This document shows, in pieces, positions 1 to 62,189 of a DNA stretch of 62,189 nucleotides (within the stretch, counting starts at the first letter, position 1; the number at the start of each line of letters is the position of its first letter). The stretch covers positions 1 to 62,189 of IMG/VR virus record IMGVR_UViG_3300042547_000074; one strand, 5' to 3'. A program made the position numbers and the translations under genes. The stretch is from a virus. Taxonomy: Duplodnaviria; Caudoviricetes. The notes below the pieces were generated by a model that was not told where the DNA came from, ran no database searches, and worked only from the letters and a program-made list of their open reading frames with translations.

Positions 1-185
1 CACGTGCAAGGTCTTGCCCGTAGGGGCTTCGGCCTTGGGGTTGTCGATGATTACCCACAACACAGGGGCTGGGTAGTTGCTGCCCCAGTTGTCGAAGACA
101 TAGCCGTCCGTCACCATGATGATGCAGCCGGGCTTGATCTTGTTGTCGTGCATGTACTTGGGCACACAATTGGCATTAGTGCCGC
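1..185. repeat. Terminal direct repeat, left copy (matches 62005-62189)
   Basis: nt 1-127 identical to 62005-62131; mismatches at 128, 169, 171, 175, 176, 178. Confidence 0.95.
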
Positions 186-1200
186 CGCCACCCTTGGGTC
201 GCACCTTGGACAGCAGCCCATCGTAGTCGCCTTGGGTGAAGCTGTCGTGGCCGGCTACCTCCGTATCCCAATACAACACGTCGAGCTTGTCGGGCTTGGT
301 AGTGTTAGCAATCTCGACCACCTCGGTGAAGATGCGGCTGATGGGTGACGGACTGCCTGACCACATCGAGCCAGACAAGTCTGCGCCTAGCACAGCATGG
401 CCAAGCGACTCACCGTGCATCGAAGGCAGGTACACCTCCATACCCACGAAGCGACGGTTGAGCCTGCGCCACGTAGCGTCATCCTTGGCAACACAGTGGC
501 TGCTGAAGAACTCCCGCAACGCAGCGCGCCAGTCGACGGCAGGACGCAGCAGCTCACCTACTTCAGCAGGCATGTCACCCTTGCCAGCGCCACACTTCTT
601 GGCCTCGGCCTCACCACGCCGCAGTGCATGGTCGATCTCCTTGTCCAGCGCGTCACGGTCTGCCTTGTCCATCTCCTTGGCATCGTCCCAGCCATGCTCG
701 TCGAAGCTCGGCTGGCCCGCGCCGCTATCCTGCTTCTGGTCTGCGCCTTGCTCCTGCTTCAGTATGTCGAAGATTTGCTTGGCGCTCATGCCATCGAACC
801 GCTCGTCATACAGGCCCATGCGGGTGCCATCTGGGTTGCGCGGGAACTTGCACACGCTCTCGGTAGGGTCGGCCTTCACGATGATGCGGTTAACCACGTA
901 GTCACAAGCGATGTTGGCGAGCTCGTGGTCTGCCTCGTACAGCTTGCGCCATGTAGTCAGGTGCCGAAGCCCCTTGTGAACAGCCTCGTGCAGACACACG
1001 AAGGACAGCTCTGCTACAGGCAGCGCCTCGACGAAGGCAGTGCCATACACCTCGTCACGGCCATTGGTGTACGCCGTAGCAGTCTTGTCGCACAGGCTTG
1101 TCTTGCCTACCGACATAAGCCCAGCCCACAGGCGCAGGCCCGGTAGCTGCGACCGCATCACGTCGATCTTGGCCTTCTTCAGTTTGCGTTCTGGTTGCAT
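1..1200 (-). CDS. DUF2201-type metallopeptidase + VWA-like domain protein (3' end completed at 61996-62004 across the circular junction)
   Basis: Read manually: ATG at 1200 (MQPERKLKKAKIDV...) after AAGGAGCAAG. Has an HEAVH zinc motif, NIACDYVVN, a D-L-S-G-S-M MIDAS-like motif, GGGT and VTDGY. Stop TAA is at 61996-61998. Adjacent to a MoxR-like AAA ATPase. Confidence 0.85.
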   Translation of the reverse strand, partial: MQPERKLKKAKIDVMRSQLPGLRLWAGLMSVGKTSLCDKTATAYTNGRDEVYGTAFVEALPVAELSFVCLHEAVHKGLRHLTTWRKLYEADHELANIACDYVVNRIIVKADPTESVCKFPRNPDGTRMGLYDERFDGMSAKQIFDILKQEQGADQKQDSGAGQPSFDEHGWDDAKEMDKADRDALDKEIDHALRRGEAEAKKCGAGKGDMPAEVGELLRPAVDWRAALREFFSSHCVAKDDATWRRLNRRFVGMEVYLPSMHGESLGHAVLGADLSGSMWSGSPSPISRIFTEVVEIANTTKPDKLDVLYWDTEVAGHDSFTQGDYDGLLSKVRPKGGGGTNANCVPKYMHDNKIKPGCIIMVTDGYVFDNWGSNYPAPVLWVIIDNPKAEAPTGKTLHV

Positions 1201-1211
1201 GGTCTTGCTCC

Positions 1212-2072
1212 TTACCACTCGTAGGATTTCAGAATCCCGTTCAACTTATCCTTCAGGTCGGTGCGTACACCGGAGTCTTCCTTCACATCGTCGATGTCCA
1301 CACCAGCGATGGCCTTCTCAAGGTCGCGCCGCGCCTGCTCCAGTGACGGGTCCTTGGTCAGGTTCAGGTGGGTCAGCATCTTGCACATCTCGGCAGCGTT
1401 ACCGATGAACGTATCGTGCCAGCGGGTCACCGCTCCATCTGGTGCAGCTTCAACGTCAGTCAGCTTCTTCGTCATCGCACTGATGGTCTTGTGCAGCTTG
1501 TCCCACGGCTCACGCATGGCGTCAGCCAACCGGCTATCGAAGGCAGCATCGTACTGGCGACGCATATCCTCTAGCTCCTGCTTCGGCAGGTCTAAGCGGA
1601 AGTCACCGGACTCAGGCACCGGGGTAAACACCAGACGGAAGCCGAACTTGCTACGCACTTCCTCGACGGACGGGTAGTCCTCTGGATCATACAGCGCACC
1701 CAGATGCTTAGGTGCGTCAGCCAGCAGGCGCGGGTAGTCACGGAAGAACTGCTCCTGCTTGTCCTCGAAGTAGGTCTGCCGACCGTTCATCTCTGACTTG
1801 TAGTCAAAGAACAGGGAGGTGGGCAGCAGGCGCGGGCCACGGTCAGACCACGCCATCGTCAACTGGTTGTGACGGAGCCTACAGCTAGCGGCGTAGTCGG
1901 CCAGCTCCTTGCGTAGAGACGAGCCTGCCGTGAGGTTCTTGCGGAACTGACCTGCGTCCGTAGTGGCGCTGTTGTCGTTGGTCACTTGTCGGGTCACCGT
2001 CTTGTCCACCTTGTTGGCAGTCCAGACAGAGATGTTCAACTCCACAAGCATGGAGGATGATGCGATGCTCAT
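1212..2072 (-). CDS. Conserved phage protein, DUF3150-like, of the AAA/VWA module
   Basis: 286 aa helical protein with YDPEDYPSVEEVRSKF motif; lies between the AAA ATPase and VWA-peptidase genes; AGGAGCAAAC RBS. Confidence 0.6.
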   Translation of the reverse strand: MSIASSSMLVELNISVWTANKVDKTVTRQVTNDNSATTDAGQFRKNLTAGSSLRKELADYAASCRLRHNQLTMAWSDRGPRLLPTSLFFDYKSEMNGRQTYFEDKQEQFFRDYPRLLADAPKHLGALYDPEDYPSVEEVRSKFGFRLVFTPVPESGDFRLDLPKQELEDMRRQYDAAFDSRLADAMREPWDKLHKTISAMTKKLTDVEAAPDGAVTRWHDTFIGNAAEMCKMLTHLNLTKDPSLEQARRDLEKAIAGVDIDDVKEDSGVRTDLKDKLNGILKSYEW

Positions 2073-2125
2073 TAGTTTGCTCCTAGTTTGTTATCCCTAA
2101 GCGCGCGGCGATAGGGCTTGACGGA

Positions 2126-3202
2126 TTACAAAATATCTGCGTTCTCAGCCGCCCACTTGGTGAAGTCGCCATTGCGGAAGGCGATGGTCTGCTTGGTCTT
2201 GCTACGTGCGAGGCTGGTGCAGAACACAGCCTGATGCTCAGCCTCCATGCGAGACACATACTTCATGATGGCCGAGATGGTGTCGGCCTCCACTGCGCGC
2301 TCAAGGTTGAACAGCAGGGTGATGATTGCACCTACGGACGTAGGCACAGGTGCCGTGTCGGGTGCCTTGAGGATAAGCTCACGTGCAGGCAGCTCATCTT
2401 GGAACGCAATGAAGTGCTGCATGTCCCGCGCCGCAGGCTCACCGATGGTGCCGATGAGACCAGCCAGCAGCATGTTCTCGGTAAACTTCTCACGCTGCCA
2501 CACGATGTGCGATGCCTTCTCCAGCGAACGCGGGGTCACAACTTGGCCTACCTGCACACGCTTGGGGTTATCGACGTAGGGGTTGCTTGGGTCGAAGTCG
2601 TCATCGCGGAACGATGCCAGCGCAGTCGGGGTCTGGTTCACCCATGCCAGCACAACAGGGTGGATGCCATTGGCAGCGCCCCACACCAGCCACTCTTCGA
2701 CGGATGGTTGACGCACCTCGACGACGGTCATGCGGTTCATGGTATGGGCAAGGAACGTATCGCCCAGCCCCTCCTCGGACAGGTTGCAAGTAACAATGGC
2801 CATACTGCCAGCAGGCATCATCTTATCCGCAACGCGCCTAGGGTTCTCCAACATGGGCAACACCATGTTCTGGATACTGCGCGGTGCCTTGGCCAGCTCG
2901 TCCAGTATGATAACCACGGGCTTGCCAGTGGTCAGTTTGAGCGCCTCGTTGGTGAAGAACCGCATGACGCCGGCCTCCTTGTCGGGGAACGGGATAGCCG
3001 TATCGCCCTCGGCCTTGGCCGTCATGTCGAAGCAGGCGTATTCGTATTCGTCACCCAGATACTCACGCAGCATGGGTAGGATGCTTGTCTTGCCGATGCC
3101 CTTGGGGCCGCGCAGCATGACGTTGTTTGTTGTGCCGACAGCGGCGATGAACTGCGCTGCCTCCTTGAGGGAGACACGCGAACCGAAGTTGATTGAAGTC
3201 AT
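2126..3202 (-). CDS. MoxR-like AAA+ ATPase
   Basis: Walker A GPKGIGKT, Walker B IILDE, sensor N, NR and TPRS motifs. Confidence 0.85.
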   Translation of the reverse strand: MTSINFGSRVSLKEAAQFIAAVGTTNNVMLRGPKGIGKTSILPMLREYLGDEYEYACFDMTAKAEGDTAIPFPDKEAGVMRFFTNEALKLTTGKPVVIILDELAKAPRSIQNMVLPMLENPRRVADKMMPAGSMAIVTCNLSEEGLGDTFLAHTMNRMTVVEVRQPSVEEWLVWGAANGIHPVVLAWVNQTPTALASFRDDDFDPSNPYVDNPKRVQVGQVVTPRSLEKASHIVWQREKFTENMLLAGLIGTIGEPAARDMQHFIAFQDELPARELILKAPDTAPVPTSVGAIITLLFNLERAVEADTISAIMKYVSRMEAEHQAVFCTSLARSKTKQTIAFRNGDFTKWAAENADIL

Positions 3203-3220
3203 TGTGTTTGCTCCTTCGTT

Positions 3221-3244
3221 GTTAGCCGAACCAGTTTGGATAAC
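3221..3244. promoter_or_regulatory. 24-bp palindromic element, copy 1
   Basis: GTTAGCCGAACCAGTTTGGATAAC, directly upstream of the AAA gene RBS. Confidence 0.75.
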
Positions 3245-3309
3245 TGGTCGGTGGTGGTTGTGTTTGCTTATGCTTGATGGGGGCGGGTTGGTTCCCGCCT
3301 CACCCTTCT

Positions 3310-3338
3310 CTTGTAGCAGAGTAGGTAGACAAAGTCAA
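3310..3338 (-). promoter_or_regulatory. sigma70-type promoter
   Basis: TTGACT-N17-TACAAG; spacer ends in TGC as in the promoters at 4788 and 51423. Confidence 0.65.
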
Positions 3339-3341
3339 GGT

Positions 3342-3710
3342 TCAGTCGACGGTGATGCTCACACTGATGCCCACACGGTATTGGTGGTAGGCGGAGCCAC
3401 CAGAGTCGAGATCGGTTCTCTCTTCGCCCACACGGGCATACTCCCAGCAGGCACGGCGCGTATTGAAGTCCTCGGTATCGAACGCCTCCTCGAACCGCTC
3501 GATGGCAACCCATACGTCCTTCACGTAGTCGAAGTCATCGTACCACTTCACGTCATCATACTTGACGGTGATGATATCGGTCAGCGGCTCAATGAAGGGG
3601 TCTCCCCCTCGCGGCCAGTTCTCCTCTACCCATAGCTTGATAGCTGGGAACATCTCTGGTTTGTCGGCGTCCGCATAGAAGGCGAACGTCACATCGCTAC
3701 GGTAGCCCAT
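3342..3710 (-). CDS. Hypothetical acidic phage protein (MGYRSDV family)
   Basis: 122 aa ORF coupled to the upstream gene; MGYRSDV N-terminus and RVGEE..D motif. Confidence 0.7.
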   Translation of the reverse strand: MGYRSDVTFAFYADADKPEMFPAIKLWVEENWPRGGDPFIEPLTDIITVKYDDVKWYDDFDYVKDVWVAIERFEEAFDTEDFNTRRACWEYARVGEERTDLDSGGSAYHQYRVGISVSITVD

Positions 3711-3925
3711 CAGAGTTCTCCCTCGTCGATATACAGGCCACCCATCTCGCTTGCCCAGTAGGACGCAACGATGCGTGTGCCATCGGTGAACGTAACCACA
3801 ATGCTGTTCAGCCCCTCGTCATCGCCGCAACGGCGCTCGTAAAGGGCTTTGTCACCCAGCACATGGACAGACTGCACCTGCTTACCTACGTGCTGGCGCA
3901 GGTCTAAAATCACTTCATCAACCAT
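3710..3925 (-). CDS. Hypothetical protein
   Basis: 71 aa ORF tightly packed between neighbours; GGAGAG RBS. Confidence 0.6.
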   Translation of the reverse strand: MVDEVILDLRQHVGKQVQSVHVLGDKALYERRCGDDEGLNSIVVTFTDGTRIVASYWASEMGGLYIDEGEL

Positions 3926-3926
3926 G

Positions 3927-4124
3927 TCACTCTCCCGTTCGCTTAGGGTTGAGCATCGTCAGCTCTGCCTTGTTGGTGATAACAACGTAGTTGCTCTTGT
4001 TTAGTGGTGCGCTGCACCATTTCACTGCCCGCGCAGCGAAGTCGCCACACGACAGGCAGGTGTTGTAGCCCAGCAGGGCGCGGCGTTCGGAGTATGTCTC
4101 TCCACAGGATATGCACTCAGCCAT
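3927..4124 (-). CDS. Small zinc-finger protein
   Basis: CxxC...RR..LGY..CxxC pattern; GAAGGAGCAAAC RBS. Confidence 0.7.
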   Translation of the reverse strand: MAECISCGETYSERRALLGYNTCLSCGDFAARAVKWCSAPLNKSNYVVITNKAELTMLNPKRTGE

Positions 4125-4141
4125 TGGTTTGCTCCTTCTTT

Positions 4142-4165
4142 GTTATCTGAACTGGTTCGGCTAGC
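4142..4165. promoter_or_regulatory. 24-bp palindromic element, copy 2
   Basis: GTTATCTGAACTGGTTCGGCTAGC, next to the RBS of 3927-4124. Confidence 0.7.
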
Positions 4166-4203
4166 GTGCAGCCCTATGCTGCACCTGAAAGGCGCATTGC
4201 CTA

Positions 4204-4347
4204 TCAAACGAGACCGCACTCGGTGCCGACAGGCAGGCGGTCCCAGCCAAAGTGTTTCCTGAAGAACCGCAGCGCCTCGCGCTTGTTGGGCGCATAGATC
4301 GGGTAGAACATCTCGCCACGGCAGTTGACCCAGTATTTCCGGCTCAC
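4204..4347 (-). CDS. Small hypothetical protein (47 aa, not in ORF track)
   Basis: GTG start overlaps the stop of 4344-4700; GGAGAGG RBS; MSRKYWVNCRGEMFYPIYAPNKREALRFFRKHFGWDRLPVGTECGLV. Confidence 0.55.
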   Translation of the reverse strand: MSRKYWVNCRGEMFYPIYAPNKREALRFFRKHFGWDRLPVGTECGLV

Positions 4348-4700
4348 TTGTCCTCTCCCAGTTTGCGCGGGCGCACTACACCTACGTCACTAGGCACAAA
4401 GCTATTTGCCCATGCCATCAGCACATCGAGCGACTGGTCACCGTTCTCGCCCACCCAATCCAGCCACTCACGTTGAGTGGTGGTGTGCCGGTCCTCTCCC
4501 TTCAGGCTAGGCATCTCGAAAAGCATAGGCAGGTCGGACATAGGCACGTCCACCACAGGCACCCCGTTTGCCTTGGCCCACGCATTGATGAAGTTATGCA
4601 GGCTGCGCCTGTCCTCTAATTGTTGCTCCTCCGCGAACGCGATAGCGTCTAGCAAGCTAGGCTCAGGGTTGCTGTCTTGCAGCGTTTTCCAATCAGGCAT
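4344..4700 (-). CDS. Hypothetical protein
   Basis: 118 aa ORF with AAAGGA RBS, first gene downstream of the promoter at 4788-4816. Confidence 0.6.
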   Translation of the reverse strand: MPDWKTLQDSNPEPSLLDAIAFAEEQQLEDRRSLHNFINAWAKANGVPVVDVPMSDLPMLFEMPSLKGEDRHTTTQREWLDWVGENGDQSLDVLMAWANSFVPSDVGVVRPRKLGEDK

Positions 4701-4717
4701 CGTAAGATTCCTTTCTC

Positions 4718-4741
4718 GTTATCTGAACTGGTTTGGATAAG
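4718..4741. promoter_or_regulatory. 24-bp palindromic element, copy 3
   Basis: GTTATCTGAACTGGTTTGGATAAG, next to the RBS of 4344-4700. Confidence 0.75.
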
Positions 4742-4787
4742 TGTGGCGAGAAACGCCACAGCGCAGGACGGAATCGCCCTGACCTTG

Positions 4788-4816
4788 TGTGTAGCACAGA
4801 AGGGGAACAAAGTCAA
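4788..4816 (-). promoter_or_regulatory. sigma70-type promoter
   Basis: TTGACT-N17-TACACA. Confidence 0.65.
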
Positions 4817-4819
4817 GCT

Positions 4820-5339
4820 ATTGTAAGGAAAAAACCTTACAATGCTATTGTAAGATTGTAAGGGTTGGAAAAGTGCCGTCTTACGCCATTTCTTACGCCA
4901 ATCGGCGTTTAAAACCAACACGTTAGCTTTGTATTGTAAGATTGTAAGCTGTTTTTAGAAAATACTATTAGGGGGGGGGAAAACGGGAAAAAAATTGTGG
5001 CGGTGGTGTGGCATAGGCGGAGAGGCCCGGAAAACTGGGGGTCTTTTAATAACTTGAAAAATGGCCTTACAATCTTACGATACCACCTAAGCTGTTGGTA
5101 ACATGGCACTTTCACGGCGTAAGAACCTTACAATACGTTTCTTACATTAGGTTTTTTCTTACATTAGGTTTTTCCTTACAATAGCTAGTTATCCAAACCG
5201 GTTCGGGTAACTCGGCCCTTCGCGCGTTTCTTACAATAGCTCGGCCCGCCCACTCGTTTCTTACTATCACGCGTGGGCTAGGCGCGATCCAGATGCTGGG
5301 TGGGGATGTGGCGGCCCGCCCACTCGTTTCTTACTATCA
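4820..5339. repeat. Non-coding iteron-like region (CTTACAAT/ATTGTAAG octamers plus a 28-bp direct repeat)
   Basis: Ten exact octamers at 4820, 4836, 4847, 4855, 4933, 4941, 5066, 5127, 5175, 5230 plus variants; 28-bp direct repeat 5242-5269/5312-5339; AT-rich relative to the genome. Confidence 0.85.
5188..5211. promoter_or_regulatory. 24-bp palindromic element, copy 4
   Basis: GTTATCCAAACCGGTTCGGGTAAC. Confidence 0.75.
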
Positions 5340-5371
5340 TGCGCGCCCGCCGCGCGGTGCGCGACAGGCAC

Positions 5372-5406
5372 AAAAAAGCCCCGCTTGGCGCGGGGCCAAG
5401 CGGGGC
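5372..5406 (-). terminator. Intrinsic terminator
   Basis: 12-bp stem GCCCCGCTTGGC/GCCAAGCGGGGC followed by U6 on the minus strand. Confidence 0.8.
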
Positions 5407-5581
5407 AGGGGAAGCGGGGGAGGCTGGTCAAAAAAGATGACGCCATTCCAACCAGCACAATTCGCGTCCGTGCTGGTCAAGAATGGCCGTGCCTTCCGGG
5501 TAGGTGACAAGCCCGACGATAACGTGGTTGCGCCATTGGACGGGGCGGCGGAAATGGTGATGCATGGGAAGTCCCTTCGAG

Positions 5582-5609
5582 AAAAGCGGGGGAGGCTTGC
5601 GCCTCCCCC
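5582..5609 (-). terminator. Intrinsic terminator after 5617-6435
   Basis: GGGGGAGGC/GCCTCCCCC stem with a 4-nt loop, followed by GCTTTT on the minus strand. Confidence 0.65.
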
Positions 5610-5616
5610 TAGCGTG

Positions 5617-6435
5617 TTATGCCTTAGCGGCAGCGGCAGCTTCTGCCTTGATGATTGCAGCGCAATCGCGGGCAAGGGCTTTGACGAAAGCAATCCGTTG
5701 GTTGGTGATTGCTTCCTCCCCAGCGGCAACCTTTTTGATGTAAGCAGTCGCGGCCCGCAATACGTCCGTAGGGGAAGCGGCAGCCGGGGCAGCCGGAGCC
5801 TTAGCCGGAGCCTTGCCCTTGCCGGGAGCGTTGCCGCTATTGGTACCCTTGGCCGTCACCTTGGCGATAAGGGCAGACGTCGATTTCTTGGCAGCGTCGA
5901 GCAAGCCGCTGGCCACCGTAGTGCCATTGCCGCCAGTCAACGCCAGTTTGTTGCCGGCCATGCTTGCGGCAATCATGTTATCAGTAAGCGCAACAGCGGC
6001 GGGCAGCACCTTACCCTTAATCAGCGACCATGCGCTATCGGCAGCCGGAGTAGTGGCATCATTCACCCCGGCAGCATACGCCAGCACGGCAGCCTTAAAG
6101 CCTGTTATGCGAGCGCGCTGTTCCTTACCTGCTACGTAGAACGGGGCAGCCTTGCGGGCGTAATCGTAAAGGCTTGCATGCTTCGTTTCCGTCACGTTGC
6201 CCTTTTTGTCGCGGGCTTGAAATTCAAAGCGATGCGCCAGCAAGGAAGCATTGGCCATGCCAGCAATCAGGATATCGGTTGCGCTGCCTTGCGCTACCTT
6301 GCCGGCAGCGAGCTGCTTACCGGCAGCGAGGGCAGCGTTCACGCCAGTGCGAAGGGTAGCAGCCTGTTCCGGAGTGAAGCCGGCAATGCCAGCGGCAGCA
6401 ACGGGGGAAGCCTTGCGAGTGTTACGTGCAGTCAT
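5617..6435 (-). CDS. Ala/Lys-rich basic hypothetical protein, monocistronic
   Basis: 272 aa; AAAGGT RBS; promoter upstream and terminators downstream. Confidence 0.75.
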   Translation of the reverse strand: MTARNTRKASPVAAAGIAGFTPEQAATLRTGVNAALAAGKQLAAGKVAQGSATDILIAGMANASLLAHRFEFQARDKKGNVTETKHASLYDYARKAAPFYVAGKEQRARITGFKAAVLAYAAGVNDATTPAADSAWSLIKGKVLPAAVALTDNMIAASMAGNKLALTGGNGTTVASGLLDAAKKSTSALIAKVTAKGTNSGNAPGKGKAPAKAPAAPAAASPTDVLRAATAYIKKVAAGEEAITNQRIAFVKALARDCAAIIKAEAAAAAKA

Positions 6436-6489
6436 GTTGTTTACCTTTCAGTCTATGATTGCCGGCAACGGAATGCTCCCGGCCCCCCT

Positions 6490-6518
6490 TCCCTAGGCTT
6501 AGACAGTGTGAAGGTCAA
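6490..6518 (-). promoter_or_regulatory. sigma70-type promoter
   Basis: TTGACC-N17-TAGGGA (weak -10), upstream of 5617-6435. Confidence 0.5.
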
Positions 6519-6527
6519 GCCTGCCCC

Positions 6528-6551
6528 GTTATCCGAACCGGTTCGGGTAAC
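6528..6551. promoter_or_regulatory. 24-bp palindromic element, copy 5
   Basis: GTTATCCGAACCGGTTCGGGTAAC, about 10 bp upstream of a -35 box. Confidence 0.75.
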
Positions 6552-7085
6552 TTTGTTCAATGAAAACAAGGGGGTAGGGGTAACTACCTAGGGGGAACGC
6601 GACACCCACCCGCCCCCCACCCCCCAAGCACAGGTAAAGCAGCCCGCGCCTATATACATACTATTTTGCACAACCAATCACGTTCCCCCAGAAACACCCC
6701 CCTTACAAAACCAAATCAAGACCCCCCACCCCCTATATATTTTTAGTAGGATTCCTCCGGCTTCGCTATTAGCGAAGCCCCCCGTCATGGGACCCAACCT
6801 CCCCTTGCCCCCGTAGGGGGTATATTATATAATCGTACTGCGCCTCGCCCCCGTTCTCTCCCCGTGGTGTGTTGCGGATAACAGGAATAAACGTCGTCTA
6901 ACCCAGCGACGGGCGCTCCGACTTGCTTCTTGGCGGTATTTCGCTATAGCCCCCGCTCCCTCCCCTAACGGGGTAACCCGGATAATCAGCAGCATCGCCC
7001 GCTGCTGGGGGGCCGGACCCGCTTTACACGCACCCCCTACGACACTATAGACAAGGTCTGCTCCCCCAAACCGGACGCTGCACTA

Positions 7086-7703
7086 ATGTCAAAAGTAAAG
7101 TTGAACCCGACGGGCGATGTCCCTCTTCCGTATAGTCCGGAAGATGTAGGGGCCCCCAGCTTTATGGATGAGCTAACGGCGTCAGCCAATACGGCTGACT
7201 TCTTGGAAGAGATGGGCGTACCGCTGGAAGTGGACCCCTCGACGTTCGAGAGGGAGAAGGCGCTCCTCGAAGGAGCCATCAAGGGCCAGCATGTGGCCCC
7301 CCTAACCAATTATGCGACAGCACTGGGTGCTAAGGCGTTTCTTCAGCAGTACGGCCAGAACTTGGCGTTCGATGCGGGTCAGGTGCGCGCTGCGCTTACC
7401 AATAAGCTGTTAGAGATAGCCAACTGTGGCGAGACCAAGTTTGAGCTTAAGGCACTGGAGCTCCTTGGTAAGCACAGCGATATCAGCCTGTTCACCCAGC
7501 GCAGCGAGATCAACATCAACTACAACAGCCCCGAGGCACTCGAAAGCGCCATCAAGGAGCGGGTCAAGCGCCTGCTGGACGCTGAAGTGGTGGATGTGAC
7601 CCCGATCAACGTCTCACTCGATGAAGAGTTTGGTGTGTTTGCCTCCGAGGAAGAGGAAGAGGAAGAGGAAGAGGACGAGACCCCCGAAGGGAACGATGAG
7701 TAA
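7086..7703 (+). CDS. Probable terminase small subunit
   Basis: Directly upstream of, and coupled to, TerL; LKALELLGK...LFT motif; acidic tail. Confidence 0.6.
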   Translation: MSKVKLNPTGDVPLPYSPEDVGAPSFMDELTASANTADFLEEMGVPLEVDPSTFEREKALLEGAIKGQHVAPLTNYATALGAKAFLQQYGQNLAFDAGQVRAALTNKLLEIANCGETKFELKALELLGKHSDISLFTQRSEININYNSPEALESAIKERVKRLLDAEVVDVTPINVSLDEEFGVFASEEEEEEEEEDETPEGNDE

Positions 7704-9226
7704 TGGCGTCCAACATCAGCCTAGCTGATCTACCAAAGATTCTTCCCTTGCTCCCGGTGCACGAGCAGGAGCGGCTGCTAGCCGAGCTGGAGAAGCTGTC
7801 CGAGCTGAAGAGCCGCAAGCTGTGTCAAAACAACTTCCTCGCCTTTGTAAGAGAAGTATGGCCGACCTTTATTGCTGGCCGGCACCATGCCAAGATGGCA
7901 AATGCGTTCGAGCGCGTGGCTAGGGGCGAGTGCAAGCGCCTCATCATTAATATGCCACCCCGGCACACCAAGTCCGAGTTTGCCAGCTACCTGCTACCCG
8001 CATGGTTCCTAGGTAAGTACCCCCATAAGAAGGTCATCCAGTGCTCCCACACAGCTGAGCTGGCGGTAGGCTTTGGCCGTAAGGTGCGTAACCTTGTGGA
8101 TACTGAGGCGTACCACGACATTTTTCCTGACCTGCAACTGTCGGCGGACAGCAAGGCGGCTGGTCGCTGGAACACCAGCAAGATGGGTGACTACTTCGCC
8201 ATCGGTGTGAACGGTGCTGTGACCGGTAAGGGTGCAGACTTGCTCATCGTGGATGACCCGCACTCGGAGCAGGAAGCCGCTCTCGCGGAAGTGAACCCAG
8301 ATATCTACGACAAGACTTACGAGTGGTATACTTCTGGTCCTCGTCAGCGTCTGCAACCGGGCGGCTCCATCATTATCGTCATGACCCGGTGGTCAAAGCG
8401 CGACCTGACCGGGCAGATACTCAAAGATGCGTCGGCTAACGAGAGCATTGGCGAGTGGGAAGTCATTGAGTTTCCTGCCATTTTGCCCAGCAGCAAGCCG
8501 CTGTGGCCTGAGTTCTGGGAGCTGGACGAGCTTCTCAAGGTTAAGCGCGACGTCCCTAACTCCAAGTGGATGGCGCAGTACCAGCAGAACCCGGTGTCGG
8601 AGTCTGCGGCTATTATTAAGCGTGAGTGGTGGAAGACGTGGGAGTCTGACACACCGCCCCAGTGCGACTTCATCCTGCAAAGCTGGGATACGGCCTTCGA
8701 GAAGACGCAGCGAGCGGACTATTCCGCCCAGACCACGTGGGGTGTGTTTTACCACTCAGACGACAATGGCATATCTCAGGCCAATATTGTCCTCCTTAAC
8801 GCGTCGCGCGACCGTGTGGAGTTCCCCACGCTCAAGCAGTGGGCCATCGACGAGTATAAAGAGTGGGACCCGGACAGCGTCATCATTGAAAAGAAGGCGT
8901 CAGGGGCACCGCTCATCTACGAGATGCGCGCCATGGGGATACCCGTGCAGGAGTTCACCCCGACAAGGGGCAACGACAAGATCAGCCGTCTGAACGCGGT
9001 TGCGGACATATTTGCCTCTGGGCGTGTCTGGGCCCCGGCGACCCGCTGGGCCGAGGAGGTTATTGACGAGGTGGCTGAGTTTCCTGCCGGCAGCCACGAT
9101 GACTTTGTTGATACCGTATCCATGGCGATGCACAGGTTCCGGCGCGGAGGCTATATATCTACTACGCTAGACGCAGAAGACGAACCGCTGTACTTTAGAA
9201 GTCGCAAGCAACAAGGGTACTACTGA
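7703..9226 (+). CDS. terL: Terminase large subunit
   Basis: INMPPRHTKS Walker A, LLIVDD Walker B, MTRW coupling motif, nuclease WDTA...DYS...IIEKKASG...HDDFVD. Confidence 0.95.
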   Translation: MASNISLADLPKILPLLPVHEQERLLAELEKLSELKSRKLCQNNFLAFVREVWPTFIAGRHHAKMANAFERVARGECKRLIINMPPRHTKSEFASYLLPAWFLGKYPHKKVIQCSHTAELAVGFGRKVRNLVDTEAYHDIFPDLQLSADSKAAGRWNTSKMGDYFAIGVNGAVTGKGADLLIVDDPHSEQEAALAEVNPDIYDKTYEWYTSGPRQRLQPGGSIIIVMTRWSKRDLTGQILKDASANESIGEWEVIEFPAILPSSKPLWPEFWELDELLKVKRDVPNSKWMAQYQQNPVSESAAIIKREWWKTWESDTPPQCDFILQSWDTAFEKTQRADYSAQTTWGVFYHSDDNGISQANIVLLNASRDRVEFPTLKQWAIDEYKEWDPDSVIIEKKASGAPLIYEMRAMGIPVQEFTPTRGNDKISRLNAVADIFASGRVWAPATRWAEEVIDEVAEFPAGSHDDFVDTVSMAMHRFRRGGYISTTLDAEDEPLYFRSRKQQGYY

Positions 9227-11748
9227 TGGCTATCGACAAGGCGCTTAACCCCGCCCCTACCGGTTTGACTGCTATGAAACCGACGTTGGACCTCGACAAG
9301 CAATATGCCGAGCCGACGCCGCCGGATGAAGGTGCCTTGGAGATTGAGATTGAAGACCCGGAGCGGGTTACCATCGGTACCGGCGACATGGAAATCATCA
9401 TCGACCCCGATGATGAGGACGAGGAAGATTCGGAGTTTGTAAGTAACCTTGCCGAGGACATGGACGACGGGCAGCTGACCGAGCTGGCGGGTGACCTGCT
9501 AGGTGAGTTTGACGAGGATATCAGCAGCCGTAAGGACTGGATACAGACTTACGTAGATGGGCTTGAGCTGCTGGGGATGAAGGTCGAGGACCGCACCGAG
9601 CCGTGGCCCGGTGCCTGCGGTGTGTACCACCCGCTCCTGTCAGAGGCTCTGGTCAAGTTCCAAGCCGAGACCATGATGGAGACGTTCCCGGCGCAGGGGC
9701 CGGTGCGGACTAAGGTCATTGGTAACGAGACGCCTGAGAGGCGCGATGCTGCCCAGCGTGTGCAGCAGGACATGAACCACCAGCTTACCGACATCATGGT
9801 GGAGTATCGGCCCGAGCACGAGCGGATGCTGTGGGGTCTGGGCCTGTCAGGTAATGCGTTCAAGAAGGTGTACTTCGACCCGAGCCTTGGCCGCCAGACG
9901 GCTATGTATATCCCTGCCGAGGACGTGGTGGTGCCCTATGGGGCGTCTAACATCGAGACGGCGGAGCGCGTTACCCATGTGATGCGCAAGACGCCTAACG
10001 AGCTGAAGAAGCTGCAAGCGTCGGGCTTTTACCGCGAGGCGGACCTGCCAGAGCCCAGCGACGTGCTGGACGAGGTGGAGAAGGCTATCGCAGAGAAGAT
10101 GGGCTTCCGCGCGTCCAGTGACGACCGCTACAAGCTGCTCGAAATGCACGTCGACCTTGTTATTGAGGACGACAAGTTTGCCAAGGATGAGGCCAAGGCC
10201 GGCATTGCCGTGCCTTATGTAGTGACCATCGACAAAGCCTCGTCGACCATTCTGGCTATCCGGCGCAACTGGGACCCGGAGGACGACCTCAAGCAGAAGC
10301 GCAACCACTTCGTACACTACGGCTACGTGCCGGGGTTCGGCTTCTATGCCTTCGGCCTCATCCACCTCATCGGTGCGTTTGCCAAGTCAGGCACGAGCAT
10401 CATTCGCCAGCTGGTTGACGCGGGTACGCTGAGCAACCTGCCCGGTGGCTTCAAGACCAAGGGCCTGCGGGTCAAGGGGGACGATACCCCCATCGCTCCG
10501 GCTGAGTGGCGCGACGTGGACGTCGCCAGTGGTACGATGCGCGACAACATCATGCCGCTGCCGTATAAGGAGCCAAGCCAAGTCCTGTTCGCGCTGCTCC
10601 AGAATATCGTGGATGAAGGCCGGCGGTTCGCCGCTACGGCAGACCTCAAGATCAGCGACATGTCGGGTCAGGCCCCGGTTGGGACCACACTGGCTATCCT
10701 TGAGCGCAGCCTCAAGATGATGTCGGCGGTGCAGGCGCGCATCCACTACGCGATGAAGCAGGAGTTTCGCCTGCTTAAGACCATCATCGCTGACTATACC
10801 CCCAGCAAGTACCCCTACCAGCCCGAGGAAGGCAGTCGCTTCGCTAAGAAGAGCGACTATGACGCGGTGGACGTCATCCCCGTGTCGGACCCCAACGCTG
10901 CCACTATGGCGCAGAAGATCGTCCAGTATCAGGCGGTTATTCAGCTCGCGCAGACGGCTCCGGGTATCTACGACATGCCATATCTGCACCGGCAGATGCT
11001 GGAGGTGCTGGGCATCAAGAACGCCCAGAAGCTGGTGCCGCTACAAGATAGCGACGAGATGAAGCCGCGCGACCCGGTCAGCGAGAATATGGACATCCTG
11101 AATGGCAAGCCCGTGAAGGCGTTTATGTATCAGGACCACGAGGCACACCTCGTCGTTCACATGTCCGCTATGCAGGACCCGAAAATCCAGCAGATGGTGG
11201 GGCAGAGCCCCAACGCGCAGGTCATCATGGCAGCCGCAAACGCTCACATCCAAGAACACTTGGCTTATGAGTACCGCAAGCAGGTGGAAGAGCAGGCTGG
11301 CGTCCCGCTGCCGCCGCCTAACGCCGAGATGGATGAGCGCACCGAGGTCGAGGTCTCCCGTCTGGCTGCTGCTGCCGCTCAGCAGCTGCTCCGCAAGAAT
11401 CAGGCGGAGGCTGCACAGCAGCAGGCCCAGCAGATGGCTCAGGACCCAGTCATGCAGCTTCAACAAGCCGAGCTGCAACTCAAGGCCGAGGAGCTCAAGC
11501 AGAAGGCGCAGAAGCTCCAGATCGACGCCGCAGACAAGGCGGACAGGCTGGACATCGAGCGCGAGCGCATCGCCGCACAGAAGGAGATCGCAGGTCTCAA
11601 CGTCGGTGCCAAGATAGCCACGGACAAAGCGCGGCTGGCATCGGACGAGCAGCTCGAAGGGCTGCGCGTTGGGGTACAAGTTGCTCGTGAGAGCATGATG
11701 GGTGGACAAGCGTCGGCGCAAACCCCGGCGCAGGGGGAAAGTGAATGA
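9226..11748 (+). CDS. Portal protein with C-terminal coiled-coil barrel
   Basis: 840 aa directly after TerL; AFKKVYFD and FGFYAFGLIHLIG segments; Gln/Ala-rich C-terminal helix as in P22-type portals. Confidence 0.85.
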   Translation: MAIDKALNPAPTGLTAMKPTLDLDKQYAEPTPPDEGALEIEIEDPERVTIGTGDMEIIIDPDDEDEEDSEFVSNLAEDMDDGQLTELAGDLLGEFDEDISSRKDWIQTYVDGLELLGMKVEDRTEPWPGACGVYHPLLSEALVKFQAETMMETFPAQGPVRTKVIGNETPERRDAAQRVQQDMNHQLTDIMVEYRPEHERMLWGLGLSGNAFKKVYFDPSLGRQTAMYIPAEDVVVPYGASNIETAERVTHVMRKTPNELKKLQASGFYREADLPEPSDVLDEVEKAIAEKMGFRASSDDRYKLLEMHVDLVIEDDKFAKDEAKAGIAVPYVVTIDKASSTILAIRRNWDPEDDLKQKRNHFVHYGYVPGFGFYAFGLIHLIGAFAKSGTSIIRQLVDAGTLSNLPGGFKTKGLRVKGDDTPIAPAEWRDVDVASGTMRDNIMPLPYKEPSQVLFALLQNIVDEGRRFAATADLKISDMSGQAPVGTTLAILERSLKMMSAVQARIHYAMKQEFRLLKTIIADYTPSKYPYQPEEGSRFAKKSDYDAVDVIPVSDPNAATMAQKIVQYQAVIQLAQTAPGIYDMPYLHRQMLEVLGIKNAQKLVPLQDSDEMKPRDPVSENMDILNGKPVKAFMYQDHEAHLVVHMSAMQDPKIQQMVGQSPNAQVIMAAANAHIQEHLAYEYRKQVEEQAGVPLPPPNAEMDERTEVEVSRLAAAAAQQLLRKNQAEAAQQQAQQMAQDPVMQLQQAELQLKAEELKQKAQKLQIDAADKADRLDIERERIAAQKEIAGLNVGAKIATDKARLASDEQLEGLRVGVQVARESMMGGQASAQTPAQGESE

Positions 11749-11939
11749 ACAACGACATCCTCCGCTATCTGGCGGACAAGAACAACGAGGAAATCAAAGT
11801 CCTCGCAGACGATTTGGCGCGTGGGCACGCCAAAGACCACGGAGAGTACAAGTACGCTTGTGGCATTATCCGTGGGTTAATGATGGCCAACAGTTTTCTG
11901 GCCGAGACTGCCCAACGACTGGAGAATGACGATGACTGA
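11745..11939 (+). CDS. Small conserved head-module protein
   Basis: 64 aa, EYKYACGIIRGL motif, overlapping portal stop and GroES start. Confidence 0.7.
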   Translation: MNNDILRYLADKNNEEIKVLADDLARGHAKDHGEYKYACGIIRGLMMANSFLAETAQRLENDDD

Positions 11940-12360
11940 TACAGAGGACAAAACTCTGTTTGACGAACTACCTACCCTTCGTAAGATGACCAATGTTGAG
12001 GCGACCAACCAGCCCGCCGAAGACAAACCCAAGCAGCTGCCCGAGCCGTCAGGCTATCGCATCCTGTGTGCGGTTCCGGATATCGAAGAGAAGTACAGCA
12101 GCGGGCTTTTTAAGGCCGACATCACTAAGCAGTACGAGGAGCTAACGACTCCGGTGCTTTTTGTGCTGAAGCTGGGCCCTGACGCCTACAAAGATGAGCG
12201 CAAATTCCCCAACGGTCCATGGTGCAAGCCGGGCGATTTCGTCCTGACGCGCCCGATGGCCGGTAGCCGTGTGAAAATCCACGGTAGGGAGTTCCGCATC
12301 TTGAACGATGACAGCATTGAAGCTGTTGTGGAAGACCCGCGAGGCATCTCGCGCGCCTAA
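11926..12360 (+). CDS. groES: GroES-like co-chaperonin
   Basis: PSGYRIL...SSGL...LGPDAY...KPGDFVL....GSRVKIHGREFRILNDDSIEAVV matches the Cpn10 pattern. Confidence 0.85.
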   Translation: MTMTDTEDKTLFDELPTLRKMTNVEATNQPAEDKPKQLPEPSGYRILCAVPDIEEKYSSGLFKADITKQYEELTTPVLFVLKLGPDAYKDERKFPNGPWCKPGDFVLTRPMAGSRVKIHGREFRILNDDSIEAVVEDPRGISRA

Positions 12361-12392
12361 CGGAGGCGTTTTTCCGTACAAAGGAGGCCGAA

Positions 12393-13322
12393 ATGGCAAG
12401 TAAACCTGCTGAAGACGACGATTTTTCGTTCGAAATTGAGGACGAGGTCGACGGAAAATCCGAAATTGAGGTTGTTGACGACACTCCGGAGGCTGACCGG
12501 GGCCGAGAGCCTATGCCCAAGGACATCGTCGAGGAGTTGGAGAGCGATGAGCTTGAAGACTACTCCGATAAGGTCAAAACGCGCCTCAAGCAGATGAAAA
12601 AGGTCTGGCACGACGAGCGCCGCGAGAAAGAACGCGTGCTCCGCGAGCAGCAGGAGGCCCTTAGCGCCGCTCAACGACTGTTGGAAGAGAACCGTCGACT
12701 GCGGAAAACCTTGTCGGAAGGCGAGCAGTCACTCGTTGGTAGCTATAAGCAGACCGCCGAGTATGAAATCGACGCAGCCCGTCGGGCTTACCGCGATGCG
12801 TACGAGTCTGGGGACGCTGACAAGGTCGTTGACGCTCAAGAAAAGCTCTCGCGGGCTACTTTGCGGCTTCAGCAGGTAGAAAATTACAGACCCACTTTAC
12901 AGGACTCGGGTACTGAGGTAGACATAGTACCGCAGCAGGCACAACAGCCCCGGCTCGACCAGAGAACGATTACGTGGCAAGAGCGTAATACGTGGTATGG
13001 AACCGATCCGGAGATGACTGCGTCGGCTCTCGGGCTTCACCAGAAGCTCGTTAATGAACGTGGCCCGCAGTACGTGGGTACCGACGAATATTGGACGGCG
13101 GTTGACAAAACAATCCGTCGTAGGTTCCCCGATTACTTCGGGGAGGAAGAGGCTCCAAGAACCTCTCAACGCGAAACCAAGAGTTCGCAGGTCGTAGCTC
13201 CCGCTTCACGCAGCCGGTCCCCCAAGAAGATTGTGCTGAAACAGTCCCAGTTGTCTATCGCTAAACGTCTGGGTCTTACTCCCGAGCAATATGCTCGTGA
13301 ACTTTTGAAGACGGAGAACTAA
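12393..13322 (+). CDS. Capsid scaffolding protein (probable)
   Basis: Acidic N-terminus, long coiled coil, C-terminal IAKRLGLTPEQYA helix; lies between portal and capsid. Confidence 0.7.
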   Translation: MASKPAEDDDFSFEIEDEVDGKSEIEVVDDTPEADRGREPMPKDIVEELESDELEDYSDKVKTRLKQMKKVWHDERREKERVLREQQEALSAAQRLLEENRRLRKTLSEGEQSLVGSYKQTAEYEIDAARRAYRDAYESGDADKVVDAQEKLSRATLRLQQVENYRPTLQDSGTEVDIVPQQAQQPRLDQRTITWQERNTWYGTDPEMTASALGLHQKLVNERGPQYVGTDEYWTAVDKTIRRRFPDYFGEEEAPRTSQRETKSSQVVAPASRSRSPKKIVLKQSQLSIAKRLGLTPEQYARELLKTEN

Positions 13323-13323
13323 T

Positions 13324-13809
13324 ATGACTCGTGGTACTCGTACGTTTGACGACGTCGTTGGTGAGCTGGAGGAAGTGCGTGCACCCCGCCAGACGCGTGA
13401 AGAGGAAAAGCGCTTTCAGACTTGGGCACCGGCTTCGACGTTGCCTGAACCTGATAAGCAGCCGGGATATGACTATCGCTGGATTCGTGTTTCCACGATG
13501 AACGAGAAGGACCCCCGGAACATCTCGGCTAAGTTGCGCGAAGGTTGGGAACCTGTTCGTATTGAAGAGCAGCCCCAGTTTCGCCTGATGATTGACCCAG
13601 ATAGCCGCTTCAAAGACAACATCGAAGTCGCAGGGTTGCTGCTTTGCAAGGCCCCGAAGGAACTGATGAGGCAGCGCAAAAATTATTTTGCGCAGAAAAA
13701 TCAGGCCCAGATGGACTCAGTGGACAACAACTTTATGCGAGAGAACGATGCTCGTATGCCGCTCTTCCGTGAGAAGAGGTCATCGACATCATTTGGTAAA
13801 GGCAAATAA
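13324..13809 (+). CDS. Conserved head-module protein
   Basis: 161 aa with W.P...LP.P, GYDYRWIR, REGWEPV and GLLLCK motifs. Confidence 0.7.
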   Translation: MTRGTRTFDDVVGELEEVRAPRQTREEEKRFQTWAPASTLPEPDKQPGYDYRWIRVSTMNEKDPRNISAKLREGWEPVRIEEQPQFRLMIDPDSRFKDNIEVAGLLLCKAPKELMRQRKNYFAQKNQAQMDSVDNNFMRENDARMPLFREKRSSTSFGKGK

Positions 13810-13820
13810 AGGAGCTAGAG

Positions 13821-14438
13821 ATGGCATATCCGTCTGTTACCAGCCCCTACGGGCTGATCCCGATCAATCTGATCGGCGGGCAGGTTTTTGCCGGTTCGAC
13901 TCGCTTGCTGCCCATCGCCACTAACTCTTCGACGGCCATCTTCTATGGTGACGTCGTGAAGTTGCTGGCTGGTGGTACGGTTGGCAAGGACACCGGTACT
14001 GACGCTGCTACGCCGGTTGGTGTTTTCCTCGGTTGCACCTACACCGATCCGGTGTTTGGTAAGACCTTCCGTCAGTACTACCCCGGCACCACGAACATCT
14101 CCGACATTCAGGCATACGTCCTTGATGATCCGGACGCTCTGTTCAAGGTTGCCGTGTGCGCCGGCACCAACTCGAACACCGTCAGCTTCCTGACTCAGGC
14201 TGCTGTCGGCTCGAACGTGAAGCTGGCTAACGGTGCTAACAACGTGGGTTCAACCATCACGGGCAACTCCAAGGTCGGCGTTGACTCGACCGAAGGTACG
14301 AGCTCGGCATGGCCGATCCGCGTGATTGATGTTGTCCCCGAAACCGCTCTGGCGGGTAACCCCGGTTCTTACACCGAAGTTATCGTCAAGTGGAATCAGG
14401 GTATGCATCAGTACCTGAACCCCACTGGCCTCGCATAA
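13821..14438 (+). CDS. Capsid decoration/cement-like protein
   Basis: 205 aa beta-rich Gly/Thr protein directly before the major capsid gene; IFYGDVV, GVFLGCTYTDP, DDPD..F. Confidence 0.6.
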   Translation: MAYPSVTSPYGLIPINLIGGQVFAGSTRLLPIATNSSTAIFYGDVVKLLAGGTVGKDTGTDAATPVGVFLGCTYTDPVFGKTFRQYYPGTTNISDIQAYVLDDPDALFKVAVCAGTNSNTVSFLTQAAVGSNVKLANGANNVGSTITGNSKVGVDSTEGTSSAWPIRVIDVVPETALAGNPGSYTEVIVKWNQGMHQYLNPTGLA

Positions 14439-14450
14439 GGAGACTGAACA

Positions 14451-15362
14451 ATGGCTATTTCACGCGCACAGCTCCTCAAGGAGCTCCTGCCCGGCCTGAA
14501 CGCCCTGTTCGGTCTGGAATACGCCCGCTATGGCGAAGAGCATAAGCAAATCTTCGAGACTGAAAGCTCTGAGCGTTCGTTCGAAGAAGAAACCAAGCTG
14601 TCGGGCTTCTCGGCTGCTCCGGTTAAGAACGAAGGTTCTGCCATTGCTTATGACAACGCTCAGGAAGTCTTCACGGCTCGCTACAACCATGAGACGATTG
14701 CCCTCGGGTTCTCGCTCACGGAAGAAGCCATCGAAGACAACCTGTATGACAGCCTCTCGGCTCGTTATACCAAAGCGTTGGCCCGTGCCATGGCGTACAC
14801 CAAGCAGACCAAGGCTGCTGCGGTCTTGAACAACGGTTTTGACTCGGACTACCCCGGTGGTGACGGTCAGCCGCTGTTTTCGAGCGCTCACCCGCTGGTC
14901 TCCGGTGGTACCAACTCGAACATCCCCAGCACGCCAGCTGACCTGAACGAAACGTCGCTTGAAGCGGCTGTCATTCAGATCGCTGCGTGGACGGATGAAC
15001 GTGGCCTGCTCATCGCGGCTAAGCCGCGTAAGCTGGTGGTTCCGCCGAGCCTGATGTTCGTTGCGACCCGACTGCTGGAGACTGAACTCCGCGTGTCGAC
15101 CGCCGACAACGACATCAACGCCATCAAGAGCAACGGCTCGATCCCGGAGGGTTACACTGTTAACCACTTCCTGACCGACACCGATGCTTGGTTCCTGACG
15201 ACCGATGTTCCGAATGGTCTGAAGCACTTCGTCCGTACCCCGCTCGCTCAGAGCATGGACGGCGACTTCGACACCGGCAACGTCCGTTACAAGAGCCGTG
15301 AGCGTTACTCGTTCGGCTGGTCTGACCCGCTGGGCATGTATGGTTCGGTAGGCGCTGCCTAA
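14451..15362 (+). CDS. Major capsid protein (Mu gpT-like family)
   Basis: 303 aa MAISRAQLLKELLPGLNALFGLEY...DFDTGNVRYKSRERYSFGWSDP; strongly biased codons; followed by a terminator. Confidence 0.9.
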   Translation: MAISRAQLLKELLPGLNALFGLEYARYGEEHKQIFETESSERSFEEETKLSGFSAAPVKNEGSAIAYDNAQEVFTARYNHETIALGFSLTEEAIEDNLYDSLSARYTKALARAMAYTKQTKAAAVLNNGFDSDYPGGDGQPLFSSAHPLVSGGTNSNIPSTPADLNETSLEAAVIQIAAWTDERGLLIAAKPRKLVVPPSLMFVATRLLETELRVSTADNDINAIKSNGSIPEGYTVNHFLTDTDAWFLTTDVPNGLKHFVRTPLAQSMDGDFDTGNVRYKSRERYSFGWSDPLGMYGSVGAA

Positions 15363-15391
15363 GCTAAGTCCTAGGGAAGTTTAGGACTTTG

Positions 15392-15426
15392 AGACCCCCC
15401 GGCGAGAGTCGGGGGGTCTTTTCTTT
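15392..15426 (+). terminator. Intrinsic terminator after the capsid gene
   Basis: AGACCCCCCGGC/GTCGGGGGGTCT stem plus TTTCTTT; preceded by an AAGTCCTA/TAGGACTT hairpin (15366-15389). Confidence 0.85.
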
Positions 15427-15454
15427 GTGCTAATAGCGTGATACAAGTACGTCA

Positions 15455-15522
15455 CTAGGTATTTAACCCGTGTCGACTGTCCTAGCAGACGTAGTAGCGA
15501 CGACATGGGTATGTGCTACTAC
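15455..15522 (+). ncRNA. Structured double-pseudoknot RNA, probably the Mu-gpT-DE motif
   Basis: Interleaved helices: 15455-59/15481-85, 15466-75/15501-10, 15491-98/15515-22. Location downstream of a Mu-gpT-like capsid gene fits my recollection of this motif; not verified with a covariance model. Confidence 0.6.
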
Positions 15523-15535
15523 ACGGAGATAAATC

Positions 15536-15952
15536 ATGGCGAATACGACATTTTCGGGTCCAGTAATCTCGCAGAACGGTTTCGTTGGCGATTTCACCGG
15601 CAACATCACTGGCAACGTCACTGGCAACGTCACTGGCAACCTCACTGGCATCGTCTTTGGCACCGTTACGACCCGCTCGGGCGCTGGTGCTGTCCCGGTC
15701 ACCGCAGCTTCGGTTCAGATTTCGACGGGCGCTGGCGCTGCCGCGCTGACGCTTGCCAACGGCACTGCTGGTCAGATTCTGAATCTAGTCATGACCGTTG
15801 ATGGCGGCGGCGATGCGACTCTGACCCCGACCACCAAGACCGGTTTCTCGACCATTGTGTTCGGTGACGTGGGTGACTCGGTTATCCTCCAGTACTTCAC
15901 CACGCTGGGCTGGATGGTTCTGTCGAACAACGGCGCAACTGTTAACGCTTAA
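15536..15952 (+). CDS. Virion structural protein (head fibre-like)
   Basis: MANTTFSGPV N-terminus, G-N-[IVL]-T repeats (12-bp tandem repeat ~15596-15649), beta-rich. Confidence 0.65.
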   Translation: MANTTFSGPVISQNGFVGDFTGNITGNVTGNVTGNLTGIVFGTVTTRSGAGAVPVTAASVQISTGAGAAALTLANGTAGQILNLVMTVDGGGDATLTPTTKTGFSTIVFGDVGDSVILQYFTTLGWMVLSNNGATVNA

Positions 15953-15980
15953 TCGGTAACCTCTAAGAAGGAGAAATCCG

Positions 15981-16457
15981 ATGGGTATGCAATATGATGT
16001 CAAATCCAAACACCTAACTAGCTCAGGTGTTGCGTACGGTTCCCGCACCCGTCTGAAGGGGGCTATTGTTTCCGCAAACGCGACTGCGGCAGCAAGGCAC
16101 GTCCTTTTTATGGACAACGACCCGCAAGCGGGTACGTACAGCATTACCTCAACCACACTAACAGTTACGGTAGCAAATACCTTGGCTGCGGGTGATCGAG
16201 TAGTTTTGAATTTTACTAGTGGTACCGCTGTGGACGGCGCGTATACGGTACTTACTGCTAATGCCACCACCTTTACGGTTACTACGGCGGCGTCTGGTAC
16301 AGGTAACGTAACGGCCTACCTAACTGTATTGTTGGAAGCCGACAGCTATAACGCTGTTGCTTACTCTATACTTGTTCCCGGCGAAGGCATTCTAGCTGAA
16401 AATGGGATTTATGTAGGGTTGGATGCTAACCTAACTGCCACTGTTTTCTACGGGTGA
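15981..16457 (+). CDS. Virion structural protein
   Basis: 158 aa beta-rich, ends ...PGEGILAENGIYV...TVFYG; AAGGAG RBS. Confidence 0.65.
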   Translation: MGMQYDVKSKHLTSSGVAYGSRTRLKGAIVSANATAAARHVLFMDNDPQAGTYSITSTTLTVTVANTLAAGDRVVLNFTSGTAVDGAYTVLTANATTFTVTTAASGTGNVTAYLTVLLEADSYNAVAYSILVPGEGILAENGIYVGLDANLTATVFYG

Positions 16458-16460
16458 CCT

Positions 16461-17195
16461 ATGCAGGCACAGCGCAGTTATGATCTAGCCGGGAAGAGCA
16501 TCTTCATTGCTCTGCCGGCCTACGACTTCAAGGTGTCCTTGAAGTTGGCCATCTCCCTTGCGCGCTTCGCGCAGGCGGCCCCGCAACACGGCATCGAGAT
16601 TCAGATTGGCTCCATCTGCGGCTGCTCAGTGGTCTCTCGGGCGCGCAACCTGCTGTCGCAGGACATGCTGGAGTCCAACTGCGACTACCTGATGTTTATC
16701 GACTCGGATATCAACTTCGAGCCTGACGACATCTTCCGCCTGATGGCGTGGGGTTCCGACCCCAAAAAAGGCATCGTCGCTGGTGTCCCGCGCACCCGCA
16801 GCGAGACCAAGACCTACATTGCCAACCTTGAGTACGACGAAAACGGTGACCTGACCATGAACGGTATGGGTCTGGTTCGTGCTGAGCGTGTCGCCACGGC
16901 GTTTATGCTGGTGCGCCGTGAGGTGTTTGTCGAGATGACCAAGGCCCACCCTGAGTGGACCTACTACGACAAGAAGACGGACCGCATGATCCCGTGCTTG
17001 TTTGACTTCCAGCTGACCGAAGAAGGTTACATGGGAGAGGATTACCTCTTCTGCGACCGCACCCGCGAGCTGGGCTTCGAGGTGTGGGTCGACCCTAGCA
17101 TCGCGCTGGGTCACATGGGTGTGCAGGAGTATGTTGGCGATTACGGGCGCGACGTACTCTACCCGATGGTTGTTCCGAATAGGAGTGTAGCATGA
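16461..17195 (+). CDS. GT-A fold glycosyltransferase-like protein (late copy)
   Basis: IALPAY, SVVSRARN, LMFIDSD (DxD), TAFMLVRREVF, GEDYLFC, LGH.G. Confidence 0.8.
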   Translation: MQAQRSYDLAGKSIFIALPAYDFKVSLKLAISLARFAQAAPQHGIEIQIGSICGCSVVSRARNLLSQDMLESNCDYLMFIDSDINFEPDDIFRLMAWGSDPKKGIVAGVPRTRSETKTYIANLEYDENGDLTMNGMGLVRAERVATAFMLVRREVFVEMTKAHPEWTYYDKKTDRMIPCLFDFQLTEEGYMGEDYLFCDRTRELGFEVWVDPSIALGHMGVQEYVGDYGRDVLYPMVVPNRSVA

Positions 17196-17530
17196 TGAAC
17201 CGCCGTAAGTTTGCCAGTATGGGTCGCCAGATAGCGGCACAGCAACGGGCGCAGCCGCAGATGCCAATGAGCGGAGGGATTGGCGCAGCACTTGGCCGCA
17301 TCGGACAGCGACCGGGTATGGCTCCGGTTGATCGGGGCTTTATTGATCGCATGCCAAGGATGAATGTTCCCGAGGGGCCGCCCCCGGCAGGGATGGCTCC
17401 GGTTGACCCAAGTAAGGCGATGATGATGAAGAAAGGCGGCGCGGTCAAGAAGATGGCCAAGGGCGGTACCGCTTCCAAGCGCGCCGACGGTTGTGCCACC
17501 AAGGGTAAGACGAAGGGACGGTTTGTATGA
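17192..17530 (+). CDS. Small basic low-complexity protein with xxKGG and C-terminal RADGCATKG motifs
   Basis: 112 aa, Met/Pro/Lys-rich; MKKGG, MAKGG. Confidence 0.75.
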   Translation: MMNRRKFASMGRQIAAQQRAQPQMPMSGGIGAALGRIGQRPGMAPVDRGFIDRMPRMNVPEGPPPAGMAPVDPSKAMMMKKGGAVKKMAKGGTASKRADGCATKGKTKGRFV

Positions 17531-18264
17531 TGAAGAAGCGCAAGTTCGGCTCGGGCGGTATGCCGTCGATGAAGGAGTCGATGGAGTCGGGCAACCGTGT
17601 CTCGCGTCAGGTTGGTAAAGAAACCAAAAAGCTCATGCCCGCTACGCGGAGCACCCGCCCGTCAGTTGGCGATGCCATCGCTTCAGGTAACCGCATGTCC
17701 AAGAAAAATGCCGAAGACCTGAAGGCCGTGAAGAAGTACGCCAAGGGCGGCAAGGTCAAGCGCTACGCTGATGGTGACCTCGTTGTGGGCGGCGCTGACA
17801 CCAGCGGGCTGAGCCTTGGTATGCCGAGCATTGATACTGACCTGCGTCGTGCCCTGACCGACAAAGAGCTGATGGACGCCAACCTTGCTGCTGTCCGCGC
17901 CCGCGAAGCCGCTAGCACGGCGAAGCCCAAACCGAAGCCCCGCGCCGCTGCTCCGACCAAAAAGGCTGAAGCCCCGGTCAAGAAGGCTGAAGCCCCGGTC
18001 AAGAAGGCTGAAGCCCCGGTCAAGAAGGCCGAAACTCCAACTAAAAAGCCCGCTTCGGGTATGCGCGTTGGTTCAGAGTCGGCCCGCGCTGCAAAAACTG
18101 GCATGAGAGAAGGTCTGCGTCGGGGTGCAAATGCCTTGGGGGACTTTATCAAGTCTCCTTTCCGGGCGGCAGCTAATCCGGGCCGCGACTACGCCAAGGG
18201 CGGCTCCGTCACCCGTGGCGACGGCATTGCCAAGAAGGGCCACACCAAAGGGAAAATCTGCTAA
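17527..18264 (+). CDS. Basic low-complexity protein with YAKGG motifs, KKAEAPV repeats and C-terminal RGDGIAKKG motif
   Basis: 245 aa; coupled to both neighbours. Confidence 0.75.
   Translation: MMKKRKFGSGGMPSMKESMESGNRVSRQVGKETKKLMPATRSTRPSVGDAIASGNRMSKKNAEDLKAVKKYAKGGKVKRYADGDLVVGGADTSGLSLGMPSIDTDLRRALTDKELMDANLAAVRAREAASTAKPKPKPRAAAPTKKAEAPVKKAEAPVKKAEAPVKKAETPTKKPASGMRVGSESARAAKTGMREGLRRGANALGDFIKSPFRAAANPGRDYAKGGSVTRGDGIAKKGHTKGKIC
17962..18029 (+). repeat. 21-bp tandem repeat x3 (KAEAPVK)
   Basis: AAGGCTGAAGCCCCGGTCAAG three times exactly, plus a partial copy. Confidence 0.95.
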
Positions 18265-18518
18265 TGGCTAAGACCCCGGCTTGGCAACGTAAGGAAGGCA
18301 AGTCCGAAAAGGGCGGGCTGAACGCCAAGGGGCGTGCATCTTACAACAAAGCCAATCCGGGGAAGCCGGGGCTCAAGGCCCCGCAGCCTGAAGGCGGTTC
18401 GCGCAAGAAGTCATTCTGCGCCCGGATGTCTGGGATGAAGAAGAAGCTGACGAGCTCTAAGACCGCTAACGACCCGAACAGCCGTATCAACAAGTCTCTT
18501 CGCGCGTGGAAGTGCTGA
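18264..18518 (+). CDS. Small basic conserved phage protein (DUF6321-like)
   Basis: GGLNAKGRASYN...RKKSFCARM...DPNSRINKSLRAWKC. Confidence 0.7.
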   Translation: MAKTPAWQRKEGKSEKGGLNAKGRASYNKANPGKPGLKAPQPEGGSRKKSFCARMSGMKKKLTSSKTANDPNSRINKSLRAWKC

Positions 18519-18519
18519 C

Positions 18520-18684
18520 ATGACTGACGAATCAAAGACTCTACTGGACGCAGTCTCTATGGTTACCGTTGTTGGGACTATAATGGACATGCTACCTGCC
18601 GTCGCAGCTATCTTCACCATCATCTGGACTGGCATCCGTATCTACGAGACAGATACGGTGCAAAAATTTCTCGGGAAGGACTAA
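18520..18684 (+). CDS. Small membrane protein (54 aa, not in ORF track)
   Basis: MTDESKTLLDAVSMVTVVGTIMDMLPAVAAIFTIIWTGIRIYETDTVQKFLGKD; fills the gap exactly; hydrophobic. Confidence 0.7.
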   Translation: MTDESKTLLDAVSMVTVVGTIMDMLPAVAAIFTIIWTGIRIYETDTVQKFLGKD

Positions 18685-18685
18685 C

Positions 18686-19000
18686 ATGCCTAGCAAGACA
18701 CCCAAGCAGAAGAGCTTCATGGCCGCCGTGGCCAACAACCCCAAGTTCGCCAAGAAGGTGGGCGTTCCCTCTAAGGTCGGTAAGGAGTTCGAGATGAAGG
18801 ACAAGAAGATGGGCATGAAGAAGATGGCCGATAAGGCCGGTCGTGCCATGACCAAAAAGTCGGCTGACACGATGGGTCGTGCAATGCCGAAGATGGCTAA
18901 GGGTGGCACTGTCGGTAAGGCCGACGGCTGCGCTACCAAGGGCAAGACCCACACCAAGATGGTCAAGATGGCCATGGGCGGAAAGATGAAGGGCTGCTAA
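18686..19000 (+). CDS. Small basic protein with MAKGG and KADGCATKG motifs
   Basis: 104 aa MPSKTPKQKSFMAAVANNPKFAKKVGVP... Confidence 0.75.
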   Translation: MPSKTPKQKSFMAAVANNPKFAKKVGVPSKVGKEFEMKDKKMGMKKMADKAGRAMTKKSADTMGRAMPKMAKGGTVGKADGCATKGKTHTKMVKMAMGGKMKGC

Positions 19001-19001
19001 C

Positions 19002-19280
19002 ATGCGACCGAGTCGGGGTATGGGCGCTATGATGGCGTCCAAGATGCCAAAGGCGAAGACTATTCGTCGGAAGGATAACCCCGACTCGGTCACCGTCTAT
19101 GCCAAGGGCGGCAAGGTTAAGGCGAAGCGCATGGCCGAAGGTGGCAGCGCCAAGGACGCGTGCTATTCCAAGGTTAAGGCGCGCTACAAAGTCTTTCCTT
19201 CCGCCTACGCCTCCGGGGCTATCTCCAAGTGCCGCAAGGTCGGTGCCAAGAACTGGGGTAACAAAGGTGGCAGTTCGTAA
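19002..19280 (+). CDS. Small basic protein with YAKGG/MAEGG motifs
   Basis: 92 aa; KDACYSKVKARYKVFPSAYASGAISKCRK segment. Confidence 0.75.
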   Translation: MRPSRGMGAMMASKMPKAKTIRRKDNPDSVTVYAKGGKVKAKRMAEGGSAKDACYSKVKARYKVFPSAYASGAISKCRKVGAKNWGNKGGSS

Positions 19281-19542
19281 GACCGAGAAAGGCGCTTCGC
19301 TTAAGCGCTGGTTCCAAGAAGATTGGAAGGACGTCCGCACGGGTAAAGCCTGCGGGCGTCAGCCCGGTGAGAAGCGCGGCACACCTTACTGTAGACCTAG
19401 TAAGCGTATTTCTGATAAGACCCCCAAGACGTCGTCGGAGATGACTCCGGCGGAAAAGAAGACGCGTATCGCGCAGAAGAAACGGTTGGGGCAGCCTCCC
19501 GGTGCGCCTAAGCGCGTACAGGCAGCGCGGAGACAGAAATGA
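19267..19542 (+). CDS. Small basic conserved phage protein (DUF5872-like)
   Basis: GTG start at 19267 in frame with ORF 19099-19542; LKRWFQEDW...CGR...PYCRP. Confidence 0.65.
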   Translation: MAVRKTEKGASLKRWFQEDWKDVRTGKACGRQPGEKRGTPYCRPSKRISDKTPKTSSEMTPAEKKTRIAQKKRLGQPPGAPKRVQAARRQK

Positions 19543-20279
19543 CCACCAGCGGTACGACATCCTTTAACCTCAACCTTAACGAGCTCTTCGAAGAGGCGTT
19601 CGAGCGTTGTGGCGTGGAAATGCGGACCGGCTATGACTTTCGCACGGCACGGCGCAGCCTGAACCTGCTGACCATTGAGTGGGCGAACAAGGGCATCAAC
19701 CTCTGGACGCTGGAGCAAGGCTCCATCCCGATGGTGCAGGGGCAGATTACATATCCGCTCCCCGTGGATACCATCGACCTGTTCGACCACGTCATCCGTA
19801 CGCAGACTGGGCAGGCGCAGACGGACATCAACATTAACCGTATCAGCGCCGATACGTACCTCACAATCCCCAACAAGAACGCGCAGGGTCGGCCTATTCA
19901 GGTGTGGATCAACCGCCAGTCAGGCGCAACCTATCCGGCGGGTGGACAACCCGCAGGGACCAACCCCTCCACGGGTGTCGATCATCCGTCGATCAACGTG
20001 TGGCCTGCCCCGGACCAGAACAACTTCTATACCTTTGTGTACTTCCGACTGCGCCGTCTTCAGGACGGAGGTTCGGGTACAACGACGCAGGACATCCCGT
20101 TCCGTATGCTGCCGCCCCTCGTGGCTGGCTTGGCATACCATCTGTCGCTAAAACTGCCCGGTGCGCTGGAGCGGTCCATCGGCCTCAAGGCCATGTATGA
20201 TGAGTTGTGGCAGCAGGCCGCAGACGAGGACCGCGAAAAAGCACCGCTGCGCCTAGCGCCGCGTCAGATGTTCTACTAA
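19539..20279 (+). CDS. Head-tail adaptor-like virion protein
   Basis: 246 aa; EEAFERCG...ARRSLNLL..EWAN.GINLW, INVWPAPD, LVAGLAYHL; adaptor-type layout. Confidence 0.6.
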   Translation: MTTSGTTSFNLNLNELFEEAFERCGVEMRTGYDFRTARRSLNLLTIEWANKGINLWTLEQGSIPMVQGQITYPLPVDTIDLFDHVIRTQTGQAQTDININRISADTYLTIPNKNAQGRPIQVWINRQSGATYPAGGQPAGTNPSTGVDHPSINVWPAPDQNNFYTFVYFRLRRLQDGGSGTTTQDIPFRMLPPLVAGLAYHLSLKLPGALERSIGLKAMYDELWQQAADEDREKAPLRLAPRQMFY

Positions 20280-20288
20280 GTAGGCGTC

Positions 20289-20780
20289 GTGCTCACCGGC
20301 CTGCTTTTTATCGTGTGGGCTGCGGGGTTTTTCGACGGCGAAGGCTCTGTTTTTGTTGAGATATCCAAGAACAAAAACACCCGGCGTAGAGTACGTAACT
20401 TGCTAACCGCGTCCGTTACTCAGACGTCTACACCGTGCCTGAATCTGTTCAAGGAGCATTTTGGCGGTAATATAACACCGATAACCAAGAGTCGGCGGCA
20501 CCACATGAATAACTCTGTATGCTACGTGTGGCGCGTACGCAGTAAAGATGCGATAGCGTTCCTTGAAGTCATAGCTCCTTATGTGGTAGTGAAGAAGGAG
20601 CAAGTAGAGTTAGCGCTCCAGTACCCACTTACGTCAGCGGACGGTAGGAAATATGCGGGTCCCTATAACCCCCTGCCTGACGAGGTCCATAACCGGCGTA
20701 TGGAGATTGGGCAAAAACTCAGAGACATCCGGGCGTCGATGAAGACGGCTTCGGTAGTGAGAGAGGATATAAGTGCCTAA
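20289..20780 (+). mobile_element. Free-standing LAGLIDADG homing endonuclease gene
   Basis: WAAGFFDGEGSV motif, L...FGG.I, W.V....AI.FL..I.PY.VVKKEQ; lower GC than flanks; overlaps next gene start. Confidence 0.85.
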
Positions 20781-21213
20781 CCGGTTCGCCTCTGGTAAGT
20801 ACGCGATTTCGCAGTGTGACCGCTGCGGCTTTCGCTACAAGCTGAAGGAACTGAGGTCGCTCGTCATCAAGACGAAGAACGTCAACATCCTTGTGTGCCC
20901 CACCTGCTGGGAACCCGATCAGCCGCAGCTTCAACTGGGTATGTACCCGGTGGATGACCCACAGGCGCTGCGCAACCCGCGCCCCGATACGACCTACCGG
21001 CAAGCCGGTTTGACGGGGTTACGCACTCAGCCAGTTACACAACCGACCGAGGATACTGACGCGTTCGGTACCCCTTCGCAAGGTAGCCGAATCATTCACT
21101 GGGGGTGGAACCCTGTGGGTTTTCAAAATCCCTTGGGTTTGTGGGGTCTTCCTGATACATTGGCAGGCAGTGGTCAGGTCGGTACCGTGACTATTCAGAC
21201 GACGGAGAATTGA
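20773..21213 (+). CDS. Zinc-ribbon protein of the virion module
   Basis: CDRCGF...VCPTCWEPDQPQL...D.QALRNPRPD. Confidence 0.75.
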   Translation: MPNRFASGKYAISQCDRCGFRYKLKELRSLVIKTKNVNILVCPTCWEPDQPQLQLGMYPVDDPQALRNPRPDTTYRQAGLTGLRTQPVTQPTEDTDAFGTPSQGSRIIHWGWNPVGFQNPLGLWGLPDTLAGSGQVGTVTIQTTEN

Positions 21214-21214
21214 T

Positions 21215-21340
21215 ATGGCTAAGGGTGGTAAGACTAACGACCAGATGCTGAAGCTCGGACGTAACCTTGCTAAGGTTGCGAACCAGAAGAGCGGCAAGAA
21301 GCCGATCAAGGATATGGGAAAGGTCGATAAAAATGGATAA
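21215..21340 (+). CDS. Very small basic protein (41 aa, not in ORF track)
   Basis: GGAGA RBS; MAKGGKTNDQMLKLGRNLAKVANQKSGKKPIKDMGKVDKNG. Confidence 0.65.
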   Translation: MAKGGKTNDQMLKLGRNLAKVANQKSGKKPIKDMGKVDKNG

Positions 21341-21479
21341 CGTCAATCAGCCCAAGCCAGCGCATAACCCGCTGGGCAACAGCGGCTACCCGAACAACGT
21401 ACCTAACACCCAGACCGTGAAGACGCGCGGGACCGGTGCGGCTACCAAAGGTACGCATAGCAGCAAGAAGCTTGGCTAA
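21333..21479 (+). CDS. Very small protein with C-terminal RGTGAATKG motif (48 aa)
   Basis: ATG at 21333 in frame with ORF 21267-21479; coupled to neighbours. Confidence 0.65.
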   Translation: MDNVNQPKPAHNPLGNSGYPNNVPNTQTVKTRGTGAATKGTHSSKKLG

Positions 21480-22141
21480 TGAACTACGCTCAGCTTGTCG
21501 AAACCATTAAGGGTTACACCGAAAACGACTTCCCGGACACGGTGGGGTCGGGCGGACTCACTTCGACTGAGCAAATTAATACGTTCATTGTCAACGCCGA
21601 AGAGCGTATCTTCAACACGGTCCAGCTTCTGGACCTACGCAAGAACGTGACGGGCAACTGCACGGCGAGCAACAAGTATCTCTCGGTCCCCTCGGACTGG
21701 CTGTCCAACTTCTCTCTGGCGGTGATTGACCCGGTCACGGGTGATTACGAGTATCTGCTGAACAAGGACGTTAGCTATATCCGGGCTGCCTATCCGTCGC
21801 CTACCGATACCGATAAGCCGCTCTATTACGCGTTCTTTGATGTGGATTCCTACATCCTCGGACCCACGCCAGACCTGAACTACCAGTTTGAGCTGCATTA
21901 TTTCTACTACCCGCAGTCCATCACAGAGGCGGGTACGTCGTGGCTTGGCGACAACTTCGAGTCCGTGCTTCTTTACGGCGCGCTGCTAGAAGCGTATACG
22001 TTCATGAAGGGTGAAGCTGATGTAATCGCCGGATACCAGAAGCGGTACGACGAAGCATTGGCTATGCTCAAGCAGCTTGGCGAAGGGAAGAATCGTCAGG
22101 ATATGTATCGCACGCCCCAAGTGCGCTACCCGGTGAGGTGA
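21479..22141 (+). CDS. Head-tail adaptor / tail tubular protein A-like
   Basis: MNYAQL...FI..AE.RI...P.YYA...LGPTPD..Y..ELHY...LLYGALLEAY. Confidence 0.7.
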   Translation: MNYAQLVETIKGYTENDFPDTVGSGGLTSTEQINTFIVNAEERIFNTVQLLDLRKNVTGNCTASNKYLSVPSDWLSNFSLAVIDPVTGDYEYLLNKDVSYIRAAYPSPTDTDKPLYYAFFDVDSYILGPTPDLNYQFELHYFYYPQSITEAGTSWLGDNFESVLLYGALLEAYTFMKGEADVIAGYQKRYDEALAMLKQLGEGKNRQDMYRTPQVRYPVR

Positions 22142-22142
22142 T

Positions 22143-22430
22143 ATGATTGACTCCGTAGGAACAATGCTGGGCGGCGACGTGATGGTGATGACCACGCAAG
22201 GCCGTGGCTTCACGCCCGAAGAGATTGCTGAACGTGCTCTCGACAAGATCATCTATGTTGGGGGCAACTCCCATCCGGCTATCAGGGACCAAGCGGAGGC
22301 GTTCAAGGACTCCATCCGCCAAGTGCTCGTCTATTACATGCACGAGGCTGTCCGGTCCCATAACGTGACTCTGGTGAACAAATTTCACAAGGCCGGGCAC
22401 TCAGAGTTCATCCCCATCTTAGACAGTTAA
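22143..22430 (+). CDS. Conserved hypothetical protein
   Basis: 95 aa; GAGGTG RBS; RGFTPEEIAERALDKII. Confidence 0.7.
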   Translation: MIDSVGTMLGGDVMVMTTQGRGFTPEEIAERALDKIIYVGGNSHPAIRDQAEAFKDSIRQVLVYYMHEAVRSHNVTLVNKFHKAGHSEFIPILDS

Positions 22431-22441
22431 GGAGACCTACA

Positions 22442-22930
22442 TTGGCTATTACGCAGGCAATGTGCACCAGCTTCAAGGCTCAGCTTATGCTGGCTGTGCA
22501 CGACTTCCGCCCCTCGGGCGACACAGGTGCGGACGTCTTTAAGTTGGCGCTGTACTCGTCCACTGCTTCGCTTGATGCGAACACCACGACGTACACCTCA
22601 TCGAACGAAGTTTCGTCGTCGGGCACCAACTACACCGCTGGCGGCGGCTCGCTGACCAACCTCGGTGTGACGGCAGTCAATACGAACTCGGAAACGGGTA
22701 CGGGCTTTGTTGACTTCGGTGACCTTACCTTCGCTAACGCGACCATCACGGCTCGCGGCGCGCTGATCTATAACACCACGCCTTCGGCTAACTCGAACGC
22801 CAACACGGCGCTGACGAACGCCTCGGTTGCGGTGCTGGATTTTGGTTCGGACAAGACGGCGACGAACGGTGACTTCACCATCATCTTCCCGACCGCCACT
22901 AACACCACGGCCATCATTCGGATCGCTTAA
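22442..22930 (+). CDS. Virion structural (tail-associated) protein
   Basis: TTG start with AAGGAG RBS; SFK..L...HDF...FKLALY...Y.AGG..L...ARGALIYN...LDFGSDK. Confidence 0.7.
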   Translation: MAITQAMCTSFKAQLMLAVHDFRPSGDTGADVFKLALYSSTASLDANTTTYTSSNEVSSSGTNYTAGGGSLTNLGVTAVNTNSETGTGFVDFGDLTFANATITARGALIYNTTPSANSNANTALTNASVAVLDFGSDKTATNGDFTIIFPTATNTTAIIRIA

Positions 22931-23292
22931 TGATCGAAGAACTTATCAGCCGAGTGTTTTATGCTCGCAACGTGGCGCATTTCGAACATTGGACTGCCAA
23001 TGGGGTCGGTGCGTTTGCGCGGCATGAAGCACTCGGCAAGTTCTACGATGAGGTGATCGACGCCATCGACAAGCTCGTCGAGGCGTATCAGGGTGCATTT
23101 GAACTGGTGGGGGGCATCAAAGCCCCCAAGACCAAGGCGGATGACATCCTGCTTATTTTGATCGAAGACGCTGCGTGGATCGAGAAAAACCATGAGGTTA
23201 TCTGCAAGGGCAACCGGGCGGTAGCCAACCTCGTTGACGGGGTGACGGAAGTTTATCTCACTACGATCTACAAGCTTCGCAACCTGATGTGA
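22930..23292 (+). CDS. Ferritin/Dps-like four-helix protein (DUF5856-like)
   Basis: AH..HW.......HEALGKFYD.....D.LVEAYQG...YKL pattern. Confidence 0.75.
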   Translation: MIEELISRVFYARNVAHFEHWTANGVGAFARHEALGKFYDEVIDAIDKLVEAYQGAFELVGGIKAPKTKADDILLILIEDAAWIEKNHEVICKGNRAVANLVDGVTEVYLTTIYKLRNLM

Positions 23293-23300
23293 GGTAGTAG

Positions 23301-25178
23301 ATGGCTCTCGTTCTCGCAGATCGCGTAAAAGATACGACCACTACGACCGGCACTGGGTCAGTCACGCTTAGTGGCTCGCCTCCCGCTGGCTTTCAGTCGT
23401 TCGGCGCGGCTATCGGTAACGGCAATACCACCTACTACACCATCTCAGGTGGCAGTCAGTTTGAAGTCGGTATCGGCACATATAACAGCGCCGGTCCTAC
23501 GCTCAACCGCGATACGGTGCTCTCTTCGAGCAACAGCGGCAGCCTCGTCAACTTCTCGGCGGGCACTAAAGACGTCTTCGTCACCTACCCGGCTGAAAAG
23601 TCAGTCAATGAGGACGCGACTGGTAACGTCAACATCGACATCACCGGCAACGCAACGACGGCTACGCGGGCTACTAACCTAGCTGCTGGCGCTGCGGGCT
23701 CTGTCCCTTACCAGACGGCGGCTAACACCACGGCGTTCCTTGCATCGGCTTCTGGTGTCCTTGTTGGCGGTAACCCACCGACGTTCTCCACGACCCCGAC
23801 GCTTACAGGTACGAACTTCACTGCAATCCCTAACGCTGCGCTGAGCAATAGTTCGGTTACCATCGGCAGCACAGCCGTGGCCCTCGGCGCTACATCTACA
23901 ACTCTTGCTGGTCTGACCTCGGTTACGCTGACTCAAGACCCGACGCTGGCGCTGCAAGCGGCAACCAAGCAGTATGTAGATACAGTAGCCTCAACCGGTA
24001 TTCACTTCCACCAGCCGGTACGGGTCGAGTCACCGGCCAACCTGAACGCGACGTACAGCAACGGCACTGCCGGAGTTGGCGCTACCCTAACCAATGCTGG
24101 CACTCAAGCTGCGCTGGTTATTGATGGTGTGACGCTCAGTGTCGCTGACCGCGTTTTAATTTACCAGCAGACGACACAGACGCAGAACGGCATCTACGTT
24201 GTGACAAGCGTAGGTTCTGTCTCGACCAACTGGGTACTGACGCGCTCCAGTGACGCGGACACTTTTGTCAGCGCTAGCCCAGCCGGTTTGAGCGAAGGCT
24301 CGACCGTGTTTGTCCAACAAGGCACGACCGGCGCAGGTGGGACCTACACCTGCAACACTCCGGGTACGATTACGTTTGGCACGACAAACATCACGTTTGT
24401 TCAAATCTCTGACGCGCAGATTTACTCGGCTGGCACCGGCCTGACGCTCACTGGCACGCAGTTCAGCCTCACCTCACCTGTAGCTACGACGCTAGGCGGT
24501 ACAGGTCTGACGACGTTTACAGCGGCTAACCGCGCGCTCTTCTCGTCTGGTACCACGACACTGACGACTGGTACGCTCCCCGTTGCTGCTGGTGGTACGG
24601 GGCAGACGTCCTACACGGACGGCCAGTTACTGGTTGGGCGCACCTCAGATGGTGAGTTGGTCAAGGCCACCCTGACTGCCGGTACGAGCATCAGCGTCTC
24701 CAACGGCGCAGGGTCCATCACGGTTACCAACACCGCACCAGATCAGGTCGTCAGCCTCACTGGCGGCGGCACTACCGTTATCACGGGTAGCTACCCTAAC
24801 TTCAACATTACCTCCAACGACCAGTTTGTTGGCACGGTAACCAGCGTCGGTGGTACTGGCACGGTTAGTGGGATCACCCTTACAGGCACGGTCACTTCTA
24901 CGGGCAACCTTACCCTTGGCGGTACGCTGAGCGTTGACCTTGCTTCTGCAACGGTTACGGGCACTCTTCCGGTCGCCAACGGCGGCACGGGCGCTACAAC
25001 GTTTAGCACTGGCGCTGTTTTGGTGGGTAATGGCACCTCTGCGGTGTCATCTGTATCTCCCGGTACGGCCAGTAATGTGCTAACGTCGAACGGATCGGCG
25101 TGGGTGTCGCAAGCGCCACCTGCTGCTGGTGTAACTCAAGCACGAGCCACCGGTATTAACTTCATCTACGGGCTATAA
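23301..25178 (+). CDS. Tail fibre protein
   Basis: 625 aa Thr/Gly/Ser-rich; LADRVK.TTTTTGTG N-terminus, AATKQYVD, DRVL...Q....QNGIY, GTLPVA.GGTG repeats. Confidence 0.85.
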   Translation: MALVLADRVKDTTTTTGTGSVTLSGSPPAGFQSFGAAIGNGNTTYYTISGGSQFEVGIGTYNSAGPTLNRDTVLSSSNSGSLVNFSAGTKDVFVTYPAEKSVNEDATGNVNIDITGNATTATRATNLAAGAAGSVPYQTAANTTAFLASASGVLVGGNPPTFSTTPTLTGTNFTAIPNAALSNSSVTIGSTAVALGATSTTLAGLTSVTLTQDPTLALQAATKQYVDTVASTGIHFHQPVRVESPANLNATYSNGTAGVGATLTNAGTQAALVIDGVTLSVADRVLIYQQTTQTQNGIYVVTSVGSVSTNWVLTRSSDADTFVSASPAGLSEGSTVFVQQGTTGAGGTYTCNTPGTITFGTTNITFVQISDAQIYSAGTGLTLTGTQFSLTSPVATTLGGTGLTTFTAANRALFSSGTTTLTTGTLPVAAGGTGQTSYTDGQLLVGRTSDGELVKATLTAGTSISVSNGAGSITVTNTAPDQVVSLTGGGTTVITGSYPNFNITSNDQFVGTVTSVGGTGTVSGITLTGTVTSTGNLTLGGTLSVDLASATVTGTLPVANGGTGATTFSTGAVLVGNGTSAVSSVSPGTASNVLTSNGSAWVSQAPPAAGVTQARATGINFIYGL

Positions 25179-25188
25179 GGACTGGACT

Positions 25189-25584
25189 ATGGCGGCTCCG
25201 AATATCCTCAGTCTTACGACTGCTACAGGCAAAACGACGTACTTTACGCCGTCAGGCACTACGGCTGTGGTCCTCCTCCAGAACGCTGCGTCAAGTGGTA
25301 AGGTCCTCAAGGTCAATTCGCTTGTCGCGGCTAACGTGGACGGCACGAACGCGGCAGACTGCACGGTGTCTTATTACACCAACGGCGGTGTTGCTCAGGG
25401 GTCAGCCCCCTCTGGCGGCACGGCCTTCCCGATTGCTTCGACCATCTCAGTCCCGGCTGACGCCTCGCTTATCATCATCGACAAGACCACGCAGATTTAC
25501 CTTGAGGAAAACACCTCCCTCGCGGTGACCGTGGGCACAGCCAGCGACATTACATTTGTGGTTAGCTACGAAGAACTTAGCTAA
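25189..25584 (+). CDS. Tail fibre-associated small beta protein
   Basis: 131 aa MAAPNI...ANVDG...ISVPADASL...YLEE...SYEELS. Confidence 0.65.
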   Translation: MAAPNILSLTTATGKTTYFTPSGTTAVVLLQNAASSGKVLKVNSLVAANVDGTNAADCTVSYYTNGGVAQGSAPSGGTAFPIASTISVPADASLIIIDKTTQIYLEENTSLAVTVGTASDITFVVSYEELS

Positions 25585-25595
25585 GGACGGCGTAG

Positions 25596-26909
25596 ATGCC
25601 ACTCAGCAAATTTCAGGGCGGCATCCTCGGCGTAGGGTTCAACCCGCTTCAGGCTCCGAACGCGCCGACGATTGGCACGGCTACGGGCGGTAACGCCTCC
25701 GCGACCGTGACGTTTACTGCGCCTGCGAACGTCGGCGGATCGGCGATCACCGGCTACACCGGGCGCAGCACCCCAGACAACGTCGCCGCGACTGCATCCG
25801 CGTCACCCCTGACGTTCTCCGGCCTGACCAATGGCACCAGCTACACGTTTAACGTCTTTGCCTTGAACAGCTACGGCCCCTCGCCTGTGAGCGGGGCGAG
25901 TAATAGTGTTACGCCTGTCGTGCCGCAGTACATCGCCGTGGCGCACACCACAACACCCTTTGTTACCGCCTACCCTTGGAGCGGCTCCGGCTTTGGCACT
26001 AAGTTTGCTGACCCTGCTACACTACCTACGGGAAACGGCCAAGACGTAGCTTTTACTTCTTCTGGCAATGCTGTTGCGGTGGCGCACGTTACCTCTCCGT
26101 TTATCACCGCCTACCCTTGGAGTGGCAGTGGCTTCGGCGCGAAGTTTGCCGATCCCGCCACACTGCCTGCTGGGACTAGCGTCGCGGTTGCGTTCAGCCC
26201 GTCTGGTAACGCCATTGCTGTTGGCCATCAAACGTCGCCTTTTATTTCTGCGTATCCGTGGTCCGGTTCCGGGTTCGGCACAAAGTTTACTAATCCGGCT
26301 ACGTTACCTACGAACGATGGTGAAGGCGTTGCTTTTAGCCCATCGGGGAACGCGCTTGCAGTAGCCCAAGGATCAACATCGCCGCGAGTTACAGTTTATT
26401 CTTGGAGCGGCTCAGGCTTTGGGACAAAGTTTACAGACCCCGGTACGCTGCCCTCAGGGCAGAGTTTTTCAGTAGCGTTCAGTCCAGCAGGAGATGCCAT
26501 CGCCGTAGCGCACAACGTGACACCTTTTGTCACGGCATACCCTTGGAGCGGCTCCGGTTTTGGTACAAAGTTTGCTGATCCGGCTACGTTGCCGACTGGC
26601 GTTGGCACGGGCGTAGCATTCAGCCCAGCAGGTAACGCTATCGCAGTGGCGCACAACACAACGCCCTTCATCTCAACCTACCCTTGGTCTGGCTCTGGCT
26701 TTGGCACTAAGTTTACTAACCCCGCTACACTGCCTACGGGCAATGGCCAAGACGTAGCCTTCACACCCGCTGGGGATGCCATAGCCGTGGCGCACAGCAC
26801 AACACCTTTTGTTACCGCCTACCCGTGGTCTGGCTCTGGCTTCGGTACTAAGTTCACCAATCCAGCTACTCTGCCAGCTAGCACTGGCAACGGCGTAGCG
26901 TTCATCTAA
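25596..26909 (+). CDS. FN3 domain + 7-bladed beta-propeller, putative receptor-binding protein
   Basis: PNAPTIGTAT...GGSAITGY...GLTNGTSYTF.V.A.N..G (FN3), then seven ~47-aa repeats. Confidence 0.85.
   Translation: MPLSKFQGGILGVGFNPLQAPNAPTIGTATGGNASATVTFTAPANVGGSAITGYTGRSTPDNVAATASASPLTFSGLTNGTSYTFNVFALNSYGPSPVSGASNSVTPVVPQYIAVAHTTTPFVTAYPWSGSGFGTKFADPATLPTGNGQDVAFTSSGNAVAVAHVTSPFITAYPWSGSGFGAKFADPATLPAGTSVAVAFSPSGNAIAVGHQTSPFISAYPWSGSGFGTKFTNPATLPTNDGEGVAFSPSGNALAVAQGSTSPRVTVYSWSGSGFGTKFTDPGTLPSGQSFSVAFSPAGDAIAVAHNVTPFVTAYPWSGSGFGTKFADPATLPTGVGTGVAFSPAGNAIAVAHNTTPFISTYPWSGSGFGTKFTNPATLPTGNGQDVAFTPAGDAIAVAHSTTPFVTAYPWSGSGFGTKFTNPATLPASTGNGVAFI
25929..26906 (+). repeat. Seven ~141-bp tandem coding repeats (propeller blades)
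   Basis: Consensus AIAVAHxTxPF[VI]TAYPWSGSGFGTKFxDPATLPxxxxxxVAFSPxG, seven times. Confidence 0.9.
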
Positions 26910-26922
26910 TGGAGCACAACGC

Positions 26923-27174
26923 ATGATCGACCTCAACGAAGAACGCATCAAAATCCTCACTGACGCCTACGAGCACCGTCAGCGTGAGGTCATGCATCAC
27001 CAGATCAACATCAACAACTATCAGTTGGCGCTGGCGGAGATCGCCGAGAAGCACCCCGAAGACGAGGCCATGGCGGAGTTCGCTAACCGCCTGCGCGACC
27101 TCCTTGCAAGCTCAATCATCGAGCAGGCGAAGGAGATCATCATGCGCGACGTGATGGCAAAGCAACTGGCATGA
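26923..27174 (+). CDS. Small helical protein, possible fibre chaperone
   Basis: 83 aa; GGAG RBS; directly after the propeller gene. Confidence 0.6.
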   Translation: MIDLNEERIKILTDAYEHRQREVMHHQININNYQLALAEIAEKHPEDEAMAEFANRLRDLLASSIIEQAKEIIMRDVMAKQLA

Positions 27175-27205
27175 CCATGCGCTCCTTCCACACAGGTAAC
27201 CTCTA

Positions 27206-28114
27206 ATGCCAAATTACAGCGGGAGATGGAACCTCGTCCAACAGCTTCAGGCCGTCGCGGCTGGGAATTGGCCTATATTTGAGTGTTTAGTTGTAGCTGG
27301 CGGCGGCGCTGGCGGCTCTGGTAGCACGGGTGCTGATGGTGGTGGTGGTGGCGCTGGTGGTTTACGCAGCGAAGCTAATTTCCCTCTCACTCGCGGATTA
27401 GCTTATACTGTTACCGTAGGAGCAGGCGGCGCTCGCGTTGCAACGGCGGCGGCGGCAGGCAATTCGGGGTCTAATAGCGTATTTAACGCGATAACCGCTG
27501 CGGGCGGCGGCGGCGGTGGAGCAGGCAGCACTCCTGCGGGCGCTAACGGAGGCTCAGGCGGCGGCGGGACTGGTACGCCACCACCCGGTGTAGCCGGCAT
27601 TGGCAACACCCCTTCTACATCTCCCGCTCAGGGTACTAATGGGGGGGATGGCACCGGAGGGCCAAATTATTCCGGCGGCGGCGGCGGTGGCGCGGGTTCT
27701 GCGGGGGGTGTTCCAACTACCAACCGCCTTGACAACGGTACTGGCGGCGATGGTGTCCAAAGCTCAGTTACTGGCTCAGCAGTCTTTTATGCGGGCGGTG
27801 GCGGTGGAGGATGGGCGTTTGGCGTAGCTAGCACGGTTTACCAGTATAACCCCGGCGGCCAAGGTGGGGGTGGCAATGGCGTCGGAGGCACGGGCGCTAG
27901 TGGGGTTAACGGTGTTGATGGCACTGCAAACCGTGGCGGCGGTGGTGGTGGTGGCGGTAACTACAATAACAGCTTTGGCGGCAATGGCGGTTCAGGAGTT
28001 GTCATTATTTCTTCAGCCCTAGTAGCGGCTTCAACAACTGGCTCACCAACGGTTACCACAATTGGCGGGCGTACAATCTACACCTTTACGAGCAGTGGCT
28101 CGATTACATTCTGA
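27206..28114 (+). CDS. Glycine-rich domain protein (tail-associated)
   Basis: LVVAGGG.GG...GGGGAGG...Y.VTVGAGG...YAGGGGGG...GGSGVVII...YTFTSSGSITF. Confidence 0.8.
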   Translation: MPNYSGRWNLVQQLQAVAAGNWPIFECLVVAGGGAGGSGSTGADGGGGGAGGLRSEANFPLTRGLAYTVTVGAGGARVATAAAAGNSGSNSVFNAITAAGGGGGGAGSTPAGANGGSGGGGTGTPPPGVAGIGNTPSTSPAQGTNGGDGTGGPNYSGGGGGGAGSAGGVPTTNRLDNGTGGDGVQSSVTGSAVFYAGGGGGGWAFGVASTVYQYNPGGQGGGGNGVGGTGASGVNGVDGTANRGGGGGGGGNYNNSFGGNGGSGVVIISSALVAASTTGSPTVTTIGGRTIYTFTSSGSITF

Positions 28115-28122
28115 GGTAGGGT

Positions 28123-28419
28123 ATGGCGCACTTTGCAAAAGTTGAAGATGGCATTGTCACTCAGGTCATTGTGGCTGAACAGGACGTAATTGACAGCGGC
28201 TTGTTTGGCGACCCAGCTTCTTGGGTCCAGACTTCCTACAATACCCACAACGGCGAGCATCCTGAAGGCCGTCCGCTGCGCGTGAACTACGCTGGGATTG
28301 GCTACACATACGACGCAGAGCGCGATGCCTTTATTCCGCCCAGCCCCGGAAAGGGCTATGCGTTTAACGAGGTAACGTGTAATTGGGATGCTCCTCTTGA
28401 AGAGGCAGACGCGCAGTGA
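28123..28419 (+). CDS. Conserved partner of glycine-rich tail proteins
   Basis: MAHFAKV...VTQVIVA...WVQTSYN...R.NYAGIGYTYD..RDAFIPP.P. Confidence 0.7.
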   Translation: MAHFAKVEDGIVTQVIVAEQDVIDSGLFGDPASWVQTSYNTHNGEHPEGRPLRVNYAGIGYTYDAERDAFIPPSPGKGYAFNEVTCNWDAPLEEADAQ

Positions 28420-30419
28420 GCAATAACTTCCCCGGTGGCCTCATCAGAAAAACACCCGTCACGCCCGCTGGCCCGTTCCAGAGCGGCGCGGCTCCCGGCA
28501 TGTGGACGCTTGCCGAGGCCAGCTTCTGGACGAAGCAGGGGCTGTGGCCGATTGCGGGGAACATCCAGCCCGTAGTCGAGGACGTGTTTTCAACGTGGCT
28601 TTACACGGGCAACGGCAGCACACAGACCATCACCAACGGCATCAACCTGTCCGGTCAGGGCGGGATGGTTTGGCTAAAAACACGGTCAGTTGTTGACAGC
28701 AGTCAGGTATACGACACAGTTCGTGGGGCCACGAAGAACCTAAGTACAGCCAATACTAATGCTCAGGCTGACTACACGACCGCCTTAACATCTTTCACTT
28801 CTAGCGGGTTCACTCTTGGTGCTGGTTTTAGCGCAAATACAAACAACGTTACCTACGCCTCATGGACATTCCGCGAAGCGCCCAATTTCTTCGACGTGGT
28901 GACGTATACGGGGACGGGTGCTAACCGCACCATCGCGCACAATCTTGGCGTGGCTCCGGGCATGATCCTCGTCAAACGCACTGACGCTTCTGCTGACTGG
29001 CAGGTCTATCACCGCAGCAACGCCAACACGCAGTATATGGTGCTGAACAGCACGGCTGCGGTAGCCACTGGCGCGACACGCTGGAACAGCACAACACCGA
29101 CCGCGACTGAGTTTAGTGTCGGCACTGACGCGACCGTCAACGCCTCTGGCGGCACCTACGTCGCCTACCTCTTCGCCCACGTCACCGCGTCGGACGGGTT
29201 CATTCAGTGCGGGTCGTTTACGACTGACGGGAGCGGTAATGCCACCGTGACGCTGGGTTGGGAACCGCAGTGGTTGACTCTAAAATCGTCAAGCAACACC
29301 CAAAACTGGTTCACTTTAGACCAGATGCGTGGCTTTGGCGTCGGAAACACAACATCTTGGCCATTTCTTTCTCCGAACCTTAGTGCGGCAGAAGACACAA
29401 ATTCAGGGTGGGGCAGCACGGCGACCGGATTCACAATGTCTGGGTTCTTGCCAAGTGCCACCTACATCTACGTCGCCATCCGTCGCGGCCCGATGCGTAC
29501 CCCGACGCTGGGGACGAGTGTGTTTTCGCCTGTCCCAGTTAATCTGTCGGGGAATCCTGCGATCCAGATAGTTACTGGATTCCCGATTGATATGTTTATA
29601 TACAAGCAAATCACTAGTACTCAATCGAACTTTGTTTTTGACCGCTTGCGCGGGGGCAATCTTCGCTTGTTTACAAATACGACAGATAGTGAAACAAGCG
29701 GATTAATTACTTCGTATTACAACTTCGGTTTTGATTATAACGACAGGGTTGTTAACAAGAACCCTGGGCTTACTGATCCTTCTTATATTGCTTGGCTCTT
29801 CCGCCGCGCCCCCGGCTTCTTCGATGAGGTTTGCTATACACCGGCTGCGGTGACTGGAACCGCTGTGAAACACAATCTCGGCGTTGTTCCTGAGTTGGTT
29901 ATCTCGAAATCCCGCACAGCGGGAACGGGGCCTTGGCTTGTCGCGCCTATTGTTTATGGCAATGGACAAAGGATGAGATTGAACACCGCAGATGCGAGCG
30001 CAATTCAATTTAATACTGGCTACCCTGCCACATCGACTGAAATATACGAAAACGCTCAGGTAGGAAATTTTCCTGCGGCCCCTTGGGTTGCCTACCTCTT
30101 CGCCAGCGCCCCCGGCGTGAGCAAGGTCGGCACTTACACAGGCAACGGCAGTAGCCAGACGATCAACTGCGCGTTCACAACGGGCGCACGGTTCGTGCTT
30201 ATCAAGCGCACGGACAGCACGGGCGATTGGTATGTCTGGGATAGCGCACGCGGTATCGTCGCCGGCAACGACCCGTATCTGGCGCTGAACACAACGGCGG
30301 CGGAAGTGACAAGCAACGACAGCGTCGATACGGACAACACCGGCTTCATCGTCAATCAGGTCGCGGCGTCCAACATCAACGTCAACGCCGCCACCTACAT
30401 CTTCTTGGCCATCGCGTAA
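28416..30419 (+). CDS. Tail fibre/receptor-binding protein with internally duplicated domains
   Basis: 667 aa; repeated YTGNGS.QTI and F..AP.FFD.V.Y...HNLGV.P modules. Confidence 0.75.
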   Translation: MSNNFPGGLIRKTPVTPAGPFQSGAAPGMWTLAEASFWTKQGLWPIAGNIQPVVEDVFSTWLYTGNGSTQTITNGINLSGQGGMVWLKTRSVVDSSQVYDTVRGATKNLSTANTNAQADYTTALTSFTSSGFTLGAGFSANTNNVTYASWTFREAPNFFDVVTYTGTGANRTIAHNLGVAPGMILVKRTDASADWQVYHRSNANTQYMVLNSTAAVATGATRWNSTTPTATEFSVGTDATVNASGGTYVAYLFAHVTASDGFIQCGSFTTDGSGNATVTLGWEPQWLTLKSSSNTQNWFTLDQMRGFGVGNTTSWPFLSPNLSAAEDTNSGWGSTATGFTMSGFLPSATYIYVAIRRGPMRTPTLGTSVFSPVPVNLSGNPAIQIVTGFPIDMFIYKQITSTQSNFVFDRLRGGNLRLFTNTTDSETSGLITSYYNFGFDYNDRVVNKNPGLTDPSYIAWLFRRAPGFFDEVCYTPAAVTGTAVKHNLGVVPELVISKSRTAGTGPWLVAPIVYGNGQRMRLNTADASAIQFNTGYPATSTEIYENAQVGNFPAAPWVAYLFASAPGVSKVGTYTGNGSSQTINCAFTTGARFVLIKRTDSTGDWYVWDSARGIVAGNDPYLALNTTAAEVTSNDSVDTDNTGFIVNQVAASNINVNAATYIFLAIA

Positions 30420-30430
30420 GGAGGACCGGC

Positions 30431-30913
30431 ATGACCGAACCGCCATGGCTTACTGAGGCCCGCAAGCATATTGGGCTACGGGAGATTCCCGGTAAGCGTC
30501 ACAACCCTACGGTTGTGAACTGGGGTATTTCGCTTGGTGCTTGGTGGAAGGATGACGAGACGCCGTGGTGCGGAACCTTTGTCGCACACTGCCTTCGTTC
30601 TGCGGGACAGCCCGTACCTGCTGAGTGGTATCGTGCGCGGGCGTGGGGAGACTATGGTTCTTTGCTACGCCCCTCTCGGCTTGCACCCGGTGCCATCCTT
30701 GTCTTCTCGCGTGGAGGTAGCGGCCACGTAGGGTTTTACCTTGGCGAAGACCCGTTGTATTATCATATCCTCGGCGGCAATCAGCGGAACAGCGTAAACG
30801 CCATGCTGTTGGAAAAGCCGAGGTGTATTGCTACGCGTTGGCCACGAGGTGTCCCCGTGTACGGTGGCCCAGTACAGTTAAGCGGGGGCGTTGTTTCTAC
30901 CAACGAAGCATAG
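30431..30913 (+). CDS. Endolysin, TIGR02594 (NlpC/P60-like) family
   Basis: PPWL..A...IG..E..G, DDETPWCG.FV, GHVGF, LGGNQ. Confidence 0.85.
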   Translation: MTEPPWLTEARKHIGLREIPGKRHNPTVVNWGISLGAWWKDDETPWCGTFVAHCLRSAGQPVPAEWYRARAWGDYGSLLRPSRLAPGAILVFSRGGSGHVGFYLGEDPLYYHILGGNQRNSVNAMLLEKPRCIATRWPRGVPVYGGPVQLSGGVVSTNEA

Positions 30914-30921
30914 GAGACTAT

Positions 30922-31086
30922 ATGATTGATTTCGTTCTGAATCGCTTGCGTGAGCCAAGCACCTACGCCGGCTTCGCCGGTCTGGCTGCCGCTGTCGGCA
31001 TTGCTGAACCCCTGTATCAGGCCATTGCCGCTGTGGTTATGGCTGTTGCCGGGTTGGCTGCTATCTTCTTGTCCGAGAAGAAATAA
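30922..31086 (+). CDS. Holin (54 aa)
   Basis: AGGAG RBS; RLREPSTYAG plus two hydrophobic segments and a basic C-terminus; follows the endolysin. Confidence 0.7.
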   Translation: MIDFVLNRLREPSTYAGFAGLAAAVGIAEPLYQAIAAVVMAVAGLAAIFLSEKK

Positions 31087-31087
31087 A

Positions 31088-31306
31088 GTGAAGCTCCTTA
31101 CGTCCCTGCTCAGCGTATTTGCCGCCATACTTACATGGTGGAAACAGCGGGCGCTCATTGAGCAGGGGCGTAAGGAAGCTGCATTGGACGCCGTCAAGGA
31201 GGTCGAATCCCGTGTCGAGAAAGCTGAAGTTGCTGTGGCTACTCCCGATCCTGTGCGCAACAAGCGCCTGCGTGACCGGTTCGACCGCGCCGCTGGTAAT
31301 CAGTGA
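31088..31306 (+). CDS. i-spanin-like (Rz-like)
   Basis: GTG start; N-terminal TM segment then coiled coil. Confidence 0.65.
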   Translation: MKLLTSLLSVFAAILTWWKQRALIEQGRKEAALDAVKEVESRVEKAEVAVATPDPVRNKRLRDRFDRAAGNQ

Positions 31307-31442
31307 TTACTGCCGTATAGCCAAACCTATTGGCTATGATTCCGCTAGGGATAGCGCAGCGACCATAAAAGATATAGAAGAGCACAACTCTAAGTGGGTA
31401 TGCCTCTGCGAGGATGACTGCCCTGAAGGAATCCGGCGGTAG
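31212..31442 (+). CDS. o-spanin-like lipoprotein (Rz1-like), overlapping the i-spanin
   Basis: AAGGAGG RBS, GTG at 31212; signal RKLKLLWLLPILCATSA-C; additional Cys residues. Confidence 0.7.
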   Translation: MSRKLKLLWLLPILCATSACVTGSTAPLVISDYCRIAKPIGYDSARDSAATIKDIEEHNSKWVCLCEDDCPEGIRR

Positions 31443-32192
31443 ATGTTCGGCATTACACCCTTTGCTGCGGCACCGTTCGCCTCGCTTGGCACCGTAAACG
31501 CGGATGTCACTGTAACGGGTGTGAGCGGCAGCGGCTTCATTGGTACCGTTATTGCCGGTGTCATTGTCGTTGTTAGCCCCACAGGGGTGTCTGGCACAGG
31601 GCAGGTTGGTACTGCACAAGTTTCTGCTGCGGCTAATGTCGAAGTCACAGGCGTCCAAGGTACAGGCCAAATTGGCACAGTGCAGCCTACGTCGGCAGTC
31701 CGAGTAACCGGTGTCTCGGGTTCGGGCCAAGTCGGTAATGTCGTTGTCGATGCTGACGCTGCGGTCATTGAAGACGGTGTTGCGGGTACCGGCCAAATTG
31801 GTACGGTTCAAGTCCAAGCTAAGGCTACCGTAGTACTCCAAGGTGCGCAGGCCACCGGGCAGGTTGGTCAGGCTGATGCAGTTGCTGCTTCCGTGGTTGT
31901 TGAAGATGGCACTGCCGGCCTCGGCTTGCTGGGCACTCCGGTTATTACGGGTGATGCTAATATCCAGCCCACGGGCGTACAAGGCGCAGGACAAATCGGT
32001 GCCGTCAACGTACAGTCTGGTTACCGCGTCAATGGCATCCAAGCGACTGGTTCGGTAGGCAACGTAATTGTACAGATCAACAAAGCCGTAACCGTTACCG
32101 GAGTATCTGCAACTGGACGCGTGCAGACGGCGCTTGTTTGGGGTATTATCAACGACGCGCAGGACCCCAACTGGCAAGTTATACCGACGTAA
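31443..32192 (+). CDS. Virion protein with V-T-G-V-x-G-T-G-Q-[VI]-G repeats
   Basis: 249 aa MFG..PFA..PFA N-terminus and roughly 23-aa periodic repeats. Confidence 0.7.
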   Translation: MFGITPFAAAPFASLGTVNADVTVTGVSGSGFIGTVIAGVIVVVSPTGVSGTGQVGTAQVSAAANVEVTGVQGTGQIGTVQPTSAVRVTGVSGSGQVGNVVVDADAAVIEDGVAGTGQIGTVQVQAKATVVLQGAQATGQVGQADAVAASVVVEDGTAGLGLLGTPVITGDANIQPTGVQGAGQIGAVNVQSGYRVNGIQATGSVGNVIVQINKAVTVTGVSATGRVQTALVWGIINDAQDPNWQVIPT

Positions 32193-32201
32193 GGACGCAA
32201 C

Positions 32202-33650
32202 ATGCCGAGTACATATAGCAACCTCAAAATCCAATTGATGGCCACGGGTGAGAACTCCACTACGTGGGGTGACGTCACTAACACCAACCTTGGCACTGCC
32301 ATTGAGGAGGCTATTGCTGGCTCTGCCGATGTGACGTTTGCCAGCGGCGATGTTACTCTGACCCTGTCGGACACCAACGGGACGCAGACCGCGCGCAATA
32401 TGCGGCTCAACTTGATCGGGACGACTGGGGGTGTCACGCGCAACCTCATCGTGCCGTCCATCGAGAAAGCCTATATTGTCAACAACACCTGCGGCGATGC
32501 CGTGGTGGTCAAGACTACTGCGGGCACCGGCATCACCGTCCCTGCCGGTAAGACTACATGGGTCTTCACCAACGCCACTAACGTCGTAGATATTGTCACC
32601 CACCTCACGTCGCTGACGCTTGGCTCGGCGCTCCCGGTCGCTTCGGGCGGCACAGGGTCCACTTCGGGTAATGCCTCGGCGCTCACTGGCTTCAACGCCT
32701 CCAACGTCTCATCAGGTACTCTGGCGGTTAGCTTTGGTGGTACCGGTGCCAACGCTGCTCCTACGGCGCGAGTCAATCTTCTGCCGTCTTATGGCGGCAA
32801 CGCTGGTAAGCTCCTTGCGCTGAACGCGGGCGCTACGGATGTCGAGTGGATTTCGGCTGGCGGCGCAGGCACGGTCACCTCAGTCAACGCAAGCACGGCA
32901 ATCAGCGGGCTGTCCTTCTCCGGTGGTCCCGTCACTTCTGCCGGCACTCTGACCCTTAGCGGTACTCTCGGCGTCCAAGGTGGGGGCACTGGCACCACAT
33001 CGCTTACTTCAGGTGCGGTCCTGATCGGTGCTGGCACATCGGCTGTTACGTCAGTGTCCCCCGGCACTGCGGCTAACGTGCTTACGTCCAACGGCTCGGC
33101 TTGGGTCTCTCAGGCCCCGTCAGGTGGCGGCGCGGTGTCTAGCGTCACGGGTTCTGGCTCGGGTATCTCGGTCAGCCCCACAACCGGCGCAGTGGTCGTT
33201 AGCAACACAGGCGTCACCAGCATCGTCGCTGGCACAAACGTAACCATCTCAGGTGCTACGGGCGCAGTTACCATCAACGCCACGGGTGGCGGCGGTTCCG
33301 GCACGTTCTCGGCCAACGACGGCTCAGTTTCTGCCCCGTCGATCTTCTTTACCGGCGCAACAAATATGGGCATGTACCGGGCCGGAACCTCGATTAACTT
33401 TGCCGCTGGCGGAGTAAACGTATTTGCTGCCACGTCTACTCAAACTCAAATTTCAGCTAACAATACGCAACGTATTCTATGCGACGCCACTGGGTCAAGT
33501 TTGTCTGGGACTATAGTATTTAGTACCTCTTCCACGCCGGCCAGTGCGTCAGCTACTGGGACCGCAGGAACGATTACTTGGGACAGCAACTATATTTATG
33601 TGTGTACCGCTACTAACACATGGAAGCGTGTAGCAATCGCTACATGGTAA
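32202..33650 (+). CDS. Tail fibre/spike protein
   Basis: MPSTYS.L...L...GE...TWG..TN.N N-terminus, GGTG repeats, DGSVSAPSI.F, WDSNYIYVCTATNTWKR C-terminus. Confidence 0.75.
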   Translation: MPSTYSNLKIQLMATGENSTTWGDVTNTNLGTAIEEAIAGSADVTFASGDVTLTLSDTNGTQTARNMRLNLIGTTGGVTRNLIVPSIEKAYIVNNTCGDAVVVKTTAGTGITVPAGKTTWVFTNATNVVDIVTHLTSLTLGSALPVASGGTGSTSGNASALTGFNASNVSSGTLAVSFGGTGANAAPTARVNLLPSYGGNAGKLLALNAGATDVEWISAGGAGTVTSVNASTAISGLSFSGGPVTSAGTLTLSGTLGVQGGGTGTTSLTSGAVLIGAGTSAVTSVSPGTAANVLTSNGSAWVSQAPSGGGAVSSVTGSGSGISVSPTTGAVVVSNTGVTSIVAGTNVTISGATGAVTINATGGGGSGTFSANDGSVSAPSIFFTGATNMGMYRAGTSINFAAGGVNVFAATSTQTQISANNTQRILCDATGSSLSGTIVFSTSSTPASASATGTAGTITWDSNYIYVCTATNTWKRVAIATW

Positions 33651-33660
33651 GGTAAGCTTA

Positions 33661-35601
33661 ATGCCCCTATCCAAACTTCAATTCCGGCCCGGTGTAAACC
33701 GCGACCAGACCAACTACTCCAACGAGGGTGGTTGGTTTGCTTGTGACAAAATCCGGTTCCGCTCCGGGTACCCGGAAAAGATTGGAGGCTGGGTCAAATC
33801 TACGCCGACACCGTTTGCTGGCGTGTGCCGCAATATGTGGAACTGGGTTACCACGTTCTCGGATAACCTGCTGTCACTGGGGACGAACGCCAAGCTCTAC
33901 ATCGAGGCCGGTGGTAACTATTACGACATCACGCCGCTCCGCTCGGTCAGCCCAACGCTGACGACGCCCAGCACGGACAACTGCATCCAGACGAGCACCA
34001 CTGCACCTACGACGATAACGGTAGTTATTCCCGCCGGGCACGGAACGCAGACCGGCAACTATGTAACCATCTCCGGCGTCGTGGGTCCTGTTGGTGGCGT
34101 GGCTGCTAGCCAGATCAACGGCAATCATAAAGTCACTGTGCTGAGTTCATCGACGTTCACTTTCCCCATCACGGGTCCGGTCACGTCCAACTCCGCTGGG
34201 GGCGGCGGTACGGCTATCAGCATCAGCTTTGAGATCGACACCGGCAATCCAGTTCCGCTCAATGGCTACGGCTGGGGTACTGGCACGTGGGGCCGCTCTG
34301 GTTGGGGTCTTGGCTCTACAAGTCCGGTATCGCAGCCCCAGCGCGACTGGTGGATGGACAACTTCGACAACGACCTTGTAGCTAACATCCGCAACGGCGC
34401 GCCATACATCTGGCAGCGTGGGTCTACCGTTGATCCGGGCGCGGCTCTGAGCACGCGGGCTATTACGCTTCAGGCGTACGCCACTGCCAATAGTTATGTT
34501 GCCAATGACGTGCCGGTCAAAGTTATGCAACTGCTGGTCTCACAGCAGGATAAGCATCTCATCGCCTTTGGCGCAGTGCCCTTTGGTAGCACAAATGCGA
34601 ACGACTTCGACCCCATGCTTATCCGTTGGGCTTCGCAGGATGCGCCGGGTAACTGGACCCCTACCGTTACTAATACCGCTGGTGACCTGCGTATCTCGCG
34701 CGGTTCGCGCATCGTTCGCGCACTACCTACTCGGCAGGAAATCCTCGTTTGGACGGATAGCCACCTCTACACCCTCCAGTTCCTTGGCACGACTGACGTG
34801 TTCGGTCTGCAAGAGTACGCAGACAACATCTCGATTGCCTCGCCCCGTGCCGTGGCAACGGCGTCTAACATCACCTACTGGATGGGTCAGGACAAGTTCT
34901 ACGCCTACACCGGTCGCGTCGAGACGCTGCCCTGTACCCTGCGCAACCACGTCTTCCAGAACCTCAACTTCGCGCAGGCGGAACAGATTATCTCCGGTAC
35001 AAACGAGCAATGGAACGAGGTCTGGTGGTTCTACCCGACCGCCGACTCCGAAGTAAATAACGCTTATGTCGTGTACAACCACCTTGATAGGCTCTGGTAC
35101 TACGGGAGCATCGACCGCACGGCATGGCTGGACACAGCCCTACGCCGCTACCCGCAGGCAGCAAACACTCCCGTGGCCGTAAACAACCTTGGCGACGTGA
35201 CGGTAGGCAACGGATATCTGTACAGCCATGAGAACGGTCTCGACGATGATGGCGCTGCCTTGTCGGCTTATATCGAGTCTTCTGACTTTGACCTTGGCGA
35301 AGGCGACCAGTTTATGCTGACCCGCCGTATGCTGCCCGACGTGAACTTTGATGACTCTACGGCCAACACCCCAGAGGTGACTTTGGAAGTGCGGACGCGT
35401 AACTTCCCCGGCTCCAGCCTCTCAAACAACCCCAGCGATGCTAAGCTGGTAATGCGGACCACGGTCGATACGTACACCGAGCAGGTCTTTGTTCGGGCAC
35501 GTGCAAGGCAGATGGCGCTTAAAGTCATATCCGACCAGCTTGGGGTTCAGTGGCAGCTTGGTGCGCCGCGTCTTGATATGCGCGAAGATGGTCGGCGTTA
35601 A
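33661..35601 (+). CDS. Tail hub/nozzle protein (P22 gp10 / tubular B-like)
   Basis: 646 aa beta-rich; KIRFRSGYPEKIGGW, IRWASQD...W, EVWWFYP; precedes the ejection proteins. Confidence 0.7.
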   Translation: MPLSKLQFRPGVNRDQTNYSNEGGWFACDKIRFRSGYPEKIGGWVKSTPTPFAGVCRNMWNWVTTFSDNLLSLGTNAKLYIEAGGNYYDITPLRSVSPTLTTPSTDNCIQTSTTAPTTITVVIPAGHGTQTGNYVTISGVVGPVGGVAASQINGNHKVTVLSSSTFTFPITGPVTSNSAGGGGTAISISFEIDTGNPVPLNGYGWGTGTWGRSGWGLGSTSPVSQPQRDWWMDNFDNDLVANIRNGAPYIWQRGSTVDPGAALSTRAITLQAYATANSYVANDVPVKVMQLLVSQQDKHLIAFGAVPFGSTNANDFDPMLIRWASQDAPGNWTPTVTNTAGDLRISRGSRIVRALPTRQEILVWTDSHLYTLQFLGTTDVFGLQEYADNISIASPRAVATASNITYWMGQDKFYAYTGRVETLPCTLRNHVFQNLNFAQAEQIISGTNEQWNEVWWFYPTADSEVNNAYVVYNHLDRLWYYGSIDRTAWLDTALRRYPQAANTPVAVNNLGDVTVGNGYLYSHENGLDDDGAALSAYIESSDFDLGEGDQFMLTRRMLPDVNFDDSTANTPEVTLEVRTRNFPGSSLSNNPSDAKLVMRTTVDTYTEQVFVRARARQMALKVISDQLGVQWQLGAPRLDMREDGRR

Positions 35602-35918
35602 TGGCTCTAACTAAGTTCCGTGCGGCTCCGCTGCCCAACCCACCTCCGGAGTACGACCCCCACTATATACGACAGCTTATCCGCGTGCTGGAGACTTACT
35701 TCTCCCAGTTGGATTCGCTCGCCCCTAACCAAGCGGAGTCCTACCGGGCTGATAATTTTTATGGCGGTACCCTTGATGGTATCTTCGCTGCACGGCAAGT
35801 GACTACAACCCAGAAGAACGCCCTAACGCCGCAGGCTGGCTGGGTAGTTTTTGACACTACGTTAGGTAAGCTGTCCGTCTACAACGGCACAAACTGGCAA
35901 ACGATAACGTCAACCTAG
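35601..35918 (+). CDS. Small tail protein
   Basis: LP.PP.EYD..Y...L...L..YF.QL N-terminus; coupled to the hub gene. Confidence 0.65.
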   Translation: MALTKFRAAPLPNPPPEYDPHYIRQLIRVLETYFSQLDSLAPNQAESYRADNFYGGTLDGIFAARQVTTTQKNALTPQAGWVVFDTTLGKLSVYNGTNWQTITST

Positions 35919-35978
35919 AAACTTTGGACAAATCGGTAGCGTCAGTGTAAGTACGAGATAGCGCTCAAGGATCAGATT

Positions 35979-38081
35979 ATGCAGGTTTTGGACGTTCAGC
36001 AATCTAGCCCCACGCCGTACACCCCCGCAGGGGGCACGTACAATAACAACCCGGTCCCCGGTGCTGGCGGCTTGCCGTCTCTTTCTGGCCTTAACAACCG
36101 CATGAACCCCATGGCGCAGGAGCTTCAGGGTCGGGGCCGCAACGGCGACTCCATGCTGGTGCACATGACTCCCGACGAAGTCGGCGGTCTCCAAAGTCTT
36201 GCCATGGCTATGGGCGGTTCGCTCTCCATCAACCCCGACACTGGCCTGCCGGAAGCTAACATCCTCAAGAAACTCCTTCCGGTGCTGCTGGGTGTGGGTT
36301 TGAACTTCGCCCTTCCGGGCGCGGGCCTTGTCGCTTCTCTGGGCGGCAAAGCCGCTACTGCTGGTCTCCTAGTGGGCGCAGGTCAGACCGCGCTTACCGG
36401 CGATATTAACAAAGGTCTTATGGCCGGTCTCGGCGCGTTTGGTGGCGCTTCACTTGGCGGGGCACTGGCAGGGAAGAGTGCCGCTGCGGCAGCGGCTCCA
36501 TCAGGTGCTGCTACGGCAAAAACTGCTGCGGCTAATATCCTACCGGGCGACGAAATTGCTATGAGGGCGCTAGAGGCAAAGACGCAGGCGGCGTCTAACC
36601 TCCTGCCGGGCGATATGCTCGCTGAACAACTTGCTTCTCAAGCCACATCTCTACCCATTCCGGGCGATATGCTCGCTGAGCAACTCGCTTCTCAAGCCGC
36701 TCCCGCCGCCGGTGGTCTTGGTGTCACAGCTCCAGCAGCCAAGACGGGCCTTGCTGGGTTCGGCCAGCAATTTGGTCAAGCTGCCCGTGGTACAATGACT
36801 GGGCTCCCCGCCAAAGCCGCTCCCTACGCTGCTGGTCTGGGTCTTTATGGCGGGCTTAGTGACGCCATGCAGCCCACCATGCTCCCGCTGGAGGAAGAAG
36901 AGTCAAACTACGAAGGGCCGTATCTGTCTCAGCCGCGTAGGTTGACCCCGCGCGAGTCGGGTTCCGGCGGTGAGGTTGTCTTCTTCGACCAAGTGAACCC
37001 GTACCCCGGCTTCTTGACCCGTGAAGGGCGAATCCCCACTGGGTACGCTGAAGGCGGTCAGGCGTCGTCGCGTCCGTTGACCCATGAACAGTTAATCTCG
37101 ACCGGTTACACAGACCCGGCTACCGGTGTTCAGTCTCAGCTTCAGGCCAGCAACCTTTCGAGCCTGATAGGCGGGCGTTCTAACCTCGGCGGCGTCGAGT
37201 ATATCGTCAACGATCTCGGTAAGTGGGTACCTTACACAGCCCCTGCTCCCACTGCCGATACTTCTGCGCCGGCTCCGACTGCTCCGCCTCCGACTGCTCC
37301 GCGCCCGCAGGGTCCGCCTCCTATGATTGCTCCTCCCCCGCCTCCGGGTCAGACTGGTCAAACTGGTCAGGCTCCCATGGGTATCGGTGCGCGAGCTGCT
37401 GCGGCGCTGCCTGAGCTTATCTCTTACTTCCAGACATCGCCCGGTCCCATCACGGCTTCGCGCACCTATCCGGGCGGCTCTCCGTCTGAGCGCATCCGGG
37501 CCAATATCCGTGGTGGCGCTGCCGGCCCTCGTAGTGAGGCAGACTTTGGTTTTGCAAAGTCCTCTTCACTTGCTCCAAACTCACCGGTTGGCGGACCTGC
37601 GCCGATGGATATCAACGACATCATCCGTACTATTTCTGGTGGCGGCGGTGGCGGTTTCACCGGTAGCTATGACCCAGCAATGATCCTCCGCGAAGATTCT
37701 AACTCCTTCGCCCGTGGCGGCGACGTAAATATGAAGGATGGCTCCTTTGTCGTCGATGCGCGCACGGTTTCGGAAATGGGTAACGGCAGCAGCAATGCTG
37801 GCATCGAGCGTCTTGCTGCTATGGGCGGTCGCCCTGTTCGTGGCGGTGGGGATGGTGTTAGTGATTCTGTCCGCGCTCGTATCGGTGGCCGTCAAGAAGC
37901 CCGTGTGGCGCGCGACGAGGTGATCTTCTCTCCGGAAGCTGTTGCCCGTGTCGGCGGCGGTAACCATAGCAAGGGCACCAAGAAGCTCTACGCTCTTATG
38001 GATAGAGCCCACAAGGCTCGCAAGAAAGCTGGCCGGGGTCAGGACACCAAGGTTGCCAAGGGGCTGGGGGGTCTAGCGTGA
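35979..38081 (+). CDS. Internal virion/ejection protein with YAEGG/FARGG motifs
   Basis: 700 aa; GRNGDSMLVHMTPDEV...INPDTGLPE, hydrophobic Gly/Ala segments, C-terminal GDGVSDSV.A...DEVIF domain. Confidence 0.65.
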   Translation: MQVLDVQQSSPTPYTPAGGTYNNNPVPGAGGLPSLSGLNNRMNPMAQELQGRGRNGDSMLVHMTPDEVGGLQSLAMAMGGSLSINPDTGLPEANILKKLLPVLLGVGLNFALPGAGLVASLGGKAATAGLLVGAGQTALTGDINKGLMAGLGAFGGASLGGALAGKSAAAAAAPSGAATAKTAAANILPGDEIAMRALEAKTQAASNLLPGDMLAEQLASQATSLPIPGDMLAEQLASQAAPAAGGLGVTAPAAKTGLAGFGQQFGQAARGTMTGLPAKAAPYAAGLGLYGGLSDAMQPTMLPLEEEESNYEGPYLSQPRRLTPRESGSGGEVVFFDQVNPYPGFLTREGRIPTGYAEGGQASSRPLTHEQLISTGYTDPATGVQSQLQASNLSSLIGGRSNLGGVEYIVNDLGKWVPYTAPAPTADTSAPAPTAPPPTAPRPQGPPPMIAPPPPPGQTGQTGQAPMGIGARAAAALPELISYFQTSPGPITASRTYPGGSPSERIRANIRGGAAGPRSEADFGFAKSSSLAPNSPVGGPAPMDINDIIRTISGGGGGGFTGSYDPAMILREDSNSFARGGDVNMKDGSFVVDARTVSEMGNGSSNAGIERLAAMGGRPVRGGGDGVSDSVRARIGGRQEARVARDEVIFSPEAVARVGGGNHSKGTKKLYALMDRAHKARKKAGRGQDTKVAKGLGGLA

Positions 38082-38506
38082 GCGAAGTCCTCGTCTCTGC
38101 TGTCCCCACGGAGCATGTCTCGGCTCTTTGGCCGGTAGTGGAAAACTATGTAGCCTCCGCAGTTGGGCACACGCGCGGCTGCTACAACCCGGAGGACGTC
38201 TACCAGCAGTTGCTGGGCGGTACTCACCATCTCTGGATTGCGTTTGAGGGCACGGACATTAAAGGCTGCGTAGTTACGCAAGTCTTGCAGTACCCACGGA
38301 AGAAAGTGCTGGGCTGCTATATGGCCGGGGGTACGGATTTCGCATCATGGAAAACATCCATGATGGCGCTTCTCTCAAAATTTGCTATAGACAACGACTG
38401 CGAGTGCTTTGAGGCTACAGGACGCCCCGGCTGGCTGCGGATGTTTAAGAACGAAGGTTGTGAAGTGGTGTGGCAGACGTGCCAGCTTCCTATCACTAGG
38501 AGTTAA
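38078..38506 (+). CDS. GNAT-like small protein of the ejection module
   Basis: 142 aa; LWI......GCVVT....YP.K..L....GG...GRPGW.R. Confidence 0.5.
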   Translation: MSEVLVSAVPTEHVSALWPVVENYVASAVGHTRGCYNPEDVYQQLLGGTHHLWIAFEGTDIKGCVVTQVLQYPRKKVLGCYMAGGTDFASWKTSMMALLSKFAIDNDCECFEATGRPGWLRMFKNEGCEVVWQTCQLPITRS

Positions 38507-38508
38507 CT

Positions 38509-39783
38509 ATGGCGGGTTCTAGTCAACCTACGCAGCAAGAGCAGAAGGTAACGCAGACCAATCTGCCGGACTACGCAAAGCCGTATTTCGAGAACCTACT
38601 GGGTCGCGGGCAAGGGCAGCTAAATCAAGAATATACGCCTTATCCCTACGAGCGTATTGCTGGCTTCACTCCGGCGCAGGAACAAGTCCAGCAGAACGTC
38701 CTTGGCTTGGGTGCTCCCAACCAGTTTGCGATGGGGTCGGGTCTTGCCGCTGCCGCTGGCCAAGGGTCGCTGCTTGCCAGTGATTACGCGCCGGGTCAGT
38801 TCAACGCACAACAGATTACGGCGGGACAGGTCAACGCGCCATCTATGCGCGCTGCGCAGACTTCCTTCGGGTCTGGGCCTCTCGAACAGTTTCGGATGGC
38901 TGCTCCAGAGCGGTTTGGGCAGGCGCAAGCTCAAGAGTATATGTCACCGTACATCCGCAACGTGCTGGATGTGCAGAAGCGCGAAGCTATCCGAGATGCG
39001 CAAAAGGGACAGGTAGCTCAGGACCTTGGTGCGGCTCGTCAGGGCACCTATGGTGGTAGTCGCCAGTTGCTGGCGGGTATTGAGCGCGAACGTAATCTCG
39101 GCCAGCAGCTGGGTGATATCGAATCCCGTGGTTTGCAGTCGGCGTTTGAGAACGCGCAGAGCCAGTTTGAGCGCGACCGTGGCGCGGGCATGACCGCTGG
39201 GCAGCAGAACTTGGGAGCCGCTCTTCAACAGCAGCAGCTGGGCACTCAAACGGGCCTTCAGGCGGCGCTGGCTAACCTTACGTCTGCACAACAGTCGAAC
39301 GTGCAAAACCTCGCTGCGCAGCTCCAGACCCAAGGTCTAAACGCTGAACAGTCAATGCGCGCTGCGCTGGCTAACCAGCAATCTAATCTTGAAGCTCAGC
39401 GCCTTGGTGAGCAGTCCCGTCAGTTCGGTTCGCAGCAGGGGCTGGCTGGTCTTGCGCAGGCTGGTCAGATGGGTCAGACACTGGGTAATCTCGGTCAGTA
39501 TCAGCAGCAGGCTGATCTCCAGCGGCTTCAGGCGCAGGCAGGGGCGGCGGGCGAAGTCCGTGGTCTGGAGCAACAATACCTCGACCAGATGTACGGCGAC
39601 TTCCTGCGTCAGCGCGATTTCCCGATGGAGCAGCTTGGGCAGTTCAGCAGCCTCCTGCGCGGTTTGCCGATGCAGCTTAATTCGACTCAAACGGCCTATG
39701 CTACGCCGCCGTCGTTTGCTTCACAGGCTATCGGTGCCGGTCTCGGCGGCCTTAGCTTGGCCCGCTTGGCTGGTGGCCCGTAA
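38509..39783 (+). CDS. Gln-rich ejection/DNA transfer protein
   Basis: 424 aa; YMSPY...V.D, G.YGGSR, AALANQQ repeats, hydrophobic Gly-rich C-terminus. Confidence 0.65.
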   Translation: MAGSSQPTQQEQKVTQTNLPDYAKPYFENLLGRGQGQLNQEYTPYPYERIAGFTPAQEQVQQNVLGLGAPNQFAMGSGLAAAAGQGSLLASDYAPGQFNAQQITAGQVNAPSMRAAQTSFGSGPLEQFRMAAPERFGQAQAQEYMSPYIRNVLDVQKREAIRDAQKGQVAQDLGAARQGTYGGSRQLLAGIERERNLGQQLGDIESRGLQSAFENAQSQFERDRGAGMTAGQQNLGAALQQQQLGTQTGLQAALANLTSAQQSNVQNLAAQLQTQGLNAEQSMRAALANQQSNLEAQRLGEQSRQFGSQQGLAGLAQAGQMGQTLGNLGQYQQQADLQRLQAQAGAAGEVRGLEQQYLDQMYGDFLRQRDFPMEQLGQFSSLLRGLPMQLNSTQTAYATPPSFASQAIGAGLGGLSLARLAGGP

Positions 39784-39793
39784 GGAGTATTAG

Positions 39794-41050
39794 ATGCCCA
39801 AACCGTTCAGCATTCAGTCTCCTGAAGCGATTGCCAAGGAATACGGCGGTAACAAGCAGAAGATCGCGCAAGCGATGCAGATGGGGCTTGTCGACCCCAC
39901 TGCGGGTACCCTTGCGGGTATGTTCATTGACCGTATGCGCGGCGCGCAGATGCAGGAAGGCGCTCAACAGCCGTCCGTAGCACAGCAGGTCTTTGCTCCT
40001 CCGGCTCCGCCTGCCCCGATGGGTGCTCCGCCTATGGGCGGTATGCCGCCCGGTGCTCCTCCGATGGGTGCTCCGCCTATGGGCGGTATGCCGCCCGGTG
40101 CTCCTCCGATGGGTGCGCCTCCGATGGGCATGGCTGACGGCGGCCTCGCTGCGCTTCCCATCTCCGAGAGCATGTTCGACGAGCCCGTGGACGGTGGGTA
40201 TGCCGATGGCGGCATCGTGGCTTTCGCGGATGGTGGGCCGACCAATTTTTACGGGATGTCCACAGACATCGGTGCTAACCTTGGCATGTTGCAGGATCGC
40301 CTCAAGCCGGAGACGGAGTTCACCGAACGTGAAGCTCAGTATGTCCGAGACACGCTATCACCTGAAGCCCAGAAGAAGCGCCGCGACGAGGACAAGTATT
40401 TTGCGCTTGCGCAGTTGGGCGCTGCCATGGCGAGCACTCCGGGTAGTCTGCTACAGGCATTTGGTGCGGGTGTTGGTAAAGCTCTCCCCGGACTTCAGGA
40501 AGGAGCCAAAGCACGTCGGGCCGAAGAGCGTGAGGCTATCAGCGTAGGCGCACAGCGTGAGCTTGGACGTAACAAAGAGCAGCGTGAGTTGCTCAACACC
40601 GGTTTGGGCATGGTGGAGAAGGCCGGCGGCTTTGCTGAAGCCGCTAAGACCCGTGAGTTCCAAGATAAATGGAACCGCATGGACGATAAGACCCGGCGCG
40701 ACCTTGGCTATCTTACGGCTAGCACGCAGCTTAAAGTGGCGCGTGAACGCACCGCCGGTATCGCTGACTACCAGAAGAAAGAGTCTGACAAGGTGGCACG
40801 CGCGGAGCAAGCGGCGCGTGTCAAGTTAGCGGGTAGCGCGGCTCAGATGGCGGCGGCGGAGTTGCAGAAAAATACTAAATATCTGAGGGCCGTCCGGGAG
40901 GGTAGGGGAGAGGACGCTCGCAAACTTCTTAACGCCACCTCGGCGCGCATCTTCAACGACATGCTGGCTAACGCTGGTATTGATGAGGCTGGCGGATTGG
41001 CGGGTTCAGGTGTTATAGACTTTGATGACCTGAACCCCTCCGCTGATTAA
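39794..41050 (+). CDS. Ejection-type protein with MADGG/YADGG/FADGG motifs
   Basis: 418 aa; Pro/Met/Gly repeats followed by a helical region. Confidence 0.65.
   Translation: MPKPFSIQSPEAIAKEYGGNKQKIAQAMQMGLVDPTAGTLAGMFIDRMRGAQMQEGAQQPSVAQQVFAPPAPPAPMGAPPMGGMPPGAPPMGAPPMGGMPPGAPPMGAPPMGMADGGLAALPISESMFDEPVDGGYADGGIVAFADGGPTNFYGMSTDIGANLGMLQDRLKPETEFTEREAQYVRDTLSPEAQKKRRDEDKYFALAQLGAAMASTPGSLLQAFGAGVGKALPGLQEGAKARRAEEREAISVGAQRELGRNKEQRELLNTGLGMVEKAGGFAEAAKTREFQDKWNRMDDKTRRDLGYLTASTQLKVARERTAGIADYQKKESDKVARAEQAARVKLAGSAAQMAAAELQKNTKYLRAVREGRGEDARKLLNATSARIFNDMLANAGIDEAGGLAGSGVIDFDDLNPSAD
40016..40129 (+). repeat. 45-bp tandem repeat x2.5 (PMGAPPMGGMPPGAP)
   Basis: 40016-40060 equals 40061-40105, then a partial copy. 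Confidence 0.9.
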
Positions 41051-41059
41051 GAGGTAATC

Positions 41060-44000
41060 GTGCCCGACGTCCGGATGCCTAACGGTACCATTATTCGCGG
41101 CGTACCTGATGGGGTTTCGCGGGATGATTTGCTTCGCCGCCTACAGGGCAGCGGATACGACACAAAAGCGCTTCTTGGGCCGCCTGTTGCCTCAGAAGCC
41201 GAGGTGCCGCAAGCACCAGAAGAACCCCAAGAAGAACTCGGCTTCTTTGGTGCGCTGAAACGCGGTTTCACCACGCTGGGTGATGTGCCGGAAGCCTTTG
41301 GTTTTGCCACGGGTAAGGAAGGTGCGCGCGAGGAGCTGGTCAAGGCGCAGGAAGGCGAAGAGAAGCGAGCCGAAGGGTTTGGTCTGGATAAGACGCTAGG
41401 TGAGAACGTACAGGCGCTCAAGGAGCTGGCCGGCGAGTCTCTTGGCTTTATGGGGGCCCCGCTTGCTGCGGGCGCTGCTGGCTCTCTTGCCGGCGGACCT
41501 ATTGGTGGGGGTATCGCAGCCGCCGCTACGCTTCTTTCCCAGTACGGTGTCCAGAACTTGGCCCGTCAGGCTCAGGAAGACAAGGCGCGGGAGGAGCGCG
41601 GCGAAGCTCCACTGGGTCCTATGCCCGGTCGCGCTGCCGCTGCCGCTGTGGGTCAAGCCGGTCTAGATGTCGCTGGTTTTGCACTCCCTGTATTGCGCCC
41701 AGTGGCTGCGGCGTTCCCGTTCCTTCGCCCGCTTATCGGTATTGGAGGTAAAAAGGCAGCGGCGGAAACGGCTGAAGCTATCGTCGGGGCAGCGGCCAAG
41801 AATCAGCTCACCATCAAGGGTGGCATTGCCCGTGGTATCGCGCAGGGGGTGGCGTTCGAAATCCCCCAAGAAACGGCACAGACGGTGCTGGAGCGGTGGC
41901 AAGCTAAGCTCCCCCTCGATGACGACTCCGCAATTGAGGAGTATAAGCAAGCGGCTATCGGTGCGGCTGTCCTCGGCGGTGGCTTCGGTGGTATCGGCGG
42001 CGGTGTAAATGTTGTGCGGGAGCGCGCCGGCGAAGCCAAAGAGGCTAAAGCGCTGGAAGCGGCGGCGGGACTTGAGCGGAGTACCCCTGAAGAAAAAGCT
42101 AGGTTTGAGTCCTTGCTGACGGCTGCGGTAAACGAGTATGCCAACGCGAACCCGAGCACTCCCCCGGCTGATATCTTTAAGGCGCTGCGGGACGACGGCA
42201 CCATCCGTTCCCTAGGCAATCAGGCGAGGGCAAATGTCGAAGCGACGCAAGCGCAGGCGGAAGCGGGAGCAGGACTGGATGGAGGAGCAGGTCAACCTGA
42301 CGTGGATGTCGCTGGAGCAGCTGGGGCAGGCGTTCCACCTGCTGGCGCTGCCGCGACCACCGGAGAAGCTACCCAAACCGTTCCACAAACTGAACCCGTC
42401 GGAATGGCTGGCACTGGAGAGCCTGCTGGTGTTGCTACTGGCGCAGAAGCGAGACCAGACGGTACACTGACGCCGGAGGCGACTGCATCCGAAACGCAGG
42501 CCGCCGAAGACTTTTACCCAGACCTGATGCCGGCCTACATGGCTGAAACCAGCGTAGCTAAGCAGCGCGCCCTAGCCCCGGTGGTAGCTAATATTTTTTC
42601 GAAGCTGACCGGGCTTGAGGGGTTCAACTCCCCCAAGATCAAAGCGCTGCCGGAGAACATCCAGAAGGCGTATAACGCCACGGTTGCGGCTGTCCTTAAT
42701 GGCGTGAAGCCCGGATACAAGGGAAAAGTCATCAACCCTGAAACAATCGCTCAGCAGAAAATGGCTGAGTTCAATGTCACGCTACCCGAAGTAGCTACGC
42801 AAGCTGCGCCTGAAGTTGCGCCTGCCGAGACGGCTGCGCCGCCTACATATACGTACGCAGACCTAGTAGCAGAAGCTGATTCGCTTGTAGCGCCAGACCC
42901 AGAGTTGGTTCTTCCGGGCCAGCTAACTGCCCAGCAGTTCCAGCAGTTCAGTATCCAAGCGGAGCAGATGCCCGCGCTGGCAGAGCAAGGCGTAGAAGTA
43001 CCTAGCGCCTTCGAATTGCGGCAAGACCTGTACAAGGTGGCTGGACGCGAAGCGCCGCCATTGGCAGCTCCGACTGCGCCTGAGCCAGCGGCTGCTGAAG
43101 AATATGACCCAGAGACCCTCGCTGCGGCTACTGCGCAGGCACCGAGCGTATGGGCCACGCTGAGCAAGCAGGTGGAAGGCAAGCCGCCAGCTGCATGGGA
43201 TACACTGGAAGAAGAGGCGCAAGACGAGTTCATCGCCGCCATTGCTAATACTCCGGTTGACGCAACGCCCGTTGCTCGGGTCAAAGCTATCCGTCCTGTC
43301 TTTGACGCTATCCGTACCGGTAAGCCCATCCCGAAGGCTGCCGCTGCTCCCGCCGCTGCGGCTGCACCTGCGCCCGAGCCGCAAATCACAGTTGAAGCTG
43401 AGCCCGCTCCCAAGGCAGGCGGCGCTGGTAAGCCGCCGAAGCCGCCGAAACCACCAAAGCCGCCTATTGGCGCTGCTCCGGAGCCCGGTCCGAAACCCAA
43501 AAAGCCCCGCGTCATCAAGATCAATCAGGCCAAACTCAAGTGGGCCATGCGTGAGGCTGGGCTGCTGCAACGGCGCGACAACGTCTTCCGTAAGAAACTA
43601 CTGCGGAGTAAAAATACCCATCAGCTGAGCGACAGCGTTGGTGAAATGTTCTTTGGTTCCCGTGCTTATCAGGGGCCGATGAATTTGCTGCGCGCTTTGC
43701 GCGATAGCCTGACGCCGCAGGCCAAGAGAGCCATGCTGCCGTTCCTTCCCACCGACGACATTACCCGGTGGGTGGGGGATCGTCTCAAGAACGTAGCGGT
43801 CATCAACAAGCTGATCGACGACATGACGGTCTACCGCAACAAGCGCCTTGAGAAGACGAGCGCCATCCAGAACAAGTGGATGAAGTTCACGACGGCTTTC
43901 CCCAAGGGGGCCGACATCCTCAACGCGCTTACCAAGCTGGCTGACTTCCACGACGTCGACCCGACGCTGGCCGCTACGCCAGAAGAATATGCCAAGAGCG

Positions 44001-46684
44001 ACCCTGAGATGAAGCGGCTCATCAAGGAGAACGCGTCCAAGGCCAGACGTGACAATCGACAGGACGCCATCGACGAGGTCTATGCCGCGAAGCGCCAGCT
44101 CATGCAGCGTGAGAACGGTAGTGGTGCAGGGTTGGAAATCTTCAAGCTGGCTAAGGACGCATACCGCCGCAACCTGATCGACTCCTATATCCTGACCCTG
44201 AACCGCATCACAGGGGCAAGTTTGAGCGCCGAAGCCGAGAAGATAGCAGTTTCTAGTATAAAGTACATGTACAAGGAGGCGCTTGCCCGCCGAGTCTACT
44301 TCCCAACCATGCGCTATGGCCGCTTCTGGATGAGCGTTGGTAAAGGGAAAAACGTCGAGTACTACATGTTCGAGAGCGCGTTTGAGCGCGACATGGCCTT
44401 TACCCAGCGAAAGCGCGACATGGAGGCAGAAAACGACCCGCGCGATATGGACAGGGGTAATGACTACAAGGAAGTCACGGACTACCTGACAAAGGGTAAT
44501 GACGCCAGTGCGGCCTTGAAAGAAGTCTTTAACCAGCTGGACTCTGGCAATTTAGAGGACACCGCGCAGCTAAAAGACACTGTCTTCCAGATGTATCTGC
44601 TTGCTCTCCCAGAAGGTGATATGCGTAAGCGGTTTAGCCACCGCCGCTACGTCACCGGCTTTGGCACGGATGCCCTGCGCGACTTTGCTAACTCACAGAG
44701 CCGGGCTGCTAGCCAGCTGGCGCGGTTGTCCTACGCCCACCAAGTTCGGAGCGCGAAAACGGCGCTTGAGGGTGAAATTAAGGGTGCGCCTGACCGTGTC
44801 GGTATGGAGCCCTTTGTAAACGAGATATCTAAGCGGGCAGATGCTGAAATCGACCCGCCGGTCCGTGGCGGCTTCTACGGCCTGCTCGATAAGTTTGCTG
44901 GGCTAGGTAACAAGTTCGTCTTCCTGTGGATGCTGACATCGCCCAAGTCGGCGCTGATCCAAGCTACGCAGCTGCACACGGTAGGCTTGCCGGTCTTGTC
45001 GGACGAGTTCGGCTTCCGCAAGGTTATGGACATCGCTGGGCGCTACAGCATGGACATTATCCTCGGCAACAAGCTGGCTATCCATCGCAAGGACAACAAC
45101 GGCGACATCATCACCGAGTTCAACGTCAACATGCGTGATGCCAAGTTCATGCAGGACTTGGCTAAGTCAGACCCGCAGAAGCACAAGCTGCTACTGGAAG
45201 CTTACGACTACGCCGACCAGCGGGGGACCTTTGCGTCCACGTTCATCAGTGACCTGAACGAAACGGCTTCGCGCCCCACCAAGGTAGGCACCGTCAAGTC
45301 GGCGCTGAAGGAAGGCGATGTGCTGTCCGCTGCCAAGCAGGGCGGCGATGCCATGATGCAGTTTATGTCCGCTGGCTTCCACCAGATGGAGAATATGAAC
45401 CGCCAGATCATGTACATGACCAGCTTCGAGCTGGCGTACGAGCAGGCGAAAAAGAGCGGCATGAGCGATGCCGCTGCCAAGGAGAAGGCCATGGAGCGCG
45501 CACTGAAGGTGACGCGCGAGACCATGTTCAACTACAGCAACTACAACAAGCCTCGCGCTTTCAAGAACCCGGCTGGGCGTGTTGCCTTCCAGTTCATGAC
45601 CTACCCAGTCATGATGACCTCCTACCTTGTGCGTAACGCCAAGAACATGCTGCCCCTAATCGGCAACCCGGAAGGGAAGATGAGCGCAGCCAAGCGGCTG
45701 TTCGGTACCCTTGGTATGACGGCGATGTACGCAGGTATGACCGGCTTGCCGCTGTATGGTGTGTTCATGATGGCGGCTGAAGCTGCGCGCGAGATGCTGC
45801 GCGATGACGACGACTTCGCTCCTTACGAAGACGATAAGGGTAACCCAGTAGGTAAGGTCGACCTGAAGTATTGGTTTGAGAACAGCTGGCTGCCAGAGAC
45901 TTTTGGTCCGGACAGCAGCATAGCCAAAACGCTTGGCCTCCCTCCTGAGCTGGCGGTGCTGCTGGAGCGCAGCGTCAAGTTCGGCCCTATCTCGGCCCTT
46001 AGTGATATGAACCTCGCCGCCTCTACGTCGCTGAACGACCTGTTCTTCCGTGGCGATATCAAAGCCGACAACTTGGAAGGCCAGTTCAAGGAGATACTCT
46101 ACAACCAGATGATGGGCCCGCTGGGCGGCCTTATCAGTAACATGACTCGTGGAGTGCAGCTGTACGAAGAAGGTGAGACGACCCGCGCCATGGAGCTTAT
46201 GCTGCCTGCGTTCGTCAAGGGCGGTGTGCGCGCCTCGCGTCTGAGCGACGAAGGTCTGAAGACCATCGACGGGAAAGTCCTCAAGGACGCAGACTTCTTC
46301 ACCGAAGGTAAACTTTTCAACCAAGTCCTTGGCTTCGGTAGCACCGAGACCTACGAGATGCAGAAGCAGAACTTCGAGGGTAAGCAGCTCATCGACGAGA
46401 TTAAGGCGGAGCGCCAAAGCATCATCCAGACGGTTAAAAACGCGGAACTCCGTAGCCTCGACAATCCTACGGAAGCCAACCTTAAGGCTGTGGACCGCGC
46501 TTACCGAGAACTAGAGGTGTTCGACAACAAGTTCCCGCTGTCACCCGTGGGTGGTGATACCATCGGCACCGCCATTTCGAACGCGCTGGAGGAGCAGGCC
46601 GGCAGCATTGGCGGGTCGGAGATTGAACCGGAATATCCGGTCATGGCCGACGTCCAAGACCGGCGTATCAACCGAGGCAAATAA
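41060..46684 (+). CDS. Very large internal virion/ejection protein
   Basis: 1874 aa, last gene of the late arm; hydrophobic Gly/Ala segments, Ala/Pro/Glu linker, long helical C-terminal region. Confidence 0.7.
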   Translation: MPDVRMPNGTIIRGVPDGVSRDDLLRRLQGSGYDTKALLGPPVASEAEVPQAPEEPQEELGFFGALKRGFTTLGDVPEAFGFATGKEGAREELVKAQEGEEKRAEGFGLDKTLGENVQALKELAGESLGFMGAPLAAGAAGSLAGGPIGGGIAAAATLLSQYGVQNLARQAQEDKAREERGEAPLGPMPGRAAAAAVGQAGLDVAGFALPVLRPVAAAFPFLRPLIGIGGKKAAAETAEAIVGAAAKNQLTIKGGIARGIAQGVAFEIPQETAQTVLERWQAKLPLDDDSAIEEYKQAAIGAAVLGGGFGGIGGGVNVVRERAGEAKEAKALEAAAGLERSTPEEKARFESLLTAAVNEYANANPSTPPADIFKALRDDGTIRSLGNQARANVEATQAQAEAGAGLDGGAGQPDVDVAGAAGAGVPPAGAAATTGEATQTVPQTEPVGMAGTGEPAGVATGAEARPDGTLTPEATASETQAAEDFYPDLMPAYMAETSVAKQRALAPVVANIFSKLTGLEGFNSPKIKALPENIQKAYNATVAAVLNGVKPGYKGKVINPETIAQQKMAEFNVTLPEVATQAAPEVAPAETAAPPTYTYADLVAEADSLVAPDPELVLPGQLTAQQFQQFSIQAEQMPALAEQGVEVPSAFELRQDLYKVAGREAPPLAAPTAPEPAAAEEYDPETLAAATAQAPSVWATLSKQVEGKPPAAWDTLEEEAQDEFIAAIANTPVDATPVARVKAIRPVFDAIRTGKPIPKAAAAPAAAAAPAPEPQITVEAEPAPKAGGAGKPPKPPKPPKPPIGAAPEPGPKPKKPRVIKINQAKLKWAMREAGLLQRRDNVFRKKLLRSKNTHQLSDSVGEMFFGSRAYQGPMNLLRALRDSLTPQAKRAMLPFLPTDDITRWVGDRLKNVAVINKLIDDMTVYRNKRLEKTSAIQNKWMKFTTAFPKGADILNALTKLADFHDVDPTLAATPEEYAKSDPEMKRLIKENASKARRDNRQDAIDEVYAAKRQLMQRENGSGAGLEIFKLAKDAYRRNLIDSYILTLNRITGASLSAEAEKIAVSSIKYMYKEALARRVYFPTMRYGRFWMSVGKGKNVEYYMFESAFERDMAFTQRKRDMEAENDPRDMDRGNDYKEVTDYLTKGNDASAALKEVFNQLDSGNLEDTAQLKDTVFQMYLLALPEGDMRKRFSHRRYVTGFGTDALRDFANSQSRAASQLARLSYAHQVRSAKTALEGEIKGAPDRVGMEPFVNEISKRADAEIDPPVRGGFYGLLDKFAGLGNKFVFLWMLTSPKSALIQATQLHTVGLPVLSDEFGFRKVMDIAGRYSMDIILGNKLAIHRKDNNGDIITEFNVNMRDAKFMQDLAKSDPQKHKLLLEAYDYADQRGTFASTFISDLNETASRPTKVGTVKSALKEGDVLSAAKQGGDAMMQFMSAGFHQMENMNRQIMYMTSFELAYEQAKKSGMSDAAAKEKAMERALKVTRETMFNYSNYNKPRAFKNPAGRVAFQFMTYPVMMTSYLVRNAKNMLPLIGNPEGKMSAAKRLFGTLGMTAMYAGMTGLPLYGVFMMAAEAAREMLRDDDDFAPYEDDKGNPVGKVDLKYWFENSWLPETFGPDSSIAKTLGLPPELAVLLERSVKFGPISALSDMNLAASTSLNDLFFRGDIKADNLEGQFKEILYNQMMGPLGGLISNMTRGVQLYEEGETTRAMELMLPAFVKGGVRASRLSDEGLKTIDGKVLKDADFFTEGKLFNQVLGFGSTETYEMQKQNFEGKQLIDEIKAERQSIIQTVKNAELRSLDNPTEANLKAVDRAYRELEVFDNKFPLSPVGGDTIGTAISNALEEQAGSIGGSEIEPEYPVMADVQDRRINRGK

Positions 46685-46720
46685 AAAACCCCCGGCTGGC
46701 TGGAGGGAACCAGCCGGGGG
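46683..46720 (-). terminator. Intrinsic terminator at the convergence of the two arms
   Basis: 11-bp stem 46689-46699/46710-46720 with U6 on the minus strand. Confidence 0.85.
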
Positions 46721-46755
46721 AATATGCAACCACAGACGGAAGGAGCAAACTTCCG
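46683..46755 (-). ncRNA. Candidate anti-RBS small RNA (~72 nt)
   Basis: 5' hairpin CGGAAG-UUUGCUC-CUUCCG contains GUUUGCUCCUUC, the exact complement of the early-gene RBS box; ends in the terminator; putative promoter just upstream. Confidence 0.55.
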
Positions 46756-46761
46756 GCTCCG

Positions 46762-46790
46762 TTATTATCTTAGAGCCTCCAGAGACGCAA
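46762..46790 (-). promoter_or_regulatory. Putative promoter of the candidate sRNA
   Basis: TTGCGT-N17-TAATAA; predicted +1 near 46754-46755, at the start of the hairpin. Confidence 0.4.
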
Positions 46791-46964
46791 CCCCTTTATG
46801 TTGTTATGCGTCTCTCCTCGAACGAATACGGTCACTCTCAGACGTTTCGCCTCTTGGTAGACGCCTTCCTTGCTCCCCTTGATATCCAAGCAGGGGATGA
46901 ACACCGAGTGACCCTTAGGGAAGGTGCCCCAGTCGATATCATAAAAGACGCCCTCAACTTTCAT
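46770..46964 (-). CDS. Small hypothetical protein
   Basis: 64 aa; IDW..F..G.SVFIPCL...GLRLWR; overlaps the primase stop. Confidence 0.65.
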   Translation of the reverse strand: MKVEGVFYDIDWGTFPKGHSVFIPCLDIKGSKEGVYQEAKRLRVTVFVRGETHNNIKGLRLWRL

Positions 46965-49752
46965 TGGGCTGCGTGTATATATCCAAGTCGAGCGTCTCGT
47001 CGTCGATCTTCAGCCACAGGCAGTGGACCCCGTCCACCGTAATATTGGTGCCCTTGGCCAAGCGGTACGTCTCGTTGTTTATCAGGCGACCACTCTCCCG
47101 CAGCTTGCGCGTCGTCTCCGAGTAGCTGATCTGGAACCGCACACAATATTCTTTGAACTGCTTGACCGAGATGTACATCATCTTGGTGTTGGGCTCGATG
47201 CGCACCAGCAGCTCACCCTTCGGTTCGCGCTTGGGAAGCGGCCTAGTCTTGCTTCGGGCATCGCCGTTGTCGATAACCAAGATATTCTGTATACTCCGAT
47301 ACAGGTAGTCGCCCAGAACCTGCTCGACGTCGTTCAGCGGGGCTTCGGTATCTCCGCGCATAATATCAATTCGCTGACAGACCCACAGATAGATGCGCTT
47401 CAGGTCCCAGCCGATAAGGCCGCACTCTTTGGCGTAGATACCCCCGACGAGGTTGGCTGCGATGGTAGCCGACCAGAAACGCTCACGAGGAAGCAGCTTC
47501 AGTTCCCGGTCAATCTTGGCCTGTGTGCTCTCTAGTTTTGCCAGCACCTCTGGGAGCTTGGAGATTATGTAGCGGAGGTAGACAGGACCGGCGTGGCCGT
47601 AGTTTTCCAGCAACGCCATATCAAACATCTGCTTGCCGTACTCGGTGCCCACGGACTCAACGAGGCCGATGGGGTACTCGATCAGGCGCATCAACTCACC
47701 TTCTGGAGCGCGCTTTAATACGGACAGCTTTTCCGCAAACGAGGCGTTAGCCGTGGACACGGTGATGGTCTGCCATGTGGTGTTGTTCTCGCGCAGCTCG
47801 TTGGTGCCAGACACCATGCGCTCTTTACCCTTGCCGTTAGACAGGCCGTAAAGAAGCTCGGAGTATTCCTCCGGCGACATGTTGGTCAGCTCGTCCATGG
47901 TTGCCGGTAGGTTGTTAAGGATACCCACCCAGAGCAGTCGCCCGTTCATCGTGTCCTTCTGCGACAGACGCAGGTCCTTGGGGTGCCCGTAGACGCTGTT
48001 CACCAAGTGGAGCACGGTTGACTTACCCGTACCAGAGCGTGGGTTATACAGGTTGATGACCGCCCCCGTCTGATTGAGGAACTTCAGAAGCGGAGCGCCA
48101 AAGGCACTCAGCGCCGCAAACGCGTGGGGCTCCATACCCTTCGAGTCGAACAGGGCCGCTGCTTCCTTCCACTTGTCCAACGTACCCACCGGACCAATGA
48201 ACTTAGCCAGCTTCTGCGTGGTCTTTGACGGCGGCGAATAGATATGCCCCGTTGCGGTAATCTCTTGATCTCCAATAACAAACCTGCTGTTACCTTCGAC
48301 CCATCCAAATTGCTGCCTCATGATCTCTGCCTTATCTTTCTCTAGGCGCATATCCGCCGATGACATGATGTAGTCGTGTACTATGTTGGCCTTCTTGCCC
48401 CTGATGTAAGCACCGCCGTCCGACATTATCTTGCGGAACTCATCGAAGACCGAGATTTTCATCATTGGGAGTGTGAACTCCCGTATGCCGTCCGCAGGCA
48501 AGTGCAGACGTATAAGCACGTAGTCCTTATAGCTCCCGTCGACACGGTCAGTGACGCGCTTCACCACGTACAGATCGTAGGGGTAGATGCAGAAGGGGTC
48601 CGGTTGCTCCCCGGCCTCGTTCTTTTGTGGCATCACCCAGACGCCGCCGCCTTCGCCCCGGTAGTAGGGTTTGGGGTACGGAGGTATCTGGAACGTCTGG
48701 ACCTCACCAGCTACTTCTTCCACCTTGATGTTGTTGGTGGCCCTCTTGGGGATTTTACCTAGGTCACGGGGGCCTAAGATTTTCCCAAAGTGTTTGCACC
48801 CCTCGCAGCGGTCAGGGTACATCGCCTTGTATCGGGCGCAGCTAGTCGCCTTCCGGATGGTGGCTACCTTCCTGTCCACCTCTTCCGGGTCGTACTGCGG
48901 GTAGTCCTTGGATATAAGGTGCACCGCCGTAGAGGCGTCCTCACACAACGCCGCCACAGACAAAGCGTAGAACCACTCGTTGTAGTCCGTGTCCGCTTGA
49001 TTAGTGTAGGCATACGCCAGCTGAGCACAGCCGTCGCCGTTGGCGGTTCGCGCCATGATACGCTTGAAGTTGTAGCCCACCCCGTCCAGCATCGCCTGCT
49101 GTTGGGGAGGAGCCTTGTAGTCGGGGTCGAAGATAGACTTGGCCGGTGCCGGTGGCACCACGCCTAGCGTCTTGCAAAACTCCTCAAAGGCAATGGGCTC
49201 ACCCTCATGGGCGACAGTGACGGGGACCTGCCCGTCACGCTTAAAGTTGAACGTGCCCGGTACGCGCAGGATGCGCGCCGACTCAAAGACCTTCTCATCT
49301 ACGCGCATCCCTTGGGTGCGGCAGACCTCGCGCAACCGGCGCGCAGCGGGCTCCCATTGGTTAGGTGCTATCTCTTCTGTCAGCGCCCAGTAGACGTGCC
49401 AGCCATAGCCGGAGTCCACCAGTGTGGGGCGTGGAAGCCCTACGGTCCTACAGAAGCCTTGAAGCGCCTTGAGTCCCTGCTCTTGGGTGTCGTAGTCCTT
49501 GCCCGGTACGCAGTCGATATCCAACCAGAACGCCTTGAGCGCGCGGACGTTTTCCTGAGTCCTGCTGGTCGCTTCCTTGTACGTGGCTACTCCGAAGTAA
49601 ACATCTCTGCCTCCCCGCAAAAAAGTTTCAATTGTTGCGTCCGCCTCTTCTCTGTCCGGGACAAGGTGCTGGCGCACGTGCCCGTTCTTGATGCCAACAA
49701 TGGCGATATGGCCAGATGCAGGCTGGACGTGTTTTAACAGGTCGAAGTCCAT
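46954..49752 (-). CDS. Primase-helicase (AEP/RepB-like primase + DUF927-type helicase)
   Basis: FWLDID, VDSGYGWHVYW, RILRVPGTFN, Cys cluster C...C..C, FGW, SGTGKST Walker A, MDELT. Confidence 0.85.
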   Translation of the reverse strand: MDFDLLKHVQPASGHIAIVGIKNGHVRQHLVPDREEADATIETFLRGGRDVYFGVATYKEATSRTQENVRALKAFWLDIDCVPGKDYDTQEQGLKALQGFCRTVGLPRPTLVDSGYGWHVYWALTEEIAPNQWEPAARRLREVCRTQGMRVDEKVFESARILRVPGTFNFKRDGQVPVTVAHEGEPIAFEEFCKTLGVVPPAPAKSIFDPDYKAPPQQQAMLDGVGYNFKRIMARTANGDGCAQLAYAYTNQADTDYNEWFYALSVAALCEDASTAVHLISKDYPQYDPEEVDRKVATIRKATSCARYKAMYPDRCEGCKHFGKILGPRDLGKIPKRATNNIKVEEVAGEVQTFQIPPYPKPYYRGEGGGVWVMPQKNEAGEQPDPFCIYPYDLYVVKRVTDRVDGSYKDYVLIRLHLPADGIREFTLPMMKISVFDEFRKIMSDGGAYIRGKKANIVHDYIMSSADMRLEKDKAEIMRQQFGWVEGNSRFVIGDQEITATGHIYSPPSKTTQKLAKFIGPVGTLDKWKEAAALFDSKGMEPHAFAALSAFGAPLLKFLNQTGAVINLYNPRSGTGKSTVLHLVNSVYGHPKDLRLSQKDTMNGRLLWVGILNNLPATMDELTNMSPEEYSELLYGLSNGKGKERMVSGTNELRENNTTWQTITVSTANASFAEKLSVLKRAPEGELMRLIEYPIGLVESVGTEYGKQMFDMALLENYGHAGPVYLRYIISKLPEVLAKLESTQAKIDRELKLLPRERFWSATIAANLVGGIYAKECGLIGWDLKRIYLWVCQRIDIMRGDTEAPLNDVEQVLGDYLYRSIQNILVIDNGDARSKTRPLPKREPKGELLVRIEPNTKMMYISVKQFKEYCVRFQISYSETTRKLRESGRLINNETYRLAKGTNITVDGVHCLWLKIDDETLDLDIYTQPNES

Positions 49753-49807
49753 CGGGCGTCACTCGTCGTTGCGGGAAAACCCGCCAACTCTGCTCTCATT
49801 GTGATCG

Positions 49808-50035
49808 TTAGTCGAGACTAGCTATGTACCGCTCAACCGCTGGCTGGTGCGCCTCTGACGGGTCGTATTCACCAGTGAACCAGTAGTAGATGGTCTGACG
49901 GGTAACCCCTAGGGCTCCGGCGACTTGCGTCACCGGGATGTTGCGCTCGATACAAGCTCGACCCAAGCGCACCCCTAGGCGGTTCTTATCCCCGTTCAGG
50001 ATAGTCTCGGCTACATAAAGGCTGTAGCCTCGCAT
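49808..50035 (-). CDS. Cro/XRE-like HTH protein
   Basis: VTQVAGALGVTRQTIYYWFTG helix-turn-helix. Confidence 0.75.
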   Translation of the reverse strand: MRGYSLYVAETILNGDKNRLGVRLGRACIERNIPVTQVAGALGVTRQTIYYWFTGEYDPSEAHQPAVERYIASLD

Positions 50036-50038
50036 AGC

Positions 50039-50986
50039 TTATTCCCCGTCCTCGTCTTCTTCGTCCAACCATGCTGCCATGGCCTGCTTGAGCTCTGGCT
50101 TAGCGGTAACTTCAGCCGACGCCCGCTTGGGCGCAGCGCGCTTGGTGGGAGCTTCAGCCACAGGGGCTTCTTCCTCCTCATCGTCACCGAAGGGGTTACC
50201 AGCCGGAGCGGCAGGAGCGACCTTGGCCTCGATCATCTTGGGCTCGGCCTTGACCTTTGCACCACCCGCTTCGACAACGCTCAGGCCGACGTAACGCTTG
50301 GTCTCAGGGTCTTCCTGCGCAGCGTCAACGAAGCCAGCTTCAACGTCGGTCAGGTGACGCACAGGCTGGAACTTCAGCTTCATGGTGTCAGCATCAAGGT
50401 CGTACATCACACGGGTGACGACGGTATCCACAGCTTCGCTGTTGGCCAGCAAGAACTTCTTGTAGCTCTCGAACGGGTGGACGCTATCGACGCCCTTACC
50501 GAACAACGAGCCAGCCGGGATTTGCATCTGGTAGATTTCACCCGATGGGTCACCGGACACCAGCACCGCGATACGGCGCAGGTAGCGGCAGGCGCGCCCC
50601 TTGCCGTTCTCGCCAGAGCCTTCGACGTTCTTAGGGCAGGCGACGCAAGAGGAAGCCGGCTTACCGGCAGCCTTGGCGTCCGGGGTCTTGCCATCGTTGG
50701 ACCAGCAGTCAGGCAGCGTAGCCTGCGCGTTGGGGTCATACTTGGAGCCGTAGAACTGGCGCGACGGTTCAGCCAGCATGTCAACGATGATGACGTCCAG
50801 CTGATGCGGGACAGCCTTGCCGATCTGCTCACCACCCACGATGCGCTTGAAGGTGCCGTTGGTGTTCAGGCCGATGCGGCGCAGGCTACCGCCGTTGCTA
50901 CCCATCTTGTCCAGCAGCTTGGACTGCCGGCGTACGGTGGGGACGCTAGATGCGTCTGCGAAAATGGTCAGGTTGCTCATATTCAT
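50039..50986 (-). CDS. Probable ssDNA-binding protein
   Basis: 315 aa; PDCWS.DG..P, C..CP.N..GS...GRAC; acidic C-terminal tail; replication context. Confidence 0.55.
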   Translation of the reverse strand: MNMSNLTIFADASSVPTVRRQSKLLDKMGSNGGSLRRIGLNTNGTFKRIVGGEQIGKAVPHQLDVIIVDMLAEPSRQFYGSKYDPNAQATLPDCWSNDGKTPDAKAAGKPASSCVACPKNVEGSGENGKGRACRYLRRIAVLVSGDPSGEIYQMQIPAGSLFGKGVDSVHPFESYKKFLLANSEAVDTVVTRVMYDLDADTMKLKFQPVRHLTDVEAGFVDAAQEDPETKRYVGLSVVEAGGAKVKAEPKMIEAKVAPAAPAGNPFGDDEEEEAPVAEAPTKRAAPKRASAEVTAKPELKQAMAAWLDEEDEDGE

Positions 50987-51393
50987 TCACCCTTTTTGCT
51001 AGGTTTGCGAACTTGGATTACGAACTTGCGGTCGAGCTGAAGGCCCATGGGCATCAGGTCTGGGTTCTCGTCCAGAAACTGCTGCATGTTACCGTTGTGG
51101 ATACGCTTTTCGAGGACGAACGGGATGTTCTGCTCGACCACGAAGTTGTACATGGACTCCCAATCGTTAGTCCAGTAACGGGACTGAACACGCCGTGACA
51201 CAGTACCCACAGGGGTCTTCACGCTGTCCAGATTGTGTTCGTTGCAGAACTCCAAGATAGCGGAAGAAATAACCTCAAGGCTCTTCTCCAGCTTCTCCAT
51301 CTGCGCTTCAAACACTTCTTTACGCTTGGCGATGGTCTCGCGCACATTACGGTACGCTTCCACCATCTCCTCGATACTTACTGAGTCCGACAT
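50983..51393 (-). CDS. Conserved replication-module protein
   Basis: Coiled coil plus SVKTPVGTV..., DW, LEKRI, P.GL; GAAGGAGCAAAC RBS. Confidence 0.7.
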   Translation of the reverse strand: MSDSVSIEEMVEAYRNVRETIAKRKEVFEAQMEKLEKSLEVISSAILEFCNEHNLDSVKTPVGTVSRRVQSRYWTNDWESMYNFVVEQNIPFVLEKRIHNGNMQQFLDENPDLMPMGLQLDRKFVIQVRKPSKKGE

Positions 51394-51422
51394 GGTTTGC
51401 TCCTTCGGTTGCCGGGGTATTG

Positions 51423-51451
51423 GATGTAGCAGTCTGATTAGATTGTGTCAA
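51423..51451 (-). promoter_or_regulatory. sigma70-type promoter
   Basis: TTGACA-N17-TACATC. Confidence 0.65.
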
Positions 51452-52979
51452 GTATATCATGATACAGGTCGATAAGTTTTTCGTGGTTGGTGATGTTGTT
51501 CCGGAGCATGGCGTACAGCCGCGACTCCACCTCGCTACCCTTGATGTGCACCACCGTCATGGCGTTCTTCTGCCCCGGTCGGTCGATGCGCGCGTTGGCT
51601 TGCAGGTAAGTCTCCACTGACGTGACCGGTGCGTACCAGATGATTGTGTCTGCCGCCGTAAGGGTAAGCCCGTGGCTGGCAGCCTGCGGCTGGATAACCA
51701 GCACCTTCGGGTCAGGGTCGTTCTGGAACTTGGTGACGATATCACTGCGGCGATTGACCGGCACCTTACCGCTAATGACGTCACAGGAGATGCCTTCCTT
51801 CTCCAGCCGGGTTACGAGCAGGTTGATGGTGTGCGTGAAGGGGACGAAGACCAGCACCTTGTTGCTTGTCTCGTTGATGACCTCCAGCACCGCAGTAAGC
51901 CGGTTGGACACGTCGAACTCAAGCACCTGCCCATCATCCGTGTAGACCGCGCCTCCGCTGATCTGGAGCAGCTTGTTGACCTTGGTCGCTGCGTTGACGG
52001 CGCTGACCTCCTCGCCCGCCGCCTCGATGAGCAGCTGGCTCTTGAGCTGATTGTAGTACTTCTTCTGCTGGGGGGTCAGGTCCACCTCTCGCTCGATGTG
52101 GGTGACGGGAGGCAGGTCAAGGCAGTCCTTCTTTGCGAACCGGATAGCCGGCTGAAGCACCTCATGCACGACCTTGCTTGCGTGGGGCTTGGGTGCCCAC
52201 TTGAACTTGCTTATCGGCATCATGACGCTGTCGCGGAACGGGCCGAAGTACTTAGGGCACTTGGGTGTATCCAAGAGCCGCGCCAAGCCGTAGGCGTCTA
52301 CTGGTGACTGAGCTGCGGGCGTACCCGTAAGCATCCACACCCGTGGGTTGAGCGCCTTCACGATCTTGTTGAGTATCTTCCAGCGGTTGGTCTGCGCGTT
52401 CTTATATGCAGACGCCTCGTCCACAACGATCAGGTCAAACCTACCCGCTATGATCTCGTCGATCACCGTGGCCACGCCGTCGAAGTTAATGATGACGAAC
52501 TCAGCCCCAGCACGGAGGACCTTCTCGCGCTGCTTGGCGCTCCCGTATGCCACGCTACACGCACGGTGCATGGCAAACTTAAAGATGTCCTGCTGCCACG
52601 CCGACTTCATGATGGACAGCGGGCACAGCACAAGGACGCGCTTTATCAGCCCTTTCTTCATCAGGTAGTCGGACGCCCAGATGACGCTGGCGGTCTTACC
52701 CGTACCCTGCTCGTTGAAGCAGAACGCCCGATGGCGCAGCGACAGGAACGACGAAGTCGTCTTCTGGTGGTCGAAGGGGGTATAGCGTCCAGTCCACTTG
52801 TAGTCGCGCAATATGGGCGACGGGGGGTCAAACCCCAGCTGCGCCAGTGCCTCGGCTTCCTTGTGACCCCACTTGACCAGCACACCCTCGCTGGTGCTGG
52901 CGCTCTTTGTTACTACAGATGTAATAACAGACGGGTCATCGACGCTGACGAGCAGCGCCCTGTCTTCAACGATTTCCAC
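51438..52979 (-). CDS. SNF2-like SF2 helicase
   Basis: QGTGKT, VVDEAS, LTGTP, GLTL, QANARIDRPGQ. Confidence 0.9.
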   Translation of the reverse strand: MEIVEDRALLVSVDDPSVITSVVTKSASTSEGVLVKWGHKEAEALAQLGFDPPSPILRDYKWTGRYTPFDHQKTTSSFLSLRHRAFCFNEQGTGKTASVIWASDYLMKKGLIKRVLVLCPLSIMKSAWQQDIFKFAMHRACSVAYGSAKQREKVLRAGAEFVIINFDGVATVIDEIIAGRFDLIVVDEASAYKNAQTNRWKILNKIVKALNPRVWMLTGTPAAQSPVDAYGLARLLDTPKCPKYFGPFRDSVMMPISKFKWAPKPHASKVVHEVLQPAIRFAKKDCLDLPPVTHIEREVDLTPQQKKYYNQLKSQLLIEAAGEEVSAVNAATKVNKLLQISGGAVYTDDGQVLEFDVSNRLTAVLEVINETSNKVLVFVPFTHTINLLVTRLEKEGISCDVISGKVPVNRRSDIVTKFQNDPDPKVLVIQPQAASHGLTLTAADTIIWYAPVTSVETYLQANARIDRPGQKNAMTVVHIKGSEVESRLYAMLRNNITNHEKLIDLYHDILDTI

Positions 52980-52997
52980 TAGTTTGCTCCTAGTCTG

Positions 52998-53282
52998 TTA
53001 CTTCGGGCGTTTGCGCTCTCGTGCGCTAACCTCCGACACGAGGTTGCCTTTACTATCACGCTTGAACGAGCGGTTCTTAGTCTTCGGCTCTACCCGCAGG
53101 CCGTCGCCGTTGTTGCCACCCTTATCAAACGCGCGGACGTGAGCGACATCCATGCCGTCGCCCTTCTTAACCTTGCCTTCCTTCGCAAGCTTCGCTCGGG
53201 CGGCGTTGCGCTTGGCCCGGTTCCGCTTCTGCACCAGCGTACCTTGATACTTCTCGTATTCCGCTTTGTAATCCCTAGCCAC
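52998..53282 (-). CDS. Small HNH-like basic protein
   Basis: RDYK.EY...RNAAR...GDGMDVAH...GG.N...NRS. Confidence 0.6.
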   Translation of the reverse strand: MARDYKAEYEKYQGTLVQKRNRAKRNAARAKLAKEGKVKKGDGMDVAHVRAFDKGGNNGDGLRVEPKTKNRSFKRDSKGNLVSEVSARERKRPK

Positions 53283-53478
53283 CCTCTACCTCCTTCGTCT
53301 CAAAGTACGGAGCCATCAGGGTGACGATGCGCCCCGTGGCAAGTGACTTCCCTTCTACCAAATCTGGCCACCTTTTGCTCGGCCCAATTATATGGGTAAG
53401 GTAGTACAGGTAGCCATGTTTGTTAGCCCTACTCTGGTGGTAATCATCGAGCTCCGACTTCAGGCTTAGCAGTTTCAT
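53275..53478 (-). CDS. Hypothetical protein
   Basis: ATG at 53478 with GGAGG RBS; overlaps both neighbours. Confidence 0.55.
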   Translation of the reverse strand: MKLLSLKSELDDYHQSRANKHGYLYYLTHIIGPSKRWPDLVEGKSLATGRIVTLMAPYFETKEVEGG

Positions 53479-54140
53479 CCGCGCCTCCGTGGTCGCCAGT
53501 GTTCGCAGGTCTCGACGGGACACCAGCCGCACAGCCCGCTGGGGTTGGCGTTCCACACCCCGTTCTCCTTGGCCGCCTCAAGCCGGTCCAGCTGGGTCTC
53601 AAACACACCCATGTAAGTGGGTAGGTGCTGGCGGTGGTGAATCTTCTTGGGCATCTCCTGACTGACAACGTACAACAGTGCGGAGTTGATGGTCTCCACC
53701 TCGGGGTAGTGGATGAAGATAGCCCCAGCCAGCAGGTCCAGCTGCTTCATATCGGCGTACTTGGCGTTTTTACCAGTCTTGTAGTCGACCAGCCACGCCT
53801 TGCTGCCATTGACGATGAGCAAGTCAGCGATACCCCGGTACCACACGTCCTTAGCGAAGAAGCCGCAGGGCTTCATGTCGCTCGTTACGCCTATCTTGAT
53901 CTCAGCGTACTTGGTGCCATGCTTCTTCGCCAGCGGCTCAACAAAAGTTCGCATAAATGCAAACTTCTCAGGGATGGGTGTCCCCTTCGTGATAAACAAC
54001 TCAGCCGCTTCGTGAACGGCGGTCCCATAGTCAGCAGCTTCCCCCGGCTCGTCCTTGACGTCCTTAACCACCTTGAGGTGGAAGTATTTCTTCGGGCACT
54101 GCTCGAAGGTTTTGATGCTGCTATAGGACCACGCGGTCAT
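53475..54140 (-). CDS. PD-(D/E)XK (Cas4/RecB-like) exonuclease
   Basis: WSYS.....CP, GTAVH, GIAD...DYKTG, QL, C-terminal C.WC....C. Confidence 0.85.
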   Translation of the reverse strand: MTAWSYSSIKTFEQCPKKYFHLKVVKDVKDEPGEAADYGTAVHEAAELFITKGTPIPEKFAFMRTFVEPLAKKHGTKYAEIKIGVTSDMKPCGFFAKDVWYRGIADLLIVNGSKAWLVDYKTGKNAKYADMKQLDLLAGAIFIHYPEVETINSALLYVVSQEMPKKIHHRQHLPTYMGVFETQLDRLEAAKENGVWNANPSGLCGWCPVETCEHWRPRRRG

Positions 54141-54421
54141 TATTTTTTGGCTTTCGTAAAACGACCCTTGCCATCACGTGTATCATTCTTACTGGCTTCG
54201 GCCAACGCCTTCTCTAGGGCAGCGGTGTCCTTTTTAAGGTCCTGATGCATTGCCCTGAGCCTGTCTAAACTGCTACCAAGCTCGTCAATTTCGCGCTCGT
54301 TTTCTTTGTTGATGAACTCAAGCTCTTCGATATGCTTCGTTAGCCTGATGTAGGTCTGCTCAGCCGCAGCCAGCTTCGCCTTCAGTTCGTCGATTTCACC
54401 CCACGGGTTGTACCAAGCCAT
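54140..54421 (-). CDS. Coiled-coil hypothetical protein
   Basis: 93 aa; AAGGAG RBS; ends RDGKGRF.K. Confidence 0.65.
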   Translation of the reverse strand: MAWYNPWGEIDELKAKLAAAEQTYIRLTKHIEELEFINKENEREIDELGSSLDRLRAMHQDLKKDTAALEKALAEASKNDTRDGKGRFTKAKK

Positions 54422-54432
54422 AGTCTCTCTCC

Positions 54433-55158
54433 TTACCTTGCGTTGCCTTGGAGCCGGTCTGAGACCAGCTTTGCATAGCCGGCGATGTCGATCCAGCTAT
54501 CTAGGTGCGACGGGTTACCCGTCAAAATACGACCAATCTTCGTGACAATCATATCGAGAGCCTGAAGCTGGTCTGGGTATAGCTGCGTATCCTCACGCAC
54601 CATCGCATTGTGGATCACCTGCTTGAGCTTGATGGCGATGTCGGCGTTACGCATGAAGGTACCGTATTGCTCGGCCCGCTTGTTGAGGATTTTTTCAATC
54701 TGCTCTTCCGCGACTGGCTCCGGCGCTACGCGCTCTTTACCCTTACCGCTAGACAAGCTGTGAAGCAGCGCTAAGTGTTCCTCCGGCGACATGTTGGCCA
54801 GCTCGGACTTCGCTTCCGGGTAGTCACGCTCCGTCAGGGTTGCCTCTGCGTCTCTAAAGTACGCAGGCCGATCACGGTCCAGTATCTTGATCTGTTCTGC
54901 TCGGACTTTAGGGTCCAGTCCCTTAAGGTGTTCTGCGTGTTCTTTCGTAACCCGTCGCATCATCGGCGGGTGTTTGCTTACATACCTTGGGCGCACCACG
55001 TTGTCGTCGTTTTCTTCCGCCTTCTCTTCGGCCATCTGTTTCTTCAGTAGCCAGACGTAGCCCGGACTTACAGCCATGTGGTTAGTAATCTCCTTAGTGG
55101 AAAGACCCCTCCTAAGTAGTGTCTTCACGTCTTTCGCTTTGTTAGTCTTCGTCGTCAT
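54433..55158 (-). CDS. N-terminal HTH-like + C-terminal DUF6378-like domain protein
   Basis: IL..R..QYG.F...ALDMI..KIGRIL.G.P.H.DSWIDIAGYA; start moved to the ATG at 55158 after AGGAGCAAG. Confidence 0.65.
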   Translation of the reverse strand: MTTKTNKAKDVKTLLRRGLSTKEITNHMAVSPGYVWLLKKQMAEEKAEENDDNVVRPRYVSKHPPMMRRVTKEHAEHLKGLDPKVRAEQIKILDRDRPAYFRDAEATLTERDYPEAKSELANMSPEEHLALLHSLSSGKGKERVAPEPVAEEQIEKILNKRAEQYGTFMRNADIAIKLKQVIHNAMVREDTQLYPDQLQALDMIVTKIGRILTGNPSHLDSWIDIAGYAKLVSDRLQGNAR

Positions 55159-55168
55159 TTGCTTGCTC

Positions 55169-55957
55169 CTACTTGAGGTTGCCACCGGACTTTAGAATGT
55201 CACCATCGTAGGTGTACGTGCCGGTGTGGGTGAGACGGATGAACGGGTGGGCGTGGATTTTGCCGCCGTGCTTCCGCCAAAGTTCGCAAAAGTGATAATC
55301 CTCGGACAGCAACGCTCCGCTGTCGTCGATACTTGTTGCGAAAAACTCATGGGTCAGGGGCTTGGCATACTCCCCCTTCTCTGGGTCAAAGAACGACGAT
55401 ACCCGATAGGTGGGCACATGCGGAGCAAGCTCCTCAAAAACACGGCGTTTAATTAACATAAACCCTGTGCCACCGTGGCGTACCTCGATGAAGCCGTCTT
55501 CGTCTGTTTCTTGGTGGCTGTTGTCCACCATGTTGAACACAAACGCGCCAGCGTGGTCGTGCAGGTCGTCCTTACCTTCGCGCGCTGCCTTCTTGACGCT
55601 CTCCCAGTTCACTTCCTTCTTGGGGTAGATGCCGCACGCGATGTCCCTGTCTCCTGCTAGCAGCATAGCCACAGCGTTCTGATCGAAGCCAATGTCGGCG
55701 TCGATGAACATCAGGTAGTCGATCTCCTTCTCAAGGAAGACACGCGCCAGTTCGTTGCGGGCACGGGTGATGAGGCTCTCGTTGGTGATCTGGCACCAGA
55801 AGATATTCACCCCCACTTCGCGCATCTTGGCCATCGTGAAGAGCAAGCCCTGCACGTAAGCCCCAGTGCACATACCGCCGTACATGGGTGTCGCCACCAT
55901 GATGCTGGGGATTTTGTAATCTGGGTCCACCGGCTTCACTTTCATTTCGTCAGTCAC
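55169..55957 (-). CDS. GT-A fold glycosyltransferase-like protein (early copy)
   Basis: VATPMYGG, ESLITRARN, LMFIDAD, GIYPKK, GTGFMLIKR.VF, LSEDY.FC, LTH.G. Confidence 0.8.
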   Translation of the reverse strand: MTDEMKVKPVDPDYKIPSIMVATPMYGGMCTGAYVQGLLFTMAKMREVGVNIFWCQITNESLITRARNELARVFLEKEIDYLMFIDADIGFDQNAVAMLLAGDRDIACGIYPKKEVNWESVKKAAREGKDDLHDHAGAFVFNMVDNSHQETDEDGFIEVRHGGTGFMLIKRRVFEELAPHVPTYRVSSFFDPEKGEYAKPLTHEFFATSIDDSGALLSEDYHFCELWRKHGGKIHAHPFIRLTHTGTYTYDGDILKSGGNLK

Positions 55958-56139
55958 TTCGTTTGCTCCTTCTTATAGTCGTAGACCTGCCGTGCAGCGG
56001 CAGCGATGGTCACGCCAAAGTGCTTGGCGATGTCCTCAAAAGGCTTACCCTCTGCGTACATATCCCAAATCTCTTGTCGCTTTTCAGGCGTCCACCAGCC
56101 GGCAGGTTTGCGCGGGCGACTGACAATGTTTTTCGTCAC
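55954..56139 (-). CDS. Small HTH protein
   Basis: WTPEKR..I..MY.EG....DIAKHFGVT..A. Confidence 0.65.
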   Translation of the reverse strand: MTKNIVSRPRKPAGWWTPEKRQEIWDMYAEGKPFEDIAKHFGVTIAAAARQVYDYKKEQTK

Positions 56140-56801
56140 TTCTTACGCACCACAAACTGATGGCCTATGTGTACAATGTCAAGCGACTCTGCAAAGATGT
56201 TGGTGAAGACGTCCACCGCAAAGCGAGGGCGGTGCAGGATGTCTCGGCTCTCACCCCACAGGTAATCGTCGAACACCAGCAAGCCGCCCTGCTTCAGTAG
56301 CGGCCACGCCATACACGCATCGGTCAGCACATCCTTGGCGATGTGGCTGCCGTCGATGTAGATGAAGTTATAGAGGTTCTTACCGTCGATCCAGTGTGCC
56401 AGCTTGCGCCCCAGAAACTCGGTAGCCGTACTCTTGTACTTGTAGACGCGGTTGTTCTCTGCTTCTGGACCGGGGCTGGCAAACCGAGTATGGCCCCAGC
56501 TGCCCTCGCGGCTGCGGTGCTGTGCGGACTGGCAGTTAAGCGCCGCGATGATGTTGTGATCGAACCGGTCTTCGGCCCCGCTAAGCTCTCCGTTCTTATG
56601 CTCCTCACTACCTTCCCATGTATCGACGCAGTCAATCCAGTCGCCGGGGTTCATCATGTTCTCAATGATCCAGACGGCGCTACGGCCCTCGAACGAACCG
56701 ATCTCAAGGAACGATTTGCGCTCCGGTAGCAGCGTAGCAAGCTGCTCCCACACAGGGATGTTGTGGCTGAACCAGTCTTGGGTGAATTTGTATTCGGTCA
56801 T
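56136..56801 (-). CDS. Class I SAM-dependent methyltransferase (Methyltransf_24-like)
   Basis: LEIGSFEGRSA, CVDTW, FIYIDGSH, LKQGGLLVFDDY. Confidence 0.85.
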   Translation of the reverse strand: MTEYKFTQDWFSHNIPVWEQLATLLPERKSFLEIGSFEGRSAVWIIENMMNPGDWIDCVDTWEGSEEHKNGELSGAEDRFDHNIIAALNCQSAQHRSREGSWGHTRFASPGPEAENNRVYKYKSTATEFLGRKLAHWIDGKNLYNFIYIDGSHIAKDVLTDACMAWPLLKQGGLLVFDDYLWGESRDILHRPRFAVDVFTNIFAESLDIVHIGHQFVVRKK

Positions 56802-56811
56802 TTGCTCTCTC

Positions 56812-57234
56812 CTATTCTGGTACACGTTTGAAGTTAATGGTGGGGATTAGAACCACCTGCTCGACGTCCATCGGGTCGCCCCGGTCGTATCGCCCACCCG
56901 TGCTTACGGTGTGTTCAGTAGGCAGTTGAATAACGCCAAGCTGGTCGGTCCACTGCACAGCCAGAAGCGCATCCATGCTGTGACTGGTTACGTCACACAG
57001 TGCGTCGTACTTATTTTTGCCAAGCATATAGGTAGGGTATCGGCTGCGCTCGTTCTTCCTGACTTTCACCTCGACCACGCACTTGCGGTCACTGAACGAG
57101 AACATGCCATCATAGAACGCATACTCCTCGGTGGGCACCTCTGCCTCTAACCCGAACGCCCGCCCCAACTTACTCAGGACGTAGTGTTGGTTGCCGCGAT
57201 CAGCCGCGCTTTCGTATTTCGGCCTACCCGCCAT
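56812..57234 (-). CDS. PD-(D/E)XK-like nuclease-fold protein
   Basis: YD...VEVK.R motif, GGR.DRGD..D.E. Confidence 0.55.
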   Translation of the reverse strand: MAGRPKYESAADRGNQHYVLSKLGRAFGLEAEVPTEEYAFYDGMFSFSDRKCVVEVKVRKNERSRYPTYMLGKNKYDALCDVTSHSMDALLAVQWTDQLGVIQLPTEHTVSTGGRYDRGDPMDVEQVVLIPTINFKRVPE

Positions 57235-57676
57235 GATCTGCTCCTTTGTCGGTGTACTTCGCCTTCAGGACGTCATCGTAGCAATTCTGGGCTAAATGGA
57301 TTACGTCTTTCAGGAAGTCAGCTGCGATAACCCAGTCCGTCTCCTTCAGCTTGAGTAAGTCCCTACCTAAAACTTGCCCATCTTCGCCGTCCCAGCGGAA
57401 CCTGAGCTTAATCCCTTCGACTTTTTCTGCGTAGTACTTCGCATTGTACTTTGCATGGTAGGCTGGGTTTTTAGCCTTCCACTTTCGTTGGTGAGCGTTT
57501 TTACATGCCCTACATTTCCGCGCGCCGCTCGATGTATAAATAATGTTGTCCCCCTCAAAAGGGTGCCCGCGCTTACACACAAGCTTCTTCGGCCTTCCGC
57601 GCGGCCTTCCGCTCCGCCGTTTCGGTAGGGGGTCGTACCCCAGCGTGTTTTCCAAGTCTTCAATCTCACCCGCCAT
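57224..57676 (-). CDS. Zinc-binding putative DNA-binding protein
   Basis: AT-hook-like GRPRGRPK, then CKRGH....N......R.CRAC as in HNH-associated domains. Confidence 0.55.
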   Translation of the reverse strand: MAGEIEDLENTLGYDPLPKRRSGRPRGRPKKLVCKRGHPFEGDNIIYTSSGARKCRACKNAHQRKWKAKNPAYHAKYNAKYYAEKVEGIKLRFRWDGEDGQVLGRDLLKLKETDWVIAADFLKDVIHLAQNCYDDVLKAKYTDKGADHGG

Positions 57677-59480
57677 AACTCTCTCCCATCTTGCTCTCAC
57701 AGTTTAACGGCAACGCCGTTGCCCACTTCGGGCGGATACGCATACACTGCTCCACATAACTCCGGGCCTCGTCGGCTTCCTCCTGCGGTGCTACCGCCAC
57801 CACGCTATCGTGGACGGTCATAGCGACCTTGTACCTCCGGGCGATCATCAGCATCTGGTTAGCGATGACGATGCGGGCCAGTGCCTGACAAATATTCTCG
57901 ACGCACTTGCCGCCGTATATCCGCGTAGGGATAACCGCTCGGCCCTTCTTGGTGTCGTAGACTAGCTCCTGCCTATTGTTGTCTTTCAGTTCGAAGCGCA
58001 GGTTAGGGTAGCGAAGACGCAACAGGTTGGGCAGCACGATACCCTCGATGACATCCAGCTTCATACCTTCGCCCAGCGTGGTGGGGTTACCGACTACCAA
58101 GGACTCCAGCGCGTCACCTGTATTGTCCCACAGCTTAGGTATGTAGGGGTAGGTCTCCCGATACACCGAGATGATGTGCTCACACTCCCCTAGCTCCAGC
58201 GTCACACCAAACGTCTTCAACTGCGCCTGAAACTTCTTGGCCCCCATGCCGTAGCCTGCACCAAGGATGGTAGTCTTACCCACGAACCGCTGGTCAGCCG
58301 TGACCTCGTCAATAGGCACACCATAGATGGATGACGCCATGATGCGGTACACATCCTCGCCCTTGTCGAACGCCTCGACCAAGTCCCACTGCCCAGCCAG
58401 CCACGCCAAGGTGCGCGCTTCGATCTGGCTGGAGTCGCAGTCGATAACCACGTAGCCGGGAGGTGCCTTGATGGCCTTCTTCAGCGGTGACTTGCGCGGC
58501 AGGTTCTGGAGGTTGACCTTGTCGTCGCCGCCGAACCGCCCAGTGTGAGCTGCGTAGTAGCGTAGGGGGACAGGCAGCAGACCGCGCTCAGCGATACGGA
58601 TAAACCGCTCCGTCCTTGTCTCTTCAAGAGTGCTCTTCACCCCTAGCCGCGCAGCGACAATGGCCTGCACCTGATCGTTCTCATGGTCCAACAGTGCCTT
58701 GAACGCCTCATCATTCTTGGCAAAAGCGTAGGTCTTCTTGCCCGTTGTCGGGCTGATCTTCTTAGGTGGGACAACACCATGGGAGGTTAGCAATTCTGCT
58801 AACTTAGGATTGCTCATCAGCTCAGCCCTGTCGTAGTTGAGCTTGTCCATGAGCGTTTCTTTATGCGCTTGCACTGACCCAAGATGCGCTTCCAGCGCCG
58901 CCTTGTCCAAGGTTAGCACCGGCTCGGTGAACATACGCATGGTCAGATCGATGAGCTGAAGCTCCTCCTTGGGGAACCCCTCCAGCAGTTTCATCGCCAG
59001 CTTGTACGTCAGCTCAGTGTCGTTGATGCAGTAATCCCCGTAGGCCGCCAGCTCTTCCGGCGTGAAGTCCAGCCGGCGCTTACCCAGCGCGTTGATGACC
59101 TCGGTACCCTTGACGCCCAGCCCGTACCGCTCGGCCAGCTTAGCTAGGCTGTTACCCGCATCAGGCCCGTCGATGGCCCGTGCCATAGACAGCGTATCCA
59201 CAATGCGCTTGGGTCGGATGTCGAACCGCCAGTTCAGGATAGCCATGTCGAACATCGCGTTGTGGGCGATGGCGATGCCGTTGGCCCAGTCGAACCTGTC
59301 CAGCCAAGCCTTGGTCTGCTTACGGGTGCCGGAGAACCACTGCGCCGGCTCGTCGTCCACCTTTACGGATACACCGATAGCCTCAAAGCGCGAGTCACGA
59401 ACATACTCCTCGGTAGTTACCTTGGAGAGACTGTACTGCTGGCTGTAATAGGTTTCGAAATCCACCGTCAGTATGGTCAC
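57666..59480 (-). CDS. polA: Family A DNA polymerase with 3'-5' exonuclease
   Basis: Exo I DFET, HNAMFD, YCINDT; HTGRFGG...NLQN; motif A DSSQIEAR, motif B R..GKTTILGAGYG, motif C VHDS; probable GTG start at 59480. Confidence 0.92.
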   Translation of the reverse strand: MTILTVDFETYYSQQYSLSKVTTEEYVRDSRFEAIGVSVKVDDEPAQWFSGTRKQTKAWLDRFDWANGIAIAHNAMFDMAILNWRFDIRPKRIVDTLSMARAIDGPDAGNSLAKLAERYGLGVKGTEVINALGKRRLDFTPEELAAYGDYCINDTELTYKLAMKLLEGFPKEELQLIDLTMRMFTEPVLTLDKAALEAHLGSVQAHKETLMDKLNYDRAELMSNPKLAELLTSHGVVPPKKISPTTGKKTYAFAKNDEAFKALLDHENDQVQAIVAARLGVKSTLEETRTERFIRIAERGLLPVPLRYYAAHTGRFGGDDKVNLQNLPRKSPLKKAIKAPPGYVVIDCDSSQIEARTLAWLAGQWDLVEAFDKGEDVYRIMASSIYGVPIDEVTADQRFVGKTTILGAGYGMGAKKFQAQLKTFGVTLELGECEHIISVYRETYPYIPKLWDNTGDALESLVVGNPTTLGEGMKLDVIEGIVLPNLLRLRYPNLRFELKDNNRQELVYDTKKGRAVIPTRIYGGKCVENICQALARIVIANQMLMIARRYKVAMTVHDSVVAVAPQEEADEARSYVEQCMRIRPKWATALPLNCESKMGESYGG

Positions 59481-59650
59481 TGCGTTTTTTCCCTCAATGT
59501 CGATGCCTTTGCCTGCCACAGGTGCGCCTTGGCCCGCTCGGACAGCACCACTGGTCTCATTGCCCCGTCAGGGTAGCGCCAGTAGAACCGCCGATTGTGG
59601 ATGACTACCCGTGCATTTGCGCTAAGGCGGCGTTTGATTTTTGTAGCCAT
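59477..59650 (-). CDS. Small basic hypothetical protein
   Basis: ATG at 59650 with AAGGTG RBS; stop overlaps the polymerase start. Confidence 0.5.
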   Translation of the reverse strand: MATKIKRRLSANARVVIHNRRFYWRYPDGAMRPVVLSERAKAHLWQAKASTLREKTQ

Positions 59651-59832
59651 GTATTCACCTTCTGAAATGCGCCTAGCTCGTCCACGGCTGCAATTATGCT
59701 GCGCGATGTGTACACAGGGGGCCTTTTCTCCCCCTCTGGATGCACGGCAACGATGGTCCACCGGCCTTCCTGCTTAGTGAAGTAGACGTAGAAGAAGGGC
59801 TCGTTCTCGCTAGGGTATCGTGCGGGTTGCAT
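59605..59832 (-). CDS. Hypothetical protein
   Basis: ATG at 59832 downstream of GGAGG, in frame with ORF 59605-59889. Confidence 0.45.
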   Translation of the reverse strand: MQPARYPSENEPFFYVYFTKQEGRWTIVAVHPEGEKRPPVYTSRSIIAAVDELGAFQKVNTWLQKSNAALAQMHG

Positions 59833-59956
59833 ATCGGCTGTTGACCTCCCCTTGTCTCTGCTCAACCTCGAAAACAGCGGCGTCGACAATCACCATCCAA
59901 CTAAGGATGACGACAACGGCGGCCACCACGCTCCAAGTCACTAACCTTACTATCAT
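59810..59956 (-). CDS. Small membrane protein (48 aa, not in ORF track)
   Basis: MIVRLVTWSVVAAVVVILSWMVIVDAAVFEVEQRQ...; fills the gap. Confidence 0.4.
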   Translation of the reverse strand: MIVRLVTWSVVAAVVVILSWMVIVDAAVFEVEQRQGEVNSRYATRTIP

Positions 59957-59972
59957 CGTAGCTTCCCGACTC

Positions 59973-60356
59973 TCACTCGTTTTCCTCTAAAGTCAGCGCG
60001 TCGGGCATCAGCTTGATGATGCGCTGCACTTCCATCACAGCTTCAGCGTAAGCTACCTTAACGGCGCGGATGCGCGCCATCGCATGGGTCATCTGCTCTT
60101 CAATGCTAAGGGAAGTCGTCTTGCTTAACTCAAGTCCGAACAAATCCAACAATTCCTTCACTTCATGTAGGGTCTTGCGCCCGAAGTTAGGGATGCGAAG
60201 AAGTTCTGATTCCGACTTGATTACAAGGTCACGAAGGGTGCGGATGCCCTCATCGAAAAAGCAGTTGAGCGCGCGCACGGAAAACTCCAGCTCCTCCACT
60301 CGAACGTCCAACGGGTCACGGTCACCCAGTATCTTTTTAAGCCACAAATCCATCAC
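59973..60356 (-). CDS. Stand-alone RNA polymerase alpha subunit C-terminal domain homologue
   Basis: VEELEFSVRALNC...GIRTLRDLV.KSESELLRIPNFGRKTLHEVKELL..GL.L matches the RpoA CTD pattern. Confidence 0.9.
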   Translation of the reverse strand: MMDLWLKKILGDRDPLDVRVEELEFSVRALNCFFDEGIRTLRDLVIKSESELLRIPNFGRKTLHEVKELLDLFGLELSKTTSLSIEEQMTHAMARIRAVKVAYAEAVMEVQRIIKLMPDALTLEENE

Positions 60357-60655
60357 TCACCTCCTTTAAGCTTCCTGATTATGTCGCGCGTCGAGTCCCA
60401 GTTCTCTTCGTTCACGACAACGGCTACGCCGCCTGCGCTACGTATCTGCTCGATCTCATGCACCTGAAGCGCGGTTGGTTTGTTCGTGCCTGCCTTGCAC
60501 TCGATAGCCAGAAACTTCCCCGCCACGCAGCAGATGACATCGGGAACACCGCTCCGTCCGTATCCATGCGTAGCAGGGAAGAAGTAGTAGATACCCTCCT
60601 CGCGGAGAATTTTGACTACCTTGGCTTTGACCTTGCCTTCAGGGGTAAGTGCCAT
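60353..60655 (-). CDS. VRR-NUC domain nuclease
   Basis: E..V....., GVPD....G.FLAIECKA....PTALQ.......GG.A.VV. Confidence 0.88.
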   Translation of the reverse strand: MALTPEGKVKAKVVKILREEGIYYFFPATHGYGRSGVPDVICCVAGKFLAIECKAGTNKPTALQVHEIEQIRSAGGVAVVVNEENWDSTRDIIRKLKGGE

Positions 60656-60676
60656 CGTTTGCTCCTTGGGGAATCG

Positions 60677-60704
60677 ACGATACCAAACCCAGAGACAATG
60701 TCAA
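60677..60704 (-). promoter_or_regulatory. sigma70-type promoter
   Basis: TTGACA-N16-TATCGT upstream of the VRR-NUC gene. Confidence 0.55.
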
Positions 60705-60705
60705 G

Positions 60706-61557
60706 TTAGTCGAGCAAGAAAAACGTCTCTCGGTCTACGCGCATACCGACACCGGCAACGAACGCCTTATCTTCCATGAGCTTCAGCATACCCAAGGTCG
60801 CGCGCTGCTTCTCGGTCAGGTCATCGAAGGTAACAACACGGGATGGTTTGTCGTGCTGACTAATCACCATTTGGTCACCGCGCATAAACAGGGTCGCGCT
60901 TCCGTCACTCGTGAGCGCCCGGTACGCCTTGTCCGTAGCCTCACGATGCTCACGCAATTCACGCAGGTCGATGTGGTCACAGCCAGTGGTGTATGTCTTG
61001 AGTGTCTCCCAGTTGGCTTCGATGTACGCTGCAAGGGATTCGGTCGCCTTGCTCTTGGCACGATGATACGTGTGACTAGCGTTGTTGTACGTAGTGGAGA
61101 GGGTGGCGCTAATCTTCTTGGCTGCATCCACGGCCAGCTCGTCGAGTGACTTCACACCGAACGAGTCCAGTACCTTCTTAGTGGCAACGCCTACCTTGGT
61201 GCTGAAGCTGCCGCTACCACGCTGCCTGCCTGCTTCCACACGGTGATTGTTTAGGTAGTAGCGGGTCTCACCCGTGCGGTAGTGGCGCTCAACCCACACA
61301 CGGCCAAGCTCCTCGTTGCCATCGTACACGTCGAAGTTACGCAGCTCTTGCCCCTCATTGTCGTAGACACGCTCGGTACTCTTGAACCGCCATGTCGGGC
61401 GCTTCACCCGCAAGGCGTCAATGAACCGGGCCATAGAAGGAGCCACCACAGCGGTGCCCTCCTTGCCGTAGCTGCTCCAGTTTTTCTGAACCTCCAGCAC
61501 CACAGAGGTGCCACCCATCGGGTAGAAGTAGTCGTTCTTGATGTCGTCCATGAACAT
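60706..61557 (-). CDS. Hypothetical protein
   Basis: 283 aa; AAGGAGCAAG RBS; ends LGMLKL.ED..FV.GVG.R. Confidence 0.75.
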   Translation of the reverse strand: MFMDDIKNDYFYPMGGTSVVLEVQKNWSSYGKEGTAVVAPSMARFIDALRVKRPTWRFKSTERVYDNEGQELRNFDVYDGNEELGRVWVERHYRTGETRYYLNNHRVEAGRQRGSGSFSTKVGVATKKVLDSFGVKSLDELAVDAAKKISATLSTTYNNASHTYHRAKSKATESLAAYIEANWETLKTYTTGCDHIDLRELREHREATDKAYRALTSDGSATLFMRGDQMVISQHDKPSRVVTFDDLTEKQRATLGMLKLMEDKAFVAGVGMRVDRETFFLLD

Positions 61558-61568
61558 GTGCTTGCTCC

Positions 61569-61763
61569 TTAGTTGCTATCCCAGTGGTGATAACCCTCAC
61601 CACGTCCCTTGTCGTAGGCGTCCTCGCGCTCTTCGTCGGCGCGTTCCACCAACACCATCGCAAGGTCGTGCCAGTTCACCTCGTCGTTGGTGCCATAGTT
61701 CACCCACCGCTTGAGTGCTGCCCAGTCGAGGGTGCGGAAGTAGGTGCGATCTTTCTTAGCCAT
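61569..61763 (-). CDS. Hypothetical protein
   Basis: 64 aa; AAGGAGCAGA RBS. Confidence 0.65.
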   Translation of the reverse strand: MAKKDRTYFRTLDWAALKRWVNYGTNDEVNWHDLAMVLVERADEEREDAYDKGRGEGYHHWDSN

Positions 61764-61959
61764 TGGTCTGCTCCTTCTTGGTTAGGCCCAGCGCATACAG
61801 GCGCTGGCGCAGGTGGTTGGGGCTGAAGCCCCACAGGCCAAGCACGTCACGGCCATACGCCGCACACTCTCGGTTAAGCTCCTCTTCAAGAGCGCGCAGC
61901 TTGGACTTGCTCTCGTCGTACTCACGCAGCAGCGTGAACACCTTGGGTTCGTCGGTCAT
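61756..61959 (-). CDS. Hypothetical protein
   Basis: 67 aa; AAGGAGCAAG RBS. Confidence 0.65.
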   Translation of the reverse strand: MTDEPKVFTLLREYDESKSKLRALEEELNRECAAYGRDVLGLWGFSPNHLRQRLYALGLTKKEQTNG

Positions 61960-61969
61960 TGGCTTGCTC

Positions 61970-61993
61970 CTTATCCGAACTGGTTTGGATAAC
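61970..61993. promoter_or_regulatory. 24-bp palindromic element, copy 6
   Basis: CTTATCCGAACTGGTTTGGATAAC, overlapping the RBS of 61756-61959. Confidence 0.75.
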
Positions 61994-61995
61994 TC

Positions 61996-62189
61996 TTACA
62001 GCGTCACGTGCAAGGTCTTGCCCGTAGGGGCTTCGGCCTTGGGGTTGTCGATGATTACCCACAACACAGGGGCTGGGTAGTTGCTGCCCCAGTTGTCGAA
62101 GACATAGCCGTCCGTCACCATGATGATGCAGTCGGGCTTGATCTTGTTGTCGTGCATGTACTTGGGCACACAGTCGGCGCTCGTGCCGC
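61996..62189 (-). CDS. C-terminal end of the VWA/metallopeptidase gene (second variant)
   Basis: ...GTSADCVPKYMHDNKIKPDCIIMVTDGY...LHVTL-stop. Confidence 0.8.
   Translation of the reverse strand, partial: GTSADCVPKYMHDNKIKPDCIIMVTDGYVFDNWGSNYPAPVLWVIIDNPKAEAPTGKTLHVTL
62005..62189. repeat. Terminal direct repeat, right copy
   Basis: 179 of 185 positions identical to nt 1-185. Confidence 0.95.

Follow-up and report, generated by a model that had tools for sequence, protein, structure and literature searches.

Small RNAs directed against Shine-Dalgarno (SD) sequences, such as AbcR1/2, alpha-r14 'cuckoo', Xanthomonas sX13 and Staphylococcus RsaE, carry C/U-rich loop motifs that pair with the SD regions of many mRNAs, and several such motifs are possible in one RNA. 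The T4 protein RegA is an early repressor that occupies the initiation regions of a set of early mRNAs. In enterobacteria, CpxQ and SdhX are host small RNAs derived from 3'UTRs and released by RNase E; RNAs of this type share the terminator of the upstream operon, and some of them feed back on related genes. Finally, c4 of phages P1 and P7 is described as a phage-encoded small RNA that is co-transcribed with its targets, whose loops pair with sites around the ribosome-binding site (RBS) of the same operon, blocking translation, and whose loop has changed jointly with its target between P1 and P7, leading to heteroimmunity (PMC12197685, PMC8198154); in the table of PMC2864571 it appears as the C4 antisense RNA, Rfam RF01695.

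Here we analyse the genome of a lake-water phage (the window, a stretch of 62,189 nucleotides), in which two gene arms converge at a small structured RNA gene, 46683-46756(-), that hundreds of uncultured relatives also carry. Judging from the comparisons set out below, it is probable that this gene yields a regulatory RNA of about 74 nt pairing with RBS leaders of the phage's own genes. Since its exposed sequence is complementary to these sites, and the two change together across lineages, it would most likely be a brake on the translation of the phage's own replication genes. Such an RNA would work like P1 c4 and like the anti-SD small RNAs, while being a member of neither group. As far as the published descriptions of c4 go, both are encoded by phages and complementary to the RBS of their own operon, with loop and target changing together. 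However, the junction RNA lies at the 3' end of its operon and c4 upstream of its targets, the former would target the Gam-like and other replication genes and the latter an antirepressor, and, unlike in c4, one seed fits about 10 leaders in the window's class. What is more, C4 is absent among the 13 Rfam matches with E up to 10, i.e. there is no match to it in sequence or structure. As for signs of lysogeny, no integrase or immunity gene was found among roughly 30 proteins scanned, and no prophage copy in 185,579 species genomes.

With the anti-SD small RNAs, the junction RNA shares a C/U-rich hairpin loop and the presence of further motifs, namely CCUCC in the terminator loop and, in some relatives (L230, L237), two GCUCC hairpins. 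In contrast to them, it is phage-encoded and would be aimed at the phage's own genes, with a specificity coming from a co-varying extension 3' of GGAG. A preliminary description of this DNA had named AbcR-type small RNAs as a precedent; membership in that type is not supported: no Rfam family comes near its threshold, ar14 reaching 20.2 bits against a gathering value of 58.8 and sX13 16.8 against 50, and AbcR is not among the matches. The likeness to RegA is one of logic only, with no homology, RegA being a protein that recognises RNA, whereas here a base-pairing RNA would repress. A terminator shared with the upstream operon is common to the junction RNA and the CpxQ/SdhX type; the former is viral, however, and the leader that it is predicted to target belongs to that very operon. 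On these searches, the predicted junction RNA belongs to a large, new RNA family, not found in Rfam.

Structure, strand and spread of the junction RNA

The features discussed here are collected in Table 1. On direct reading, hairpin, linker (UCUGUGGUUGCAUAUU), terminator and U6 tract lie on the minus strand as first described, including CCUCC in the terminator loop; the terminator stem is there too, but at more than the 11 bp originally counted. The predicted RNA folds with a minimum free energy of -36.8 kcal/mol (z = -5.0 against 200 shuffles), and its terminator is the strongest terminator-like site of 46500-62189 in a terminator scan. A covariance model built in the present analysis (R1) finds its sole match in the genome at 46683-46791(-), with 70.5 bits and E 2.7e-14.

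Table 1. Positions of the junction RNA, neighbouring elements and candidate target sites in the window (energies are net cofold values)
Feature	Positions	Strand	Remarks
Whole predicted RNA	46683..46756	-	~74 nt: 5' hairpin, linker, terminator
5' hairpin	46737..46755	-	CGGAAG 46755-46750, loop UUUGCUC 46749-46743, CUUCCG 46742-46737; read directly
Anti-RBS seed GUUUGCUCCUUC	46739..46750	-	exact complement of GAAGGAGCAAAC
Linker block GGUUGC	46726..46731	-	complementary to GCAACC directly 5' of Gam-leader box
Intrinsic terminator stem-loop	46689..46720	-	13 pairs, 10 G-C, then TTTTTTATTT; loop with CCUCC
U6 tract of terminator	46683..46688	-	overlaps TAA stop of plus-strand 1874-aa gene
-35-like TTGCGT	46785..46790	-	within Gly-Leu-Arg codons of 64-aa ORF
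-10-like GATAAT / TAATAA	46762..46769	-	just past ORF stop (TAA 46772-46770)
64-aa ORF, always precedes RNA	46770..46964	-	conserved; model pLDDT 93.4
Primase/helicase (DUF927), anchor gene upstream of RNA	46954..49752	-	
Promoter-like TTGACA-N17-TACATC	51423..51451	-	upstream of Gam-like gene
Gam-like gene leader, best predicted target	51395..51412	-	GCAACC + GAAGGAGCAAAC, 1 nt before ATG; gene 50983-51393
Box AGGAGCAAACT, SNF2-type helicase gene	52981..52991	-	gene 51438-52979; -15.9 kcal/mol
12-nt box, 262-aa gene (g262)	55961..55972	-	gene 55169-55957; -15.2 kcal/mol
12-nt box, 65-aa gene (g65)	4127..4138	-	gene 3927-4124; -13.7 kcal/mol
12-nt box, AAA ATPase gene	3206..3217	-	gene 2126-3202; -12.9 kcal/mol
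11-nt box, Hjc-type resolvase gene	60657..60667	-	gene 60353-60655
11-nt box, 286-aa gene	2074..2084	-	gene 1212-2072
Partial box GAAGGAGCA, 64-aa gene (g64b)	61769..61777	-	gene 61569-61763; -13.1 kcal/mol
Partial box AAGGAGCAA, 283-aa gene	61562..61570	-	gene 60706-61557
Partial box AAGGAGCA, PDDEXK endonuclease gene	57239..57246	-	gene 56812-57234; -12.1 kcal/mol

The exact 17-mer of the hairpin is found in at least 118 IMG/VR stretches, and the primases of phages carrying it are mostly only 39-60% identical to that of the window; the hairpin core, GCUCCU, is kept in most relatives. A common layout of ORF end, TA-rich hexamer, hairpin, linker and terminator is seen in 88 of these stretches, 75 assigned by script and 13 window-type variants assigned by eye. 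In bacterial genomes, the 17-mer occurs 48 times in scattered taxa, which is about chance, one of these occurrences being on a phage-like contig. In a sample of 73 loci retrieved solely through the primase, 63 have one R1 match, always on the primase strand and shortly past the primase end, and 8 of the other 10 are contigs cut at that place.

The helices, counted in the family alignment fitted to the covariance model, are paired in 99.2% of 860 cells, and all 12 pairs tested (12/12) show changes in both partners; none of 500 shuffles attains even one of five measures, and controls slid along the alignment pair in 43-70% of cells. Compensatory changes affect 5/5 stem pairs of the hairpin (GGAAG/CUUCC, GAGAG/CUCUC, GACAG/CUGUC, GCAAG/CUUGC, GGUAG/CUACC) and 7/7 modelled stem pairs of the terminator. 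About 21 G-U cells agree with the minus strand, and 7 cells are unpaired. In other words, the reading of the element as a minus-strand RNA is upheld by covarying helices, by G-U pairs that suit this strand and by a one-directional terminator.

The same data bear on the suggestion that a plus-strand read-through RNA serves as a decoy RBS, or that the inverted box, beside an ordinary terminator, represents a relic RBS or a chance match. As no U-tract follows the stem on the plus strand, late transcripts may read through, and in the one RNA library containing the phage, which gives only short contigs on both arms, one contig bridges the junction across the terminator. Against this, only the minus strand has the fitting G-U pairs and the conserved T-run, close relatives vary in the last plus-strand gene and in the terminator stems around a constant hairpin, the 17-mer is retained at the primase identities given above, and the 12-mer box occurs far more often than expected (see below). 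What is more, the plus-strand box has no following ORF, with no ATG, GTG or TTG at RBS distance, as had been noted before. We give next to no credence to any of these readings, the decoy among them, which was originally offered as an alternative.

Boxes before the replication genes and the source of the RNA

The 12-mer GAAGGAGCAAAC has 5 exact matches in the window against 0.01 expected (0/100 shuffles reach 5), at 3206, 4127, 51395 and 55961 on the minus strand and at 46739 on the plus strand, inverted inside the hairpin. Every minus-strand copy has an ATG or GTG 1-3 nt beyond its end, in agreement with the four genes first listed. The "nine more" genes listed with them must be reduced: six further minus-strand starts have at least 8 nt of the box (11 nt at 2074, 52981 and 60657, 9 nt at 61562 and 61769, 8 nt at 57239), but two plus-strand genes have only 6-7 nt. 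Over the whole genome, 7/7 non-self matches of at least 11 nt lie just upstream of minus-strand starts, and an enrichment before starts is seen for matches of at least 9 nt, with 9/29 at starts against 0.25 (maximum 3) for 100 shuffled seeds.

Ranked by net cofold energy, the top five of 71 leaders are those of the Gam-like gene (-17.5 kcal/mol), the helicase, g262, g65 and g64b, and minus-strand genes with GGAGCA make up 8 of the top 9; overall, minus- and plus-strand leaders of the window differ weakly (Mann-Whitney p = 0.08, net energy). In the first-ranked cofold, the RNA and the Gam leader pair through both the seed and a second block, GGUUGC/GCAACC, and an RNA with GGUUG and a leader with CAACC are met again in many lineages. 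Comparison shows the structure and strand of the predicted RNA, its fixed position, its complementarity to leaders and its co-evolution with them, and it supports the earlier claim of an anti-RBS seed, in hairpin loop and 3' arm, against genes for replication and recombination on the phage's own minus strand. In the mechanism that we propose, the loop and 3' arm would display GUUUGCUCCUUC, the linker would add GGUUGC, and the strong terminator would close the molecule. It would pair first of all with the leader of the Gam-like gene, which opens the same operon, and, in the window's class, also with about nine other replication/recombination genes that have the extended box (A)AGGAGCAAAC. The phage-wide regulon first envisaged thus fits the window's class, with about 10 boxes, but not the whole family, where the conserved partner is one leader. 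Pairing would cover the SD site and lower translation, possibly also mRNA stability; the RNA would act in trans as a free small RNA, so that early proteins would be subject to feedback or be shut off at a set time, and its place as the last element of the operon suggests that a delay is built in. The early-to-late switch or carrier state first named for such silencing is not supported by these comparisons.

The RNA may arise from its own promoter or as the 3' end of the operon mRNA. The TTGCGT-N17-TAATAA element put forward earlier is present at 46790-46785 and 46767-46762, and a consensus promoter scan of the window did not flag it. Most relatives have TTTACG at the position of TTGCGT, a conservation that may be due to coding; because the -35 part lies within conserved codons, the RNA may be only a 3'UTR. 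The +1 derived from the element earlier is not supported: family-wide, only the TA-rich hexamer is conserved (in 102/116 distinct elements, TAnnnT or TATnnn lies 16-18 nt past the -35-like hexamer), and the window's element is weak. The operon itself runs from a putative promoter through the Gam-like gene, a 315-aa gene, an HTH gene, the primase and the 64-aa gene to the RNA at its end. At least 38 of 54 lineages carry TTGACA ahead of the Gam-like gene, frequently in the form of the palindrome TTGACAnTGTCAA (the window's copy, TTGACA-N17-TACATC, was not flagged under the scan's stricter rule), and given this conserved promoter-like site, the RNA matches the leader of its own operon.

One can argue from this that the segment acts only in cis, the 3'UTR of the operon folding back onto its own 5' leader and halting Gam translation once the transcript is complete, with no free small RNA and no regulon. 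Namely, the leader that matches best is the first of the operon at whose 3' end the RNA stands, that leader is the sole deeply conserved partner, and the window's own promoter-like element is weak. We nevertheless consider this unlikely, as the TA-rich hexamer keeps promoter spacing in noncoding DNA after the ORF stop in the 102 elements just mentioned, and as the window's class has the box before genes of separate transcription units, as far off as 20 kb and on the other side of the record's ends, which cis pairing does not explain. Cis and trans modes of the junction RNA are not exclusive.

Matching changes in RNA and leader across lineages

The co-variation of the junction RNA with each phage's own extended RBS is found in several lineages, as anticipated. 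Loops with UUUGCUC go with GGAGCAAAC leaders, UUUUGCUC is matched by GGAGCAAAAC (L181, L206), UUAGCUC by GGAGCUAA (L277, L289-L294, L315, L308), a UCGCUC loop by a GGAGCGA change in the RBS, CUCCUUUU by UAAAAGGAGCU (L317), GAAUCGCUCCU by AGGAGCGAUUC (L271), GUCGCUCCUU by AAGGAGCGAC (L287), GAAAUCUCCU by AGGAGAUUUC (L311) and CUCCUUGGAA by UUCCAAGGAG (L191). In L185 and L239, the RNA is an unrelated one whose linker matches its own Gam leader in two colinear blocks (10+9 nt, net -24.0 kcal/mol, in L239; 10+7 nt, -20.3, in L185). On the primase tree, the GGAGCAAAC type stands on both deep clades and derived pairs arise in about 6-7 separate places.

These matching changes also help in judging whether the hairpin serves protein binding or stability, be it for the 64-aa protein or for 3'-end protection, and is no base-pairing regulator. 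The RNA is always found next to the 64-aa ORF, the protein is basic and has a confidently predicted fold (with no PDB match at E<=0.001 and no Pfam or PHROG match), and 5' hairpins and terminators do stabilise RNAs. Yet a fixed loop sequence would be superfluous in a stability hairpin, and such an element would explain neither matching changes in leaders 4 kb away nor the L185-type RNA, whose seed is in an unpaired linker. We consider it very improbable; a 64-aa protein acting as a chaperone would fit the base-pairing reading and not replace it.

Over 56 clustered lineages, which through relatedness amount to about 6-7 independent events and not 56, the longest cognate match averages 9.20 nt versus 7.37 +/- 0.17, and the cognate net energy -11.8 versus -8.7 +/- 0.41, neither being reached in 20,000 permutations. 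In 28/56 lineages, no other site of the whole locus has a longer match than the 36-nt Gam leader, ties included, and in 16/56 the match of this leader is the unique longest. That said, the AUGCUC/CUGCUC clade pairs solely through GAAGGAGCA (L180, L198, L210, L244), in lineages with a GAGAG stem, compensation is seen at the helicase site and not at the Gam site, and GACAG and GGUAG stems are uncompensated in the leaders; the Gam-leader match is below 9 nt in 19/56 lineages, and about 14/56 have no clear match. Control leaders give signals 2-3 times smaller than that of the Gam leader: 5.66 versus 5.03 nt for the primase (0/20,000 permutations reach it), and, by energy only, a signal for the 315-aa gene that 5/20,000 reach. 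Since these controls respond at all, part of the effect may be shared base composition, the loci ranging from 39 to 59% G+C. On this comparison, the Gam-like gene supplies the deeply conserved predicted partner, its leader, and the helicase site comes second.

Could the small RNA be genuine, but selected for host mRNAs or as a general anti-SD competitor, the phage match being a by-product of shared tuning to the host ribosome? CUCC or UCCUU is present in 61/63 RNAs of the primase-anchored sample and would pair with any SD, and both the weak cognate signal of the controls and the lineages that miss a clear Gam-leader match agree with such a view. To our mind it is nonetheless quite improbable, because the co-variation lies outside the SD core (CAAAC, CUAA, CGAUUC and AUUUC extensions; CAACC or GAGUCAACC blocks), where a common host ribosome cannot dictate it, and because the Gam leader is so often the best or tied site of its locus. 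In addition, the box has C after GGAG, unlike the canonical GGAGG, and L275, a relative without the RNA and a single case, has an ordinary AAAAGGAGGAGCU site, with GGAGG, before its Gam-like gene.

The convergent junction and its minus-strand element

Comparison among relatives shows a putative structured RNA of the minus strand, kept at a fixed place where the two arms of the genome converge. The record itself (62,189 bases) has a completeness rating of 100%, and its phage is present in many lake-water metagenome runs. The plus strand carries the structural arm, and the minus arm codes for a DUF927 primase, a Mu-Gam-like protein (a borderline match), an SNF2-type helicase, a family A DNA polymerase, a Hjc-type resolvase, a PDDEXK nuclease, an HTH protein and an exonuclease. 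The preliminary description had read the minus strand of the gap between the arms (46685-46769) as a hairpin followed by a terminator with CCUCC in its loop, and direct reading of the sequence finds this exact. The 74-nt stretch has a folding energy of -36.8 kcal/mol (z = -5.0); an intrinsic terminator on the RNA strand is present in the window and, with different stems, in relatives, and in the family elements the T-run is found on the minus strand only.

Table. Features of the window
Feature	Position	Strand	Remarks
Predicted RNA, ~74 nt	46683-46756	-	5' hairpin, linker, terminator
5' hairpin	46755-46737	-	CGGAAG/UUUGCUC/CUUCCG, by direct reading
Linker		-	16 nt, between hairpin and terminator
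Terminator	46720-46689	-	13-pair stem, then U6 (T6 in DNA); strongest terminator-like site in 46500-62189
Match to covariance model R1	46683-46791	-	single match in window, 70.5 bits
Structural arm	5293-46684	+
Large terminase	7703-9226	+	within structural arm
1874-aa gene	41060-46684	+	last of structural arm; LPD39 match only, sub-threshold
Replication/recombination arm	46770-62189	-	continues at 1212-5115 in the linear record
64-aa ORF	46770-46964	-
Primase (DUF927)	46954-49752	-
HTH protein gene	49808-50035
Gam-like gene	50983-51393	-
Gam leader box	51395-51412	-
Promoter-like site	51451-51423	-	TTGACA-N17-TACATC, upstream of Gam-like gene
CAGTTCAGATAAC repeats	4125-4154, 4701-4730	-	upstream of two small genes
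Inverted relative AAACTGGTTCGGCTAAC	3203-3260	-	upstream of AAA ATPase gene
Metatranscriptome contig	46556-46871		317 nt, spans the junction

The structure was assessed on 86 matches (74 distinct) to R1, a covariance model built from 87 distinct elements, in an alignment fitted to the modelled structure. In this model-fitted alignment, standard pairs occupy 99.2% of 860 cells, each of the 12 modelled pairs, of which the hairpin has 5 and the terminator 7, changes on both sides, and about 21 G-U cells stand against 7 unpaired ones, which fits the minus strand as the RNA strand. None of 500 shuffles equals the alignment on any of five measures, and sliding the partner by 1-3 columns leaves pairing at only 43-70%. 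An alternative fold, GGAGC/GCUCC around the hairpin, was rejected, as one relative (L007) has GGAUU there yet keeps GGAAG/CUUCC; a plus-strand reading frame using the inverted box was also discarded, no start codon lying at RBS distance.

Twelve close relatives were fetched (primase identity 83-91%), and in all eight that reach the junction the conserved 17-nt hairpin sequence, GGAAGUUUGCUCCUUCC, is unaltered; what differs is the stem of the terminator and the last gene on the plus strand. The stop codon of the 1874-aa gene abuts the T-run of the RNA terminator. Since the genes at this place differ in close relatives, a recombination boundary appears, from sequence, to lie between hairpin and terminator.

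Distribution of the RNA family

The 17-mer occurs in at least 118 IMG/VR stretches. Among the matches listed, 88 have a window-like layout (75 assigned by script and 13 window-type TTGCGT variants by eye) and four lie in other contexts. A further 26 of the listed matches belong to an unrelated AT-rich phage group (including L014, L031, L034, L038 and L047); in these the 17-mer has a constant position within a conserved stretch of coding-like appearance and is unrelated to the RNA family. For most 17-mer phages among the matches listed, primase identity to that of the window is only 39-60%, so that a noncoding 17-mer has been held fixed across deep divergence. Bacterial and archaeal genomes, 596 Gb in all, contain the 17-mer 48 times, across scattered taxa (by our own arithmetic about 70 would be expected by chance), and the phage layout is seen at only one of these matches, on a MAG contig of 8 kb. 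The count being near chance and the layout occurring only once, the element is viral; no prophage copy was found in these 596 Gb, and a host origin of the hairpin is ruled out as far as the 185,579 genomes reach.

Since a search with the hairpin itself is circular, two anchors independent of it were used as well, namely the end of the small ORF and a profile of 20 primases. The small-ORF end was followed by the exact 17-mer in 60 of 131 stretches with enough downstream sequence, and most of the remainder have variant hairpins at the same position. Primase relatives are encoded by at least 594 IMG/VR stretches, and the best 80 of these were used. Among them, R1 matches 63 of 73 new primase-anchored loci, once per locus, always on the primase strand and shortly past the primase end; eight of the ten misses are contigs that break off at the end of the primase or no more than 140 nt from it. 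Only 11 of these 63 loci (best 80 of at least 594) carry the exact 17-mer, while 45 carry GCUCC and 61 have CUCC or UCCUU upstream of the terminator. Two relatives (L230, L237) have two anti-SD hairpins within a single RNA, and two others (L056, L072) have a second UUUGCUCC in the terminator loop. As to primase relatives without the RNA, L279 has a terminator directly after the small ORF; L275 has no terminator either, and the site before its Gam-like gene is a canonical AAGGAGG, which is suggestive, though a single case.

The family is absent from the set of 50,697 deposited phage records, where megablast of window positions 44000-50000 and blastn of two family elements returned no match and primase relatives are distant only (identity of 28% or less). 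Rfam families all fall well short of their thresholds on the element. This is a large, new RNA family, abundant in lake viromes and not in Rfam.

Complementarity to early-gene leaders and its co-variation

The extended RBS sequence GAAGGAGCAAAC has five exact copies in the window, where 0.01 would be expected. Four lie 1-3 nt upstream of minus-strand starts (those of the AAA ATPase, a 65-aa gene, the Gam-like gene and a 262-aa gene) and the fifth is inverted, within the hairpin, so that the whole-window count confirms the exact box before four early genes and in the hairpin, as first described. The further claim of partial boxes before nine more genes was somewhat high: six further minus-strand starts have 8-11 nt of the box, and at every plus-strand start of the window the match is 7 nt or less. 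Genome-wide, all seven non-self matches of at least 11 nt to the 5' part of the RNA fall at minus-strand starts, and matches of at least 9 nt do so in 9 of 29 cases, compared with 0.25 (maximum 3) for 100 shuffled seeds. Duplex energies that ignore intramolecular competition are inflated (60 of 72 leaders fall below -15 kcal/mol), and net cofold energies were used instead; by these, ranks 1-5 among 71 leaders are taken by Gam, helicase, g262, g65 and g64b.

Orthologues of the Gam-like and helicase genes were located in the relatives by tblastn and their leaders compared. Phages of the UUUGCUC class keep AAGGAGCAAAC in both leaders, despite an identity of only 42-61% between their Gam-like proteins and that of the window. 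Elsewhere seed and leader differ from the window together (see the table of pairs), and in UCGCUC lineages GAGCGA is found in the helicase and primase leaders too. The helicase site reads cGAGGAGCAAAC with GAGAG/CUCUC stems and cAAGGAGCAAAC in lineages with the GGAAG stem. The clearest case is that of L185/L239 (also fetched as L295) and the related L214, which have a wholly different RNA at the same position. Namely, in L239 the unpaired linker GUUACCUCU-AAG-GGUUGACUCC faces the Gam leader GGAGUCAACC-AA-AGAGGUAAC, and the match consists of two colinear blocks, 10 and 9 nt long, with a net energy of -24.0 kcal/mol; in L185 the second block is 7 nt and the net energy -20.3. This second block is echoed in the window by the linker GGUUG(C), facing (G)CAACC just 5' of the Gam-leader box.

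Table. RNA seeds and Gam leaders in relatives
RNA seed	Gam leader	Loci
UUUUGCUC	GGAGCAAAAC	L181, L206
UUGCUC	GGAGCAA(C/U)	L182, L201, L203, L225
UUAGCUC	GGAGCUAA	L277, L289-L294, L315, L308
CUCCUUUU	UAAAAGGAGCU	L317
GAAUCGCUCCU (also given as AAUCGCUC)	AGGAGCGAUUC (also given as GGAGCGAUUC)	L271
GUCGCUCCUU	AAGGAGCGAC	L287
GAAAUCUCCU	AGGAGAUUUC	L311
CUCCUUGGAA	UUCCAAGGAG	L191 / L322

The agreement is partial. GACAG and GGUAG stems are uncompensated, as are the Gam sites of GAGAG lineages, and the AUGCUC/CUGCUC clade pairs via GAAGGAGCA only. The co-variation of hairpin and RBS box suggested earlier is borne out by matching Gam-leader changes in several lineages, and a Gam-leader match of at least 9 nt is found in 37 of 56, but about 14 of the 56, or about a quarter, have no clear match.

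For a statistical treatment, 116 loci were clustered into 56 lineages and cognate pairs compared with 20,000 permutations (see the table below). The cognate signal in the primase and 315-aa gene leaders means that a background cognate effect exists, whose source may be a common base composition or genuine sites of lesser strength; the signal at the Gam leader exceeds this control-leader background 2-3 times. A comparison within each locus is free of composition effects. Here, in 28 of 56 lineages, no site on either strand of the whole locus has a longer perfect match than the 36-nt Gam leader, and in 16 of them no other site equals it. On the primase tree, the GGAGCAAAC type is found on both deep clades and derived pairs arise at about 6-7 places, so that the independent events are few but more than one. 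Taken as a comparison of sequences, this shows complementarity to early-gene initiation regions together with several concerted changes: the seed is complementary to predicted target initiation regions and appears to be kept so, in part of the lineages, by compensatory change.

Table. Cognate RNA-leader pairs against 20,000 permutations
Leader	Lineages	Longest match, nt (cognate; permuted; permutations reaching it)	Net energy (cognate; permuted; permutations reaching it)
Gam	56	9.20; 7.37 +/- 0.17; 0	-11.8; -8.7 +/- 0.41; 0
Helicase	24	8.17; 7.32; 13	-9.28; -8.04; 248
315-aa gene	52	6.06; 5.94; 4576	-8.6; -7.35; 5
Primase	56	5.66; 5.03; 0	-7.37; -5.75; 0

Operon context, possible action and known systems

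In at least 38 of 54 lineages the start of the Gam-like gene is preceded, at a distance of 45-60 nt, by a TTGACA promoter-like site. This conservation argues for a unit running from promoter through the Gam-like, 315-aa, HTH, primase and 64-aa genes to the RNA and its terminator, and the RNA is complementary to the leader of its own operon. In many lineages the TTGACA forms a perfect palindrome, TTGACAnTGTCAA, which from its sequence resembles an operator and may serve the HTH protein of the same operon. Closer to the RNA, which may have a promoter of its own or be the 3'UTR of the operon mRNA, TAnnnT or TATnnn follows 16-18 nt past a -35-like TT(T/G)(A/G)CG in 102 of 116 distinct elements, the hexamer lying inside conserved Gly-Leu-Arg codons; the window's own copy is not flagged by a consensus promoter scan. 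These are the last codons of the 64-aa ORF, which is always directly upstream of the RNA. Its product is basic and family-wide (Y8, W12, G18, F22, P24, C25, G58, R60 and W62 are invariant), has no Pfam or PHROG match and is modelled with a pLDDT of 93.4 as two short N-terminal strand segments and a strand-helix-strand-strand core. The fold has no PDB match at E<=0.001, and weak ACT-like, KhpB and S8 rows are uninterpretable. This protein could be a partner of the RNA. A single RNA library contains the phage (X20, 0.24 of sampled words), with assembled contigs of about 240-590 nt, strandless and from both arms. The sediment-metatranscriptome contig across the junction likewise carries neither strand nor ends nor level, and either carried-over DNA or read-through may account for it.

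To our knowledge, few phage small RNAs control the phage's own genes in trans, and the textbook cases, P1/P7 c4, P4 CI, lambda OOP and P22 sar, are from temperate coliphages. By analogy, the element would work most like P1/P7 c4 RNA, a functional likeness and not membership. According to two accounts (PMC12197685, PMC8198154), c4 is carried in an operon and its loops pair around an RBS of that operon, loop and target co-varying between phages. Like C4 antisense RNA (RF01695), the element has loops complementary to RBS sites in its own predicted transcript and co-varying between phages, while its position, targets and apparent lifestyle differ from those of P1/P7 c4. A cmscan of 46300-47200 on both strands (E<=10) listed 13 matches, none at its gathering score and neither C4 nor AbcR among them; ar14 (RF02344) reached 20.2 bits against 58.8 and sX13 (RF02232) 16.8 against 50. 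With these bacterial anti-SD sRNAs the element shares the principle of a CU-rich loop but fails their models. A literature string search, with supplements outside its scope, found neither the 17-mer nor the RNA form of the 12-mer, and the DNA 12-mer only in five papers that, by title and abstract, belong to unrelated fields; a topic search found no description of such an RNA family.

How might such an RNA act? It would be made as a transcript of the minus strand, act in trans and, by pairing over the SD, lower translation, its role being feedback or timed shut-off. More tentatively, and in our estimate rather unlikely, this could amount to an early shut-off circuit built of RNA alone, in which each lineage has its own address, and to a contest resembling heteroimmunity between lake phages that appear to be virulent. 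Namely, the RNA, as the last thing transcribed by the Gam-to-primase operon, would return to the operon's own leader and also switch off translation of all genes with the same extended Shine-Dalgarno address, an RNA counterpart of T4 RegA with a transcriptional delay built in. The addresses have diversified (CAAAC, CUAA, CGAUUC, AUUUC and the two-block form), and if such a circuit were true, co-infecting relatives would either be insulated from one another or have the means to silence the replication genes of the other. Apart from such a circuit, the RNA itself offers one explanation for the unusually long and nearly identical ribosome-binding sites that some phages retain on part of their genes. 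Because seed and leader changed together several times, the probable target can be read from sequence alone; a target defined in this way, independently of the host, opens an otherwise uncultivable system to reporter testing in a laboratory strain, and the lineage variants are a ready supply of candidate orthogonal RNA/RBS pairs. Finally, the CAGTTCAGATAAC repeats upstream of two small minus-strand genes of the window, together with their inverted relative AAACTGGTTCGGCTAAC, may be operators or terminator remnants.
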